DNA of 62,694 nt, the filler included. It is 4 parts of 4 records of this genome, joined end to end, with 100 filler letters (N's around TTAATTAATTAA, not from the genome) between each part and the next. Parts side by side here need not be neighbours in the genome. Positions count along the whole stretch, not along the records: positions 22,650 to 48,483 come from SRR20825006_1697; 3 more parts are not named here. One strand, written 5' to 3'. The notes beneath the pieces are model-generated. The model was given only the letters and a program-made list of their open reading frames with translations. It was not told the DNA's origin and did not search any database. Of this stretch, positions 1-62,694 are shown piece by piece (the first letter of the stretch is position 1; every line of letters starts with the position of its first letter). A program made the translations under genes and the position numbers.

Positions 1-1788
1 TTCTAAAGGACTTAAACTTATTTGAATAGGAATTTCAGTTCCATTTTTATGAACACCATAAAGATCTTTTTCCACACCCATAGATCTATAGTTTGGGTTA
101 CCATAAAAACTATCTTCATACATTTTTATATTACCTGGCAGTGAATCTGGAATGAGTATTTCAACAGCTTTGCCCAGTAATTCAAGAGATGTGTAACCAA
201 ACATTATTTCTGCTTGCTTATTTATTATCTGAATCTCTCTTTGTTCATTTACAATCACCATTGCATCTGGTGCAGATTCTAATAAACCTTTAAACTTATT
301 TTCAGCTATTCGTTGTTGGCTAATATCTTGGCAGGTACCAATCATCTTTACTACCTCACCATTTGTATTAGTGTATACAACTCCTTGCAATTGTACGGTT
401 TTTGTTTTCCCATTTGTAATAATATGATGTGTAAAACTTTTAAAATGTGCAGTGGTTAAGGCATGATCAAAATATTCCGTAACAAGGTCCTTATCATCAG
501 GATGCACAAAATTAAAATAGGTGTTAAAGTTTAAAGCTGTTGTTTCTTTATCCAGCTCAAACATATTGTAGAGGTTATTGGACCATTGTACCTTGTCTAT
601 AATTACGTCCCAATGCCAATGCCCAATCTTATTAATCTCTTCTGCCAAGTTTAATAGTTGGTTTTTTTGCAATAATTCATTCTTAATCTTTTTTCTTTCA
701 GAAATATCGAATGAAATTCCTAACACGCCTATTTTTTCCCCTAAATCATTTAAAATAGCTGAAAGCGTAAGTTGAATAGGGAAGGTAGTGCCATTTTTTC
801 TTACGCATACCCATTCGCGGGTATCATGTTCATTGTGTTTTGCTAATTCATTAAAAGGGTTGCATTCATGTGGATCAATACCATATCTAGTAGCAATATC
901 TGTTTTAAATTGATCCAACTCTTCATCTAGTTGAAGAATTTCAGGTTTATTAATTCCTATCATTTCAGAAGCTGAATACCCAGTTAATAGTTCTGCTCCA
1001 TAATTAAAATGTTTAATAATGCCATCTGTTCCAATTGATATAATTGAAACTGGCCCAGTATTTAAGATAGCTTTCAACTCTGAATTAACTTTGTTTAAAG
1101 CCAATTTTGATTCTCTTAGACTATGTTTAGAAAAGTTTAATTGTTTATTTAATTCTGTTAATTCAATATTTCTATTTAATAATTGCTTTACTCCAGGCAT
1201 ATAGACCAATAAATACTCAATTAAAAAAAGTAGAACAGAGATAAATGCTAATATAAACATGGTTCGTACTAAGCACCTTAGATTTTCTTCGGGAAATTTT
1301 TGGTATTCTTCAACGACAGCATCCATTGATAAAAGAAAAGAGGATTCTGCAACCGTAATGGTAGATAAATTACTATTTAATAACGCCGAATTAGGGTCAG
1401 TGCTAATATTCCGAGAAGCAGTAAGTATCTTGTTTAGGTGAGGTTCACTAATATGTAATAAGGAGTCAATTAACTTATTGTTTTCATCTTCCTTATTATG
1501 AGAAACAAGATAGTGATGAGAATTTTCTAATTCATCAGTAACTTCTTTTAACGATTTTAAATAATTAATTTTAAGGGTGTCTGTAAGTTCATTATTTAAA
1601 GCAAAAGCATATTTAGCAACGCTTTCGTATAACATTCGTTGTTTTCCAGACTTACCTATTAAAAAAGCATGATGTCTTTGTGATTCGGCACTTTGATGAA
1701 CTATATAGAGCGCTGCACCTATTATTATAAGCAGTGTAACAATAAGTAGAATATACCTATTTTTAATAATCTTGGTAAATTTTTCCAT
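1..1788 (-). CDS. Membrane-bound multi-PAS sensor protein, probably a histidine kinase; 3' end runs off the window
   Basis: Absent from the ORF track; I translated it from ATG at 1788 (MEKFTKIIKNRYILLI...), open to position 1. It has two TM segments, a PilJ/NarX-like motif (GKSGKQRML) and three PAS/PAC units (FNYGAELLTGYS..EMIG; IGHWHWD..VHPDD; LLESAPDAMVIVN..FGY). No kinase domain inside the window. Confidence 0.85.
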   Translation of the reverse strand, partial: MEKFTKIIKNRYILLIVTLLIIIGAALYIVHQSAESQRHHAFLIGKSGKQRMLYESVAKYAFALNNELTDTLKINYLKSLKEVTDELENSHHYLVSHNKEDENNKLIDSLLHISEPHLNKILTASRNISTDPNSALLNSNLSTITVAESSFLLSMDAVVEEYQKFPEENLRCLVRTMFILAFISVLLFLIEYLLVYMPGVKQLLNRNIELTELNKQLNFSKHSLRESKLALNKVNSELKAILNTGPVSIISIGTDGIIKHFNYGAELLTGYSASEMIGINKPEILQLDEELDQFKTDIATRYGIDPHECNPFNELAKHNEHDTREWVCVRKNGTTFPIQLTLSAILNDLGEKIGVLGISFDISERKKIKNELLQKNQLLNLAEEINKIGHWHWDVIIDKVQWSNNLYNMFELDKETTALNFNTYFNFVHPDDKDLVTEYFDHALTTAHFKSFTHHIITNGKTKTVQLQGVVYTNTNGEVVKMIGTCQDISQQRIAENKFKGLLESAPDAMVIVNEQREIQIINKQAEIMFGYTSLELLGKAVEILIPDSLPGNIKMYEDSFYGNPNYRSMGVEKDLYGVHKNGTEIPIQISLSPLE

Positions 1789-2492
1789 CCTAATACTAAT
1801 TTCTAAATAGTATTACAATGAATTATAAAACTTGAAAAAGTTTTATATAGGTAGGTTTGCTTTTGAATCATGAGGATGTTTAATTTATTGTCACAAATTG
1901 GCTTGTTAGGCAATTAGTTGGGAAGTTTTACATTTTATTATCTTAAACAATCATAATTGAATATTTGTAGTAAATACTTAAAAATCAAATCACAATCACA
2001 TTAATTGGGGAATATTAAATATAGCTAATTTTAATTAAATACACTAATTGTATAGCTAGTTTAGAATTAATATGCGCATAAAAGCCTAAATAGTTTTGTG
2101 TCAAAATGAAATCTTTAAACTAAAAAACTTTCATAATTTACTTTTAAACTCTTTTTTATTGAAAAGGTTTTTTTAAGAATTTTCACCTCATAGAGAAAGG
2201 TTTTAAAACTTCGATTACAACTTTTTCATAACAAGCTTATAAAACCCCAAACTACCAGTAAATATTAGAAAGTAGATAAATTAATTACATATTCCAATAC
2301 AAATAACTTTTTTGTTCATACTATCGTAAATAATCCAAGATTGAATAATTTTTTTCATTATATTTATCTGAAAATCAAATACTTCTAAAAGTGGGCTAAA
2401 GTGAATTTATTCCATTTTAGTTGTGAATTAACCATTGCATGTTTCTTTTTAATGTGCACTTTAAATAGAACAAACATTAAAAAATTAAGGAT

Positions 2493-3098
2493 ATGAAAAC
2501 GATTAAACTTTACTTGATGCTATGTGTATCTCTATTTTTTTGTAATGAAATTGATGCACAAAGAGCTATAGAACAGCTAGGGCAAAATTATTATGTAGCG
2601 GGACCAACTTCTAATGAAATTGAATCTATAGCTTCTGAACAACGTTGCCAAAATTGGTGCTGGGCAACATGTGTGCAAATGGTATTAAATTATCATGGAC
2701 TCTATGTTCAGCAAGAGCAAATAGTTCAAAAAGTATATGGAGGATTACCCTGCAACACTGGAAATGCTCAAAACATCATGAATGCACTTTCTGGATGGGC
2801 GCCAGACTCCAGAGGGAGATATTCACAAATATACGCACAATATGGTGTGTATAGTGGGTCAGATATTGTTGATCAGTTATCTAGAAAATGGCCAATAATT
2901 GTTGGGTTAAGAGAAGAAGGACATGCCTATGTTTTAACAGCTATTTATTACGCTGTTGATCAATGGAATAATCCTGTAATAGACAAAGTGGTTTTACGAG
3001 ATCCTTGGCCTAACAATCCAAGTAGAAAAGAAATGAATTGGAATACCTTCATTGCAAAACAACCAGAATTTTTTAAAGTATGGGTAAATAGGTTGTAA
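2493..3098 (+). CDS. Secreted papain-fold cysteine peptidase (C39/C70-like)
   Basis: Signal peptide, then Q..NWCWA (Cys), GHAYVL (His) and DPWP (Asp) in papain-fold order. Confidence 0.75.
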   Translation: MKTIKLYLMLCVSLFFCNEIDAQRAIEQLGQNYYVAGPTSNEIESIASEQRCQNWCWATCVQMVLNYHGLYVQQEQIVQKVYGGLPCNTGNAQNIMNALSGWAPDSRGRYSQIYAQYGVYSGSDIVDQLSRKWPIIVGLREEGHAYVLTAIYYAVDQWNNPVIDKVVLRDPWPNNPSRKEMNWNTFIAKQPEFFKVWVNRL

Positions 3099-3320
3099 TA
3101 AAATAACTTGTTGAAGGGTTTTATTTGGCTACTATTAAAGCCGTTTACTTTAAGTTTATAAGTTGCTAACTTTAATTTAAGAGTCTTAAATTAATAATGC
3201 GTTATTGGTTTTACTATATTTGATTACTACCTAATAAGTATCAATTTTATAGGACTTCATTATTATTTATGAAGTAATATGAAGTCGTTATATATAGTTT
3301 GTAGCCCTAAATAACCATCG

Positions 3321-3923
3321 TTGAAAGAAGTATTAAAAAAGAACGCCGGGATATTATTTATTGTTGTTTTCATCTTTTTACTGCTTTTAGGGAAAGATAA
3401 ACGGGAAGAGTTAGCAATCAATAAAAATAAAGAAAGCGCTATTGCAAAAATTACAAGTATAAAAAAAGGAAAAGGAAGTCACGTTAACTATGTGTTTAGG
3501 TATAAAGACAAATGGTTTTCTGACACCGATTCTTGGAATGGAAAAGCTGCCGTAAATGAGTATTTTAAAGTTGAATTCGATAAAACAAACCCTGCAAATT
3601 CAGCTATTCTTTTAAGAAATAAATCAATCAACCCAATGCGTTTGGTAAACCAAGGAGTAGAAATTAAAGCAAGCGTGAATAAAGTTGCGTATCCATCAAA
3701 AGCGTATATAGATTTATACATTTCATATACTTACAATAATGAAGAGTTTAGCTTCCGAACTCGGAAACATATAGATAGTCTACCTTGTGGTGTCGTTACT
3801 AACTGTCTTAATGCAACGATACCTTTAAAGATAAATGATAAATTTCCAGCTTTGAATAATTTGTATTATGAAAGCTATGATAGAAGTAGATTAAGAGAAA
3901 AGCTTAAATTAAAAACTGAATAG
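3321..3923 (+). CDS. Hypothetical membrane-anchored protein
   Basis: 200-aa ORF with TTG start, one N-terminal hydrophobic segment and a beta-rich remainder. Confidence 0.6.
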   Translation: MKEVLKKNAGILFIVVFIFLLLLGKDKREELAINKNKESAIAKITSIKKGKGSHVNYVFRYKDKWFSDTDSWNGKAAVNEYFKVEFDKTNPANSAILLRNKSINPMRLVNQGVEIKASVNKVAYPSKAYIDLYISYTYNNEEFSFRTRKHIDSLPCGVVTNCLNATIPLKINDKFPALNNLYYESYDRSRLREKLKLKTE

Positions 3924-3987
3924 AAGTAATTCGGCGTATTAGTGACGAACTTCTTTCCAGAGTACCAATTCCTATTAAAAGCCTGCC

Positions 3988-3995
3988 TATCTTTG
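3988..3995 (+). promoter_or_regulatory. Bacteroidota -7 promoter element for the helicase pair
   Basis: TATCTTTG matches TAnnTTTG, 14 nt before the ATG at 4010. Confidence 0.55.
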
Positions 3996-4009
3996 CCGAA
4001 AATATTTTT

Positions 4010-5356
4010 ATGCCCAATACCTTTCCCGATTTAGGAATAAATAACCAATTACACCAAAGTTTAGCAAACCTTAATATATCTGTGCCTACAGATATTCAAT
4101 GTAAAACAATTCCACAAATACTAACGCAAACCAAAGATATAGTTGCTTTAGCAAAAACAGGAAGTGGAAAAACTGCTGCTTTTGGATTACCATTATTACA
4201 ACTCATTGACACAAAAAATACAAGTGTACAAGCAGTAATTTTAGCACCAACTCGTGAATTAGGACAACAAATACATGCCAATTTAGTTTCATTTAGTTCA
4301 AATAGCCCAGAGATTTCTATAGCAGCTGTTTGTGGTGGTATTCCGATAAAACCACAAATAGAACGCTTAAAAACGGCTACACACATAATTGTTGCAACCC
4401 CTGGCCGTTTGGTCGATTTATTAAATAGAAAAGCTATTTCACTTACAAATACTACTTATTTGGTATTAGATGAAGCCGATGAAATGGTAAGTGCTTTAAA
4501 AACAGATTTAAACAGTATAGTTGCTGCTATTCCAAAGTCTCGAAGAACTCTTCTGTTTACAGCTACGATGCCTGGTACCATTAAGCAATTGGTGCAAAAC
4601 TATATGAGTAAGCATGTGTTGCATATAGAAGCAGATATGGACACGATGGGGCATCAAGGCATAGACCATCAATTTATAGTTGTAGAACCTATTGAAAAGT
4701 TGGATGTCTTGCTACATTTTTTAAGTGCTAAAGAAGGAGAACGCGGGATTATATTTTGTAAAACAAAAGCTGCTGTTAACAAACTAGCAAAAAACTTAGC
4801 AATAAATAAATTTTCGTCAGGGGCTATTCATGGAAGTCTAACACAAGCCATACGCGACCGCGTTATGGGGCAATTTAGGGAGGGGCATATAGCTATTTTG
4901 GTAGCTACAGATCTTGCTGCCCGTGGGTTAGATGTAAAAGAAATTAGTTATGTAATAAACTATCATTTGCCTGACACTTATGAAACCTATGTACATAGAA
5001 GCGGTCGAACGGCTAGGGCAGGAGCAAAAGGACTTTCAGTTACTATTTTACAGCAGGAGGAAGTTTTTGAAATCCCAGAATTTGAAGAAGAATTAGGGAT
5101 TGTTTTTAATGAGATGAAAAAACCAGATTCGCAAAGTACTGAAGAAAATAATACTTTGCTTTGGGCGAAAAAAATATTTAAAACCAAACCCAATCGAACT
5201 ATTTCTGCTGAGTTTAGGGAAAAAATTAATACCGTTTTTCATCATTTAACCAAGGAAGAGTTGGTAGATAAAATACTAGCATACCAAATAGCACAAACCG
5301 CTGTTGTTGCTCCAAAAGAAGAAGCGCCAACCAAGAAAAAGAAGAAACAAAAGTAA
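4010..5356 (+). CDS. DEAD-box RNA helicase
   Basis: Motifs AKTGSGKT, PTREL, TPGR, DEAD, ARGLD, HRSGRTARAG. Confidence 0.95.
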   Translation: MPNTFPDLGINNQLHQSLANLNISVPTDIQCKTIPQILTQTKDIVALAKTGSGKTAAFGLPLLQLIDTKNTSVQAVILAPTRELGQQIHANLVSFSSNSPEISIAAVCGGIPIKPQIERLKTATHIIVATPGRLVDLLNRKAISLTNTTYLVLDEADEMVSALKTDLNSIVAAIPKSRRTLLFTATMPGTIKQLVQNYMSKHVLHIEADMDTMGHQGIDHQFIVVEPIEKLDVLLHFLSAKEGERGIIFCKTKAAVNKLAKNLAINKFSSGAIHGSLTQAIRDRVMGQFREGHIAILVATDLAARGLDVKEISYVINYHLPDTYETYVHRSGRTARAGAKGLSVTILQQEEVFEIPEFEEELGIVFNEMKKPDSQSTEENNTLLWAKKIFKTKPNRTISAEFREKINTVFHHLTKEELVDKILAYQIAQTAVVAPKEEAPTKKKKKQK

Positions 5357-6669
5357 TGGCAAATCTTATAAAAAATCAACAAAGCATTCTTGAAAAGCTA
5401 GGGATAAAAACTTTAAACTCGATGCAAGAGGAAGCAATTTCAGTTATAGACAAAACTGAAAATACCATTTTGCTATCACCTACAGGTACAGGAAAAACGT
5501 TGGCCTTTCTATTACCAGTGATACAAACTTTAAATGCAGAGAATCCTGAAGTTCAAGCATTAATTGTAGTACCCACCCGAGAACTTGCCATACAAATAGA
5601 ACAAGTGGTTCGAAATATGGGCTCTGGGTTTAAAGTAAACGCAGTGTATGGTGGAAGGTCGAAAAGTAAAGATAAAATAGAATTAAAACACACGCCAGCT
5701 ATCTTGGTTGGTACACCAGGAAGAATTTTAGACCATTTTGATGATGATCGCTTTTCAAAAGCAAGTATAAAAACACTTGTTTTAGATGAATATGATAAAT
5801 CATTAGAGATTGGTTTTGAAGGGGAAATGCGTGAAATAATAAATGAGTTAACAAACGTTAGCAAACGTATCCTAACATCTGCCACGCAAGGTGTTGGTAT
5901 ACCTAAGTTTGTAAAATTGGCAAGTCCTATTGTACTTGATTTTCTTTTAGAAAAAATAGATCCTAAATTAGCCATCAAAACAGTAATTTCAGTCGATAAA
6001 GATAAGCTAGAAACCTTGTTATCTCTTATTACTTACCTTGGCAATCAACCAGGAATTATCTTTTGCAATTTTAGAGATAGCATTGAGTTGGTAAGTAATT
6101 TTTTAGGAAAAAACAAAATAAGTCACACCTGTTTTTCTGGCGGTATGGAACAAAAAGATCGTGAACGCGCTTTAATTAAATTCAGGAATGGAACGAGTAG
6201 GATTTTGGTGGCCACAGACCTTGCTGCTAGAGGGATTGATATCCCTGAATTAAAATTTATAATTCATTATGAGCTTCCACACTCCGCGGTAGAATTTACA
6301 CATAGAAATGGAAGAACTGCTCGAGTAAATGAAAAAGGAACTGCCTATGTTCTAAAATGGAAAAACCAGCTTTTACCAGATTTTATTGAAAAAACTGATG
6401 CAATAACTATTTCTAAAACTTCAGAGAATACTGAACAATATTGGGAAACGCTCTTTATCTCAGGCGGAAGAAAGGATAAAATTTCAAAGGGTGATATTGC
6501 AGGTTTGTTTATTAAACAAGGAAGTTTAACTCAAGAACAACTTGGGGTAATTGAGTTAAAGCAAGATTGTGCTTTTGTCGCTGTGCCGTTAACATTAGCA
6601 TCAAGCCTAGTAGAAAAACTAACAAATACAAAGCTTAAAAAGAAGAAGGTACGAGTGTATATTTTGTAA
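5356..6669 (+). CDS. DEAD-box RNA helicase with DbpA-type C-terminal RNA-binding domain
   Basis: SPTGTGKT, PTRELA, TPGR, DEYD, SAT, ARGID, HRNGRTAR; C-terminal GGRKDKISKGDIAG typical of the DbpA domain; TAATG coupling to the upstream gene. Confidence 0.92.
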   Translation: MANLIKNQQSILEKLGIKTLNSMQEEAISVIDKTENTILLSPTGTGKTLAFLLPVIQTLNAENPEVQALIVVPTRELAIQIEQVVRNMGSGFKVNAVYGGRSKSKDKIELKHTPAILVGTPGRILDHFDDDRFSKASIKTLVLDEYDKSLEIGFEGEMREIINELTNVSKRILTSATQGVGIPKFVKLASPIVLDFLLEKIDPKLAIKTVISVDKDKLETLLSLITYLGNQPGIIFCNFRDSIELVSNFLGKNKISHTCFSGGMEQKDRERALIKFRNGTSRILVATDLAARGIDIPELKFIIHYELPHSAVEFTHRNGRTARVNEKGTAYVLKWKNQLLPDFIEKTDAITISKTSENTEQYWETLFISGGRKDKISKGDIAGLFIKQGSLTQEQLGVIELKQDCAFVAVPLTLASSLVEKLTNTKLKKKKVRVYIL

Positions 6670-6696
6670 TTTGTTGTAGTTAGTTGGTTAAAATAT

Positions 6697-6752
6697 AAAA
6701 GTTCAGAAAATCGAATTTAACATGACTGCGTTAAATAAGTTTTTCCGAACCT
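6697..6752 (-). terminator. Long hairpin between convergent helicase and dps, likely an intrinsic terminator
   Basis: GTTCAGAAAA...ATTTAAC-loop-GTTAAAT...TTTTCCGAAC, with a T-rich tail on the minus strand. Confidence 0.55.
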
Positions 6753-6777
6753 TCAATTTTAATGGTTTACATACATA

Positions 6778-7269
6778 TTATACTTCGGGGTGGTTGTCGC
6801 TACTTTTCATAGCCCAAGCATCAAGCATCCAACTTATTTTCTCAATGTGACCAATAAAGCCACCAATTAAATCGATTGTACCCTCATCACCAGCTTCATC
6901 TGCTTTTTCGACAACTTTGCGCATTTGTTTTAAAAGTTTCCCGTGGTCATCTAAAAGAATTCGCACCATTTCAAGATCTTTTGTCTCTCCTGAAGATTCT
7001 TTAATATTACTCATTTCAAGATAATCAGAAAGATTACTAGTTGGTTGGTAGCGAAGTGTTAGGATGCGTTCTGCAATTTCGTCTACTTTTAGTTTTGCAT
7101 CTTCATACATTTCTTCAAATTTAATATGAAGGTCAAAAAAATTACGCCCTACAACATTCCAATGGAAGTTTCGTAATTTCTGGTAGTATAAATGGTAGTC
7201 TGCCAAAAGTATATTAAGTTCTTTCGCAGTGGCAGTTGTTTTCTTTTTATCAAGGTTTAAATAGCCCAT
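6778..7269 (-). CDS. dps: DNA starvation/stationary phase protection protein Dps
   Basis: KLRNFHWNVVGRNFFDLHIKFEE, DEIAERI and DEGT ferroxidase motifs; TATCTTTG promoter on the minus strand at 7292-7299. Confidence 0.95.
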   Translation of the reverse strand: MGYLNLDKKKTTATAKELNILLADYHLYYQKLRNFHWNVVGRNFFDLHIKFEEMYEDAKLKVDEIAERILTLRYQPTSNLSDYLEMSNIKESSGETKDLEMVRILLDDHGKLLKQMRKVVEKADEAGDEGTIDLIGGFIGHIEKISWMLDAWAMKSSDNHPEV

Positions 7270-7448
7270 AGTTTTCTTTTTTAGTTTTACTCAAAGATAA
7301 TAAACCACAATAGCGAAATCAATTTTAGAGGGGCATTTAGCCTTTTTTTAACGCTTAATATTTCAGTTATAAAACCTAAAAAGACCTTTGTTAACTAAAA
7401 ACATTCCTTGTAATTATTGTGCCTTTCTCATCAAATTATAAATATTTT

Positions 7449-7574
7449 ATGCGTACCGTTTTAGCCATTGCAATAAAAGCTGCTTTAGAAGCTGGATCAG
7501 AAATTATGAAGGTTTATGAAACTAATTTTAATATAGAACATAAAGCTGATGAATCGCCTTTAAAACAAGGTTGA
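7449..7574 (+). pseudogene. cysQ: Truncated cysQ remnant (41 aa)
   Basis: MRTVLAIAIKAALEAGSEIMKVYETNFNIEHKADESPLKQG* aligns without gaps to the N-terminus of the full CysQ at 11415 (MKNNLRIAIKAAIEAGVEILKVYGTNFQVEVKGDESPLTQA). Confidence 0.85.
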
Positions 7575-7836
7575 ATTAAGGATTTTTAAATGTATATTAT
7601 TTAATTATATAAAAATTATAGTCTGTATTTATAAAAAAAACCATCTAATGTGCAATTTTTTTTAATAAACTTAGTTTTTAAATTATTGTTTATGCAATCA
7701 AACCTAATTAAAAAAGGATAAAAGATATATTTATTTTACTTTTGTAACAGTTGTTTTTTATGAATTATATTATTTAACACAATCAAAAAAGCGTTTGCCT
7801 AAGTAAGCAAAAATTAATAAACTAAAATTCTCCCCT

Positions 7837-8487
7837 ATGTTTTTATTGAATACTAAGCGATTGTGTTTTGTGTTTTTAATTTTAATTGGATTTTCTGCTT
7901 CTTCTCAGGAAGATAAGTTTAATCGTACTTCTATTGAGTTTACAACAGGTGTTCATGTTCCATTTGCTCCAGTAGACCATATATCTAGAAGTAAATATGT
8001 TGGGTTTAAGCAATTTCAAATTTCTGGCCGCTATATGTTTACTGAAAAGTTTGGTCTAAAAGGGCACTATGCTTTTAATGGGTTTTCTTCCTCTAAAAAT
8101 AAGAATTATAAAATTAGTTTTAACCGTGTTGGCTTAGAAGCTGTTGCGAATGTAGGGAAGTTATTAAATGTTGATTACCATCTTCGTGAGCGTTTAGGAC
8201 TTTTGATACATTCGGGCTTTGGTATTACTTTAGCAAACCCCTCATTTGTTGATGGTACAGACCACATAGGAAACTTTTTAATTGGCTTAACCGGACAAAT
8301 AAAATTAAATGATAGTTTTGCGCTTTTAGGTGATATGACCTATATAAGTAGTTTTGAACAGCAATATTCTTATAAAGGCCAATTGATAAACTCTAATTTT
8401 GATCCTGTTTCAGGAAGTTTTGTAAATATTAGTATTGGTATTATGTACAATTTTGGTGAAGAACGATATCATGCAGATTGGTATTAA
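7837..8487 (+). CDS. Outer-membrane beta-barrel protein (OmpA-like barrel only)
   Basis: Signal peptide and alternating beta strands; ends in HADWY, the linker motif of flavobacterial OmpA proteins, with no peptidoglycan-binding domain. Confidence 0.65.
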   Translation: MFLLNTKRLCFVFLILIGFSASSQEDKFNRTSIEFTTGVHVPFAPVDHISRSKYVGFKQFQISGRYMFTEKFGLKGHYAFNGFSSSKNKNYKISFNRVGLEAVANVGKLLNVDYHLRERLGLLIHSGFGITLANPSFVDGTDHIGNFLIGLTGQIKLNDSFALLGDMTYISSFEQQYSYKGQLINSNFDPVSGSFVNISIGIMYNFGEERYHADWY

Positions 8488-8696
8488 TACTTCGTTATCA
8501 CCACCTTATATTTTGTTATTTTTAAAGTATTTTTTCTAAATTTATACTTTCATCTTTTATTTTTCCCCCTTTAATCTAAGAGCATAACATATAGATAACT
8601 TTATAACGTCATTTATTGACGTTTTATCGGAGATGATTTTCTATATTTGTGACTTTTAAAAATGTTAACTTTTTTAACAAATTAGGGGTTATTATA

Positions 8697-9836
8697 ATGA
8701 AAAAAATTCTTATTGTATTTGGAACCAGACCAGAAGCTATTAAAATGGCTCCTTTGGTTAAGGAGTTTGAATTACATCCAGAAGAATTTGATGTACGAGT
8801 TTGTGTAACTGCCCAACATCGTGAAATGTTAGACCAGGTTCTTACATTTTTTGACATCAAACCACAATATGATTTAGATTTAATGAAACCGGGTCAAGAC
8901 CTTTATGGTCTTACTGCTGCAATTATCACGGAATTAAAACCTGTATTAGAAAATTTTAGACCTGATTATGTTTTTGTTCATGGCGACACCACAACAACTA
9001 TGGCTTCAAGTATAGCTGGTTTTTATAGTGGTGCTAAAGTTTGTCATATTGAAGCAGGTCTTCGTACTCATAACAAATATGCGCCTTTCCCAGAGGAGAT
9101 TAACAGGCAAATAACGGGCCGACTTACGGATTATCATTTTGCACCTACTAATGCTTCCAAGGAAAATTTATTAAGAGAAAACATTGATACAAACAATATA
9201 TTAGTAACAGGTAATACTGTTATAGATGCACTAATTCAAAGTGTAGAAAAAGTTAAGCGAGAACCGAGTCCTTTGGTTAAAGAGTTAGATAATAAATTAA
9301 ATAATGCTTCTTTATTATTAGTTACTGGTCATAGAAGAGAAAATCACGGTGATGGCTTTATTCGAATTTGTGAAGCATTAAAAACAATTGCTATTGAACG
9401 TAAAGAATTGCAAATTGTTTATCCTGTACACTTAAATCCAAAAGTATTAGAACCTGTTAATCGTATATTGGGTAATATAGAAAATATTCATTTAATAGAA
9501 CCCTTAGCGTACCACGATTTTATTTGGATGATGGATCGTGCTAAAATAATTATAACGGATAGTGGTGGAGTACAAGAAGAAGCTCCGAGTCTAGGTAAAC
9601 CCGTTTTGGTTATGCGTGAAACAACCGAACGACCTGAAGCTGTAGATGCCGGAACCGTAATTTTAGTAGGTACAAATAGCCAAAAAATAATTAACGAAAC
9701 CTATGCATTATTAGACGATGATACGCATTTTAAAGAAATGAGTAGTAGACATAATCCGTATGGTGATGGAAATGCATGTATTAGGATTGTTAATTTTATG
9801 AAGGAATTAGAATTAAAAAAAGCTTTAGAAAAATAA
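8697..9836 (+). CDS. wecB: UDP-N-acetylglucosamine 2-epimerase (non-hydrolysing)
   Basis: [44 protein letters not shown] at 8697 preferred over the upstream GTG. Confidence 0.96.
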
Positions 9837-9919
9837 TTTGCTTCAATCGTAGATGAGTGAACCATGGATTAAATATGAAAGTTAATTGCTACTGAAGATT
9901 GAACTTTTAGTTTTTTTAA

Positions 9920-9933
9920 TTGATCTATATCAA
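9920..9933. promoter_or_regulatory. Candidate FNR/CRP-family binding site
   Basis: TTGAT-CTAT-ATCAA is an exact FNR consensus in the wecB-wecC spacer. Confidence 0.3.
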
Positions 9934-9998
9934 ACCGAATGTTTTGACTCTTGCTAATGAATTGAATACTAAATAAGAATAAAAATAAAAAACAACCA

Positions 9999-11210
9999 AT
10001 GATTCCAGATGTAGTAACCATAGGTTTAGGATATATAGGATTACCAACTTCAGCATTAATGGCTTCAAAGGGCATGCAAGTTCATGGTGTTGACGTGAAT
10101 GAAGAAGTTGTTAAAACCATAAACCAAGGAAAGATTCATATTATTGAAATGGATTTGGAAGAAGCTGTTGCTTCAGCAGTAAAATCTGGGCATTTAATTG
10201 CCGATGTAAAACCAGTTGTAGCAAATACATATTTAGTAGTTGTTCCAACCCCATTTAAAGGTAATCATGAACCAGATATCTCATACGTTGAAGCAGCTAC
10301 AAAAGCTATAATTCCTTTGTTAAAAGAGGGTGATTTATATATTATAGAATCTACGTCCCCGATTGGAACAACCGAAAAAATGATGGAGCTTATTTTTAAA
10401 GAGCGTCAAGAACTTAAGGGCAAAATTCAATTAGCATATTGTCCTGAAAGAGTACTGCCGGGTAATGTTATGCACGAGTTGGTTTATAATGATAGGGTAA
10501 TAGGTGGTGTTGATGATGCGAGTACTGAAAAAGCAATTACATTTTATAAACAATTCGTTAAAGGAGAATTACACGCTACAAACGCACGTACAGCGGAGAT
10601 GTGTAAGCTTACAGAAAATTCAAGTCGCGATGTCCAAATAGCTTTTGCTAATGAACTCTCTTTAATTTGTGATAAAGCAGGTATAAATGTTTGGGAATTA
10701 ATTCGGTTGGCAAACAAACACCCTCGTGTAAATATTTTACAACCTGGTTGTGGAGTAGGTGGCCATTGTATAGCTGTAGATCCTTACTTTATTACTTCAG
10801 ACTTTCCTTTAGAATCTCAAATTATTGGGAAAGCAAGAGAAATAAATAATTATAAAAGTTTTTGGGTTGCAGAACAGATTAAATTAGCGCGTCATGCCTT
10901 TCAATTAGAACATGGACGCCCTCCAGCCATTGCTTTAATGGGTTTAGCTTTTAAACCGAATATTGATGATCTTCGTGAATCACCTGCAAAATATATAGTA
11001 CAAAAAGTTATACAGGAGTCTCAGGATGAAACTTATTTTATTGTAGAGCCAAATATTGAAGACCATCAAGTATTTAAAATTACTGATTATAAAGAAGCAA
11101 CTGAAAAAGCAGATATTGTAGCATTATTAGTGGCGCATAATGAATTTAAAGGATTAGAATTAGCAAAGCATCAAGTTGTTTTGGATTATTGTGGAGTAAG
11201 AAACATATAA
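9999..11210 (+). CDS. wecC: UDP-N-acetyl-D-mannosamine dehydrogenase
   Basis: GLGYIGLPT, YCPERVLPG, GVGGHCIAVDP, FKPNIDDLRESP; follows wecB. Confidence 0.95.
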   Translation: MIPDVVTIGLGYIGLPTSALMASKGMQVHGVDVNEEVVKTINQGKIHIIEMDLEEAVASAVKSGHLIADVKPVVANTYLVVVPTPFKGNHEPDISYVEAATKAIIPLLKEGDLYIIESTSPIGTTEKMMELIFKERQELKGKIQLAYCPERVLPGNVMHELVYNDRVIGGVDDASTEKAITFYKQFVKGELHATNARTAEMCKLTENSSRDVQIAFANELSLICDKAGINVWELIRLANKHPRVNILQPGCGVGGHCIAVDPYFITSDFPLESQIIGKAREINNYKSFWVAEQIKLARHAFQLEHGRPPAIALMGLAFKPNIDDLRESPAKYIVQKVIQESQDETYFIVEPNIEDHQVFKITDYKEATEKADIVALLVAHNEFKGLELAKHQVVLDYCGVRNI

Positions 11211-11414
11211 TATAAAAAATTTGTAACTTTTATATTTTTTAATGGAACTATTTGATAATTTAAAGTATTGAAGTGGAATTTAAGGACATTAGTCGTACAA
11301 GAATTAACATTCACAAAGAAAGATTAAATTAAGGTGAAATTTTGTGAGATGGAAACTAAAAGTATATTGAAAAATATATTATAAAATTCAAATACCAAAG
11401 GATCTAAAACATTT

Positions 11415-12203
11415 ATGAAAAACAATTTAAGAATTGCCATAAAGGCAGCAATAGAAGCAGGAGTTGAAATACTAAAAGTTTATGGCACAAACTTCCAGGT
11501 TGAAGTTAAAGGGGATGAGTCGCCACTAACTCAAGCTGATAAAAATGCTAATGATATAATAAACAATTATTTACAACCCACAAAAATCCCTATCATTAGT
11601 GAGGAAAATAAACAATTAGACTATGAGCAACGGAAAGATTGGAGACAATGTTGGGTAGTCGATCCTTTAGATGGTACTAAAGAGTTTATCAAAAGAAATG
11701 GAGAATTTACAGTTAATATAGCGCTTGTTGAAAACGGTGTCCCGCTATTAGGTGTTATCTATGTTCCTGTAAATAAGGCACTTTATTTTACAACAGAAGA
11801 TGCAAAAAGCTCTAAAAAGATTATTCTTGAGTCTGAGAGTTTAGAAATTGATGAGATCTTTCAAAAAGCGATAACTATAAGTCCCGAAAACGATAATAAT
11901 ATAATTAAGATTGTTGGTAGTAGATCTCACCTTAATGAGGATACTAAAAATTTTATAGATAATATTGAAAAGGATAATAAAGTAGAGATAGTAAGTAAGG
12001 GGAGTTCCTTAAAATTTTGTTTGGTTGCAGAAGGTTTAGCGCATATTTATCCGCGTTTTGCACCTACTATGGAATGGGATACCGCTGCTGGAGATGCAAT
12101 TTGTAGAGCGGTAGGCTTGCAGGTTATAGATCAAACTACTAACAAACCTTTGGTTTATAACAAAGAAAATTTATTAAATAACTATTTTTTGGTTAAAAGC
12201 TAA
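11415..12203 (+). CDS. cysQ: 3'(2'),5'-bisphosphate nucleotidase CysQ
   Basis: SPLTQAD, ISEE, DPLDGTKEF, GSSLKFC, WDTAAG. Confidence 0.95.
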   Translation: MKNNLRIAIKAAIEAGVEILKVYGTNFQVEVKGDESPLTQADKNANDIINNYLQPTKIPIISEENKQLDYEQRKDWRQCWVVDPLDGTKEFIKRNGEFTVNIALVENGVPLLGVIYVPVNKALYFTTEDAKSSKKIILESESLEIDEIFQKAITISPENDNNIIKIVGSRSHLNEDTKNFIDNIEKDNKVEIVSKGSSLKFCLVAEGLAHIYPRFAPTMEWDTAAGDAICRAVGLQVIDQTTNKPLVYNKENLLNNYFLVKS

Positions 12204-12619
12204 TGTTAGGAAAATCCCAAAAAAGGCATATTGCAAAAGCTATAACTTGGCGATTAGTAGGAACTATAGATACCATACTGATATCTTGGTTTATAACTGG
12301 TAATCCTTGGACTGGATTAAAAATTGGATTAGCAGAGGTGCTAACAAAAATGATATTGTATTATTTCCATGAACGCGTCTGGTTTAAAATTAACTTAACA
12401 AAGGCTGGTATCATAAGAGAAAGTAGAGTGAGGCACATAGCAAAAACTATTACATGGAGAGGTGTTGGAACGTTAGATACAATGTTGTTAGGTTGGTTGA
12501 TAACAGGAAATCCTTTATCGGGTCTTAAAATTGGAATGTCTGAACTCTTAACTAAAATGGTTCTATACTATTTACATGAACGTGTTTGGTATAGACTAAA
12601 TTATGGTTTAAAAAATTGA
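12203..12619 (+). CDS. DUF2061 membrane protein (two tandem domains)
   Basis: RHIAK.ITWR.VGT.DT...YY.HERVW occurs twice; sits among cys genes. Confidence 0.85.
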   Translation: MLGKSQKRHIAKAITWRLVGTIDTILISWFITGNPWTGLKIGLAEVLTKMILYYFHERVWFKINLTKAGIIRESRVRHIAKTITWRGVGTLDTMLLGWLITGNPLSGLKIGMSELLTKMVLYYLHERVWYRLNYGLKN

Positions 12620-12628
12620 TGTGATTTT

Positions 12629-13228
12629 ATGGAAAAAAACATATATAAATACGATTTTACAATTAATAAAGAAAACCGGAATAACCATAAAAAACATGGT
12701 TCACTTTTAATTTGGTTTACGGGCCTCTCGGGATCTGGAAAATCTACCATTGCTAATGCGGTAGAGCAAGCTCTATTCAATAAAGGGATTCATACTTATT
12801 TATTAGATGGAGACAATGTTCGTAAAGGAATCTGCTCCAACTTAACTTTTTCACAAGAAGACAGGTCTGAGAACATACGTAGAATAGGGGAAGTTGCTAA
12901 TTTAATGATGGATGCCGGTTTGGTGGTCCTAGCCTCTTTTGTTTCCCCATACCGTGAAGATCGCGAAAGAGTTAAAAAAATTGCTGGTTATACAAATTTT
13001 GTGGAAGTCTTTGTTAATACGCCAATTGAAGAATGCGAAAAACGAGATGTAAAAGGGCTGTATAAAAAGGCTAGAAAGGGTGAAATCACAAATTTTACTG
13101 GGGTTAATGCACCTTATGAATTACCTTTGGCACCTGATATTGAAGTGGACACTACCCAATTAAATTTGGAAACTATTGTAGATTTGATTATTAAACAAAT
13201 ACTTGGAAAAATACAAGATCATGAGTAA
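12629..13228 (+). CDS. cysC: Adenylyl-sulfate kinase
   Basis: WFTGLSGSGKST, LDGDNVR, RSENIRR, RDVKGLY, FTGVNAPYE. Confidence 0.96.
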   Translation: MEKNIYKYDFTINKENRNNHKKHGSLLIWFTGLSGSGKSTIANAVEQALFNKGIHTYLLDGDNVRKGICSNLTFSQEDRSENIRRIGEVANLMMDAGLVVLASFVSPYREDRERVKKIAGYTNFVEVFVNTPIEECEKRDVKGLYKKARKGEITNFTGVNAPYELPLAPDIEVDTTQLNLETIVDLIIKQILGKIQDHE

Positions 13229-13250
13229 GTATTATTTAAATTATTTAGAC
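13221..13250 (+). CDS. cysD: 5' fragment of probable sulfate adenylyltransferase subunit 2, cut by the contig end
   Basis: MSKYYLNYLD overlaps the cysC stop and resembles flavobacterial CysD N-termini as I recall them; only 10 codons are visible. Confidence 0.6.
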
Positions 13251-13350
13251 NNNNNNNNNNNNNNNNNNNNNNNNNNNNNNNNNNNNNNNNNNNNTTAATT
13301 AATTAANNNNNNNNNNNNNNNNNNNNNNNNNNNNNNNNNNNNNNNNNNNN
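13251..13350. other. Artificial contig linker
   Basis: N run + TTAATTAATTAA (stops in all six frames) + N run, 100 nt. Confidence 0.99.
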
Positions 13351-13395
13351 GATATGTCCTGCTCCTATTACTGCAAATTTTATAGTTTTCTCCAT
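13351..13395 (-). CDS. 5' fragment of a Gfo/Idh/MocA oxidoreductase (WbpB/WlbA-like), cut by the contig end
   Basis: MEKTIKFAVIGAGHI is a Rossmann-fold start, 3 nt after the stop of the wbpD-like gene. Confidence 0.65.
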
Positions 13396-13398
13396 TAC

Positions 13399-13974
13399 TT
13401 AAGCCTCAATTTTTACTACTTGTTGGTCTTTGAGTTGATATTGTTCTCCACTTTCTTCGCAAATTGCCTTTCCTGCAGAATCAAAATTCAATCTGTGGCC
13501 AAACTCACTCATCCAACCAATTTGTCGTGCTGGATTACCAACAACTAATGCGTAATCAGGAACTGTTTTTGTGACCACTGCTCCAGCTCCAATGAATGCG
13601 AATTTTCCGATGTCGTGACCACAAACTATCGTAGCATTTGCACCAATACTTGCGCCTTTTCGCACAATTGTTTTTGAGTATTCACTTTTTCTATTGACTG
13701 CACTTCTTGGGTTAGTCACATTTGTGAATACCATTGACGGTCCAAGAAAAACATCATCCTCACAAATTACCCCAGTATATATGGAGACATTGTTTTGAAT
13801 TTTGACGTTCTTCCCTAGGATCACTTCAGGAGAAATAACCACATTCTGGCCGATATTACATTTCTCTCCAATCACGCAATTAGGCATGATGTGTGAGAAA
13901 TGCCAAATCTTTGTTCCAGCTCCAATGGTACATCCATCGTCTATTACTGCTGTTTCGTGAGCAAAATACTCCAT
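13399..13974 (-). CDS. Hexapeptide-repeat N-acetyltransferase (WbpD/WlbB-like)
   Basis: HETAVID...KIWHFSH, KIQNNVSIY, GPSMVFTNV.NPRS, VVGNPAR. Confidence 0.9.
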   Translation of the reverse strand: MEYFAHETAVIDDGCTIGAGTKIWHFSHIMPNCVIGEKCNIGQNVVISPEVILGKNVKIQNNVSIYTGVICEDDVFLGPSMVFTNVTNPRSAVNRKSEYSKTIVRKGASIGANATIVCGHDIGKFAFIGAGAVVTKTVPDYALVVGNPARQIGWMSEFGHRLNFDSAGKAICEESGEQYQLKDQQVVKIEA

Positions 13975-14970
13975 TTACCGTGTAATATATTTATCAAAAT
14001 TATTGTGATCTACTCGATTCAGTTCATCTTCGGATAAACTTTTAAAGTAGTCATACGTACGTTTCAATCCTTCACTTCTTGAGATTTTCGGTGCCCAGCC
14101 CAAGAGTTCGATTGCCTTGGAAATATCTGGTCTTCTCTGTTTAGGATCATCCATCGGAAGATCTTTGTAAATCACTTTCTGACTTGTTCCTGTCAGTTTA
14201 ATGATTTCCTCAGCGAACTCGCTAATAGTGATTTCAGATGGGTTTCCTATGTTAACAGGCATGTGATAATCACTCAGAAGAAGACGATAAATCCCTTCCA
14301 CTAAGTCATCAACATAGCAAAACGATCTTGTTTGACTTCCGTCACCAAATACAGTTAAGTCCTCACCGCGAAGTGCTTGACCGATAAATGCTGGCAAAAC
14401 ACGACCGTCGTTCAGTCTCATTCTTGGTCCATACGTATTAAAAATACGAACGATCCGCGTTTCTACACCGTGAAACGTGTGATACGCCATTGTCATTGCC
14501 TCTTGAAAGCGTTTCGCTTCATCGTAAACACCTCTTGGTCCAACAGGATTAACGTTCCCCCAATATTCTTCCGTTTGCGGATGAACAACGGGATCTCCGT
14601 ATACTTCAGACGTTGATGCAATAAGGACGCGAGCACCTTTTTCTTTCGCTAATCCTAGGCAATTATGAATTCCTAATGATCCGACTTTCAATGTTTGAAT
14701 CGGAATTTTCAGGTAGTCGATTGGGCTTGCTGGAGAAGCAAAATGTAGGATGTAATCTAACTCCCCAGCAACATGAATAAATTTAGAGACATCGTGATTA
14801 TAGAACTCAAAATTCTCCAAAGGAAATAAGTGCTCAATATTCTCGATTCTTCCAGTGATCAAATTGTCCATTGCTATCACGTGGAAATCCTTTTTTATGT
14901 AGAAATCACATAAATGAGAGCCTAAAAAACCTGCGGCTCCAGTTATTAATATTCTTTTTCTTCTTTCCAT
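13975..14970 (-). CDS. UDP-glucuronate decarboxylase (UDP-xylose synthase family)
   Basis: [53 protein letters not shown]. Confidence 0.92.
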
Positions 14971-16304
14971 TATTTTTCTGTTGAAACGGATACTTCTTCC
15001 GTTTTTCTACCTATTGAGCTGTAATAAAACCCTTTGGCATTCATTTCTTGTGTGTCGAATAAATTTCTTCCGTCGAAAACAACTTTATCGTTCAATAAGC
15101 TTGCCATGCGGTCAAAGTCTGGATTCCTGAAAACTCCCCATTCTGTACAAATCAGCAGGGCGTCAGCACCTTCCAATGCTTCATATTCATCTTTCGCAAA
15201 TGACATTGTATCACCTTTGAGTGCCTTAACATTTTCCATTGCCTCAGGATCGTAAGCGATAACCTCTGCCCCTTCTTTTACCAAGGCATCAATCATATAA
15301 AGTGCGGGAGCCTCGCGAATATCATCTGTATCCGGTTTAAACGCCAATCCCCATATCGCTATTTTCTTCCCACTTAAATTTCCTCTAAAGAAATTTTTCA
15401 TTTTTGGGAACATGATTGTTTTTTGGCTTTCATTGACTTCCATCACAGCTTTTAAGATCTCAAACGAGAAATTATTCTCATTTCCAGACTTCACGAGTGC
15501 CTGAACATCTTTTGGAAAGCAAGATCCACCGTATCCAATCCCTGGAAACAAAAAGCGTTTTCCGATACGCTCGTCAGAACCGATTCCGATTCTTACTTTA
15601 TCAACATCCGCTCCTACCAATTCACAAAAATTTGCCACTTCATTCATGAAGGTGATTTTTGTTGCTAGGAATGAATTTGCCGCGTATTTCGTTAACTCAG
15701 CGGATTTCTCATCCATAAAAATAATGGGATTCCCTTGGCGAACAAATGGTTTGTAGAGTTGTTCCATTACTTGCATCGCTCTATCAGAAGAAGTTCCGAT
15801 TACAACACGATCTGGTTTCATGAAATCGTCCACTGCAAAGCCTTCACGTAAGAACTCAGGATTAGAAACCACATCGAAGTCAACGACTGCATTTTTAGCG
15901 ATTGCCGCATGCACCTTCTCGGCTGTACCAACTGGAACCGTACTTTTATCTACGATAACCTTGTAGTCAGTAATGAGTTTTCCTAATTCGTCGGCTACAC
16001 CCAAGATGTAACGCAAATCTGCTGATCCGTCTTCACCTGGAGGAGTTGGTAATGCAAGAAAAATGATTTCAGCATCTTTAATTCCCGCCGCCAAATCCGT
16101 GGTAAATGTCAATCTATTTGCCTTGATATTTCTATCAAAAATAACATCCAAATGAGGCTCATAGATTGGAACTTCTCCATTTCGCATTCTATTGACTTTC
16201 TTTTCATCAATATCGACACAGATAACTTGGTTTCCTGTTTCGGCGAAGCACGTTCCTGTTACTAATCCAACATACCCCGTTCCAACTACTGCAATTTTCT
16301 TCAT
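14970..16304 (-). CDS. ugd: UDP-glucose 6-dehydrogenase
   Basis: [44 protein letters not shown]. Confidence 0.95.
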
Positions 16305-16305
16305 T

Positions 16306-17436
16306 CTATCCTTTAATATATTCGGCTACACTTTGGCAGATTAACTCTAATTGTTCTGTTTCCATTTCCGTATGAACTGGCAATGAAATTACTCGTTCCG
16401 TCAACCAATCTGTAATTGGCAATTGTGTTGATTCGCTTCCAAAAGACTCAAACATTTTTTGGCGGTGCGCTGGAACAGGATAATAAATCATTGACGGAAT
16501 GTCTCTTTCAGCTAAGAATGCATTCAATCCGTCGCGATCAATTCCTTCTAATGTTAATGTATATTGATGAAAAACGTGCTTCGAATCTTTTGCTCGAACT
16601 GGTGTTTTTACTCCATCGAAAGAGGCGAAGAAATTATCATAGTAATCTGCAACAGCTCTTCTTGCATCGATATAATTATCTAATTCACGGAGTTTAATTC
16701 TGAGAATTGCAGCTTGAATACTGTCTAAGCGAGAATTACATCCTACAATATCGTGGTAGTAACGTTTACTTTGTCCGTGATTGGCGATCATTCTTAGTTT
16801 ATCTGCCAATTCATCGTCATTTGTGAACATTGCGCCGCCATCTCCGTAGCAACCCAAATTTTTCGATGGGAAGAACGATGTACAGCCAATATGTCCAATT
16901 GTTCCTGCTTTAACTACAGATCCATTTGAATAATGGTAATCACTTCCGATGGCCTGAGCATTATCTTCAACTACGGCTAAATTATGTTTGTTAGCAATCT
17001 CCATAATCGCTTCCATATTCGCTGATTGACCATATAAATGGACAGGAACGATTGCCTTTGTTTTACTTGTGATTGCCGCTTCAATTGTGGCTGGATCAAT
17101 ACAGAATGTGTCTTTATCTACTTCAACAAAAACGGGTCTTAAGCCGAGAAGTGCCATCACTTCAGTTGTCGCGATATATGTAAAAGACGGTGTAATCACC
17201 TCATCTCCTGGTTTCAATCCAAGCGCCATTAACGCCATTTGCAAAGCATCTGTTCCATTTGCACATGGAATCACATGTTTCACTCCGAGGTAACTTTCCA
17301 ATTCCGATTGGAATTCTTTTACCTCTGGACCATTGATGAATTGCGCATTTTTGAGAATATTTAAGATGGCAGTATCTACCTCTGGCTTTATTTTTTCATA
17401 CTGGGTCATAAGATCGACCATTTGTATTTTTTTCAT
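16306..17436 (-). CDS. DegT/DnrJ/EryC1/StrS aminotransferase (WbpE-like)
   Basis: NGTDAL, PVHLYGQ, EDNAQA, SFFPSKNLG.YGDGG, NSRLDSIQA; ATG at 17436 preferred. Confidence 0.93.
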   Translation of the reverse strand: MKKIQMVDLMTQYEKIKPEVDTAILNILKNAQFINGPEVKEFQSELESYLGVKHVIPCANGTDALQMALMALGLKPGDEVITPSFTYIATTEVMALLGLRPVFVEVDKDTFCIDPATIEAAITSKTKAIVPVHLYGQSANMEAIMEIANKHNLAVVEDNAQAIGSDYHYSNGSVVKAGTIGHIGCTSFFPSKNLGCYGDGGAMFTNDDELADKLRMIANHGQSKRYYHDIVGCNSRLDSIQAAILRIKLRELDNYIDARRAVADYYDNFFASFDGVKTPVRAKDSKHVFHQYTLTLEGIDRDGLNAFLAERDIPSMIYYPVPAHRQKMFESFGSESTQLPITDWLTERVISLPVHTEMETEQLELICQSVAEYIKG

Positions 17437-17614
17437 CCGACTGATGTTAAGCGTTAATTTAAGTCGATAAAGATAACCATATTGATACAATATAAAAGGA
17501 CTTGTCCTGCTGTTTTAACACTTTAGAAACAGAAAGTAACGAGATCTTCTTCCTCTGCGATTTTATGTTGATCAATTAAGAAAAAGCACTTAACTCATTG
17601 TAATCAAGCACGTC

Positions 17615-17632
17615 TTAGTTCATTTGAACTAA
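17615..17632. promoter_or_regulatory. Operator-like palindrome with perfect 8-bp arms
   Basis: TTAGTTCA-TT-TGAACTAA in the divergent intergenic region. Confidence 0.45.
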
Positions 17633-17833
17633 ACCTAAAATCAAATCCCGAAGTAACAAGCGAAAAAGACACCGAGTTATTGTCCAAACCTCGATCTATG
17701 AGATAGATTAAACTGTATTTGCCTGAAAAAATAGAATTCTTTGAAATTAATTGACAATTCTCTCGTTTCACAAAAAATGTAAATCATGCGGAAATCCAAC
17801 ATTTCATCTGTATTTTCGCTGAAATTGAAATAA

Positions 17834-18622
17834 ATGGTAGTGAAATTTTCAAGTGTCAATTTGCGCAGATTCTTAGTGATCATAATCTGCCTGAGTGCAT
17901 TTAATTTCTCCGCATTATCACAGCGAAGTGCTGCAGATTCTGCAATTGGTTGCACTTGGTTAGGTGTTCAATATGGGGCAAATATGTCTGGTGGAGATTT
18001 AGCTGATCGCTATGGATTTCTGAATCACATTGGAATTATTGCGGGCTACAAAACAACACGTAACTTAGTTTTTGCATTCGATGGAAATTTCATCTTTGGA
18101 AATAGCTTGCGCGTTACGGGACTTTTTGATCATCTTGTAGACTCAAAAGGGAACATAACTGATGTGAACGGAGATGTTGCTATTGTTCGAGCGCTTCCTA
18201 GAGGGGTTTATGCGAATGGAACGGCGGGGAAAATTTTCCCAGTTTTTGGTTCAAATCCTAATTCAGGAATTTATGCAAATATCGGTGTCGGATTTCTAGC
18301 GCACAAAATAAGGGTTGAAACACAAGATCACGTAGTACCGCAAATTGAGTTAGAGTATAAAAAAGGATACGACCGACTTACAACAGGTTTGAATACCAGT
18401 CAATTTTTGGGATACTCGTTTATGGCCGATCAAGGAATTGTAAACTTTTATGCAGGATTTTACTTTCAGCAGGGATTTACAAAAAATAGACGTACGATCA
18501 ATTATGACTCTCCTGAGATTCCCGTTTCACAGGACTTGCGCTTAGATCTTCAATACGGACTTAAAGCTTGCTGGCTCATTCCGATTTATAAGCGACGACC
18601 AAAAGACTTCTATTACAACTAA
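17834..18622 (+). CDS. Hypothetical outer-membrane beta-barrel protein
   Basis: Signal peptide and Gly/aromatic-rich beta strands; TAATG coupling to waaA. Confidence 0.6.
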   Translation: MVVKFSSVNLRRFLVIIICLSAFNFSALSQRSAADSAIGCTWLGVQYGANMSGGDLADRYGFLNHIGIIAGYKTTRNLVFAFDGNFIFGNSLRVTGLFDHLVDSKGNITDVNGDVAIVRALPRGVYANGTAGKIFPVFGSNPNSGIYANIGVGFLAHKIRVETQDHVVPQIELEYKKGYDRLTTGLNTSQFLGYSFMADQGIVNFYAGFYFQQGFTKNRRTINYDSPEIPVSQDLRLDLQYGLKACWLIPIYKRRPKDFYYN

Positions 18623-19839
18623 TGCGCTTTTTCTACACGCTCGGAGTTTTAGCCTACGGATTTGCGATTCGTTGTGCCTCTCTTTTTTCACCAAAAGCAA
18701 AAGCATGGTTGAAAGGGCGAAAGAATTTCTGGGATAAACTTCCTGTTTTGAATTCCGATAACGTAGTTTGGTTTCATTGTGCTTCGTTGGGCGAGTTTGA
18801 TCAAGGACTTCCGTTGATGAAAAGAATAAAAAGAGCACATCCAGAGCGTTATCTTGTAGTTACGTTCTTCTCTCCATCGGGATATGAACATTATCATAAG
18901 CGAGAGCATCCAGCCGATTTTGTGTGTTACCTTCCTTTAGACACTCCCAAAAATGCGGCTAGGTTTGTCGATCATTTCCAGCCAAAAACAGCCTTTTTTG
19001 TGAAGTATGAATTCTGGGGAAATTACATTGAATCCGCACATAAATCTGGAACAAAACTGTTTAACGTAAGCGGCTTATTTAGACCAAAACATCGATTTTT
19101 TAAATGGTATGGTGGTTATTTCCGAAAGATTCTTGGTCGGTTTTCACATTTCTTCGTTCAGGACGAGGGTTCCAAGCTACTTTTGAATGGCATTCAATTG
19201 AAAAACGTAAGCATTATTGGCGACACGCGCTTCGATAGAGTTATTGAAAATAAAGAAAAAGCGACCGACAACGAGATTATTGAGGAATTCAGAAATGGTG
19301 AAGATTTATTCGTAATCGGCAGCTCTTGGTCTATTGACGAAACGGTTGTGCTTCCGTGGGTGAATTCAACCTCACAAAAAGTACTTATCGCGCCGCATTC
19401 AATAGATGAAAAACACCTTAGTGAAATTGAACAACGCTGCACACGTGCGACAGTTCGATATACCCAATGGAACGGTGATTTACATTGTGAAGTGCTCATT
19501 TTAGATACCATTGGTCACCTGGCAAGCGCGTATCGATCAGGAAAAATGGCGTATGTTGGAGGTGGATTTACGGGATCGTTGCATAATATCTTAGAACCCG
19601 CAGTGTTTGGATTACCCGTTCTTTTTGGTCCAAAACACCAACGATTTCCAGAAGCTGAAAGATTTATCCAAGGTGGATTTGGTTTTTCCATTCAAACAAC
19701 TTCAGAATTTGAAGGAAAATTGATCGAAATTCAAGAAAATTACGAAGACATTAGTGCTCGTGAAAGCCGTTTTGTAGAAGAGAATGCTGGCGCAACTGAG
19801 AAAATCTACGCGCATCTTACTGCCAACTCAGTATTTTAA
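18622..19839 (+). CDS. waaA: 3-deoxy-D-manno-octulosonic acid transferase
   Basis: WFHCASLGE, YLPLD, GDTRFD, LDTIG, AYVGGG, HNILEPA.FG.PV.FGP. Confidence 0.93.
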   Translation: MRFFYTLGVLAYGFAIRCASLFSPKAKAWLKGRKNFWDKLPVLNSDNVVWFHCASLGEFDQGLPLMKRIKRAHPERYLVVTFFSPSGYEHYHKREHPADFVCYLPLDTPKNAARFVDHFQPKTAFFVKYEFWGNYIESAHKSGTKLFNVSGLFRPKHRFFKWYGGYFRKILGRFSHFFVQDEGSKLLLNGIQLKNVSIIGDTRFDRVIENKEKATDNEIIEEFRNGEDLFVIGSSWSIDETVVLPWVNSTSQKVLIAPHSIDEKHLSEIEQRCTRATVRYTQWNGDLHCEVLILDTIGHLASAYRSGKMAYVGGGFTGSLHNILEPAVFGLPVLFGPKHQRFPEAERFIQGGFGFSIQTTSEFEGKLIEIQENYEDISARESRFVEENAGATEKIYAHLTANSVF

Positions 19840-20734
19840 AATCGTTTCCCTCAGGTTTATTGGCATATTCTAACTGAATCGATCGAATGATTTGTTCAGC
19901 ATATTTCCATTTCGTCGTTCTATTTGGAGTAAGTGCAATCACCGATCGTGCAGGAATCTCCCCTGTTTCTGAGCGAATGGTTTTGTATCCCGTTTCGTCG
20001 ACTTTGTAACAATTGGCTGGCACCAAAGTATAGCCGCCATAAAGGTCCACCATGCGTTGGAGAAGTGCAATATTACCACCTTGGTAATTCCATTCATCAC
20101 TTTCTTGTTGACTCAAATCACAAAAGTGAATCATCTGGGTTCTAAGGCAATTTCCTTTAGTGAGTAACCAAGGATGATACTCTCCCAATTTCTTTGCTGA
20201 AATCTCTTTGGATTCTTCAGAAGGAACGTAGGCCTTAATTTCTTCCTCGTATAAAAAAGAAGATCGTAATTTCGAGTTATTCACCGGTCCAGCAAGAATG
20301 GCCAAATCAATTTTCTTGTTTTCCAACGCCTCAATAGCATCTTCCGTTTTAAATTCTTCAATTGTGATTCGAATATCGCTTAATTCCGTTTGCCACGTAG
20401 AGAACAATTCTGGGATCAAATAACCCGAAATGGTTGGAATAACCGCAATCCTAAAATGCTCTTTCATCGTTCCCGAAGCTTTTTTCACAAGTATGGAAAT
20501 TCGCTCATTCTCGTTCAAAACCTCTCGAATAATCGGCAGTAATTCTTCTCCAAACATCGTTAGCTCAAGCGGACTTCTCGATCGATCAAAAATGAGATAT
20601 CCAAGCGTTTCCTCTGCCTTTTTTAATTGCATGGAAAGTGTTGGCTGCGTCACAAAACACCTTTCGCTCGCCCTTCCGAATTGTTTTTCCTCGCTCAACG
20701 CCAAGATGTACTGCATTTGTTGAATTGAAATCAT
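19817..20734 (-). CDS. oxyR: LysR regulator, OxyR
   Basis: HTH FGRASERCFVTQPTLSMQ; redox cysteines GNCLR..MIHFC; divergent from dps-ahpC. Confidence 0.85.
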   Translation of the reverse strand: MISIQQMQYILALSEEKQFGRASERCFVTQPTLSMQLKKAEETLGYLIFDRSRSPLELTMFGEELLPIIREVLNENERISILVKKASGTMKEHFRIAVIPTISGYLIPELFSTWQTELSDIRITIEEFKTEDAIEALENKKIDLAILAGPVNNSKLRSSFLYEEEIKAYVPSEESKEISAKKLGEYHPWLLTKGNCLRTQMIHFCDLSQQESDEWNYQGGNIALLQRMVDLYGGYTLVPANCYKVDETGYKTIRSETGEIPARSVIALTPNRTTKWKYAEQIIRSIQLEYANKPEGNDFKILSWQ

Positions 20735-20745
20735 ATCATTATTCT

Positions 20746-20800
20746 CTATTGAAGCATAAAGTTAATCAATAATAACTATTAGTGATTGACACTAACTTTG
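20746..20800 (+). promoter_or_regulatory. oxyR/dps divergent control region with a possible OxyR half-site and a -7 element
   Basis: ATAA-N7-CAAT (20756-20770) resembles ATAG-N7-CTAT; TAACTTTG at 20793-20800. Confidence 0.45.
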
Positions 20801-20804
20801 TCCT

Positions 20805-21254
20805 ATGAATTTATCAGAACACTATCTAAACAAATTAAACACATTATTAGCATCGTATCAAATGCACTATCAAAACCTTAGGTCGTTGCATTGGAATATC
20901 AAGGGAAGCTCATTTTTTGAACTTCATTTGAAGTATGAAGAGTTATATACAAGGACTCAAGTAATTGTAGATGACCTCGCAGAAAGAATTCTCTCAATTG
21001 GAGGAACGCCGTTGTCTCATTTTAGTGATTATCTAAAACAGAGTGCACTTCAAGAAACAGGCATCGTTGAAGAAGGAAAAAAAGGAGTGAGTTATATTCT
21101 GGAGGCTCAAGAGCAGCTTCTTTCCATGGAAAAGGAAATTCTTTCTCTTTCCTCCGAGAAAGACGACGAAGGGACAAATGCACTTATGAGTGACCTAATT
21201 AGGGAGAAAGAAAAGACGAATTGGATGTTCAAATCATGGCTCAATCGTTCTTAA
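20805..21254 (+). CDS. dps: Dps family protein
   Basis: LHWNIKGSSFFELHLKYEELY, DDLAERI, DEGT. Confidence 0.94.
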   Translation: MNLSEHYLNKLNTLLASYQMHYQNLRSLHWNIKGSSFFELHLKYEELYTRTQVIVDDLAERILSIGGTPLSHFSDYLKQSALQETGIVEEGKKGVSYILEAQEQLLSMEKEILSLSSEKDDEGTNALMSDLIREKEKTNWMFKSWLNRS

Positions 21255-21302
21255 AATAGTATCTTTGCGCACGAAAAAACAACATAAAACACAATAATTA
21301 AC

Positions 21303-21935
21303 ATGGGAGTATTAGTAGGTAAAAAAGCACCATCATTTAACGCTGGAGCGGTTGTAAACGGAGGAGAAATCGTTGAGAATTTTTCGTTAGATCAGTACAT
21401 TGGAAAGAATCCAGTTGTATTTTTCTTTTACCCAAAAGATTTTACATTCGTTTGTCCTTCTGAATTGCATGCATTTCAATCAAAACTAGCTGAATTTGAA
21501 GCACGTGGTGCAAAAGTTGTGGCTTGTTCAACAGATACAGAAGAGTCTCACTGGGGATGGCTTCAAGTTCCTAAAAACAAAGGAGGAATTGAAGGAATAA
21601 CGTATCCAATTGTTGCGGATACTACAAAAACGATCTCTGAAGCATTCGGAGTATTGGCTGGTGAGTACGATTATGATGAAGAAATGAACATGATCGCTAC
21701 AGGACCGATGATCGCATACCGTGGACTTTTCTTAATTGATAAGGAAGGGATCGTTATGCATCAAGTAGTGAACAACTTCCCTCTTGGAAGAAACGTTGAC
21801 GAAGCATTACGTATGGTTGACGCACTTCAGTTCTTCGAAGAAAATGGTGAAGTTTGTCCAGCAAACTGGCAAAAAGGTGAAACAGGGATGAAAGCAAGCT
21901 TCGACGGAGTTGCTGAATATTTCTCTGCAAACTAG
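21303..21935 (+). CDS. ahpC: 2-Cys peroxiredoxin
   Basis: FYPKDFTFVCPSE, GRNVDE and GEVCPANW; TATCTTTG at 21260-21267. Confidence 0.95.
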   Translation: MGVLVGKKAPSFNAGAVVNGGEIVENFSLDQYIGKNPVVFFFYPKDFTFVCPSELHAFQSKLAEFEARGAKVVACSTDTEESHWGWLQVPKNKGGIEGITYPIVADTTKTISEAFGVLAGEYDYDEEMNMIATGPMIAYRGLFLIDKEGIVMHQVVNNFPLGRNVDEALRMVDALQFFEENGEVCPANWQKGETGMKASFDGVAEYFSAN

Positions 21936-21957
21936 GAAATACAAAAAACTTTTTTGG

Positions 21958-21990
21958 AAGCCTGGTCTGAACGGATCAGGCTTTTTTGTT
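21958..21990 (+). terminator. Intrinsic terminator after ahpC
   Basis: AAGCCTGGTC-TGAACG-GATCAGGCTT followed by a T run. Confidence 0.8.
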
Positions 21991-22095
21991 GTCACGGATT
22001 GGAAATCCGCGACAACAAAGTTCGACGACTTATCAGATCACAAACATTCAAGTTCGAAGTACTCCATTGAAATAAATCAATCTTATCTTTGTCTC

Positions 22096-22443
22096 ATGTC
22101 AAAAATTACCGTGTACCATAACGCGAGATGCTCAAAAAGCCGATGCGCACTTTCTTATTTGGATGAAAAAAATCAGGAGTATGAAGTCGTGGAATATCTA
22201 AAAACTCCTCTAACGAAGAAACTATTGACAGAATTAATAGCTCAATTGGGAATTTCTGCTGAAGAGTTAGTTCGAAAGGGAGAACCCGATTTTAAAGAAC
22301 ATTTTGCAGGGAAAAAGTTGAGTGAAAAGCAATGGATAGAAGCGATGATCGCCTATCCGAAACTTATTGAACGTCCGATAATTGTGAAAGATGGAAAGGC
22401 GGTTATTGCTAGACCTACGGAGGCAATTGATTCTCTGCTTTGA
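22096..22443 (+). CDS. arsC: ArsC/Spx family (glutaredoxin-type arsenate reductase-like) protein
   Basis: VYHNARCSKSR, PKLIERPI, ARP; likely start MSKITVYHN at 22096. Confidence 0.85.
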   Translation: MSKITVYHNARCSKSRCALSYLDEKNQEYEVVEYLKTPLTKKLLTELIAQLGISAEELVRKGEPDFKEHFAGKKLSEKQWIEAMIAYPKLIERPIIVKDGKAVIARPTEAIDSLL

Positions 22444-22497
22444 TTATTGAGTTCGCTTGGGTGGGAAGTTAAAAGTTCTGAGAGTTGACTCTGTCAT

Positions 22498-22523
22498 CCC
22501 CCTAGCCCCCTTCAAAGGGGGAA
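22498..22523. repeat. GC-rich REP-like hairpin near the contig end
   Basis: CCCCCTAGCCCCCTTCAAAGGGGGAA (stem CCCCCT/AGGGGG); only one copy seen in the window. Confidence 0.3.
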
Positions 22524-22549
22524 ATGTTATGCTTTGAAAACGATCTGTT

Positions 22550-22649
22550 NNNNNNNNNNNNNNNNNNNNNNNNNNNNNNNNNNNNNNNNNNNNTTAATTA
22601 ATTAANNNNNNNNNNNNNNNNNNNNNNNNNNNNNNNNNNNNNNNNNNNN
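22550..22649. other. Artificial contig linker
   Basis: N run + TTAATTAATTAA + N run, 100 nt. Confidence 0.99.
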
Positions 22650-22905
22650 CCTGTTAAACCAATTGGACCTTGTGGACCTGCTGCTCCTGTTGGACCTGGC
22701 GCTCCGGTCGTTCCTGCTGGACCCGTAGCACCCGCTGGGCCTGTTAAACCAATCGGACCTTGTGGACCCACTGCTCCCGTTGGACCCGCTGGGCCTGTTA
22801 AACCTATTGGACCTTGAGGTCCCACTGCTCCCGTTGGGCCTGCTGGACCTGTCGCACCCGCCGGACCTGTTAAACCAATCGGACCTTGCGGACCCACTGG
22901 ACCTA
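22650..22905 (-). repeat. Collagen-coding imperfect tandem repeats
   Basis: CCTGTTAAACC(A/T)AT(C/T)GGACCTTG, coding within [10 protein letters not shown], starts at 22650, 22740, 22794 and 22866. Confidence 0.9.
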
Positions 22906-23188
22906 AAGTTCCGGTACATAAATTTTGCCAACCAGAGCCTGTAACGAAATAGAAAAAACAATCTTGATCAGTATCGTACACTAAAAGTCCATCAGCAGGA
23001 CCAGCAATAGCCGTTCTTTGAGCTGAAGTCATTCTAGGAACTAGAACTCCTTTATCACTTGCTTGAAGTTCAAGCACTGCACTTGGATCAGGTGTGGTTG
23101 TTCCTATACCAACATTATTTTGACCTATAGCTCCTGATGACAATAATGAGAATAGGATGGCGAATTGAATTCTTCTTAGTAGTTTCAT
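22650..23188 (-). CDS. Secreted collagen-like protein, truncated by the gap
   Basis: Signal peptide, [14 protein letters not shown]...[11 protein letters not shown] domain, then continuous Gly-X-Y triplets. Confidence 0.88.
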
Positions 23189-23196
23189 TAGTTTAG

Positions 23197-24513
23197 TTAT
23201 ATACCTGTATTTAATGTTATGTGTCCTTGTTTTTTGTACTCTTTTGTGGAAGATTTAGCGGTTACTATATAAAAATAAGTTCCATCTTGACAGAGCGTTC
23301 CTCCTGACCTTCCATCCCAAGATGATTTTATGTCATCTGTTTGAAATACCACATTTCCCCATCTGTTCACGATTACCATACTAAATTCATTGATTCCAGA
23401 ACCTGTTACGAAGTAAGAATCATTGATTCCGTCTTGGTTAGGTGTAAATACATTGGGAATCACCAAATCCTCCATGATTGTTGTCAACACATACGGATGA
23501 TATAGATCAGGAAATTGCCAGTTCACCTTAGAAACACCACTGTAGTTTCCGATTGTTTGAATTTCTCCCTCTCCCATCGAACTCCAAAGAACTTGATTAT
23601 CCTTCCAGTTCGCCATTGAATTCCACTCCCCATCTTCCGAAGGCAAATAACTGATCCCAATCGTAGCGTTCGAAGATCCTACAACGCGTTCTATGGAATG
23701 GAAATAATTCTCATTTGCTGTAGAGATTTCTGGATCGTGTAAACCTAAAAAATAGCCGTAATTATCTGCCAAAACATTATTTAACCGCACTGTAAAAGAG
23801 TTTGCCGAGTTTGATTCAGGTCGAATGGTGATTGGACGGTATCTTTTGACAACATCACTTGATCCAACTGGAAAATAATATGTGTTTGTTGAATTAGTAT
23901 TCCAAGATAAGTTCCCTAGGAAATCGCTACTCACAAACCCTTCTGAACCAAATGTTTGATCATTTGAAATCGCAGTACTTGAAGGATTCAATACAGAAAG
24001 AAGATTATCCTGTGTTTCAAATTCTCTATTATTGATTGTTAACGTTCCAGAAGTCGAAATACGAGCATCAACATTTATGAGTGACTTCTTTCTGTCATTC
24101 GCAGTGCCGTTTCCTTGTAATACCAGATTATTAAACTCTGTAATCGTGCCATTCGAACTCGAAATAAATTGTTGTGTGTTTCCATTTAAGTAGACGGAAC
24201 TAGCGGCAGCAGTGAAAACAGCATCATTGATCCAATCCTGTTCTACCCAGTATTGACCATTTCCATTGGCAGAGGATCCACCAAGAATGGTAAACGTTCC
24301 AGGGATTGCCAGATTGGAATTCTTTGTTATTCGGAGTTCTCCATTATTTGTAAAATTAGAGATGCTTGCCAAAGAAAAACCACCGTTGCTCGTCAATAAA
24401 CCACCATTACTGATGTGAACAGTCGCGCCGTTAGATGTGAAAATTTGAGAAAATAGAAAATATGGTGCCCCAGCTAAAACCAAAGAGAGTACCCATTTGC
24501 CTGACAATTTCAT
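23197..24513 (-). CDS. T9SS cargo protein with type B (gliding-motility-associated) C-terminal domain
   Basis: Signal peptide; C-terminal [14 protein letters not shown]...NRWG...WDG...GTYFY...GHITL. Confidence 0.88.
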
Positions 24514-24879
24514 TGTAGTAGTAATAAAGTTAATGCAATGTATTTCAAATTTTTAACATTGAGATCACATTATGATAAAATTGTTTATTTATTGCGTTCT
24601 ATTGACTGAAATGGCCTTCGAACTGACAATTTTGACTTAACTCTTCCCTCTTCCATTAAATGTTTTTAACTGATAATAAGTACTTTATAAGCAATATTTC
24701 ATCCATTTTAAATCTCACACTAAAAGAACTGTTCTCTTAGTATTCCGATAATCTCTCAATTCCTTCATTAAATCGGATTAATCATTTTAACAATTGCCTA
24801 GATTTTCTCAAAACTGATCTCGCCAAAAATGCGCAATTTAGGGCTTGAATAACCCAAAAAAATCCATCAAGACAACAAG

Positions 24880-26115
24880 ATGCAAAGAATACTTAACCAG
24901 CGACACGACAAATCCACCTGGATTAATGCCACCTCTGTTCTATTCGAGCGTGCATCCTATTATGGTTTTAGAGCGTGCATTATTTTTTATTTGGTTGATG
25001 AGACATTTAAAATGCCCACTGAAGAAGCTTTTAAATTGTATGGTTGGTTAACAATGTCACTCCTTTTCACCAAAATTATTGGAGCCCTTCTGGGAGATTT
25101 CTTACTTGGAAACAGAAAAGCACTTATTATAGGAGGATTTTTACAAGCCGCGAGCGCTTTTATTTTCTGTATTCCATCTATTTATGCGGTCTACACAGGA
25201 TTTACGCTGTTAATTATTGGTAGCGGATTATACTCATCAAATATGATTGCCTATTTTGGGAAACAGTATTATTCCAAAATCATGCTGTTAGATGCAGGAT
25301 ACACCATTTATTACTTGGCAAGCAATTTAGGTTCGTTCATTGGTATTTTACTGATTGGCTATATAGGGGAACGAGTTGGCTGGAATGCGGGTTTTATTGT
25401 TGCTGGTACACTTTTATTGATCTCGGTTAGTTTACCACTATTCTTTCGACCAAATGAACAAGAAAAAATCCCCTTAGAGATTAAAGCAAAAAAGAGGTTG
25501 ATTTTACAGGTCACAATCGCGTTTATTCTAGTAGGCATTTTTTGGTCTGTGAGTCATTTTACTGAAATCAGAAAATTTCAACTTGTAGATCATTTTTCGG
25601 AAAGAGGAATTTCTTCATTACCAAGCTACTTGGGGACTTCAGAACCGTATTCAATTATTCTGATCATTTTAGTTTTCTTTATTATTCTTTGGTCGAGGTA
25701 TTATACGTCACATCTTGTTAAGCTATTACTGGGCTTTGTTTCTATTGCGTTATCAATCGCATTTCTCATTGTCATTCCAGAAAGTCCCTCTGAGAATTAT
25801 ACCATTCCTTTCATTATATTCTTTGTTTTCATTTCGTTGTCTGAAGTTTTTATTTCTCCGGTTCTAAACTCACTACTCACCGAATATGTTAATCCAAAGT
25901 ACCTTACAACAGTTTTGAGTTTGTCCTTTGCTCCTACTAGCTTGTTCATTTTTCTTGTCAGCCATTTCACTGGATTTTTCTTTGATCATCAAACCGTCTT
26001 ATTTGTATGCCTTCTCATTATAGTTCTTGCGATCGCAGTAGGTTTGTTTCTTTTCATTGAGAAATTCAATCTCGATCGAACTACGGAAACTAACTCTCAA
26101 CAATTAGACTCATAA
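24880..26115 (+). CDS. MFS transporter, POT/PTR peptide-transporter-like
   Basis: FERASYYG.R (ExxERF-like), IGALLGD..LG, about 12 TM helices. Confidence 0.8.
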   Translation: MQRILNQRHDKSTWINATSVLFERASYYGFRACIIFYLVDETFKMPTEEAFKLYGWLTMSLLFTKIIGALLGDFLLGNRKALIIGGFLQAASAFIFCIPSIYAVYTGFTLLIIGSGLYSSNMIAYFGKQYYSKIMLLDAGYTIYYLASNLGSFIGILLIGYIGERVGWNAGFIVAGTLLLISVSLPLFFRPNEQEKIPLEIKAKKRLILQVTIAFILVGIFWSVSHFTEIRKFQLVDHFSERGISSLPSYLGTSEPYSIILIILVFFIILWSRYYTSHLVKLLLGFVSIALSIAFLIVIPESPSENYTIPFIIFFVFISLSEVFISPVLNSLLTEYVNPKYLTTVLSLSFAPTSLFIFLVSHFTGFFFDHQTVLFVCLLIIVLAIAVGLFLFIEKFNLDRTTETNSQQLDS

Positions 26116-26140
26116 AAAAATCACCGCATATTTTTTTAAC

Positions 26141-26650
26141 ATGAACAAAACGATAATTAATCCAAATATGAAAATACGCTGTCATTTCTATTTGCCAATC
26201 CTACTCTTTGCAACCTTCCTGATATCTAGTTGTTCATCTTCCGAAATCAAAGAATCGCCGAAAGTCAGCTTTGATAGCGTGCATATTTCTCGCGATTTTA
26301 CGGATTCTATTGCTGATCATTTTTCTTCAGTCATTCAATCCAATGAAACGTTTAAAAACTGGGATTTCAACCCTGAAAATGCTGTCATCAGCGAACAAAA
26401 AGGATCTTATTTCCTTGAAATATACAAGCTCGTCTCCGATTCACTCATTGGTTATCAGGTAGATTTGAAAGTACGCCGATATCAAAATCCACTTTTATCG
26501 ACCATCCTTAAACCAGAGGATGTTTGTCAGTTTAAAATGAATTCCGAAAAAAAGGATTTAACGATCTATGACTCGGAGCAAAATAAATTTATACCCTATC
26601 ACTCAACTGAAGGCAAAGCGCTTTTTTCAAGCTACTTAGTCAACGAATGA
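26141..26650 (+). CDS. Hypothetical lipoprotein
   Basis: Lipobox-like LISS-C after a hydrophobic stretch. Confidence 0.55.
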   Translation: MNKTIINPNMKIRCHFYLPILLFATFLISSCSSSEIKESPKVSFDSVHISRDFTDSIADHFSSVIQSNETFKNWDFNPENAVISEQKGSYFLEIYKLVSDSLIGYQVDLKVRRYQNPLLSTILKPEDVCQFKMNSEKKDLTIYDSEQNKFIPYHSTEGKALFSSYLVNE

Positions 26651-26752
26651 TGAATGCTTTTGTGCTCTATTGTAATTGTCTTAGTTCGATCAAAAGACAT
26701 CGACCTTGTGAGATAGACGCATAAAGACTATCTTACTTTTAAAATTCACCCG

Positions 26753-27430
26753 ATGACACCTGAAATTATTCCTTTAAAAACATTCGCTACAGAGCAGGAA
26801 GCAGAACAATTGATTGAGTTCCTTACAGAAAATGGAATTCAAGCTACGCTAAAAAAGGACAAGGGTGGTAATTTGGATAAGACTTTCGAAGGAGATCCAC
26901 TTCTGAATGAGTTTACTGTATTCATTCCAGAAACTGAACACACTCGAACTCAAGAAATTTTACACCAAGAAGCGAAGAAAATGATCGATGATGTCGCTAC
27001 GGATCATTACCTTTTTGAATTCACCAATGAGGAATTAGAAGATGTGTTGATTAAGCATCAAGAATGGAGTGACTTCGACGTCGTATTGAGTGAAAAAATT
27101 CTCTCCGATCGCGGTATTGATCTTTCGAAACTTAATCTAAACGAAAAGAGAATTGAGCGAATAGAAGAACTTTCAGCGTCTCAAGGCGGACAAGGTGGCT
27201 GGATCGTGTTTGGTTATATTAGTGCCTTTTTAGGAGGCTTTTTTGGACTTCTAATCGGTTATTTTCTTTGGAAATCAAAAAAACAGCTTCCAAATGGTCA
27301 GAAAGTACACACGTACAACGTTGACATTCGAAAGCATGGAAAAACAATCTTTATCATTTCTTTAATTGTGTTCCCAATAGCTTTTCTGTACAAAATTGCG
27401 GGCGAAATCAGCCTCGTTTCTGGCTATTAA
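26753..27430 (+). CDS. DUF2007-like membrane protein
   Basis: N-terminal TF..EQEAE.L.EFL.ENGI pattern; two C-terminal TM helices. Confidence 0.6.
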   Translation: MTPEIIPLKTFATEQEAEQLIEFLTENGIQATLKKDKGGNLDKTFEGDPLLNEFTVFIPETEHTRTQEILHQEAKKMIDDVATDHYLFEFTNEELEDVLIKHQEWSDFDVVLSEKILSDRGIDLSKLNLNEKRIERIEELSASQGGQGGWIVFGYISAFLGGFFGLLIGYFLWKSKKQLPNGQKVHTYNVDIRKHGKTIFIISLIVFPIAFLYKIAGEISLVSGY

Positions 27431-27450
27431 TGAATTATTGAGAACGTAAA

Positions 27451-27963
27451 ATGCTTAAAAAAATAATCGCTGTTATTTTCATTCTTTTTCTTGTAGTCAT
27501 AACTCCTTGGCTGCACCAGTTTCTTCGAGAAAGTTTTCCGATAAGACTTATTCTTGGTCATCGAGTTTTGTTTCTTCATCTAACGAATATATTGATCGCA
27601 TCCATAGTAGCTTATATAATTATGAAGTCACACATCACTCTCTGGATCCTGATTCTCGTGTCTGTGTTTATTGGATTATCCTCTATGTATTGGAAAGTCA
27701 GTCGATTTGAACAAACCAAAGCGGAAGTACTTTCGGGCGAATGGCGCTATCCTCCGAATGAAATAGAGTGTTATAAGGAAATCAACTACACCGATTTTTG
27801 GGATTATGCAAAAAACGGATGTCACTACTCTATGGAAGAAGTCTATCGTGCCATACTCAATCGCACACTAATTTGGGCAATTACTATTTTGGTAATTCGA
27901 ATAATCTATAAAACTTTAAGAATCCGTTCTCGGAGAAAAAACCCCAATTTGTTGGATGAGTAA
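27451..27963 (+). CDS. Hypothetical membrane protein
   Basis: 170 aa with four hydrophobic segments. Confidence 0.55.
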   Translation: MLKKIIAVIFILFLVVITPWLHQFLRESFPIRLILGHRVLFLHLTNILIASIVAYIIMKSHITLWILILVSVFIGLSSMYWKVSRFEQTKAEVLSGEWRYPPNEIECYKEINYTDFWDYAKNGCHYSMEEVYRAILNRTLIWAITILVIRIIYKTLRIRSRRKNPNLLDE

Positions 27964-27990
27964 TCTGTATGCTCGAACAATTACAAGTCT

Positions 27991-28389
27991 ATGAAAAGAA
28001 ATCTTATTCTTTTTTTTCTGGTGTTAGGAGCCTTTTGGGGATTGTCCTCTACAAAGCTTAAACCACGAAAGAATGCAAGGTTATTCGTGAGTCGAATCAA
28101 ATATTATGGTTCAAAGGTACTACTCAAAGAAAATGGAACCTTTAAACAAACTCAACATAGCTGCACGTACTCTTTTAGTTGTTCTGGTAAATGGACACAA
28201 AATGGAGATACAATTGCTTTACATCGTGAAAAGTTCAAATCCCGATCAATTTTTGCGGAACGCTATGCAGACCGATCAGATACTCTGCTACAGTTGAGTG
28301 AAGACACTTTAGTTTACTTGTGGGATTATCAATTCGGATTCGGGTCTGGTTTAATCATTCAGGAAAAGCAGTCAAAAAAAGTTCGATAA
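27991..28389 (+). CDS. Hypothetical secreted protein
   Basis: Signal peptide; L.ENGTF...C...GKW..NGDTI.L beta-sheet motif. Confidence 0.55.
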   Translation: MKRNLILFFLVLGAFWGLSSTKLKPRKNARLFVSRIKYYGSKVLLKENGTFKQTQHSCTYSFSCSGKWTQNGDTIALHREKFKSRSIFAERYADRSDTLLQLSEDTLVYLWDYQFGFGSGLIIQEKQSKKVR

Positions 28390-28392
28390 GCA

Positions 28393-28932
28393 ATGGAAAT
28401 GATTCAAATTCAACATGATCTTGAGCAATTGCGAAAAATCTACAAAGCATATTTCACGTGTGAGCGCAAAAGAGAACTCGCTAAAATTCCACGGATTGGA
28501 ATCCTTGTTATTTCAGGCTTACTTTTGGGAATCGGCGTTTTTGCGCAAATCCACTTTCTTATCTATATCGGACTTTTCACAATTGGGCTTCTTGGTATAT
28601 TTTTTATGTATTTTCTTGTAAGATTTAAAAGAGTTGAAAACGCTACTTTCACTGATTTAGGGAAGAACATTAAAGCGCATGGAGCAGAATTTCAATTCTC
28701 CTTTGGCGAAGATGGAATTCGTTACATAACCCCATCCTCCTCTCAATATTTTAAATGGGATATCATTAAACGTTATGAGGAAAACAAAGGAGATATTTAT
28801 CTTTTCAGGGAGAATCGTGAACTTTTTGATATCATTTCAGCATCTATTATTGGAAATGAGGCACTAGGAGAGTTTAGGCTGATGTTGAAAAAAAGTGTGG
28901 AACGAAGTAAGCCTTTACAAAAAAGCGTCTAA
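28393..28932 (+). CDS. YcxB-like membrane protein
   Basis: Two TM helices, then F.EDGI......FKW..I..YEE....YLF. Confidence 0.65.
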   Translation: MEMIQIQHDLEQLRKIYKAYFTCERKRELAKIPRIGILVISGLLLGIGVFAQIHFLIYIGLFTIGLLGIFFMYFLVRFKRVENATFTDLGKNIKAHGAEFQFSFGEDGIRYITPSSSQYFKWDIIKRYEENKGDIYLFRENRELFDIISASIIGNEALGEFRLMLKKSVERSKPLQKSV

Positions 28933-29847
28933 TTCAATCAAATTAGGACGATAATTAATCTGTTGACGGTTGAAAGAAAGAACCTGAACAGGAAAAGATG
29001 GTTTTGGATCCAATGCTTTCGAAAGAATATGAAAAGATGTCGTGTTCTCAAATTCATGGATCACTATTTCCCTTACACCCATTTTTCTTGCCAATTTCTT
29101 CAATCCAGCAAGGACTTTTTTCGCGTTCTCCTTACTCAATCCGTTGATCGCACCAACTTGCAAGATACTCGTAAAACGCAACCAAAGTTGACATCCTTCA
29201 ATGGAGACAATTCTATTTCCCAATCTGTTTTTGTATGTAATAAACTCCTTCGAAAAAGGAATAATTAATGCATTTTCAGAAGACACAGGATTTTCCATCG
29301 AATCGATTACCTGCACTGATTTTAATGCGTTCGCAATCACTCTTCTTTTAACTCCATTCAGTAGCGAAAATTTATTCATCAGTTTCATCCAAGGCAATCC
29401 TTTTTGATGAATATGAAAACGCATCATACGTGAATTATCTTGCCAGCCTTTTCCTTCTGAAACGATATGGGTAATCTCGCTGTGAAAAACAACTTGAACT
29501 GAAATATTCAATTCTTCTAAGAGCGATTTATTCTTAGCCAATAATTGACCTAAGATTCCTTTCTTCTGAAAATTCGGATGTGTGTAGTAATCGCAGTTTT
29601 GTGCGACTAGAAACTTTTTACCGTTTTCTTCGGCGAGCATGGGGAGAACTCCCGAAAAGCCAACCGCCAAATCCTTTACATAAGCAATGTGACACACAAA
29701 AGCCAATCCGCATTTTTCATTTGTATCGTACTTATTGATCAAATAATTCAGTGAAACCTTTCTTCCAAAGGCAACTTGAATTAGCTTTTGCACATCTTTT
29801 AATCGATCTTTTGTGAGGCGCTCAATGCGAACTTCGTCCATATCCAT
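28915..29847 (-). CDS. GNAT-family acyltransferase
   Basis: AQNCDYYTHPNFQKKGI (acyl-CoA binding motif A); overlaps the deacetylase gene. Confidence 0.75.
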   Translation of the reverse strand: MDMDEVRIERLTKDRLKDVQKLIQVAFGRKVSLNYLINKYDTNEKCGLAFVCHIAYVKDLAVGFSGVLPMLAEENGKKFLVAQNCDYYTHPNFQKKGILGQLLAKNKSLLEELNISVQVVFHSEITHIVSEGKGWQDNSRMMRFHIHQKGLPWMKLMNKFSLLNGVKRRVIANALKSVQVIDSMENPVSSENALIIPFSKEFITYKNRLGNRIVSIEGCQLWLRFTSILQVGAINGLSKENAKKVLAGLKKLARKMGVREIVIHEFENTTSFHILSKALDPKPSFPVQVLSFNRQQINYRPNLIELDAFL

Positions 29848-30793
29848 AGTGTCCCCTTGCTAAAAAGTACAGTAGTTCTGAAACTGTGAGGTGAGGGTTT
29901 ATTACAAATCTAGCAATTAAATCATCTGAATGAATTCCCTTAGAATCCACAATAATTTGATGCTTTACTCCAAGTGAACTCAACGCAGAAATAGTCTCTT
30001 CGGAGTACTTTCCATTTGGGTAACAGAACCAAGAAGAATCTCCACCAAGGCGAATTACTTTTTCAACTGAATTAATGACTTCCTGTTTCATCTCCTTCTC
30101 AGTTAAAGAAGTTAAAACGAGGTGATTTTCCCCGTGAGCAACTAGCTGAATTAAAGGTTCCTCACACAATTTCGCTAACTCCTCTTCCGTGAGTAATTTC
30201 CAAAAGGGTGTTAACTCTTTATGCTCACTTAATTTGCCAAAACACGGACGAAACTGCTCATAAAACTCCGTAAGTTGACTCGTTGTAGCCGAAAGCATTC
30301 GTTGTTTTAAACGTGCGCCATCGAGCTTCAATTTCCATTCTTGATTAAATAAGTGAACCGTCTCTTCGGGAAACAATTTGCAACTTAGATCCAATAAATC
30401 ACTCCACAAAACTGGCTCTTCAGCTGAACAAATACAAAAGGTTGCTGGCATGTTGTACTTCTTCAAGATGGGCAGTGCGTGAGTGAAATTGTTCTGAAGT
30501 CCATCATCGAAGGTCAATGCAATATTAAACCTGTCTTCCCGAAGGTTAATTCCAGATTGAAGATCTTTCAAAGAGATCACATTGAAGTGCGCGGAAAAAT
30601 AATTCAACTGTTCTTCGAATGTTTTTGTGGAAATGAACCGACTATTGAAACGGAGCTCGTCTACATCTACAACACCGTGGTAATTGAGCACACACATTCC
30701 TCCTTTTTTGAAGGTTGGTTGAAGCCCAAACCTTGCAAGAAACTGAAATTTCAATTTTAGAAAACGGTAGGAAAGTTTCTTTGCAAATAACAT
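29822..30793 (-). CDS. Polysaccharide deacetylase (CE4, IcaB/PgaB-like)
   Basis: VLNYHGV, LTFDDG, AHGENH, FCYPNG. Confidence 0.88.
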   Translation of the reverse strand: MLFAKKLSYRFLKLKFQFLARFGLQPTFKKGGMCVLNYHGVVDVDELRFNSRFISTKTFEEQLNYFSAHFNVISLKDLQSGINLREDRFNIALTFDDGLQNNFTHALPILKKYNMPATFCICSAEEPVLWSDLLDLSCKLFPEETVHLFNQEWKLKLDGARLKQRMLSATTSQLTEFYEQFRPCFGKLSEHKELTPFWKLLTEEELAKLCEEPLIQLVAHGENHLVLTSLTEKEMKQEVINSVEKVIRLGGDSSWFCYPNGKYSEETISALSSLGVKHQIIVDSKGIHSDDLIARFVINPHLTVSELLYFLARGHYGYGRSSH

Positions 30794-30800
30794 CTCGGCG

Positions 30801-31781
30801 CTACTTTAGGTCTTCTAATTTTGATCGAACAAACTCAAACAGTTGTTTTTGACCGTATTCCGTCAAATGTGGATCATTCGGATAGTACAATTTCTTCCGA
30901 TGCGCATCCAATCGAAATTGAGTTAGAGGAGAAATTACCTTGACGTTTTTCAAACGAGCTAAATCACTTTTCAACTGGTCATAAAACTTAAACTTCCCAA
31001 CACACCTCTGAATTGGGAGAATTGCGCCAAGGGACACCATATTTTTTCGATATTCATTCGTGACTTGAGCCGCATGTGGCAACACGAGAATATATACAGG
31101 AATTCTAACTTCTTCGAGTAACTCTTCTAGATCACCTCTCATTTCTTCATAGGTACTCACCTGATTCCCTTCAATCATTATGGCATCATTAAGTGAATGT
31201 GCATCTGCTTTAAAATACCGCGCTTCACGTCGATTGTAGGTAGAAAGACTAAATTCACTTTCAGCTTTTCCTTTTACTGAAGCGTTTGATGCACCCAATC
31301 CGCCCAATTTATAATTAAGGTATTGCAAGCTCATCAAATTATCTCCTACTGCCGAGTAGCAGTTTCTAAAGAATGAGAGTTCGGACCAATTGCGCGAATG
31401 ATGATAATCTTGAAAGTCATTTCCAACGTATAATTGAATAATTATGGCGTTTGGACGAAACTCCTCCACTTTATCTTCAAAAAAGAGCCTCATTTGTTTC
31501 AATGAAATTCCGACAACTCCTGAATTAATCGTTGTAAACTGAGCGATCGAATCCTGCATAACGGCAGCGTAACTCTCATGATTTGCCGTGAAAGAATCTC
31601 CAAAAACGAGCACTTTCTTTTTGGAAGTAGAAAGTTCTTCTGGAGTATTCAACGATTTAAGCTCTGAGGAATAAAAATCGATCCAATTGAAACGATACAC
31701 CATTTCAAATAACAGAAGTGCTACTAAAATGACAAAACTCGTTTTCAATAAAAACTTCCCGATTTTCTTTAGATTTTTCAT
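30801..31781 (-). CDS. SGNH/GDSL hydrolase or acyltransferase, membrane-anchored
   Basis: VFGDSFT, NSGV.G, YVGND and DPH blocks; N-terminal TM. Confidence 0.82.
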   Translation of the reverse strand: MKNLKKIGKFLLKTSFVILVALLLFEMVYRFNWIDFYSSELKSLNTPEELSTSKKKVLVFGDSFTANHESYAAVMQDSIAQFTTINSGVVGISLKQMRLFFEDKVEEFRPNAIIIQLYVGNDFQDYHHSRNWSELSFFRNCYSAVGDNLMSLQYLNYKLGGLGASNASVKGKAESEFSLSTYNRREARYFKADAHSLNDAIMIEGNQVSTYEEMRGDLEELLEEVRIPVYILVLPHAAQVTNEYRKNMVSLGAILPIQRCVGKFKFYDQLKSDLARLKNVKVISPLTQFRLDAHRKKLYYPNDPHLTEYGQKQLFEFVRSKLEDLK

Positions 31782-33208
31782 TTCTTACTCAATTTCAAAT
31801 CGTACACCACCAGAATTCCGATACTTCCATAAAGCAATACACCCATTTTATCAATATCACTGAATGTATTGAACAATCCGTGCGCATAGAACGTAATAAG
31901 TCCAAGTAAAGCGGAAATAACGATCAATCGCTCTTCGGTTTCTAACGGTGCATAAATGAGCTTTAATCCAACATGGAGAACATAAAAGAGCAGAAGGATT
32001 AGTAAGACAAAGCCAACTATTCCCGTTTCCGAAAGCGCCGAAAGGTATTCAGAGTGAGCATTTCCTCGATCTCCAAGGTGCGTGCTGATCCGCGTCATAA
32101 ACTCAGGCGTCTGATAACGATCATAAATAAACTGATAGGTTCCTGGACCAAAGCCTGTGATTGGCTCGTCTTCAAACATTCGATATGCACACACCCATCG
32201 ATTAATTCGCTCCAAATTTGACTGATCATTCTGCAAGTTGGATACTGAACTAATGTGCGTAGCAATGTCGTCTCCGTACTTTGTCTCGTTCTCTTGCAAA
32301 GAATCGTAGATGGATTCAAAATTTAAAAGCACAGTTGCAACAACAACGGTTAAACCGACCATTATGTGCATTATCTTGACGCGTATTTTCGTCAACATTA
32401 TAAATCCTCCTGCGACAATTAGACTGATCCAAGAAGCACGAGAATAAGATAGAATTATCGCGACTAGAAAAATAGTCGAGAGTAGCCAAAACCATGTTCT
32501 TCCTGTTTCCTTTGTTTTAGTCATTTGTACAGAGAAAATCACTAAAAACGGAAAGACAAACGCCAAACAAGCTCCATAAACTGTATGATCAGAATAAAAC
32601 GGCGCACAAATATCAAAAGCAGTGTTGTGACCAAATCCACGTTGAGCATGTACCTGAATTGAGTGGAAAATAGGATAAAGTGCTCCAAGTGCGTAAAACA
32701 GAAAGAGTCGTTTTTGTTTTTTTGCAGAATTCAATTGGTTTGAAAAGATGAAAAAGTACACCGAAACAAAAAGTACTTTCATCATTAGTCGCTTCAAAGA
32801 AACGTCCATCATTTCACTTTGAATCGCGGAAATCGCAGACCAACTTAAATCCAACAAAAGCAAAATGGAAATGGGATGGGAAAATAGTTTTCGATTAAAA
32901 GACAATCCTGACAAGAGTTTAATTCCGAAGACAATCAGCAAGATTCCCGTCAGCAATTCCGTTGGAATAGACATTCGCAAAGACAAGAATGGAAGCGTTG
33001 CGTTCAACGATAAGGGAGCCAAACCAATGATCAACCAAACTGCGTTATCTATTTTTTTAAGAAAAAGTGGTAAAATGATTGCTCCAAGAAGGCAATAATT
33101 GGCAATGACAATGAACTCATTTTGCTCGTTCAGAAGAATAACGGAACTGACGATCAGCACCAGAAGAGAAACGAGTAATAGTCGACCGTTATTTTTTAGA
33201 AAAGCCAT
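31778..33208 (-). CDS. O-antigen ligase/polymerase (Wzy_C family)
   Basis: About 12 TM helices, LSYSRASW, SNLERINRW, PITGFGPG, AHSEYL..LSETG. Confidence 0.88.
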   Translation of the reverse strand: MAFLKNNGRLLLVSLLVLIVSSVILLNEQNEFIVIANYCLLGAIILPLFLKKIDNAVWLIIGLAPLSLNATLPFLSLRMSIPTELLTGILLIVFGIKLLSGLSFNRKLFSHPISILLLLDLSWSAISAIQSEMMDVSLKRLMMKVLFVSVYFFIFSNQLNSAKKQKRLFLFYALGALYPIFHSIQVHAQRGFGHNTAFDICAPFYSDHTVYGACLAFVFPFLVIFSVQMTKTKETGRTWFWLLSTIFLVAIILSYSRASWISLIVAGGFIMLTKIRVKIMHIMVGLTVVVATVLLNFESIYDSLQENETKYGDDIATHISSVSNLQNDQSNLERINRWVCAYRMFEDEPITGFGPGTYQFIYDRYQTPEFMTRISTHLGDRGNAHSEYLSALSETGIVGFVLLILLLFYVLHVGLKLIYAPLETEERLIVISALLGLITFYAHGLFNTFSDIDKMGVLLYGSIGILVVYDLKLSKK

Positions 33209-33218
33209 TTATTGGCGC

Positions 33219-34202
33219 TTATTGAATGCGTTTCTTTAGCGATTTCCATTGGCTACTTAAGATGAAAAATGCTAATGAAGTCAACAAACCAAGAAAACCG
33301 CCGATTAAAAGGTTCGTACTTAACGATGGTGACACTTTCTTTCGATCTACCTCAGCTTCAGATATTTTGTAAACATTTGGAAATGGAAGTTCGATGGCAT
33401 CTAATGTTGTTCTTTGCTCATTTTTGAGTGTATTCAAAATCCCCAATTCTCTATAGTATTCCTCAATTTTACTTTCGAGGAGAAAACCCGGATGATTCTG
33501 TAATTTCTCTTTAATTAAAACATTCCCTTCTACAAAAATTCCGTCATCTTCGCCTTGTTCAAGTTGTTTTAGTCGACGTTCAGCCAAAACACGTGCTCCA
33601 GGTTTCTCTTCCAAAAACTGAATCTCGGTTAACAAGCTATCGACCAACGCCGTTTGGATAGGAATTTTCCGCTCGTATTCTTTAGCCAATCGAATAAGGT
33701 TATCCTGAAACAAGTCAGCTCGTAAAGAATCTATTTTATTCATCAAAGCATTCACAATATCCGCTGCCAATTGTGGATCTTTCATTTTGGCTTCAATCGC
33801 CACTGACAAGTAACGCGTGCGTGTAAAATTGATGTCCTCTGAGTAATTTCTAGACAACTCAAAATGCCAACCAGCAGAATTTGTGTCTAATTCATAGTAA
33901 TTGATCAAATCAAATTGCTCGATAATTGTATTGCGCATTTTCCTTGATTCGAAGAGTTGAATGAGTCTATCCGCTTGTACTTCAAATCCAAAATCTGGAT
34001 TTTCTGCAATATTTTTTATAGAATTTGAACTTGTAGGATACACGACACCAAAGGCGATGTATTTTTTCGGGATGAAATAAGTCATCACTCCCGCTCCAAT
34101 AACAAACAACAAGGCAACTATCAAGATCTTAAATCGATTTTTGAAAACGATTTGAATGAGATTTTGGTTCACAGATTCCTCTTCCACAAGTTTTTTCCCC
34201 AA
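33219..34202 (-). CDS. Wzz-like chain-length determinant
   Basis: N- and C-terminal TM, PKKY, DPQLAADIVN, coiled coil, KVSP; the real start may be GTG at 34187, because TATATTTG overlaps the TTG. Confidence 0.8.
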   Translation of the reverse strand: MGKKLVEEESVNQNLIQIVFKNRFKILIVALLFVIGAGVMTYFIPKKYIAFGVVYPTSSNSIKNIAENPDFGFEVQADRLIQLFESRKMRNTIIEQFDLINYYELDTNSAGWHFELSRNYSEDINFTRTRYLSVAIEAKMKDPQLAADIVNALMNKIDSLRADLFQDNLIRLAKEYERKIPIQTALVDSLLTEIQFLEEKPGARVLAERRLKQLEQGEDDGIFVEGNVLIKEKLQNHPGFLLESKIEEYYRELGILNTLKNEQRTTLDAIELPFPNVYKISEAEVDRKKVSPSLSTNLLIGGFLGLLTSLAFFILSSQWKSLKKRIQ

Positions 34203-34218
34203 ATATAAGAGATTTGAA

Positions 34219-35256
34219 CTATTCGATCCCCCATAAATTCAGATAGTGCAGAGAAGTATTGGATATGGTAAAAGGCACTTCAGGTTTTCGCGTTGAATTA
34301 AGCGATAATTGTTTTTTTAATGCTGTTTCGTAATTCCCATCGGATACTAAACTCCAGTTTTCTGAAGTGAAATCTTCCGCTATTCCAACGCTCTTCGAAA
34401 CAATTCCCATACCGCACATAAGCGCTTCTAAAAAAACATATCCCAAACTTTCAGAATTACTCGGATGGAAGAGCACTTTAGCTTGGTTCATTTCAATCAA
34501 AACTTCCTCTCGATCAATGATTCCCTTGAAATCAATAAGCGCATTTTTCTCCTTTGCATATTGTTCCAATTCTTCTCTTTGCGGTCCGTCTCCAATCAGC
34601 TTCACCACTAACGGGGATTCTTTCTGCAATCGAGCCACAGTATCAATGAATTGTTTGTAATTTTTTACTTCGATCAATGATCCAACTCCCAAAATGTCTG
34701 TTTTTCTCTCAGCTTCTTTGAACATCACCTGAGTGATCCCAAAAGGAATCACATGTTTTACAGTTAATTTGAGCTGATCTTGAATTCGATTCTTCTGTTC
34801 GGTACTTAGTGCAATAAGTTGATCGGTCGCCCCCACAAAGCGTTGATATTTCGAGGCTGTTTCTGCTTCTTGTCCCATTAAAGTAATGAAGTGTGGCTTG
34901 TCATTCCTTTTCGACCAGCGCCTTCCGACCAACGAAGCGTCCGAAAGCCAAAAAGAGTGAACAACATCGATGGGATGAATACGATTCAATTCATTTAAAA
35001 ACGAGATTGCTTTTCGATAGAACTTCAGTTTTCGCCATCTTCGCGCATTGTCTCCTCCGAGCGAGACGACATTCACTCCATTCCACGTATATTTTTTTGG
35101 TGCATAAGGATAATGGATCGCCAGAATGGAAATTTCTACCGCGTTAGATTTCTGAAGTTCCAACACTAATTGTTGCAATGGAGGTGCACATAAAAAATCA
35201 TTTTCATCTTTCGCAAATCCGGGAACAATAAAAACGATGTGCTTGGTTGATCTCAT
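34219..35256 (-). CDS. Glycosyltransferase family 4
   Basis: VGSL..VKN, IGDGP.R, ESLGYVFLEALMCG (EX7E). Confidence 0.9.
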   Translation of the reverse strand: MRSTKHIVFIVPGFAKDENDFLCAPPLQQLVLELQKSNAVEISILAIHYPYAPKKYTWNGVNVVSLGGDNARRWRKLKFYRKAISFLNELNRIHPIDVVHSFWLSDASLVGRRWSKRNDKPHFITLMGQEAETASKYQRFVGATDQLIALSTEQKNRIQDQLKLTVKHVIPFGITQVMFKEAERKTDILGVGSLIEVKNYKQFIDTVARLQKESPLVVKLIGDGPQREELEQYAKEKNALIDFKGIIDREEVLIEMNQAKVLFHPSNSESLGYVFLEALMCGMGIVSKSVGIAEDFTSENWSLVSDGNYETALKKQLSLNSTRKPEVPFTISNTSLHYLNLWGIE

Positions 35257-35391
35257 ATCTCAAACAAAGATAATCGAAGTAATTTAGATTAATAGCTGAA
35301 TCGTTGTTAGCTTTTGTTTAGACTTGTGGTCTTGGTCGTCGATGAGCTGTTGATTTGACGTCATAGTGAAATGAGTAGTTAAAACTTTTTA

Positions 35392-36144
35392 TTACCAGAC
35401 CATTCTTTCGCAGATAATTCGAGTTGTCGGGGATGTTAATACCAGTCTATCGTTTTGAATTTCTATAGAGTATGCTCCTTCAAAGACATTCAATTTAGTT
35501 GTATCTCCTAGTTGATCTTGTGAATGAATGTAAATTCCATTTTTGTATTCATTCCATGATTTCATTTCTAACACATTTAGGTACGTTGAAATACTCACAT
35601 TTCCATCGCCCGAAAAGCGTAACATTTCAGAGCAATTATTGACTTGAACAGATAGAAATGAATGATCGGGATCAAGAAATTTATTCTTATAGCTGACCTC
35701 TTCCACACACCAATTATTTCCTACCAGTTGATCAGAAATTGTTGGAATATCCCTAAATGCAAAAGGCAAAATAATCAACAAGAGGAAAAATCCAGTTACG
35801 ACTAAAAATCGTACCTCAAGACGCAGATTCTTTAGTCCAGGTACTTTTTGTGCAAGAGTATCAATCCAGTTCACGAACCTATTCGGAGTCTCATCCTCTT
35901 GATTCACATGTCCCCCTCTATCTAATACTTCTAGCGCTTGTTCCTTTTGAGATTCTCTTACTTGAATTCGAATCCCTCCAATTGCGTTAGAATAGAATGG
36001 CACTGCTTCTACAGTAAGTTCATCCAAAATTTGAACTTCAATTTCCTCCAACTCCAACTCCGCTCTCAACAGATAAGCATCCATCAAGAGCTCCATTCGA
36101 TGCACAGTTACCCAATTGTCAACGCCCTCTACATTCTTTTCCAT
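35392..36144 (-). CDS. DUF2007-domain membrane protein
   Basis: AYLLRAELE.E.I...ILDE.......YSNAIGGIRIQV; one TM. Confidence 0.75.
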   Translation of the reverse strand: MEKNVEGVDNWVTVHRMELLMDAYLLRAELELEEIEVQILDELTVEAVPFYSNAIGGIRIQVRESQKEQALEVLDRGGHVNQEDETPNRFVNWIDTLAQKVPGLKNLRLEVRFLVVTGFFLLLIILPFAFRDIPTISDQLVGNNWCVEEVSYKNKFLDPDHSFLSVQVNNCSEMLRFSGDGNVSISTYLNVLEMKSWNEYKNGIYIHSQDQLGDTTKLNVFEGAYSIEIQNDRLVLTSPTTRIICERMVW

Positions 36145-36224
36145 TCTCTTACTTTCTCAAGCGGATAAAGATACTTCAATTTTCAAGGAGACGATTTGAT
36201 AAAATAAATCTCAAAGCAGAGAAC

Positions 36225-36950
36225 TTAACTCAGCATTAACCATGGAAATGGTGAAATTTTCTTCCTCAATAACTTTTCGATTATAGACTTCTTGTTGGTT
36301 GCTACGACTGTTAATTCAGGGAAATCATTCAAGGTATGATGATTATAGAACTTTGCCATTCGAGGAAAGCCTAGTTTTTCAAAATAATTCACCGTTCTTT
36401 CTTTCGCCTTTGCAGCAGCTTCCGCATCTGAATAGATTGGACTATCCAAGATGTGAATTTCTCCTCCAGGCTTGATCAATTTGCGCAATACATTAATGAG
36501 TGCCATCGGATCGGGAAAATATTGAACGCTTCCATTTAAAACAACAATATCAGCCGTTGCACTTCTTTCCAAATTGAATACATCAGCATACGCGAACGTT
36601 AATCTCTTATGAAAAAAAACTCTGTTCGCTTGATTTAATTCTGATTCGTTCACATCTAGTCCCAGTACATTTGCCGTTGAATTTCGTGCTAAAAAATGAG
36701 AGAACCATCCATTCCCACAACCGATTTCAATGATTTCCTTAGGTTTCTTTCGAGCCAAATAGGATACAAATTTGTTTGCCGTTGCTCGTCTTTTTTTCCA
36801 AATATCAATGTGAATATCGGATTGAGAAACATTTGGCAGCTTCTTCACCTTTTCATCCGAACAAATCCACCCTTCTTTTTCTCGCACTTCGAGGTAAACA
36901 TCTTCAAAATCAGCCAGTTTAGGCGTTAAAAAGTGAATTTCTTTATTCAT
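36225..36950 (-). CDS. Class I SAM-dependent methyltransferase
   Basis: IEIGCGNGW, GLDVN, DIVVL..SVQY, IKPGG. Confidence 0.88.
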   Translation of the reverse strand: MNKEIHFLTPKLADFEDVYLEVREKEGWICSDEKVKKLPNVSQSDIHIDIWKKRRATANKFVSYLARKKPKEIIEIGCGNGWFSHFLARNSTANVLGLDVNESELNQANRVFFHKRLTFAYADVFNLERSATADIVVLNGSVQYFPDPMALINVLRKLIKPGGEIHILDSPIYSDAEAAAKAKERTVNYFEKLGFPRMAKFYNHHTLNDFPELTVVATNKKSIIEKLLRKKISPFPWLMLS

Positions 36951-37118
36951 TTAGCTGCTATTCTAGATTTTCAAATGAGATCTGTACTATTCAAGTACTT
37001 GTAAATGTACTCATCAATCATTGTTTTTAGAATCTGAAACCACATAAGATAACACGAATGAATTGTTCACAACTCTGTCACTATTCGTTCATTCTTCAAA
37101 AGCAGAATTATAGGTTAA

Positions 37119-37790
37119 TTATTCGCAGCCATTCAACAATTTTGGAAGTCGCTCTTGTTCCACCCAAGCGTCTACTCTCCATTGTCCGAAAATCTCTCTT
37201 CGAATTCCATCGGGACCAACAACAATCGTTTTGATTGTCAAAGTTGTTGGAAGATTGAACGACCGAAACAACGAATCTGCATTACTCAAGTTACTCCCCT
37301 TTCCAGAAATAGTATCTCCGTCGTCAAAAATACTCCATTCAGTAATCGAGAATGATGCGTTTAAAGGAACTTCTGCCGGGTATTTAGCGAATAAATTCGT
37401 GGAATGTAAAGATGCTTTGCTACTGCTTTTGGAACCGCCCCAATACAAAGTCGGATCCGGTAAATTACTTACTCTGTACTGAACTTGTCTTATGGTGTCC
37501 CAATTACCATCATTGTCCACTACTAGTGTAAGTATCGTGGTTCTATTTTGATCCGGAACAACCGTGAAAAAATCACTATTTTCTGACTTAGAAACTGAAC
37601 AATTTGAACCAAGTAGAATGACTCTTCCATCTCCGTTGTTGGTTACTGCTGGAATAACCCTATTTGGATAACCACGATAAAGAACATTCATTTCAGGTAA
37701 TTCAATTGCACCGACTGGTTCTTGGGCAAATAGCCCGTTTTGAAGAAAAAGTGAAATACCACACACTAGAATACAAAAGCTTACTTTCAT
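37119..37790 (-). CDS. Secreted GldM C-terminal-like protein
   Basis: EMNVLYRGYPN and YRV..LPDP resemble GldM periplasmic domains; signal peptide. Confidence 0.6.
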   Translation of the reverse strand: MKVSFCILVCGISLFLQNGLFAQEPVGAIELPEMNVLYRGYPNRVIPAVTNNGDGRVILLGSNCSVSKSENSDFFTVVPDQNRTTILTLVVDNDGNWDTIRQVQYRVSNLPDPTLYWGGSKSSSKASLHSTNLFAKYPAEVPLNASFSITEWSIFDDGDTISGKGSNLSNADSLFRSFNLPTTLTIKTIVVGPDGIRREIFGQWRVDAWVEQERLPKLLNGCE

Positions 37791-37881
37791 TTGGGAAATT
37801 GATTTATTGAAAATACTACTAATTATGAAGAAAGTAACAGCTTTCTAGATTTGAAATTGACTTAATTGTGCATTTTTCGGG

Positions 37882-38439
37882 TCATTCATTTGCTCTTCCA
37901 TAAATTACACGCTTCGAAAAAGTGGATTGAATGAACCCCCACCTAACGCCCGATTTCATCCCATTTCCAGATGAAGAGAGTATTTCTGGCTCAATCCCTT
38001 TAAAGAGCAAGTGTTCACTGTTTCCTATTTTTTGAACAATACTATCTGGAAGTTCAGCAATTGTTGACGAACCAACATTTCTCTCTAGAAAAGTCGTTCT
38101 TTCCTCAGATTCGGATCCATCAACACAGCCAGATGCATAGTAAGTTGTATCTATATTCCAATAGTGAATGAAATCAAGCTTTAAAGTATCGCCATCATCA
38201 AATTCAATATTTAAAAACTCATAAACTATTGTGGCAGGATTATCAATGAATTCAATTTCTAAGGTTGTCGCTCCATGAATTTTGTATGTAGCATGAGCTT
38301 CCACTTCTATATGTTCTTCCGTACTTTCGGAATATATAACTCGATAATTCCCTGCCAAATTTGAGGTAAAAAATATGTCTTGAGCAGTTGCTTTAAAGCT
38401 GAAAACGAGAATAAGGCATAGAAGAATTCTTTTGGGCAT
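37882..38439 (-). CDS. Hypothetical secreted protein
   Basis: Signal peptide ATA-Q; acidic 185-aa ORF. Confidence 0.55.
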   Translation of the reverse strand: MPKRILLCLILVFSFKATAQDIFFTSNLAGNYRVIYSESTEEHIEVEAHATYKIHGATTLEIEFIDNPATIVYEFLNIEFDDGDTLKLDFIHYWNIDTTYYASGCVDGSESEERTTFLERNVGSSTIAELPDSIVQKIGNSEHLLFKGIEPEILSSSGNGMKSGVRWGFIQSTFSKRVIYGRANE

Positions 38440-38507
38440 TTGTTTTATCCGTTATGATGCACAATGAATTCGTTTTTCACATTTTTTTTCCGATTCTTCT
38501 ACCCTTC

Positions 38508-39887
38508 TCACTTCATAAACGCCATCGCCGTTCGAGAAAGGATCGCCTTTGTTTTTCCTTTTGCCCAAGGAAGAAATGATTTATTCTCCCAATGTTTATG
38601 TGCATTTACTGAATTCACTACGTAGCGAACTGCGTGTGTATAAAACTCACGTGAATAAGTGCGTTCAAAATCGATATCTCTGTCCGTTGATTCTTCCCAA
38701 TTTGGAAGTGGTTTCATTTTCGGTTTTACTTGTTCGTAGAGCGAAGTTCCAGCAATTGGGTATGCAACGGTGATTGTAAAATGATCTGGATTCGATGTTT
38801 TTAAGTGATGAACTGTTTCTTTGATATCGCTCATCGTTTCATTTGGATAACCGAGCATAATAAACGTTCCCGTTCCTATTCCTACTTCTCTTGCTTTGCG
38901 AATCTGATCGCGAACTACGTTAACGTCAACTCGACGATCCATTTCATCAATGATCTTTTGCGATCCACTTTCAGCTCCAATCCAAATTTTTGAACAGCCA
39001 ATTTCTTTCAACTGCGCCAAAATCTCATCTGTAAGTCTTTCTGCGCGAGTGATACATTCAAACGCTATTTTGATACTTCGTTTGGTAAATTCCTCGTGCA
39101 ACTCTGAAATCCATTTGTGACTCACGGTAAAAACGTCATCTACAAACCATAAAGAATCAGGTTGATAACGCTCAATCAAGTATTCTACCTCATCGGCAAC
39201 CAATTTAGCAGACCGACGACGATAACTTTGTCCATAAACCGCTGTACTGCACCAATTACACGTATAAGGACATCCTCTTTGGGTGCTCAACGAGATCGTA
39301 CTGCTCCCGTGTCTGTTTTTCCATGCAGATAAATACAGATCGAGTTCAATTGCTTCCCGGTCTGGCATTGGAAGATCGTCTACTTGCTTGATTTTTACAC
39401 GCGGTGGATTTACGACAATTTCTCCTTCTTTCCAATGGACAAGTCCAGTTACTTCTTCAACTGAGTTGGAATCCTTAATTGCTTTTGACAACTCCAACAT
39501 GGTTTGTTCACCTTCGCCGATAATTAAAAAGTCCGCTCCGGCATTCATGTAATTTTCCTTGTTGTAGGTTACATCTGGTCCTCCCAAAACGATTTTGGTG
39601 TCTGACAGTCCTTGTTCGGAACGGATAAAACGAATGATTCTAATCAAGTTGATTTTCGTCATCAGGTTTGCATACAAAGCAACCAAGGCGGGCTTATTCT
39701 CCACCAAAGATTTCTTTAACTCTTCAAAAGATGAAAATGTGGAATCGAACACCATCGTTTTCACCTCAGATTGCTTCAGAAATCCAGAAATATACAGAAG
39801 TCCCAATGGAGGATAAGGTCGCATTATCTCCTGCTCCTTTTCGTCCTCTGCCAAGAAATATCCGTGTGTTAGAAAAACATCCATCAT
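38508..39887 (-). CDS. Cobalamin-binding radical SAM enzyme
   Basis: PYPPLGLLYI, LGGP, GEGE (B12-binding domain); RGCPYTCNWC; FVDD.F; IGAESGS. Confidence 0.93.
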   Translation of the reverse strand: MMDVFLTHGYFLAEDEKEQEIMRPYPPLGLLYISGFLKQSEVKTMVFDSTFSSFEELKKSLVENKPALVALYANLMTKINLIRIIRFIRSEQGLSDTKIVLGGPDVTYNKENYMNAGADFLIIGEGEQTMLELSKAIKDSNSVEEVTGLVHWKEGEIVVNPPRVKIKQVDDLPMPDREAIELDLYLSAWKNRHGSSTISLSTQRGCPYTCNWCSTAVYGQSYRRRSAKLVADEVEYLIERYQPDSLWFVDDVFTVSHKWISELHEEFTKRSIKIAFECITRAERLTDEILAQLKEIGCSKIWIGAESGSQKIIDEMDRRVDVNVVRDQIRKAREVGIGTGTFIMLGYPNETMSDIKETVHHLKTSNPDHFTITVAYPIAGTSLYEQVKPKMKPLPNWEESTDRDIDFERTYSREFYTHAVRYVVNSVNAHKHWENKSFLPWAKGKTKAILSRTAMAFMK

Positions 39888-40654
39888 CGTTGAAGGTAGA
39901 TAAAATAATGATCTGAGCGAGCTGCAGCCTTTTTACTGTCTTCTTTTCTGCGTTCCATTCGTTTTAATCGTTCGAATAATTTAGGTCGTTTTTTCACAAA
40001 AGACTCTAGGTAAGATGGTGGAATAAAACTTCCTACGGGATGAATACCCCTTGTTTTCATTGACGAATGTTCAGAGATCCACGTTGGCGAATAGTACCAG
40101 GTTTTTACTTTCACGCCGTTTACATTTGCATCAACGCCTTTTTTATTTTTTCTTCGGAATGCTTCTGAGATTTTACCTTTTGCTAGAAAATAAATTGATT
40201 CCCAGCGACACGCAGATGGCATGATCACGAGCATTGTCTTCCCTCCTATTTTTAGTTTCTTTTTAATCGTTTCTAACGCACTTTCGAGTTCAATTTCGTC
40301 GAGACAATTTAATCCTCCGAAATTCGAGAATATAAGATCAAACTGCTCGTCTTCGAAGGCGGCATCTAGGTGTTTAATATCGAGCACTTCCGTCTCAATC
40401 TCCGAATTTCGTTGTTGTGTGATCGAAATCATTTCAGGAGAGATATCGGTTGCCGTTACTTTTGCTCCTTGCTGTGCCATCCATGATGCGTCTGCGCCAG
40501 TTCCACAGTTAATTTCCAAGACGTTTAATCCCGAAATGCCATCGAGATATCGATTCATAAAACGATACACCGATTCACGTTGAGCGGTTCCGATTAACGA
40601 ATGAGTAAAATCATCGTCGTAGGTAGAAGCAATATGATCAAAGTCCTGAATCAA
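39884..40654 (-). CDS. Class I SAM-dependent methyltransferase
   Basis: LEINCGTG.DA, TDIS..M, FDLIFSNFGGLNC; 4-nt overlaps with both neighbours. Confidence 0.9.
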   Translation of the reverse strand: MIQDFDHIASTYDDDFTHSLIGTAQRESVYRFMNRYLDGISGLNVLEINCGTGADASWMAQQGAKVTATDISPEMISITQQRNSEIETEVLDIKHLDAAFEDEQFDLIFSNFGGLNCLDEIELESALETIKKKLKIGGKTMLVIMPSACRWESIYFLAKGKISEAFRRKNKKGVDANVNGVKVKTWYYSPTWISEHSSMKTRGIHPVGSFIPPSYLESFVKKRPKLFERLKRMERRKEDSKKAAARSDHYFIYLQR

Positions 40655-42105
40655 GCCGAAGTCTGAACGTTTTCAAGTCGCTTCATTTTTGCGCCATAAT
40701 AACTGATAAGCGGCGCGTAATACCAACTTTTCAAAAGTGCTTTCATTCCTGTTGATGAGAAAACGGAATGCTTTTTAACCAAGTCTTTTGCTTGAATTCT
40801 TCGGAAGAACTTGTGGACAAAACGGTGAACTGTTTTGTAATATTCTTGATTGAACGTATTCTTAAACATCAAAGCGAGTTCATCCGAATCCGTCCAATTG
40901 GATTTTGTTCCCAATTGATCTTTCACAACGTCGTAAAATTTCGTTCCTGGCAGCGGATAAGAAACCGAAACGCCTATATCGTCGGGTTTGTTATTCTCGA
41001 GCATTCGGAAAGTTGATTCTACGTCTTGTTTTGTTTCTCCGAGGTATCCAAACTGCAGAAAATAGGCCACTCGAACTCCAAATTTCTGCAACTGTTCGGT
41101 AGATGTTTTAATTTGTTCGGTTGTAATTCCTTTGTCCATGGCGTCCAGAATCCCTTGCGAACCGCTCTCTGCTCCTAGCCACACTTCTTCCAAACCGGAT
41201 TGAGCCAGTGCATCGATTGTGTCATCTTGTAAAAGCAAATCAGCGCGACTTTGGATTTTATAGCCGATTTTCAGCTTGTTTTCCGTCAATAGATCTCTAA
41301 ATTCTTGTACCCATCCTGGTTTTAGACCAAAAATGTCATCGCACATCCAGAATTTGTTCACATCAAAATTCTCTTTGATCCAAGTTATTTCATCCACCAC
41401 TTTCTGCGGCGATCTAGAATTATATCGATTTCCATAAATGGGCTTCGCGCACCAGTTGCATTTGTATGGACAACCACGCGTTGTTGCTAAATTGAGCGTA
41501 AATTCCTTTCCGCCAGACTCCCAAATTTGCTTGTAAGACTTAGTGTCTATCAAATCCCATGCTGCCATTGGGAGTTCATCCAACTCCTTCAAAACAGAGC
41601 GCCTGCCGGTATTCTTTATTTCGGTGCCTTGCTTAAAGCACATGCCTTTTACTTCGTCAATCTCTTCGTTTGCTTCGAGCTTGTTCACCAATTCCAACAA
41701 GGTCATTTCGCCTTCACCGAGAAGTACAAAGTCTGCGCCTTCTGACAAATAATCCGCAAAATGATCCGTTGAATCGGAACTAGAAACGATCACTGTACAA
41801 CCAGCCTCTTTTCCGAATTTTATCATTCTGAAAGCCGCTTCCCTCATGTTTGTGAGGCACATTTTTGTCAGATAGTTAAATCCGTCATCGTACAACACCA
41901 AATATTTAGGCTGATCTTTTTTTAAGATCGTCACGATTTCATCAGGACTGTTTCTCAATCCAGTATCGAACAATCCAACTTGATAACCGTTCTCCCGCAT
42001 AAATGCAGCAGCGGTGATTGTTCCAAGCGGCGGATAAGGTGTTTTTCCTTTCCATTGCTTAGGATCAAGTTGATAATAATATGCGTGACTAAATAAGATG
42101 TTCAA
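40651..42105 (-). CDS. Cobalamin-binding radical SAM enzyme
   Basis: PYPPLGT, GEGE, RGCPYKCNWC, DDIFG, LGAESGS, YPLPGT. Confidence 0.93.
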   Translation of the reverse strand: MNILFSHAYYYQLDPKQWKGKTPYPPLGTITAAAFMRENGYQVGLFDTGLRNSPDEIVTILKKDQPKYLVLYDDGFNYLTKMCLTNMREAAFRMIKFGKEAGCTVIVSSSDSTDHFADYLSEGADFVLLGEGEMTLLELVNKLEANEEIDEVKGMCFKQGTEIKNTGRRSVLKELDELPMAAWDLIDTKSYKQIWESGGKEFTLNLATTRGCPYKCNWCAKPIYGNRYNSRSPQKVVDEITWIKENFDVNKFWMCDDIFGLKPGWVQEFRDLLTENKLKIGYKIQSRADLLLQDDTIDALAQSGLEEVWLGAESGSQGILDAMDKGITTEQIKTSTEQLQKFGVRVAYFLQFGYLGETKQDVESTFRMLENNKPDDIGVSVSYPLPGTKFYDVVKDQLGTKSNWTDSDELALMFKNTFNQEYYKTVHRFVHKFFRRIQAKDLVKKHSVFSSTGMKALLKSWYYAPLISYYGAKMKRLENVQTSA

Positions 42106-42988
42106 AGCGTTTCAATTTTTCGTTGTATTGATCGAGTACCTTTTTCTGAAAATTACTTGGATGATGCTTGGATACTCGTCGGTTTGTTTTCATCGCCAAT
42201 TCAAATTCTTCGTCTTTAAAATGCCCGAATTTATTCTCCCATCTTTTCAGGGTTATCTTCATGAAGCGTGTATCAAGTAATTCTCCGAGTTGACCATTGA
42301 GTGTTCGCTCCATCAATTTCCCAAACCATCTTTTTTTCAAGCTGGAAGTTGAAGTCAAATCTCTCTCTACTGCAAGTGGATAGTAGCTTGAAGTCCATTT
42401 ATTCTCTTCCTTAAACTGAACATAGATCTCAGGATTGACCATTGGTAAAATGGTAATAATCTCCGTAGCGGTGAATAGATTCTCTTCTGAAATTTTCAAA
42501 TGATCTTCATCTACGAAGTAGTTTACACAAAAGTATTTCCTAGAATTAAGAAGGAAAACCTTTTTGTAGAAGACAAGAAATGTTCTTGCAATCCATAATC
42601 TATTCGGTTGAGTAACGATAAAGAAATCAATGTCACCGTCCTGATGTAGCACACCTTTCGACAAAGATCCAGAGATCATAACGGCGCGAACAAAGGGAAA
42701 TCTTGCTATTAACTGCGCTTTCCGATGAGCGATGTTCATTTTTCGTTTCGCTTCTTCATTCGACTTAACTCTTCTTTCTGCGATTGCCGGGTCGGACTGT
42801 AAACTATAGAACTCATTGTGCTGAAAGACCACTCCTGATTGAGTTAGCTCCCTTAATTCTACTTCAATATTCGTTGAGTCAACATGAGGGATTCGCGAAA
42901 ACTCTGCAATCTCGCCAAGTTTTAGTGGGTGCGAGAATACATCATAATAGGACAAAACTTGAAGAATACTTCCTATATTTGATTTCAA
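42089..42988 (-). CDS. Pol-beta superfamily nucleotidyltransferase-like protein with N-terminal wHTH-like region
   Basis: PFVRAVMISGSLSKG.....GDIDFFIV (GS...DxD); N-terminal YYDVFSHPL...EI...EL..L...G.V. Confidence 0.75.
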   Translation of the reverse strand: MKSNIGSILQVLSYYDVFSHPLKLGEIAEFSRIPHVDSTNIEVELRELTQSGVVFQHNEFYSLQSDPAIAERRVKSNEEAKRKMNIAHRKAQLIARFPFVRAVMISGSLSKGVLHQDGDIDFFIVTQPNRLWIARTFLVFYKKVFLLNSRKYFCVNYFVDEDHLKISEENLFTATEIITILPMVNPEIYVQFKEENKWTSSYYPLAVERDLTSTSSLKKRWFGKLMERTLNGQLGELLDTRFMKITLKRWENKFGHFKDEEFELAMKTNRRVSKHHPSNFQKKVLDQYNEKLKRFEHLI

Positions 42989-43026
42989 CGTAATAGTTTA
43001 AGTTACAATTTGTAAAGATATAGTTA

Positions 43027-44115
43027 TTGACCTATTCAACAAAAATCAGACGGCTGAATGCCGATTATTTTCCTAAAAGAATTTTTCAAGGTCCAGATTG
43101 GATTGTGATGGGCGTGAACAATGTTTGCAATCTTCACTGCAAGATGTGCGACGTTGGAACGAAAAATCTGGAAAGTAACTTCGCGGTAAATTTAATCGGT
43201 ACTCAACCTTTGAATATGCCGATGGAGTTATTCAAACGAATCATTGATCAAGCCGCTGAGTATTATCCGAAGACAAAAATTGGCTACGCATTTACGGAAC
43301 CGTTGGTGTATCCACACTTGGAAGAATCGTTGAAATACGCGCAATCAAAAGGACTTTACACTTCTGTGACAACGAACGCTTTAACACTTAAGCAGAAAGC
43401 AAAAATGCTCGTTGAGAGCGGTCTGAATGATCTTTTCATCTCACTCGACGGACCAGAAGAAATTCACAATGAAATTCGAGGGCACACAAAATCCTTTCAG
43501 AAGGCTGTGGAGGGAATTCAAGAAATCCTGAGTTATCCAAATCCACCGAAGATTTCTATTTTTTGTTGTATTACGGAATGGAATATCGGTCACCTGGAGC
43601 GATTTCTAGACTTTTTTAAAGATTTTCCGCTGGAGCACATTGGGTTTATGCACACCAATTTTACTCCTCAGGAAATTGCCGACAAGCACAATCTGATTTA
43701 CGGAGAAACCTATCGCGCTACCGATTCCAATGTCGATGAAGTTGACATGACCAATATGGATTTGGATCTTTTATGGAACGAAATTGAGCGCATTGAGGCT
43801 ACTGAGAGTTCATTTGATGTCAGTTTTTCTCCAAAGGTGAAATCTAGAGATGAATTAGATACTTTTTATTTCCGCCCAGAACAATTGATGGGAAAAAAAT
43901 GCATGGATGTTTTTTCAAATGTTATGATTAAATCTGACGGGAGTTGTATCCCTGCGCACGGAAGATGTTATCAAGTTGACGCTGGAAATATCTACACGAA
44001 CAATTTGAAGGAAATTTGGAACTCACCCAATTTCGCTGGTTTTCGAAAAACACTCAATGATGCTGGAGGACTGCTTCCTGCTTGCAGTCGCTGCTGCAGT
44101 GGTTTTGGTTCATAA
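43027..44115 (+). CDS. Radical SAM enzyme with twitch/SPASM domain
   Basis: CNLHCKMC, ISLDG....HNEIRG; C-terminal C...IKSDG..IP...C....GNI...L.EIWNS...ACSRCC. Confidence 0.9.
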   Translation: MTYSTKIRRLNADYFPKRIFQGPDWIVMGVNNVCNLHCKMCDVGTKNLESNFAVNLIGTQPLNMPMELFKRIIDQAAEYYPKTKIGYAFTEPLVYPHLEESLKYAQSKGLYTSVTTNALTLKQKAKMLVESGLNDLFISLDGPEEIHNEIRGHTKSFQKAVEGIQEILSYPNPPKISIFCCITEWNIGHLERFLDFFKDFPLEHIGFMHTNFTPQEIADKHNLIYGETYRATDSNVDEVDMTNMDLDLLWNEIERIEATESSFDVSFSPKVKSRDELDTFYFRPEQLMGKKCMDVFSNVMIKSDGSCIPAHGRCYQVDAGNIYTNNLKEIWNSPNFAGFRKTLNDAGGLLPACSRCCSGFGS

Positions 44116-44250
44116 ACTCACGATTCTACGCTTCGATATTTCTTATTCCATAATCCGTTAATTCATAAGTCGTTTGACGTACTTGACACAAAATCTAAAC
44201 AAGCTGTCAAAATAATTACTTCATTTGTTACTAGACAAACAACACGAGCT

Positions 44251-44637
44251 ATGAAAACGCTATCTATTGTATTCTTTTGCATTTTAAGTGCACCATTGTT
44301 TTCTCAGATTAATATCCAGTGGAAAACCATCAATCTTCTAGAGGGATATGAATATGAAGGGAAGATCAAAGTATACATCGACGGTGAATTTGTTGGTGAA
44401 TCGTCGAGTTGCTGGGAATCTGTTATGTGCGATTACAAAGTAAAGGTCAAGGGTGAGCATACTATTAAGATCGAGCAATTTGCAAAGTACAAAGGTACTT
44501 GGGAAGCAAAAACGATTGAAAATGATTACAGCTACAATTATGTGTACGAAGACACCCTGACTTTTAAAAAGAAGCAAACGCTCACGCTCATTTGGGATAC
44601 CGATTCTGAAAACATTGATGTAACTCTCAAAAAATAA
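44251..44637 (+). CDS. Hypothetical secreted protein (PEGA-like beta sandwich)
   Basis: Signal peptide; KVYIDGEFVG...GEHTIKIE. Confidence 0.55.
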   Translation: MKTLSIVFFCILSAPLFSQINIQWKTINLLEGYEYEGKIKVYIDGEFVGESSSCWESVMCDYKVKVKGEHTIKIEQFAKYKGTWEAKTIENDYSYNYVYEDTLTFKKKQTLTLIWDTDSENIDVTLKK

Positions 44638-44703
44638 AGAACTTGAGGGTTTTATAGGTGGAATAGATTGCCTCGCCTCCTCTAAAATTGCTACATTTGG
44701 AGT

Positions 44704-46230
44704 ATGTCTCAACCCAACAACGTACTTCTTTTCAATCCACGTAGCGCCAAGATGAAGCATAGGATTCCAAATTCTATTCTACAAGTCGGCGCATCCATTC
44801 ATGGTAAGTATGAATACGTTTTTGTGGATGGAAATATGGAAACCGATCCTTGGGAAGTGATTGATGATTATCTTTCAAGCAATCAATTTGGTTATTTCGG
44901 CTGTACAGTGATGCCTGGCCCTCAACTTCGAGAAGCCATTCCCTTCGCTCGAAACATTCGTGAAAAGTACCCAAATGTGACTATTATTTGGGGAGGATAT
45001 TTTGCTTCAAATCAATATCAAGTTTGTCTAAATTCTGGTTTTGTTGATTACATCATCAACGGACCTGGAGATACTGCTTTTCCTGAGTTACTGGATTTTC
45101 TTGAAGGAAAAAGTGAAAAGGCATTGGATGAAATCCCCAATCTTATTTATTTTGATGACCAACGGAAGTTTTTAAAAACAAAGAAGGATAATCTACCCGA
45201 TTTAGATAAGCTTCCTAGTCTTCCTTACGAGCATTTCAACTCATTTTACCCGATAAAAAATTATTTAGGAAAAACGTTTTTAGGAAATAAGACGCTTTCT
45301 TATCATTCGAGCTTTGGATGTCCATTTACATGCTCGTTTTGCGCCGTTGTTCCCATTTACAATGCTCGTTGGAAAGGAGCTTCTGCCGAGAAAATCTATA
45401 GCGATATTACCTACTTACGTGAGAAATATGGAATGGATAGTGTTGAGTTTCACGACAACAATTTTTTCACCTCTCGCAAGCGCGTTGTAGAATTTGCCAA
45501 GTTGGTTAAAAACGATGGTATTACTTGGTGGGGAGAAGGAAGAATCGATACGATTGATAAATATTCCGATGAAGATCTTGTGTTAATGCGCGAAGCAGGT
45601 TGTAAGATGATCTTTCTTGGCGCAGAAACTGGAAACGATGAAATCCTTAAACAAATGGACAAGGGAGGAAATCAATCTGGGGATCAAATTAGAACGTTTG
45701 CTGCACGACTGCATCGCGTTGGGATTATTCCTGAGATGTCGTTTGTTTTGGGAATGCCTGCAGATACTGAGGCAGAAGTTACAAAGCAAATTGAATTTGA
45801 CATAAATTTCATCCGAGAGATTAAATCGATCAATCCAACGGCGGAAATCATAATCTACGTCTATAGTCCCGTTCCAACGGAAGGATCAGATCTCTACGAT
45901 CAAATTTCTGCGGCGGGATTCAAATTCCCAGAAACCTTGGAGGATTGGTTAGATCCTGTTTGGGAGAATTTCGATTTACGAAAAAACCCATTAACTCCTT
46001 GGCTGACGGCAAAAATGATTAGTAGAATAAAGAATTTCGAGACTGTTTTGAACGGATACTATCCAACTGCCACGGATTATCGTGTAAAAGGATTCAAAAA
46101 ATGGCTCTTACGAAGCACCTCATTCCCACGGTACAAACTTGGATTTTATTCCTTGCCCTACGACATCAAATTGATGCATAAAGTTTGGAAATATCGTCAA
46201 CCAGAAATTGAAGGATTCTACAAAGAGTAA
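44704..46230 (+). CDS. Cobalamin-binding radical SAM enzyme
   Basis: RIPNSIL, WGGYF, GPG(D), FGCPFTCSFC, HDNNFF, LGAETG, YSPVP. Confidence 0.92.
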   Translation: MSQPNNVLLFNPRSAKMKHRIPNSILQVGASIHGKYEYVFVDGNMETDPWEVIDDYLSSNQFGYFGCTVMPGPQLREAIPFARNIREKYPNVTIIWGGYFASNQYQVCLNSGFVDYIINGPGDTAFPELLDFLEGKSEKALDEIPNLIYFDDQRKFLKTKKDNLPDLDKLPSLPYEHFNSFYPIKNYLGKTFLGNKTLSYHSSFGCPFTCSFCAVVPIYNARWKGASAEKIYSDITYLREKYGMDSVEFHDNNFFTSRKRVVEFAKLVKNDGITWWGEGRIDTIDKYSDEDLVLMREAGCKMIFLGAETGNDEILKQMDKGGNQSGDQIRTFAARLHRVGIIPEMSFVLGMPADTEAEVTKQIEFDINFIREIKSINPTAEIIIYVYSPVPTEGSDLYDQISAAGFKFPETLEDWLDPVWENFDLRKNPLTPWLTAKMISRIKNFETVLNGYYPTATDYRVKGFKKWLLRSTSFPRYKLGFYSLPYDIKLMHKVWKYRQPEIEGFYKE

Positions 46231-46244
46231 ATCAGAATCTTCAA

Positions 46245-46658
46245 TTAATCTTTACACTGTTTTCCCACTTCCTCTGCGTCTATTCGATTGATTGGAATCT
46301 CTAGGTATTCATCCTCAATTGGATCGTATTCAAATAGTTTAACCATTTGAGGGTCAAAAGCAAATCGAGCGATTGAAGTAATGTGATCGTCGAAATTCTC
46401 AAAGACATTAAACTCGTACAATGGTGAAAATCCATCAATTCCATCCCTACTTGGATTTGGACTTTCCACGAGCATCATTCCAAAGTCAATGTTTCCTATT
46501 TTCTCCTGAAACCTATCTGAATCGTAAATCAACTGTTCAATAGCGGACAGACAATTCTGATGCTCGGCATCAAAATCACCCATGCTTTCTGTAACTTGTG
46601 CAAATCCAGTTGAAGTTGCAAAAAGTCCCAAAAAACCCAAGAATCGAAGACATTTCAT
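46245..46658 (-). CDS. Hypothetical secreted protein
   Basis: Signal peptide GFA-Q; acidic. Confidence 0.55.
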   Translation of the reverse strand: MKCLRFLGFLGLFATSTGFAQVTESMGDFDAEHQNCLSAIEQLIYDSDRFQEKIGNIDFGMMLVESPNPSRDGIDGFSPLYEFNVFENFDDHITSIARFAFDPQMVKLFEYDPIEDEYLEIPINRIDAEEVGKQCKD

Positions 46659-46674
46659 CTTTTAGATATTTAAA

Positions 46675-47490
46675 TTAGTATTGTTCTTCCTCATTCGGGA
46701 AATCACCAGACTTCACATCTTCAATGTATCGATGGAACGATCCTAGCATTTCTTGATACAAGTTATGATATTTACGCAAGAATCTTGGATTAAATTCATT
46801 GTTAATTCCAAGCATGTCGTGAACAACTAATACTTGTCCATCTACTTCGTTTCCTGCACCAATTCCGATTACTGGAATTGTAACTACTTTTGCCACTTTT
46901 GCGGCTAGTTTAGCAGGTATTTTCTCTAAAACAATCGCGAAACATCCGGCTTCTTCGAGCAGTTTAGCATCTTCTATTAATCGATCAGCTTCCTCCTCTT
47001 CTTTTGCGCGAACCACGTACGTTCCGAACTTATATATTGATTGTGGAGTTAATCCAAGATGCCCCATTACTGGGATTCCAGCAGATAAAATTCGATTCAC
47101 AGATTCCAGAACCTCTCTTCCACCTTCCAATTTCACGGCATGCCCACCAGACTCTTTCATGATTCGGATCGCACTTGAAAGCGCTTCACGCGAATTCCCT
47201 TGATAACTTCCAAACGGCATATCTACAACTACCAGCGCTCTATCCACTCCTCTTACTACAGAAGATGCGTGGTAAATCATTTGATCTAATGTGATCGGAA
47301 GCGTTGTTTCGTGCCCCGCCATAACGTTAGAAGCAGAGTCACCTACCAAGATGACATCAATTCCTGCAGTATCAATAATTCGCGCCATCGAGAAATCGTA
47401 TCCCGTAAGCATACTTATCTTTTCACCCTCGTTTTTCATGTTTTGTAATACATGCGTGGTGACTCTTTTTACATTCGTGTGTACTGACAT
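46675..47490 (-). CDS. panB: 3-methyl-2-oxobutanoate hydroxymethyltransferase
   Basis: [38 protein letters not shown]...DGQVLV. Confidence 0.97.
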
Positions 47491-47691
47491 ATATTCAGTC
47501 TTTAATTTTATTCAAATCTACGGAAATCCCTATAAAAATTCCAAGCGGAGCCATTAGTGCTTTCAATATCCTTTGCGAACTCGAGAAAATTGCCTTATTT
47601 TTGCAAAAAAAATAATTCTACATAGTGATAATACAGAATTTCTATGTAATATTGCACCCCGTTTCGGCGGACATAATAGAAACAAAGCGAC

Positions 47692-48048
47692 ATGGATTTT
47701 ATAAAAGAACTTGAAAGAGAACTAATTGAGTTAAACGACCTTCCTCGATTTAAGAGTGGAGATACAGTAACTGTCTCTTACAAAATTAAAGAGGGTGCTA
47801 AAGAACGTATCCAACAGTTTCAAGGTGTTGTATTGCAACGCAAAGGAGCTGGAATGACTGAAACATTTACAGTTCGTAAAATGTCAGGTAACGTTGGTGT
47901 AGAACGTATTTTCCCTGTAAACTCTCCTTTTATTGAGAGTATTGCGGTTAATAAGAGAGGTCATGTACGTCGTGCTCGTATCTTCTACTTCCGTGAAAGA
48001 ACTGGTAAATCAGCTCGAATTAGAGAGAAGCGTTCATTCGCTCACTAG
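47692..48048 (+). CDS. rplS: 50S ribosomal protein L19
   Basis: F.SGDTV.V...IKEG.KERIQ.F.G, TFTVRK.S..VGVER.FP, G.VRRA...Y.R. Confidence 0.98.
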
Positions 48049-48068
48049 AATTTCGACAAATCATATTG

Positions 48069-48106
48069 AATCTCGATCCTACCTTATTGGCGGATCGGGA
48101 TTTTTT
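48069..48106 (+). terminator. Intrinsic terminator after rplS
   Basis: AATCTCGATCC...GGATCGGGATT followed by T run. Confidence 0.8.
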
Positions 48107-48393
48107 CGTTTGTACTCTCTCGGTCTGAGATCATATTAACTATTACTTGACTGCTGTAGATAACACGATTGCTCAATTCCTTACATTCTTTTTAGAATAC
48201 ACTCAGCTTATTCTTGATGCTAATGTCTAAAACAAAAAATGACTTTAAGAAGAGTGGAATTCTTTTGACTATCTATAAGTGATCAAGAAACAGCTCGGAT
48301 TACTCAAGATGATCATCTTTTACGGATTTTAGGTGAGAAAAAACTATTTAATCCTTTCATTCACCTTTAATACTGTTAAATAACTCTTATTTT

Positions 48394-48425
48394 TTTGAAG
48401 ATTAAGTAATGAGGTCATATCTTTG
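48394..48425 (+). promoter_or_regulatory. Complete Bacteroidota -33/-7 promoter
   Basis: TTTG (48394-48397), 20-nt spacer, TATCTTTG (48418-48425). Confidence 0.65.
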
Positions 48426-48447
48426 TCCCCCAAACAAAAAATCAGCA

Positions 48448-48483
48448 GTGTTCAAATTTGCAGTAATAGGAGCAGGACATATC
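48448..48483 (+). CDS. 5' fragment of a Gfo/Idh/MocA oxidoreductase, cut by the contig end
   Basis: GTG start giving MFKFAVIGAGHI; the last 30 nt are the exact reverse complement of 13351-13380. Confidence 0.6.
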
Positions 48484-48583
48484 NNNNNNNNNNNNNNNNN
48501 NNNNNNNNNNNNNNNNNNNNNNNNNNNTTAATTAATTAANNNNNNNNNNNNNNNNNNNNNNNNNNNNNNNNNNNNNNNNNNNN
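48484..48583. other. Artificial contig linker
   Basis: N run + TTAATTAATTAA + N run, 100 nt. Confidence 0.99.
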
Positions 48584-48591
48584 TAAACCCG

Positions 48592-48674
48592 TGCCCTGGA
48601 CTGGATTCGAACCAGCACACACATAGTGCACCACCCCCTCAAGATGGCATGTCTACCAATTTCACCACCAGGGC
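48592..48674 (-). tRNA. tRNA-Leu(GAG)
   Basis: Acceptor GCCCTGG/CCAGGGC+A, D-loop AATTGGTAGAC, anticodon arm CCATC-TTGAGGG-GGTGG, long variable arm, T-arm GGTTCGAATCC; CCA not encoded; TATATTTG promoter at 48723-48730. Confidence 0.95.
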
Positions 48675-48783
48675 ATCTTACTTTTCAATCAAAACAAACA
48701 TACTTAGATTGCTAAGCGGATGCAAATATACGAATTTCTTCTATTTTCAGCGCGTATTTCTAAAATCTAGGCGACGCAAATTG

Positions 48784-49266
48784 CTAATTCAAATGAAATG
48801 AGGAAAATATGGCAATAAATACGATCGCAAATTTGAGATCTTCTTCAAGATTATCAGCATCAATGTCTACTTTCCATCGCTCAAAATTGTTGGAAAATAC
48901 TGTTCGAATTGAGCCGTCCGCATCTCCAGAAATGGACCAACGTTCGTAGTCATCGGAAAAAGTGGTTCGCACCCGAATCGTTTTGCCATGTCCCTTAATT
49001 TCCCAACCGTCGAAATCATCAGAAAAGACAGTCTTAAATTCTACGTCACTTCCAACTTGCCAGCGATCCCAATCGTTTGAGAAAACAGTTTTGATCCTAT
49101 AACTTCCTACTTTCCATTCGTCCCAATCATTCGAGAAAACTGTTTGAAATTCCTTGCCGTCGAATTTCCAACGAGAAAGATCTTTCGTGAACACAGTATT
49201 CAAGTCCTGAGCGAAAAGAACACTTGAAGAACTAAATAGAACAATAAATAAAATGCGTTTTATCAT
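48784..49266 (-). CDS. Secreted protein made of six TVFSxD-aromatic-xxW repeats
   Basis: Signal peptide from ATG 49266 (MIKRILF...LFA-Q); repeats TVFTKDLSRW, TVFSNDWDEW, TVFSNDWDRW, TVFSDDFDGW, TTFSDDYERW, TVFSNNFERW. Confidence 0.75.
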   Translation of the reverse strand: MIKRILFIVLFSSSSVLFAQDLNTVFTKDLSRWKFDGKEFQTVFSNDWDEWKVGSYRIKTVFSNDWDRWQVGSDVEFKTVFSDDFDGWEIKGHGKTIRVRTTFSDDYERWSISGDADGSIRTVFSNNFERWKVDIDADNLEEDLKFAIVFIAIFSSFHLN

Positions 49267-49270
49267 AGTT

Positions 49271-50461
49271 CTAAAGTACAACATTTGTTTCCTTATCGAA
49301 ACGCTTGTATGAAACAATTACTGCAAGTGTAGCAAATAGTGCCATCACTCCAAAGCTGAGCGCAAGAAGTCCACCATCTAAGGTTCCAGCAATAAGTTCT
49401 TTCGTAGCTAGCACGAGATTCACAACTGGAATACAGGCAGTAACAGCGTTTAGTTCAATTCCCGGGAAGAACCCGACCATCGCAGGAAGGACCATAATAA
49501 TATTTAACGGAGTGATGATACTTTGGGCTTCTTTGAAACTTTTTGCATAAACCGCCACTGGAATCATTACACCCGCGAAGAAAAGCGTAAGGGGGAAGAG
49601 GAGAACGAACAACATCAACACAAACTTTAAGCTTAAAATACTGTGAATAACTTCGAGTAGTTCAGGTTCTTCAACGAGGTTTAACACTTCGATGGAAATG
49701 AATAGACCAACGAGCGCAAATGTCGCTGCTAATAGTCCAGAAAGTACCACAACGCCCATTTTACCAAAAAGTATTTGCCAGCGTGCAACAGGCGTCGTAA
49801 GCAATGTTTCGATGGTTCCTCGCTCTTTTTCTCCTGTAAATAAATCTATGGCAGGGTACATGCAGCCGATAAATCCAAAAGCAATAAATATGTAAGGTAA
49901 CACTCCACCAGCAAGTTTACCGACCATTTCCTTACTGGAAGCAATGTTTGAATACACCGCTTCTATCGGTTTTAGCTCTTGTTCGTTTAAGTTGAGATCA
50001 ATATAGCGCTCTTGTAATGCGATTTTTTCTATCGTTCCTAAGTATGCTTCAGCTCTTTCTTTTACTCCCATGTCTGTTCCGTTGTAATAAACGGTCAACG
50101 GTGCAGGTTTCTTGGAACTCATTATTTCATTAAAGTTCGCAGGAGCAAAAATGGCCAATTGAAGGGTGTCACTTTTTAAATCGGCTTTCATTGAAGCCGT
50201 GTCTGCATATATGATAACGCGCTTTTTACCTAAGCTTTCTGGCATATTTTCCAATTGCTCGCGCACATAATTGTCGTCATTTCCGACAAAACCAATTTTC
50301 ACTTCTTTTTTCGCAGCTTCTTCAGAAAATGAAGCGGAAATAGTCGCGAAAATATTTAAAATAACAGGGAAGATTAAGACAGGAATCACCAACATCATGA
50401 TCAATGTACGTCGGTCGCGAAGTGTATCCTTCAGTTCTTTTTTGAATATCGTAAAAATCAT
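49271..50461 (-). CDS. ABC-2 type permease (NatB-like)
   Basis: IFKKELKDTLRDRRT, GEKERGTIETLL.TPV.R, AKSFKEAQS. Confidence 0.9.
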   Translation of the reverse strand: MIFTIFKKELKDTLRDRRTLIMMLVIPVLIFPVILNIFATISASFSEEAAKKEVKIGFVGNDDNYVREQLENMPESLGKKRVIIYADTASMKADLKSDTLQLAIFAPANFNEIMSSKKPAPLTVYYNGTDMGVKERAEAYLGTIEKIALQERYIDLNLNEQELKPIEAVYSNIASSKEMVGKLAGGVLPYIFIAFGFIGCMYPAIDLFTGEKERGTIETLLTTPVARWQILFGKMGVVVLSGLLAATFALVGLFISIEVLNLVEEPELLEVIHSILSLKFVLMLFVLLFPLTLFFAGVMIPVAVYAKSFKEAQSIITPLNIIMVLPAMVGFFPGIELNAVTACIPVVNLVLATKELIAGTLDGGLLALSFGVMALFATLAVIVSYKRFDKETNVVL

Positions 50462-51234
50462 GATTGAATAGGTGTGTTAGCGTTTACAATTCGAATGAAT
50501 TCTGCAGTGATGTTTTCTGCTTGCATTTGCGTTTTATACTCTTCCATTGTTCCGTTGAACAGCAGATTTCCTTTATGGATAATCGCCATATCATCGCAAA
50601 GTAAATCGACTTCGCTCATAATGTGAGATGAGAAAATAACTGTCTTACCTTGATTTTTACAATCTCGAATCAAATGAATGATGTTTTCTGCTGTAATCAC
50701 ATCCAAACCACTTGTCGGTTCATCAAAAACAACCACTTCTGGATCGTGAATCATCGTTCTACAAATAGAAACTTTTTGTTTCATACCCGTAGATAATTTT
50801 CCAATGCGTTTTCCTTGAAAATCGTTCATGTCCAAAAGGTCGTACAGCTTTTGCTTCCGCTCTTCAAACTCGTTTTTTGGAATTCCGTATAATTCCGCAA
50901 AGTATTGAATGAGCTCATTAGGCGTCAACCGTGCGTAAAGTCCAGTAGATCCTGTTAAAAAACCTATTTTCTTTCGAGCTTCCTGTGGTTGAGCAATAGC
51001 ATCAATTCCTGCAATTTTTATGCTTCCTGAAGTCGGTTTGAAAATAGTAGAAAGCATTCTCAATGTCGTTGTTTTTCCAGCGCCATTTGGTCCAAGAAGC
51101 GAGAATACACGTCCTGGTTGACAAGTAAAGCTTACGTCGTTTACAGCTAAAGCTTTCTTGTCTTTAGTGTTCAACTCTTTCCGCTGTTGCTTGTTTAGTT
51201 CGAATTCTTTCCGAAGATGTGAGATTTCAATCAT
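50458..51234 (-). CDS. ABC transporter ATP-binding protein (NatA-like)
   Basis: GPNGAGKTT, LSTGMKQK, FDEPTSGLD, SSH. Confidence 0.92.
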   Translation of the reverse strand: MIEISHLRKEFELNKQQRKELNTKDKKALAVNDVSFTCQPGRVFSLLGPNGAGKTTTLRMLSTIFKPTSGSIKIAGIDAIAQPQEARKKIGFLTGSTGLYARLTPNELIQYFAELYGIPKNEFEERKQKLYDLLDMNDFQGKRIGKLSTGMKQKVSICRTMIHDPEVVVFDEPTSGLDVITAENIIHLIRDCKNQGKTVIFSSHIMSEVDLLCDDMAIIHKGNLLFNGTMEEYKTQMQAENITAEFIRIVNANTPIQS

Positions 51235-51314
51235 TTAAAGCGAGTTAAGTAATGATTTTAGTTTGTTCGCCAGGAATTTCTCCTGATATGTCTCGAAAGT
51301 ACTAAATTTAGACA

Positions 51315-51656
51315 ATGGCATACAACGAATATTTACAGGAACGGATCGAATCCATTTTGAATGATAAAAAAGTCGTTTTTGAGGCAAAGAAAATGATGGG
51401 AGGACTGTGCTTTATGGTAGATAGTAAAATGTGTTTGGGGATTATCAAGGATGATTTCATGGCGCGCGTAGGCGAAGAAAATTACGAATCGCTCATCGAA
51501 GTAAAAGGAGCTCGACCAATGGATTTCACAAAACGTCCGATGAAAGGATATATTTATGTTTCTCCAGATGGTGTGGATTATGAGAAGGATTTGGAGTTTT
51601 GGATTGATAAATGCCTAGAATTTAATCCCATGGCGAAATCAAGTAAGAAAAAGTGA
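51315..51656 (+). CDS. TfoX/Sxy N-terminal domain protein
   Basis: KKMMGGLCFMVD.KM, M.RV, MDFT.RPMKGY. Confidence 0.85.
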   Translation: MAYNEYLQERIESILNDKKVVFEAKKMMGGLCFMVDSKMCLGIIKDDFMARVGEENYESLIEVKGARPMDFTKRPMKGYIYVSPDGVDYEKDLEFWIDKCLEFNPMAKSSKKK

Positions 51657-53137
51657 GAACCTGGCTAGACGTTTACTGGAAAAGAATAATCCTCCTCTTG
51701 CTCATTTTTGCAGGATCGGTGGCACTGCGGATGCCAAACCTGAATCGCCCGTTGTCTAAACATCACGAATTTGTCACGGCAGTTTCTTTGCGAATCCTCC
51801 AAGTTTGGGAGCAGGAGGGAGCGGTAAACCTCGGCTTTAATCCAGCGATGAATTATTCAGGTCGGGCCAACAAAGGAATTGATAATCACGCTACTTCGTT
51901 ACATCAGTTGTACGATTCTAATGGGAATTTTTATTATACTTCGCATCCACCTTTTGCATACATTCTTCCGTATGTAACGTTTCAGTTGGTTGGTGCGTCT
52001 GCTACGGTGTTAAATCTTCAGATTTTTCACTTAATTTTTCACTTTTTATCAGCTCTTTTAATTATTTTGATTATCAGGAGCTTAGATGGTAGTCGGAAAA
52101 CGCAAGTCATAGGTTTTTTGATTTATTGCTTTCTACCTGCAACACTTTGGTTTCAATCTAATACGTACATGAGTGATATGCTTGTTCACTTTTTCTTTTT
52201 ATGGGGAATTTTAGGCTTGATAAAAATTAAAAATAATCCTTCGAATCAAGGTTTATTAGTATTGCTCGGTGTGATGTTTTTAATGACATACACTTCTTGG
52301 CTTGCGGTATTTTTTGCCTTTTCTGGAGGAATTTATGCGCTTCTTTACCTTAAAGAGAGTCGTTGGAAAGCTATCTCGGTACTTACAATTGGAACAATCG
52401 GGGGATTGACGCTCATGTGTATTCAATATTCTTCGATTAACGGATTTTCAGCATTTTGGGAGCAATTGATCCAGCGATTTGGGGTTCGTGGAAGTAATTC
52501 AAGTGAAGCAACAGCTGGATTTTTCTCTCAGAAAATGAAAGAGTTGGGATTGATTGGATTTAATTATGCCGCAAATTATGGTTCGTTGGTTGTTTTGTTC
52601 ATTTCCCTGCTGATTCTAAAGGTAAAAGGACACAAGTTGATTGAAAATCCATTGTTCAAATCGTTTGCGCTCATTTCGATTCTTCCGATTTTACTTCTCC
52701 ATATCGTTCTGCTCAATTATTCAGGTCATGATTTCACTTCATTGTATCTAAGCGGATTCATTGCTGTCTTGGTTGCCTTTGTCCTTTCAACGCTTTCCGT
52801 TCGGCAACAGTTTGCGCAAATAGGAATTATCGTCATGCTCGGTTGCTTTATCTATTTCTGGGTAAATCGCCCTGGAGAAATGAGCCAGAATGGTGATTTA
52901 TACAAAGAATTTGCGCTACAAGGAGAATTTATTCATACAAGTGTTTCTGATGATGAAGTTGTATTTTGGATGGGGAAGGAGCTTGATCCAATGACGATCG
53001 TGTATGCGAAGCGAAACGTAGTCGAAGTTTCTGATCTCGCCAAAGCACATGAGTTTCTTGAGAAAAATGGCTTCGATAAAGGAGTAATCATCACTGTGAA
53101 ACCAAGTTTATTGGAGGCAAAAAAAATCGACCGCTAG
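51653..53137 (+). CDS. GT-C fold membrane glycosyltransferase (ArnT/PMT-like)
   Basis: Multi-TM; first-loop HHE, YY.SHPP, SD motif, TSW. Confidence 0.65.
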   Translation: MRTWLDVYWKRIILLLLIFAGSVALRMPNLNRPLSKHHEFVTAVSLRILQVWEQEGAVNLGFNPAMNYSGRANKGIDNHATSLHQLYDSNGNFYYTSHPPFAYILPYVTFQLVGASATVLNLQIFHLIFHFLSALLIILIIRSLDGSRKTQVIGFLIYCFLPATLWFQSNTYMSDMLVHFFFLWGILGLIKIKNNPSNQGLLVLLGVMFLMTYTSWLAVFFAFSGGIYALLYLKESRWKAISVLTIGTIGGLTLMCIQYSSINGFSAFWEQLIQRFGVRGSNSSEATAGFFSQKMKELGLIGFNYAANYGSLVVLFISLLILKVKGHKLIENPLFKSFALISILPILLLHIVLLNYSGHDFTSLYLSGFIAVLVAFVLSTLSVRQQFAQIGIIVMLGCFIYFWVNRPGEMSQNGDLYKEFALQGEFIHTSVSDDEVVFWMGKELDPMTIVYAKRNVVEVSDLAKAHEFLEKNGFDKGVIITVKPSLLEAKKIDR

Positions 53138-53161
53138 AAATAGTTAATTCCAACGGTCGAT
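53119..53161 (-). terminator. Intrinsic terminator for the CxxCH lipoprotein gene
   Basis: Minus strand ATCGACCGTTGGAA...TTCTAGCGGTCGAT followed by a T run. Confidence 0.7.
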
Positions 53162-53183
53162 CCAAAGTGTTTATCCTTTTGTC

Positions 53184-55142
53184 TTAATGCGTCATAACAA
53201 GTGGACGGAATGTGAGTCTTTCGGCAATGGCAATCGCTCCAAGTTTTCCACAAGGTTGATTGAGTAAGTCAATTAAATCCAAACGTCGACGTTCTAAATC
53301 ATTGAATCCACGAAGTGTTGGACTTCCAGTTGGTCTTCCTGCAGGATCACGAACCGTCATGATATTGTTCGCTAGTCCATCAGCATCTACTGGAGCAACT
53401 CCTCCGACAGATCTTCCCGTAATCCCTGTTAAGAATCCTGAAAGACCAGCATCACTTCCAAATGGAGCTGGATCAACATGTGTAAACGAAGTTTGTGTTT
53501 CTCCACCGTGACATCCGCTGCACGTATTGAGAGAGAAAATTTGACGTGCATCATCATTGAAAATTAATTGAGGAGCCGTAGTTGCTGCATCCCAATGATG
53601 TGGGTTGTTTGCGGGCACGTTGATTGGTCCAACAGGTGGGAAATTCGTATGCGCTTTTCCTCCTCTGAAATCTTCTCCAGTTGGAAGTTGGAGCGGAACG
53701 ATATAATTATTTGCAAGAATATCCGGCTCATTGTCGTTGACATACTTCGCAAGAAGCTGAGATTGAGTGGATGTATTTTTATTATTGTATTTCTTTGCAG
53801 GTTCCATTTTAACATCAACGAGTGCCAAGGCTCCAGCAGGATTCAAGTTGAATTCACGCAATTCCCAAGGAGAAGACAGCGCAATTTCATTCGTTCTTAC
53901 TTGATTGATCGAACTTTGGTTGGTCTTTGAAGGATTTGTTCCACAAAGGGTGAATTGATCCGTGATTTTGTGCAAAGCTGTGTTATAGGCTGGACTTCCA
54001 AGTGTCAATGCACTTAAGTCTGCCCATTGCTGCGCGAATGCTTTTACACTTTCACATTTTTGTTTATTAATCCCGTATTCAAAAATCACGTTGAACTCCA
54101 TTGGACTGCATGTGGAAGACATAGCACAGAAAACGAGTCTACCTTCACCTGCATCGCTAAAACCATAACCAGAGTTTCCTCGAAGGTCTAAACGGTTCAC
54201 AATCGCAGTAAGCTTAAACGGAACGCATTTTAACAATAGAGTTCCCGGAGGCGCTCCTGCATTTACACTGTTCACATTCCAAGCATTCATAATGGAAGCA
54301 ATTGATCGACTTGGGACATCGTCACCATTAATTGCATTCCCACCACCAACAGTATGGTTCACTGTCCAGATATTCAACCAATTTTGGATAAATGTTACAG
54401 TAGCTGCATCGGACGCAATGCTTGATGGATTTGGTGAAGCCATTTGTCGCATTAACTCTCCAAACGTCCACGGACCTGTTGGGTTTCCTGTATTAGCACA
54501 TGGATTGAAAGTTCTCGTTGGATCTTCAACTACGCTCGTAGAGGTGATCATTAGCGATTTATTGGATTGAATAGCTGCAATTGGTCCTCTTATTCCCCCT
54601 CTAATGATCTCGATAGGAATTTTAATAGGACGTTTGCTACTTAAATTACTCGCTTTGAAACTCATGATCGCTTTTTGATCAACTTTGCGAATACTTCTAG
54701 CGAAAAAGGATTTCTGATCCTTATTAGCGAGTAGTTCTTTTTGGGACTCTGTTAGATTTTTCTCTAATTCCGCTAAATCTTCTTTCAAGAAAATCGAAAA
54801 ATTTCCATCTCCTTTTACAAGATCGGCACCTTGACCGTCATCTCGAAGAACCATCTTTTCCTTATCGATCTGAATAGCAAGGAATTCCCTCTTTATTTTT
54901 TCTTGATCCTTCCCTGAGAATGTTGCGACTAAACGAACGTTCTCACCGTCTGGAGTTGGCTTATCGAGGAATTCAAGAGTAACGTCAGAAGCAATTGGTG
55001 GGGATTGCTCAAATTCTGGATTGACGTCAATCGCCGCGAAAAGCTTGTTTGTACTTTGGTTGTTGCCGTTGCTGGTTGAATCTTCGCACGAAGCGAGAAA
55101 AACACCCACGGCCATGATGGGTATGATTTTTTTAAAACACAT
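53184..55142 (-). CDS. Large lipoprotein with DDG..D...DG.FS (choice-of-anchor X-like) motif and one CxxCH
   Basis: Lipobox FLAS-C; LRDDGQGADLVKGDGNFS; FSLNTCSGCHGGET. Confidence 0.7.
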   Translation of the reverse strand: MCFKKIIPIMAVGVFLASCEDSTSNGNNQSTNKLFAAIDVNPEFEQSPPIASDVTLEFLDKPTPDGENVRLVATFSGKDQEKIKREFLAIQIDKEKMVLRDDGQGADLVKGDGNFSIFLKEDLAELEKNLTESQKELLANKDQKSFFARSIRKVDQKAIMSFKASNLSSKRPIKIPIEIIRGGIRGPIAAIQSNKSLMITSTSVVEDPTRTFNPCANTGNPTGPWTFGELMRQMASPNPSSIASDAATVTFIQNWLNIWTVNHTVGGGNAINGDDVPSRSIASIMNAWNVNSVNAGAPPGTLLLKCVPFKLTAIVNRLDLRGNSGYGFSDAGEGRLVFCAMSSTCSPMEFNVIFEYGINKQKCESVKAFAQQWADLSALTLGSPAYNTALHKITDQFTLCGTNPSKTNQSSINQVRTNEIALSSPWELREFNLNPAGALALVDVKMEPAKKYNNKNTSTQSQLLAKYVNDNEPDILANNYIVPLQLPTGEDFRGGKAHTNFPPVGPINVPANNPHHWDAATTAPQLIFNDDARQIFSLNTCSGCHGGETQTSFTHVDPAPFGSDAGLSGFLTGITGRSVGGVAPVDADGLANNIMTVRDPAGRPTGSPTLRGFNDLERRRLDLIDLLNQPCGKLGAIAIAERLTFRPLVMTH

Positions 55143-55279
55143 AGTAATTAAGTTAGTTTATACAATTCTGGCTTCTAAACCAGTAAACTAATTTAACACT
55201 TTATTTTCAGATAATCAGCAAGTTAACTCTTCGGGATTTACTATTTTACGTTGCGAACACTCGCACATGAATAAATACG

Positions 55280-56287
55280 TTAGTCGCAGATTCGACCTTT
55301 ATGCGCACCATGACCGTATTTGGCTTCCAAAGACTTCATTTCTTCTAAGAGTTCCGACGACGGCGGAGTGTTTTGTAAGGCGGACAAATCAGGTTGACCA
55401 GCATCTACCCAAGCAGTGTACCAAACCGAGCCAACAGCTGCAATTGCTGCGCGCAATCTTCGTTCAACCATTCCGTTCATTCTACGGTGATATTCTTGTG
55501 AAAACTCCTTTGAATAAACCGAAACCGTTACGTTTCCACGTTGCTCAAAACTGTATTTTTTATCCGTGTCGAATTCCGCAGTGAGCTGTTTTTCAATAGA
55601 TAACACAGAATCAACTGCAATGTGGGAATCATGAACGGCGTCCCAAATAAAACGATTCATGTCCTCGATGTAAGCCGCTTTACCAATAAAATAATCGTAG
55701 GTTTCACTGTTGATTTCAACCAATCGGCTTTCCCATAATCCATGAATGCCTTTTTGATTGGTTAGTTGACCATTATAATTTTCCGTCGTGTGTAATGGAA
55801 CATGGGCATCACCAATATAATGACCAATATCAGCGGAATATTTCAAAATAAGATCGACATTTCTGCTTTCAAAGGCCTTTTGAAGTTTGTACTTCATCAC
55901 CTGAATGTGCCAGGGAACAATTCCATAAGCTTGGAGCGTGTCCTCGGTGAATTTTGCAACCGCGTCATTCCATTTTTCAGGGACGATGCTAAAGACATTT
56001 TGAGCTAAAGTCCCATAGTGATCAATATCGATGTAATGGCGCTGTGCTTCTCCATCAACGGCGTATCTGCGCTTATCAGGATCAACCGCATGCTCCGTTA
56101 AAAATTCAATATGCTCCTTATAAAAACCAAACATTTCGGGAGGAAGCGTAAATGTTGCAATCCTATTGATGCGTTTGTGACCGAAAAAGCCCCATTTTTT
56201 TTGACTCTCCTGACGTTGAGATGCTCCTAAAAGCAAGACAGGAACTGCCAGCAGTAGAAACGTTTTATAGTTTAACCAGTTTTTCAT
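55280..56287 (-). CDS. Zn-dependent phospholipase C / S1-P1 nuclease family protein
   Basis: WGFFGH, PD, HYID, HYIGDAHVPLH, IHGLWE. Confidence 0.88.
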   Translation of the reverse strand: MKNWLNYKTFLLLAVPVLLLGASQRQESQKKWGFFGHKRINRIATFTLPPEMFGFYKEHIEFLTEHAVDPDKRRYAVDGEAQRHYIDIDHYGTLAQNVFSIVPEKWNDAVAKFTEDTLQAYGIVPWHIQVMKYKLQKAFESRNVDLILKYSADIGHYIGDAHVPLHTTENYNGQLTNQKGIHGLWESRLVEINSETYDYFIGKAAYIEDMNRFIWDAVHDSHIAVDSVLSIEKQLTAEFDTDKKYSFEQRGNVTVSVYSKEFSQEYHRRMNGMVERRLRAAIAAVGSVWYTAWVDAGQPDLSALQNTPPSSELLEEMKSLEAKYGHGAHKGRICD

Positions 56288-56984
56288 TTCTTAATATTGG
56301 AATCACTGTCGTTTGGTTGGGAGTTAAACAATACTTAATGTCTTTGTTCAAATTCAAGTTTTTCAATCGTCTTCTGTGCGAACTTGATTTCAAAAATCCC
56401 ATATAGTTATCCTTAGCAGAAAGGTACAAATATTTTGCAGCAATCGAAGAGTCTTCATCCGATGTGAAGTTTCCAGTGTTAAGCAAAGCATCGCAGATTG
56501 CCCCAGCACAAATGGTATCTTCTAGGTTGAACTTATCTTGCCATCCAGAACATAAACAAAGCGTGTTCTTATTCTGTTCGATTAACCAACTAGACAATGC
56601 GTCCAAGTTTAAAAAAGAACCAACAACCACTGTTTCAGCGTCTTTTGCGATGTGAAGTGCTTTTGTTCCATTAGTAGTTGTAAGGACAACTTCCTTTCCT
56701 CTTAATTCTTCCTTCATGTAAGAGTAAGGAGAATTTCCGAAGTCAAAACCTTCTACGATTTGGCCTTTTCTTTCAGCTCCAACCAAATATCCCTTTTCTT
56801 TATACGCAAGCGCTTCCTCAAGAGTAGAAACGGGAATAATGGATTCAATTCCATTTTCAAACGCAGAGCAAATGGCTGATGTTGCGCGCAATACGTCAAT
56901 TACAACAACAATTTCATATTCATTTTTGAAGTACTCATATTCTCCTGGAGTAAAGCAAACTTCAATGTGTTTTCGTAAGTCCAT
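56265..56984 (-). CDS. comB: 2-phosphosulfolactate phosphatase family protein
   Basis: VVIDVLRATS, GAER.G...GFD.GNSP, TTTNGT, LED..CAG. Confidence 0.88.
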   Translation of the reverse strand: MDLRKHIEVCFTPGEYEYFKNEYEIVVVIDVLRATSAICSAFENGIESIIPVSTLEEALAYKEKGYLVGAERKGQIVEGFDFGNSPYSYMKEELRGKEVVLTTTNGTKALHIAKDAETVVVGSFLNLDALSSWLIEQNKNTLCLCSGWQDKFNLEDTICAGAICDALLNTGNFTSDEDSSIAAKYLYLSAKDNYMGFLKSSSHRRRLKNLNLNKDIKYCLTPNQTTVIPILRNEKLVKL

Positions 56985-57291
56985 AAGGAACAAAATTAGC
57001 TAAATGAATCATTATTGAGTCAAGTTGATTCTCAATTTAATTCACAGCGGAAATAAAAGAAGAAAGTTTTCTCGCCGTCATATTAATCAAAATATAATTT
57101 ACAAATAGGAAATAGATCGAGGGAATCGATTTTTTATTTACACGTCAATCGCATAGCTAAACCTTTTAGTAGCTACAAAACCCTTTAGTAAAACGGTTTA
57201 TTGTCTTTTTTTTGTCCCTTGAAAAGAGCAACTTTATGCATTAGTTTAACGTTATTTATCCGTTAAGCAGTGATTAGGTAAATAAACACAA

Positions 57292-59631
57292 ATGATGTTG
57301 CGAAAAAAAAGTGACCTACAAATTCAAAAGGGGATGGAATTAAAGAGAAGAGAGGTGCGGATTTTATTCACAATGATTTCTCTCATATTTATGAGTTCTT
57401 CGATAAATGCACAATGTGTTACGTCAATCAATCTGGGGAACGATACAACTATTTGTAGCGGTACAGGTCTTACTATTTCTGCTCCAGCTGGATTAAATTC
57501 TTATTTGTGGTCAACGAATGCGACCACACCTTCAATTACTGTATATGCTCCAGGAACCTATAGCGTGAATGTTACCAGTTTAGGTGGGAATATTGTTACA
57601 AACGGCAATTTTAGTGCTGGAAATACGGGTTTCACAACAGATTATGCCCCTGGAACGGGCGGTGCATACGGTTTATTATCAACGGAGGGACAATATGCTA
57701 TTTCTACTTCACCGTCTTTAGTTCACAATAATTTTTCATTCTGTGGAGATCATACAACGGGAACTGGGAACATGTTAATTGCAAATGGCTCAAACGTTCC
57801 TAACACAGATGTTTGGTGTCAAACGGTGAACATTATACCAAACACGACTTATGAGTTTTCGGCATGGGTAACAAACGCACTGAATGAAACAAACGTTGCA
57901 AATCTTCAATTTTATGTGAATGGCTCGCCAATTGGATCTATCTTTTCTACACCAACGAATGGCTGTAATTGGCAACAATACAACGACACTTGGAATTCAG
58001 GAGCGTTAACAACAGCGGATATTTGTATTGTAAATCAAAATGTTTCCGTAGGAGGAAATGATTTTGCCTTAGATGATATCGTGTTTAGTCCAATTTGTAC
58101 TGCTACAGATGCTATTGTTGTCAGCGTTGAGACACCTGTTCAAACAACAACATTGGTTGATCCAACATGTGCAGGACTGGCAGATGGAGAAATTCACATT
58201 AATAATGCCAATGCTGTCGAATACAGTTTTGATGGGGGAGTAACTTGGCAAGTAGATTCTTTCGAAGTAGCATTAGCGAATGGAATTTATACAGTATGCT
58301 CACGATCTGCGTTGGGATGTCAAGTATGTCAGAATGTAACGTTAACAAACCCTCCAGGAGTTTTTGTTTCTGTGAGCAACGACACAACGATTTGCGAAAA
58401 TGGAACAGCGAACCTTTCTGCAAGTGCAACAGGCGGAACTACATTTTTATATCACTGGGATTTCACAGCGAACACAGGAGCAAATCAATTCGTTTCTCCG
58501 CTGGCTTATACAGAATATGAGGTGTTCGCGGAAAATGAAAATGGATGTGTTTCATCTCCAGATACGATTAGAGTGAGTTTGCATCCTCCTATTAGCGGTA
58601 CAATTGGTGGACTTTCAACTATTTGTGCTGGAGACAATGTTACAGTAAATGCAACCGCTGCGGGTGGAATTGGTGTGCCGTATACATTTGTTTGGAGCGA
58701 TGGGACTTCCTTTACTGGAACGGGAATGCATTCAATTACAGATGCGCCATCCGATACTATCCTGTATACCGTAACGATCAGTGATGGATGTGAATCATCG
58801 CCTTTAATGCTCGATTGGAAAGTAGATGTTTCTCCGTTGCCCGTTCCTCAATATTCCATTTTGGACGCCAGTATTTGTGAACCTGCGGTATTTGAACTAA
58901 CGAATACAACGAATCCTGCCTTTTCCGATCAAATTCAATGGGTGGTGAATGGAAATCAAATTTTCACAAATCAAGAAACCATTGTGACCTCGCCACTTAA
59001 CGCAGGAAGTTATGATGTAGGAATGACGGTGACTTCAATCTACGGATGCGTTGGAACGGCTTATTTTCCAAGTGCTTTGATTGTGAATCCTAAACCAGTG
59101 GCGTCGTTTAATTATAGTCCAACAAACGTACTGATGTTCAATACGCAAGTGCTATTTAACAATACATCTACTGGGGCAACAACTTATGAATGGAGTTTTC
59201 AAGATGGAGATCCATTAACGTCAACGGAATATAATCCATCCACGATCTTCCCTGACGGATTAACGGGTGAATATGAAGTAATGTTGATTGCAACTACAGA
59301 CGAGGGCTGCAAAGACACGACGATGAACACAGTTGTTGTTTATCCGGAAGTGTTGATTTATGCTCCTAACTCATTTACTCCAGATGGTGACGAACACAAC
59401 CAGGGATGGCAAGTGTACATGGAAGGAATCGATATTTTTGATTTTGAATTGATCATTTACAACCGTTGGGGACAAATTGTCTGGGAGTCTCATGATATCT
59501 CTGTTCCTTGGAATGGTACGTTTGGAAGTGAGGAAGTGAACGAAGGAACGTACATCTGGAAAATACGCACTAAAGATGCGTTAAACGATGCGAGCTACGA
59601 GTTCAAAGGGCACGTAAATGTATTGAGGTAA
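57292..59631 (+). CDS. T9SS cargo with Ig-like/PKD domains and type B C-terminal domain (adhesin-like)
   Basis: LGNDTTIC..YLWS repeats, CBM-like NGNFS..NDFALDDI segment, PKD F.N.S.GA..YEW.F.DG, C-terminal PNSFTPDGD..N...YNRWG...W.G. Start codon uncertain. Confidence 0.85.
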   Translation: MMLRKKSDLQIQKGMELKRREVRILFTMISLIFMSSSINAQCVTSINLGNDTTICSGTGLTISAPAGLNSYLWSTNATTPSITVYAPGTYSVNVTSLGGNIVTNGNFSAGNTGFTTDYAPGTGGAYGLLSTEGQYAISTSPSLVHNNFSFCGDHTTGTGNMLIANGSNVPNTDVWCQTVNIIPNTTYEFSAWVTNALNETNVANLQFYVNGSPIGSIFSTPTNGCNWQQYNDTWNSGALTTADICIVNQNVSVGGNDFALDDIVFSPICTATDAIVVSVETPVQTTTLVDPTCAGLADGEIHINNANAVEYSFDGGVTWQVDSFEVALANGIYTVCSRSALGCQVCQNVTLTNPPGVFVSVSNDTTICENGTANLSASATGGTTFLYHWDFTANTGANQFVSPLAYTEYEVFAENENGCVSSPDTIRVSLHPPISGTIGGLSTICAGDNVTVNATAAGGIGVPYTFVWSDGTSFTGTGMHSITDAPSDTILYTVTISDGCESSPLMLDWKVDVSPLPVPQYSILDASICEPAVFELTNTTNPAFSDQIQWVVNGNQIFTNQETIVTSPLNAGSYDVGMTVTSIYGCVGTAYFPSALIVNPKPVASFNYSPTNVLMFNTQVLFNNTSTGATTYEWSFQDGDPLTSTEYNPSTIFPDGLTGEYEVMLIATTDEGCKDTTMNTVVVYPEVLIYAPNSFTPDGDEHNQGWQVYMEGIDIFDFELIIYNRWGQIVWESHDISVPWNGTFGSEEVNEGTYIWKIRTKDALNDASYEFKGHVNVLR

Positions 59632-59659
59632 AAGACTGCTGTCAAACGGTAGATTTGGT

Positions 59660-60589
59660 TTAATCTTCTTTTTTCCATTCTTTCCACTCACAGACATTGC
59701 GAAAACCAGTCCAAGCGTTCGGCTGAGCTACGGTTGTTGTATCTGATTGAATAATTTGCTCTAGGAAATCTTTCCAACTTCCACCGACAGAAATAGCGTT
59801 CTCGCTTACCCATTCAGCAACATTTCCGCGCAAATAGTAAATCAAATCTCCTTTTTTGGGAGAGCACTTGAAATCTGTATATCTTGTGGCGTCCGTGTCC
59901 CAAATTCCAAATTCATTCTGATGAATATTGCACCAAATTAATCGCATTCCGTCTAAACAATCGCTGCATTTTTTCCTCTTGCATCGTTCATCGTAAGCTT
60001 TCTCTAATGAATCAGCATGACTTAGTATAATGGCTCTTTCTTTGAGGGTCGGAAGTCGGAATTCGGGATAAAAATAGAGTTCTTTATCAGGATTCAATTT
60101 CTTGATTTCTCCATTGAAAAAACGCTCAATTGAAAAATGATTGTCTCGTCGTTGAAGCGTGTCGTATTCAATGATTTCATATTTTACGAGCAGGTATTCA
60201 AACACTCTGTCGGAGCGCCATTTGGAGTAATCGATTGCTTGTTGCTGAGAAACTCCAACTAGTGGGAAGTCTCTATACGCGGGATGATACAAATAATAGT
60301 CGTCGTAAGTTGCTAAACTCGTATCTGTCAAAGCCCAAACAGAGTCTCTCAATAAGGCATTTTTATATTCGATGGAGTTCTTGCTATATGTTCTTTGAGT
60401 CCAAAATAAATACTCTTGCCAATTAAAATTGGTTATTTCAGATTGATCACAATAAAAGTAGTCCGAGATTCTGATGCCATTTGGAGGCGTTTCTTCATTT
60501 GCCCATTCATCTAGAGAAGTAGGAATCTTGGGATAACTTGCACACGATGCGATCAAAAAAACAACGACTGTAAATAGTAAAATGCGCAT
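59660..60589 (-). CDS. FGE/SUMF1-domain lipoprotein (GldJ/GldK-like)
   Basis: Lipobox IAS-C; EITN..W.EY, HPAYRDFP.VGVS, FRLPT, GNVAEWV, GFR.V. Confidence 0.8.
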   Translation of the reverse strand: MRILLFTVVVFLIASCASYPKIPTSLDEWANEETPPNGIRISDYFYCDQSEITNFNWQEYLFWTQRTYSKNSIEYKNALLRDSVWALTDTSLATYDDYYLYHPAYRDFPLVGVSQQQAIDYSKWRSDRVFEYLLVKYEIIEYDTLQRRDNHFSIERFFNGEIKKLNPDKELYFYPEFRLPTLKERAIILSHADSLEKAYDERCKRKKCSDCLDGMRLIWCNIHQNEFGIWDTDATRYTDFKCSPKKGDLIYYLRGNVAEWVSENAISVGGSWKDFLEQIIQSDTTTVAQPNAWTGFRNVCEWKEWKKED

Positions 60590-60642
60590 CAAACGTTTTT
60601 TAAGTGCTAATTTGTCGAAGCTTCAACTCAAGCCACAAAAGT

Positions 60643-60945
60643 TTATGAATTGCTTTCCAACTTCTTCAGAAAAGTTTTATCCAACCAAAAAGTTCCAAAT
60701 GGAAGAATAGAACAGATTAAGCAAATAATTGTCATTCGAGTGCCCCATTTTCGGTCGCTGTGCAATACCATCGTGTAAATCACAAATCCAATGAAGAGAA
60801 CTCCGTGGATCATACCAACGATTTTGTTTGGCGTTCCCATATCGAGAAGATATTTCATTGGAACGGTAATGGCAAGCATTAGGTAAGAGATTCCTTCGAG
60901 TATTGCAATCGATCTGTACTGTCCTAAAAGTGTGGAGAAATTCAT
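60643..60945 (-). CDS. DUF3817 membrane protein
   Basis: R.IA.LEG.SY, PMKY, GMIHG.LF, SILPFGTF. Confidence 0.85.
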   Translation of the reverse strand: MNFSTLLGQYRSIAILEGISYLMLAITVPMKYLLDMGTPNKIVGMIHGVLFIGFVIYTMVLHSDRKWGTRMTIICLICSILPFGTFWLDKTFLKKLESNS

Positions 60946-62694
60946 TTCTTTTCTTGTTGTTTTTGTAAAGCAAATAATTCGTCTCGGAGTCGCGCCGCTT
61001 CGATAAAATCGAGTTCTTTCGCCGCAGTTTCCATTTGCTTCTTCGTATATTTTATTGTTTTTTCTAGTTGATCTGGAGTCATATATTGAACCACAGGATC
61101 GGCCACCATGCCAAAATCTTGTGAAGGATCGTATTCACTTGAACCATCTCCGTCCGCAACTTGAGTAGAGTAGAGGACTTTTTGCTTCGATTTATTGAGT
61201 GCCGTTGGAACTAATCCGTGTTCGGTATTGTAATCTTCTTGAATTTTTCGTCGACGAGCAGTTTCATCAATGGTTTTTTGCATCGAAACGGTCATCTTAT
61301 CGGCATACATAATTACCATTCCGTTGACATTTCGCGCAGCACGACCAACAGTCTGCACCAGTGAACGCTCATTTCTTAAAAATCCTTCTTTGTCTGCATC
61401 GAGAATCGCAACCAGCGAAACTTCGGGTAAATCCAAACCTTCACGAAGTAAGTTTACACCAATCAATACATGAAAAACTCCCAATCGCAGCTGACGTAAA
61501 ATCTCTACACGTTCTATTGTATCGACATCTGAGTGAATGTAGCGACACAAAATCCCTAATTTATCGAGGTATTTCTGCAATTCCTCCGCCATTCGTTTGG
61601 TAAGCGTTGTTACCAACGTTCGCTCGTCTCGACTAATCCGGAGCTGGATTTCTTCGATTAAATTATCGATTTGATTTTTACTTCCACGCACTTCAATGAT
61701 CGGATCCAATAAACCTGTCGGACGAATCACTTGTTGAACTAAAATTCCTTCGGACATTTCTATTTCGAAATCTGCCGGAGTTGCCGAAACGTAAATGCGT
61801 TGACCAATCATTCCTTCAAATTCTTCAAACTTTAAAGGTCGGTTGTCCATCGCCGCCTGAATTCTAAATCCGTAATCCACCAAATTGATTTTTCGCGCTC
61901 TATCTCCACCGTACATTGCTCGCACTTGTGGAATGGTAACATGACTTTCATCAATCACCATTAAGAAATTATCGGGGAAGTAATCAATCAAGCAGAAAGG
62001 CCGTTGACCAGGTTCACGACGGTCAAAGTAACGAGAATAGTTCTCAATTCCAGAGCAATAACCCAGTTCACGAATCATTTCTAAATCGTACGTCGTTCGT
62101 TCCTTCAAACGATTTGCTTCTTCAATTTTTCCTTGCCGTTTAAAGTTTTCTACTTGTACAACCATGTCTTCGCCAATCTCTTCAATCGCCATCTTGGTCG
62201 TCTCAGGATTGGTAACAAAAATGTTCGCTGGATAAATCGAAATTTCATCGTGTTGTTCGAGAACATCATTCGTTTTGGGATCAATAGAAGAGATGCCTTC
62301 AATTTCATTTCCCCAAAATGCAATGCGAAGTGCGTGATCAGCATAAGCCAGATGAATATCAACGGTATCGCCCTTTACGCGGAATTTCCCACGCTCAAAG
62401 TCTTCGTTCGCCCGCGAGTAGAGGTTTTCAACAAGTTTGAAGAGAAACTTATTTCGAGCAATTACGTCGCCTTTTTTAATATGAATGATGCTGTTTGCGA
62501 ACTCTTGAGGATTTCCAATTCCATAAATACAGGAAACCGAAGCAACGACAATAACGTCTGTTCTTCCAGAGAGTAAAGAAGAAGTTGCAGAGAGTCGAAG
62601 CTTCTCAATTTCGTCGTTAATTGCTAAATCCTTTTCTATAAAAGTACCCGTAACAGGCAAATACGCCTCTGGCTGATAATAATCGTAGTAGGAT
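60942..62694 (-). CDS. uvrB: Excinuclease ABC subunit B; 5' end lies outside the window
   Basis: The frame continues upstream as SYYDYYQPEAY; DESH, DNRPL, SATP, NLLREGLD.PEV, DADKEGFLR, GRAARN; C-terminal UVR domain. Confidence 0.98.
   Translation of the reverse strand, partial: SYYDYYQPEAYLPVTGTFIEKDLAINDEIEKLRLSATSSLLSGRTDVIVVASVSCIYGIGNPQEFANSIIHIKKGDVIARNKFLFKLVENLYSRANEDFERGKFRVKGDTVDIHLAYADHALRIAFWGNEIEGISSIDPKTNDVLEQHDEISIYPANIFVTNPETTKMAIEEIGEDMVVQVENFKRQGKIEEANRLKERTTYDLEMIRELGYCSGIENYSRYFDRREPGQRPFCLIDYFPDNFLMVIDESHVTIPQVRAMYGGDRARKINLVDYGFRIQAAMDNRPLKFEEFEGMIGQRIYVSATPADFEIEMSEGILVQQVIRPTGLLDPIIEVRGSKNQIDNLIEEIQLRISRDERTLVTTLTKRMAEELQKYLDKLGILCRYIHSDVDTIERVEILRQLRLGVFHVLIGVNLLREGLDLPEVSLVAILDADKEGFLRNERSLVQTVGRAARNVNGMVIMYADKMTVSMQKTIDETARRRKIQEDYNTEHGLVPTALNKSKQKVLYSTQVADGDGSSEYDPSQDFGMVADPVVQYMTPDQLEKTIKYTKKQMETAAKELDFIEAARLRDELFALQKQQEKK

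Follow-up and report, generated by a model that had tools for sequence, protein, structure and literature searches.

Class B radical SAM enzymes have established roles in the making of antibiotics, cofactors and lipids and in protein modification. In hopanoid head-group tailoring, the glycosyltransferase HpnI, the deacetylase HpnK and HpnJ, a B12-domain radical SAM enzyme (rSAM), act on a lipid-linked amino sugar. Among nucleotidyltransferases (NTases), ANT(4′)/kanamycin nucleotidyltransferase and LinB put AMP on a sugar hydroxyl, and certain DxD-bearing enzymes of the NTase fold are phospho-alcohol transferases in teichoic acid and glycan decoration. A nucleotidylated substrate is used in the Fom system: according to PMC8158854, Fom1 makes 2-HEP-CMP, the B12-rSAM Fom3 methylates 2-HEP-CMP, and FomD removes CMP. 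A 2026 review (PMC12931638) names GenK, GenD1/GntE and MoeK5 as Csp3 methyltransferases. In the literature searched, neither an ordinary surface-glycan role for class B rSAMs nor a dedicated NTase partner is described, and no paper describing the gene cassette analysed here was found.

Results

The Four-Gene Core

The window, that is, the whole stretch of DNA analysed here, is 62,694 nucleotides long and consists of four parts of one genome joined by filler letters. Its ORF listing contains four minus-strand ORFs that overlap one another by 17, 4 and 4 nt, which agrees with a preliminary description of this DNA. In gene order, these encode a wHTH + Pol-beta nucleotidyltransferase-like protein (42089..42988, 299 aa; hereafter the NTase), the B12-domain radical SAM enzyme rSAM_A, which is the constant partner of the NTase (40651..42105, 484 aa), a class I SAM-dependent methyltransferase (39884..40654, 256 aa), and rSAM_B, a B12-domain radical SAM enzyme and accessory paralogue of rSAM_A (38508..39887, 459 aa). 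The letters at the two 4-nt junctions are TTGA and ATGA. While rSAM_B starts with ATG, the other three ORFs have TTG starts, which are presumptive but consistent with the N-termini of homologues. The 256-aa methyltransferase matches Pfam Methyltransf_25 (67 bits) and comes after rSAM_A in most loci; no NCBIfam equivalog was found for it, the best score being that of CpaM, which at 64.7 bits stays below its cut-off of 180.

The NTase Protein

The preliminary description had noticed a GS...DID Pol-beta motif in the first gene. This motif, SGSLSKG...DGDIDFF, corresponds to the hG[GS] loop and the DxD metal-binding motif, and its residues S106, G107, D119 and D121 are invariant in all 25 NTase homologues and in 8/8 fusion proteins. 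Pfam NTP_transf_2 is matched at residues 96-145 just above the cut-off (23 bits against 21), and 23 of the 25 family members match it at E <= 1 (best E 2.7e-7). The family comprises 1326 clusters at 50% identity (E <= 1e-30). AlphaFold2 models were obtained with a pLDDT of 90.7 for the full NTase and 93.0 for a second model. In the full model, residues 1-66 form a winged helix (structural matches with Z of 8-9.4), and ANT(4′) matches residues 79-284 at Z 8.8. For the domain model (residues 68-299), ANT(4′) was matched at Z 8.3 with an rmsd of 3.3 over 113 aligned residues and 20% identity, and LinB at Z 6.5. In Foldseek, MntA heads the neighbours (E 1.5e-3, probability 1.00), and the MNT antitoxin is the top neighbour both by sequence and by Foldseek. 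The top-ranked matches of both fold searches are NTase-fold proteins. The structural matches are modest (best Z 8.3 for the domain model), with no Foldseek match to the NTase model at E <= 0.001, and for the C-terminal approximately 100 residues (200-299) hardly any match provides coverage. A profile search of PDB sequences returned neither ANT nor LinB at E <= 10. Overall, the modelling confirms the 299-aa protein as a predicted winged helix plus Pol-beta NTase fold, with the alpha-beta-alpha-beta-alpha-beta core of that superfamily. Among the 25 members, the winged helix is acidic (median net charge -5, range -9 to -2), and the C-terminal part is basic (+7).

The Radical SAM Enzymes

Pfam Radical_SAM is matched by rSAM_A with 68.5 bits and by rSAM_B with 76.7 bits. 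The Pfam B12-binding score lies above the cut-off of 32.1 bits for rSAM_B (51.2 bits) and below it for rSAM_A (22.3 bits), and the alignment of rSAM_A with the BchE profile spans residues 23-458. By sequence, both proteins count as cobalamin-domain (class B) radical SAM enzymes, and they are predicted to bind cobalamin. The cluster motif C212xxxC216xxC219 of rSAM_A is invariant in 30 orthologues, and the corresponding C206xxxC210xxC213 of rSAM_B is invariant in 24 sequences of a conserved orthogroup. Aligned with each other across 434 columns, the two proteins are 31% identical (E 9e-90), and the pairwise alignment contains all five motifs that had been listed as common to them: PYPPLG, RGCPYxCNWC, W(L/I)GAESGSQ, YP..GT..Y and NW..S/D. 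They had accordingly been described as a diverged duplication. The paralogy stands, but the description needs to be qualified; since the median identity is 58% among rSAM_A sequences, 55% among rSAM_B sequences and only 32% between the two groups, the duplication must be ancient.

A third B12-domain radical SAM enzyme, the accessory rSAM_C, is encoded divergently on the plus strand (44704..46230, 508 aa; Radical_SAM 52.3 bits, B12-binding 31.9 bits). It shares 25-26% identity with rSAM_A and rSAM_B, and in other loci its orthologues (56-69% identical) are found close to the core. The B12-domain rSAMs stay below the NCBIfam equivalog cut-offs for BchE, HpnJ, PhpK, HpnR and MgmA-type enzymes. 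The best scores, 162 and 155.6 bits, are those for BchE and fall short of its cut-off of 481, with HpnJ at 137-139 bits against 577.6, PhpK at 121-148 against 600, and AprD4 at 55-72 against 500. For rSAM_A, rSAM_B and rSAM_C, the best sequence matches of solved structure include AprD4 (6fd2; PDB E 1e-8 to 1e-15), and the protein methylase behind 9ccb, which comes ahead of AprD4, is the best. The term 9CCB occurs in PMC11796369, which is listed as describing MgmA.

Neighbouring Genes

The coupling of the four core genes was upheld, but the system is wider than had been proposed, with rSAM_C, a second class I methyltransferase (MT2) and a GT4 glycosyltransferase belonging to it as well. MT2 (36225..36950, minus strand, 241 aa; Methyltransf_31, 60 bits) comes after rSAM_B or after the first methyltransferase in many loci. 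The GT4 gene (34219..35256, minus strand, 345 aa; Glycos_transf_1, 71.4 bits) has orthologues of 32-39% identity positioned after MT2 in other loci, and its product is only distantly similar to the GT4 domains of the fusion proteins described below. Three minus-strand ORFs that fit no family clearly (37882-38439, 37119-37790 and 35392-36144; Pfam matches none or below cut-off) share the span 35392..38439 with MT2, between conserved cassette genes. In other loci, MT2 directly follows rSAM_B, and the three ORFs are probably lineage-specific insertions.

On the plus strand, between the NTase and rSAM_C, lies a divergent gene for a radical SAM/SPASM protein (43027..44115, 362 aa; Radical_SAM 67.2 bits, SPASM 32.7 bits), set apart from the NTase gene by a spacer of 38 nt. 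Orthologues of 57-61% identity were found beside rSAM_C and the NTase in five loci (L008, L010, L044, L051 and L068). It is likely that the SPASM protein belongs to the cassette system, although it is less constant than the others. Further along the minus strand, Pfam assigns a Wzz-like protein (33219-34202), a Wzy_C/O-antigen-ligase-like protein (31778-33208), an SGNH protein (30801-31781), a polysaccharide deacetylase (29822-30793) and a GNAT protein (28915-29847). These glycan genes (28915..34202) are on the same strand as the core. Wzz/Wzy pairs adjoin the NTase in loci L002, L019, L022 and L023, and 33 of the 40 large loci have glycan genes close to the core, a count made without a control set.

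Conservation of the Cassette

Is the NTase a regular partner of the radical SAM enzymes? It was assessed whether NTase homologues occur mostly without rSAM or glycosyltransferase neighbours, and this was not the case: of the 73 loci with at least 1.6 kb of downstream DNA, 60 have rSAM_A as the next gene after the NTase, and in some genomes the two are fused. In the remaining 13/73 loci, the NTase is remote from any rSAM. All five of the lone-NTase genomes tested carry rSAM_A elsewhere. The rSAM_A-methyltransferase-rSAM_B order is contiguous in 40 of the 61 loci with at least 4.8 kb of downstream DNA and spaced but present in four more. I then counted the genes in 401 genomes of one phylum, with 3-5 candidates scored per genome and shared ancestry ignored in the counts. 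The NTase, which is single-copy, is present in 47 genomes and rSAM_A in 46, all of which hold the NTase; the one NTase holder without rSAM_A at the threshold used is G164. The 15 genomes with rSAM_B and the 22 with rSAM_C all fall within these 46. These results showed that the NTase and rSAM_A are one functional unit, being adjacent, co-occurring and fused in some genomes, and that rSAM_B and rSAM_C are optional extra modules.

The preliminary description had also allowed for heterodimeric rSAM steps. This option is weakened, as rSAM_B is missing from loci L087-L089, many cassettes keep the NTase, rSAM_A and the methyltransferase without it, and the steady partner of the NTase is rSAM_A alone. 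Since rSAM_B (15/46) and rSAM_C (22/46) are accessory, an obligate heterodimer of rSAM_A and rSAM_B is unlikely.

Natural Fusion Proteins

NTase::rSAM_A fusions were seen in L081 and P0126; their length is 814 aa in L081 and 826 aa in a record that bears the name Tistrella mobilis. An rSAM_A::methyltransferase fusion of 727 aa was found in L093. GT4::NTase fusions occur, as does a 533-aa fusion of a phosphoglycosyltransferase (Bac_transf) to the NTase. GT4::rSAM_A is the arrangement in 116 of the best 120 long rSAM_A relatives listed, that is, in at least 116 proteins. In metagenome loci of this type, all 22 with enough upstream DNA have an NTase homologue about 3.4 kb upstream, where it adjoins Wzx-like and Wzy_C genes. 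Thus, the fusions tie the NTase/rSAM_A unit to the methyltransferase, to GT4 enzymes and to an initiating phosphoglycosyl transferase.

Discussion

A Possible Function in Surface-Glycan Tailoring

The NTase and rSAM_A probably act together as a glycan or glycolipid tailoring unit. The gene context and the fusions indicate, as its likely target, a sugar that is bound to a lipid carrier and belongs to a Wzx/Wzy-type surface glycan. I lean, by a modest preponderance, to the view that the four genes form the centre of a conserved but uncharacterised cassette that tailors a surface-glycan sugar on a polyprenyl-phosphate carrier, at the cytoplasmic face, before Wzx/Wzy-type export. A defence function, a toxin-antitoxin pair and a peptide product were considered and set aside, since the context and the fusions point elsewhere.

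From the fold neighbours and the Fom1/Fom3 precedent, it is plausible that the NTase puts a nucleotide on the rSAM substrate, as had been suggested before. The NTase would spend an NTP and attach the nucleotide to the lipid-linked sugar, at either a hydroxyl or a phosphate group; this step is proposed because its nearest fold neighbours, ANT(4′) and LinB, act on sugar hydroxyls. The nucleotide would then be a binding handle for rSAM_A, a step that I regard as tentative and would put below an even chance. The 5′-deoxyadenosyl group would create a substrate radical, and an unactivated carbon would be methylated from methylcobalamin, or a rearrangement would follow. The class I methyltransferase might supply an O- or N-methyl group, and rSAM_B, where present, might carry out another radical step, either on that sugar or on one next to it. 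That the whole scheme holds is more doubtful still, namely that a Pol-beta-fold NTase equips a polyprenyl-linked sugar with a transient nucleotide handle, and that one to three cobalamin-dependent rSAMs then C-methylate or rearrange this sugar into branched-chain or otherwise unprecedented surface-glycan sugars.

The small molecule might never be nucleotidylated. The NTase could AMPylate or otherwise modify a protein, be it rSAM_A or a carrier, or could be a non-catalytic subunit that presents the substrate to rSAM_A. The protein AMPylases MntA and DrrA are among its best fold neighbours, the conserved genes of the cassette include no obvious hydrolase for taking the nucleotide off again, and the strict pairing and fusion with rSAM_A would suit a subunit. 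Nevertheless, the invariance of GS and DxD in 25 stand-alone members and in all eight fusions argues for catalysis, and the fusions with GT4 and phosphoglycosyl transferase suit a glycan substrate better than rSAM_A; I consider this reading unlikely. Slightly less probable again is a phospho-alcohol transferase of the LicD/FKRP-type logic, which would transfer a phosphate-linked group from a CDP-activated donor to the glycan, with the rSAMs and methyltransferases making or modifying the moved group. This would suit the glycan context, the glycosyltransferase and phosphoglycosyltransferase fusions and the basic C-terminal domain. On the other hand, Pfam LicD is matched by 0/25 members at E <= 1, the fold neighbours among the best 50 listed are all NTP-using nucleotidyltransferases (absence of LicD from such a listing does not speak against it), and no gene for CDP-alcohol synthesis was seen by Pfam in the cassette of the window.

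The nature of the product leaves room for a further reading, in which the cassette acts on a lipid (the polyprenyl carrier or a membrane head group) or yields a small diffusible natural product. HpnJ, HpnR and a "ladder" lipid rSAM are among the best NCBIfam scores, together with phosphonate P-methyltransferases, all far under the cut-offs, and the phosphoglycosyl-transferase fusion shows only that polyprenyl phosphate is nearby. I judge it improbable, a shade more so than the transferase, given that GT4 fusions dominate the long rSAM_A forms, that the neighbours include Wzx-like, Wzy_C, Wzz, GT2, GT87 and PMT_2 genes, and that neither precursor peptide nor PKS/NRPS nor PEP-mutase genes were seen in the cassette of the window. 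The winged helix and the top rank of the MNT antitoxin could also suggest a DNA-binding operon regulator or an MNT/AbiEii-type toxin-antitoxin or defence NTase merely lying beside biosynthetic genes. However, the winged helix is acidic in 25/25 members, and the NTase module is embedded in enzyme fusions and co-inherited as a single copy with rSAM_A in 46/47 genomes. The reported absence of a HEPN or AbiEii-type partner also held: no HEPN, AbiE or AbiEi gene lies beside the NTase, whose neighbours are rSAM, methyltransferase and SPASM genes, and PADLOC returned nothing meaningful (the best match of the NTase is an unnamed candidate family, at 15.8 bits and E 0.0023). A regulatory or defensive role is thus very improbable.

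Significance

The most likely picture is a cassette that is widespread in bacteria but unstudied, in which B12-type radical enzymes and an NTase decorate cell-surface sugar chains. If the full nucleotide-handle scheme is true, it would be the first described B12-dependent step in cell-envelope polysaccharide assembly and would affect the surface glycans of roughly one in eight genomes of the sampled phylum, as well as soil bacteria named by the sources as Acidobacteriota; hundreds of GT4-fused forms exist in soil metagenomes. New sugar structures would be predicted, along with a new way for radical SAM enzymes to recognise their substrates. Cell surface chemistry would also depend on the supply of vitamin B12, which many bacteria are thought to get from others. 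The natural fusions offer ready-made constructs for biochemistry.

Comparison with Known Systems

With the MNT-HEPN and AbiEii systems, the cassette shares the Pol-beta NTase core with its GS and DxD motifs. In contrast to them, its NTase lacks a HEPN or AbiEi partner, has gained winged-helix and C-terminal domains, and shows biosynthetic synteny and enzyme fusions. Of the solved folds, those of ANT(4′) and LinB come closest to residues 68-299, although they give no significant sequence match; they are resistance genes, while the NTase belongs to a biosynthetic operon, carries an additional N-terminal winged helix and apparently has a C-terminal domain different from their helical substrate domain. 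GenK, GenD1/GntE, MoeK5 and AprD4 resemble the present rSAMs in being B12-domain radical SAM enzymes with sugar substrates, but they work in actinomycete antibiotic pathways without an NTase partner, and their scores to the present rSAMs are weak. The likeness to HpnI/HpnK/HpnJ lies in the GT4, the polysaccharide deacetylase and the rSAMs of the window, which match HpnJ without being members; hopanoid genes are absent, and the core includes an NTase and class I methyltransferases.

In the Fom system, the substrate is a phosphonate rather than the proposed lipid-linked sugar; neither a FomD-like hydrolase nor a PEP mutase was seen here, and the rSAMs score far under the Fom3/PhpK-type cut-offs. 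The cytidylyltransferase domain of Fom1 differs in fold from the Pol-beta-type NTase, and thus the Fom1/Fom3 precedent covers the logic only. As described in PMC8158854, this logic is to nucleotidylate the substrate, to methylate an unactivated sp3 carbon by a cobalamin rSAM and to remove the nucleotide later, as would be the case here. The genetic coupling of the NTase to a class B rSAM, by adjacency, co-occurrence and fusion, is in keeping with such a likeness.

Overlapping genes of the core

Four genes on the minus strand were described in a preliminary description as overlapping by 17, 4, and 4 nt, and this was borne out by the ORF listing and by the junction sequences, the two 4-nt junctions being TTGA and ATGA. 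NTase (42089-42988, 299 aa), a protein with a winged helix and a Pol-beta nucleotidyltransferase-like domain (Pfam NTP_transf_2, 23 bits; cut-off 21), is followed by the radical SAM enzyme rSAM_A (40651-42105, 484 aa; Radical_SAM, 68.5 bits), the class I methyltransferase MT (39884-40654, 256 aa; Methyltransf_25, 67 bits), and a second radical SAM enzyme, rSAM_B (38508-39887, 459 aa; Radical_SAM, 76.7 bits). The Pfam B12-binding domain scores 51.2 bits in rSAM_B and 22.3 bits in rSAM_A, the latter below the cut-off of 32.1. The rSAM_B gene starts with ATG, while the other three have presumptive TTG starts, which agree with the N-termini of homologues.

All the motifs previously named as common to both radical SAM enzymes are present in their alignment (31% identity, E 9e-90). 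Since the median identity is 58% within the rSAM_A group and 55% within the rSAM_B group versus 32% between them, the duplication is ancient and neither enzyme can stand in for the other. Residues 73-87 in the B12-like domain of rSAM_A (about 41845-41889, minus strand) read DDGFNYLTKMCLTNM and are invariant in 30 orthologues; nothing equivalent was found at that place in rSAM_B.

NTase and the divergent gene of a radical SAM/SPASM protein (43027-44115, plus strand) are presumed to start with TTG at 42988 and 43027, respectively, which leaves a spacer of 38 nt (42989-43026). Two promoters have very little room there, so that at least one of the starts may be wrongly assigned, or else the promoters may be located inside the adjacent genes. 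A promoter and terminator scan with a sigma-70 model was uninformative, the window falling below its shuffles (37 vs 49.5 and 7 vs 14.4 sites, respectively). No cobalamin riboswitch was found by Rfam, with 0 matches at the gathering score across the whole window.

Fold and charge of NTase

An AlphaFold2 model of NTase (25 homologues) had a pLDDT of 90.7, and residues 1-66 form a predicted winged helix resembling Fur, histone H5, and MarR-type domains (Z 8-9.4). Residues 68-299, modelled separately (pLDDT 93.0), best matched ANT(4') (Z 8.3, rmsd 3.3, 113 residues aligned, 20% identity), followed by LinB (Z 6.5), DrrA (6.4), archaeal MNT (6.2), and GlnE (5.6). Among 48,161 chains, one reached Z 8 and 13 reached Z 5. 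Foldseek ranked MntA first (E 1.5e-3, probability 1.00), then HalB, DrrA, LinB, KNTase, and AadA, with no match at E <= 0.001, and the last 100 residues had no match in the fold comparisons. Thus the Pol-beta fold proposed for the 299-aa protein is present in the predicted structure, though the fold matches are modest. S106, G107, D119, and D121 are invariant in the homologues. An ESM Atlas search returned only NTase's own unnamed family.

All 25 members have an acidic winged helix (net charge -9 to -2, median -5; third helix -3), followed by a basic linker helix (+5) and a basic C-terminal part (+7). These charges argue against DNA binding and are consistent with a ligand that is itself anionic, for instance a pyrophosphate lipid or an NTP.

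Distribution of the cassette

In the window, a collagen-triple-helix-repeat protein adjoins one that carries a CHU_C sorting domain for type IX secretion (22598-24513), and a second CHU_C/PKD protein lies at 57292-59631. These genes mark a Bacteroidota-type chromosome.

A word-based search gave 3663 NTase relatives of similar length, none with an informative name. When 1.84 billion representatives were searched with a profile, 1326 clusters were obtained at E <= 1e-30, a number that rose to 4973 at E <= 1e-10. Synteny was mapped by tblastn with the window proteins in the best 80 of 548 confirmed genome loci. Of the 73 loci for which 1.6 kb or more of downstream DNA was available, 60 have the rSAM_A gene immediately downstream of NTase in the same orientation. 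Where 4.8 kb or more was available downstream, rSAM_A, MT, and rSAM_B are contiguous in 40/61 loci, and four more have all three genes spaced apart. The 13 loci without rSAM_A beside NTase, mostly titled Saprospiraceae and Chitinophagales, have unrelated neighbours, among them M14 peptidases and outer-membrane barrels. In all five tested genomes whose NTase stands apart, an orthologue of rSAM_A (55-58% identity) was found elsewhere.

Other recurrent neighbours are a second class I methyltransferase (MT2), GT4, GT2, GT87, and PMT_2 glycosyltransferases, Wzy_C, an ABC transporter, and a lipoprotein with a CMWCH haem-binding motif. The lipoprotein, which has no Pfam match, is encoded immediately behind rSAM_B in 12 of the 40 large core loci (e.g., 14483-15610 in L037, a locus of a genome titled Flavobacterium sp. 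CF136). The families of this lipoprotein, GT87, PMT_2, an MTS-type methyltransferase, ABC, and unk382 have no window homologue (tblastn, E <= 1e-3). Among the 40 core loci that span at least 18 kb, 33 have one or more glycan-assembly genes in the retrieved DNA, an uncontrolled count. Four Lewinella/Saprospiraceae-type loci (e.g., L026, 7786-10359) have an 857-aa CotH-kinase-like and beta-helix protein between MT and rSAM_B.

Co-occurrence was assessed in 401 evenly drawn genomes from the phylum of the Flavobacterium sp. CF136 genome, with three to five candidates scored per genome under author-set thresholds; the counts ignore shared ancestry. NTase was found as a single copy in 47 genomes (E <= 1e-20), and rSAM_A in 46, all among these 47 (E <= 1e-100). 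All 15 genomes with rSAM_B (E <= 1e-100) and all 22 with a third B12-domain radical SAM enzyme, rSAM_C (44704-46230 in the window; E <= 1e-120), are among the 46 rSAM_A holders. In the sole NTase genome lacking rSAM_A, a 396-aa NTase homologue adjoins an epimerase and no radical SAM gene. A form lacking rSAM_B consists of NTase, rSAM_A, MT, MT2, GT4, and rSAM_C (loci L087-L089). Clearly, NTase and rSAM_A are the constant pair, and rSAM_B and rSAM_C are optional modules. The NTase and rSAM_A identities correlate in a mirror-tree style comparison (r = 0.76, 1770 pairs, 60 loci), which had no control pair and was given no weight.

Natural fusions and the role of the cassette

Very probably, the cassette tailors a glycan or glycolipid, with NTase and rSAM_A acting together. 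Natural fusions are the strongest evidence. NTase is fused to rSAM_A in an 814-aa protein (L081) and in an 826-aa protein from a record labelled Tistrella mobilis by NCBI. Four further long rSAM_A relatives (850-855 aa) lack a GT4 domain, and JGI names one of them ".../predicted nucleotidyltransferase". NTase is also fused to GT4 (660-682 aa) and to Bac_transf, an initiating phosphoglycosyl transferase (533 aa). The GS and DxD motifs and six more residues are invariant across eight aligned NTase fusions.

GT4 domains were found in 116 of the best 120 among 236 long rSAM_A relatives (E <= 1e-40). These proteins have the order GT4, B12, and rSAM, share 44-51% identity with rSAM_A over 89-100% of its length, and retain the motif at residues 73-87 as EDNFNYLSKMCLLRM; where the organism is named, the hosts are Vicinamibacterales or Terriglobia. 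In 80 metagenome loci, the gene order is the fusion, about 1.2 kb, MT, MT2, and rSAM_C. In 22/22 loci with enough upstream DNA, the opposite strand encodes an NTase homologue (24-38% identity) some 3.4 kb upstream; in locus L103, the neighbours of this homologue are a Wzy_C gene and a Wzx-like one (Polysacc_synt).

A 727-aa fusion of rSAM_A and MT is encoded directly downstream of NTase in one locus (L093, 2241-4424), and the best NCBIfam match of MT is a sub-threshold one to a corrinoid-protein-associated methyltransferase. From these two facts comes the idea that MT might serve cobalamin instead of the substrate.

In the window, the core is followed on the same strand by MT2 (36225-36950) and by GT4, Wzz-like, Wzy_C, SGNH, polysaccharide deacetylase, and GNAT genes, while the SPASM protein and rSAM_C genes are divergent. 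Most likely, the cassette tailors a sugar that is attached to a polyprenyl-phosphate carrier and destined for a surface glycan of the Wzx/Wzy type. A second envelope-sugar group lies at 8649-19839, with a UDP-GlcNAc 2-epimerase, two UDP-sugar dehydrogenases, a DegT-type aminotransferase, an epimerase/dehydratase, a hexapeptide acyltransferase, and a Kdo transferase; interspersed among these, at 11415-13228, are genes for an APS kinase and a member of the inositol-monophosphatase family.

I infer the chemistry of NTase from its fold neighbours, which adenylylate sugar hydroxyls (ANT(4') and LinB) or proteins (MntA and DrrA). Protein AMPylation by NTase, or a non-catalytic subunit role, seems unlikely. 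It is quite unlikely that NTase is a LicD/FKRP-like phospho-alcohol transferase; the LicD profile was unmatched in 25/25 members. No FKRP or LicD structure was among the best 50 fold matches listed for the NTase models, an absence that carries no weight against this reading. A lipid or small molecule as the product of the cassette is very unlikely. A RiPP pathway was rejected because the fusion partners are glycan enzymes and no gene for a precursor came to light.

The winged helix might suggest a regulator, or NTase a toxin-antitoxin or defence protein. Such a role is extremely improbable, however, since NTase has no partner, its winged helix is acidic, it is found in enzyme fusions, and PADLOC came out empty, with no defence system found. 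PADLOC matches of MT to mad2 (68.9 bits) and of the SPASM protein to pVip (48.3 bits) were dismissed as generic domain matches.

Comparison with known systems

The cassette itself was not found in the literature searched, which did not extend to subscription journals or supplements. In a 2026 review of B12-dependent radical SAM enzymes (PMC12931638), neither "glycosyl" nor "fusion" begins any word. None of the radical SAM proteins reached a curated NCBIfam equivalog: BchE gave 162 and 155.6 bits (cut-off 481), HpnJ 137-139 bits (cut-off 577.6), and PhpK 121-148 bits (cut-off 600). Their best solved sequence relatives are 9ccb, AprD4, OxsB, TokK, and CysS, and 9ccb is presumably linked to the MgmA paper. 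Their reaction may be methylation, the commonest chemistry of the class, with rearrangement or dehydration as alternatives.

To my knowledge, fosfomycin biosynthesis is the only precedent in which a nucleotidyltransferase supplies a class B radical SAM enzyme with its substrate. As described in PMC8158854, Fom1 makes 2-HEP-CMP, Fom3 methylates 2-HEP-CMP, and FomD removes CMP. By analogy, NTase might put a nucleotide on the lipid-linked sugar as a handle for rSAM_A to bind, a tentative proposal with rather less than an even chance of being right. The likeness between Fom1/Fom3 and NTase/rSAM_A is drawn on chemistry, not on the fold of Fom1.
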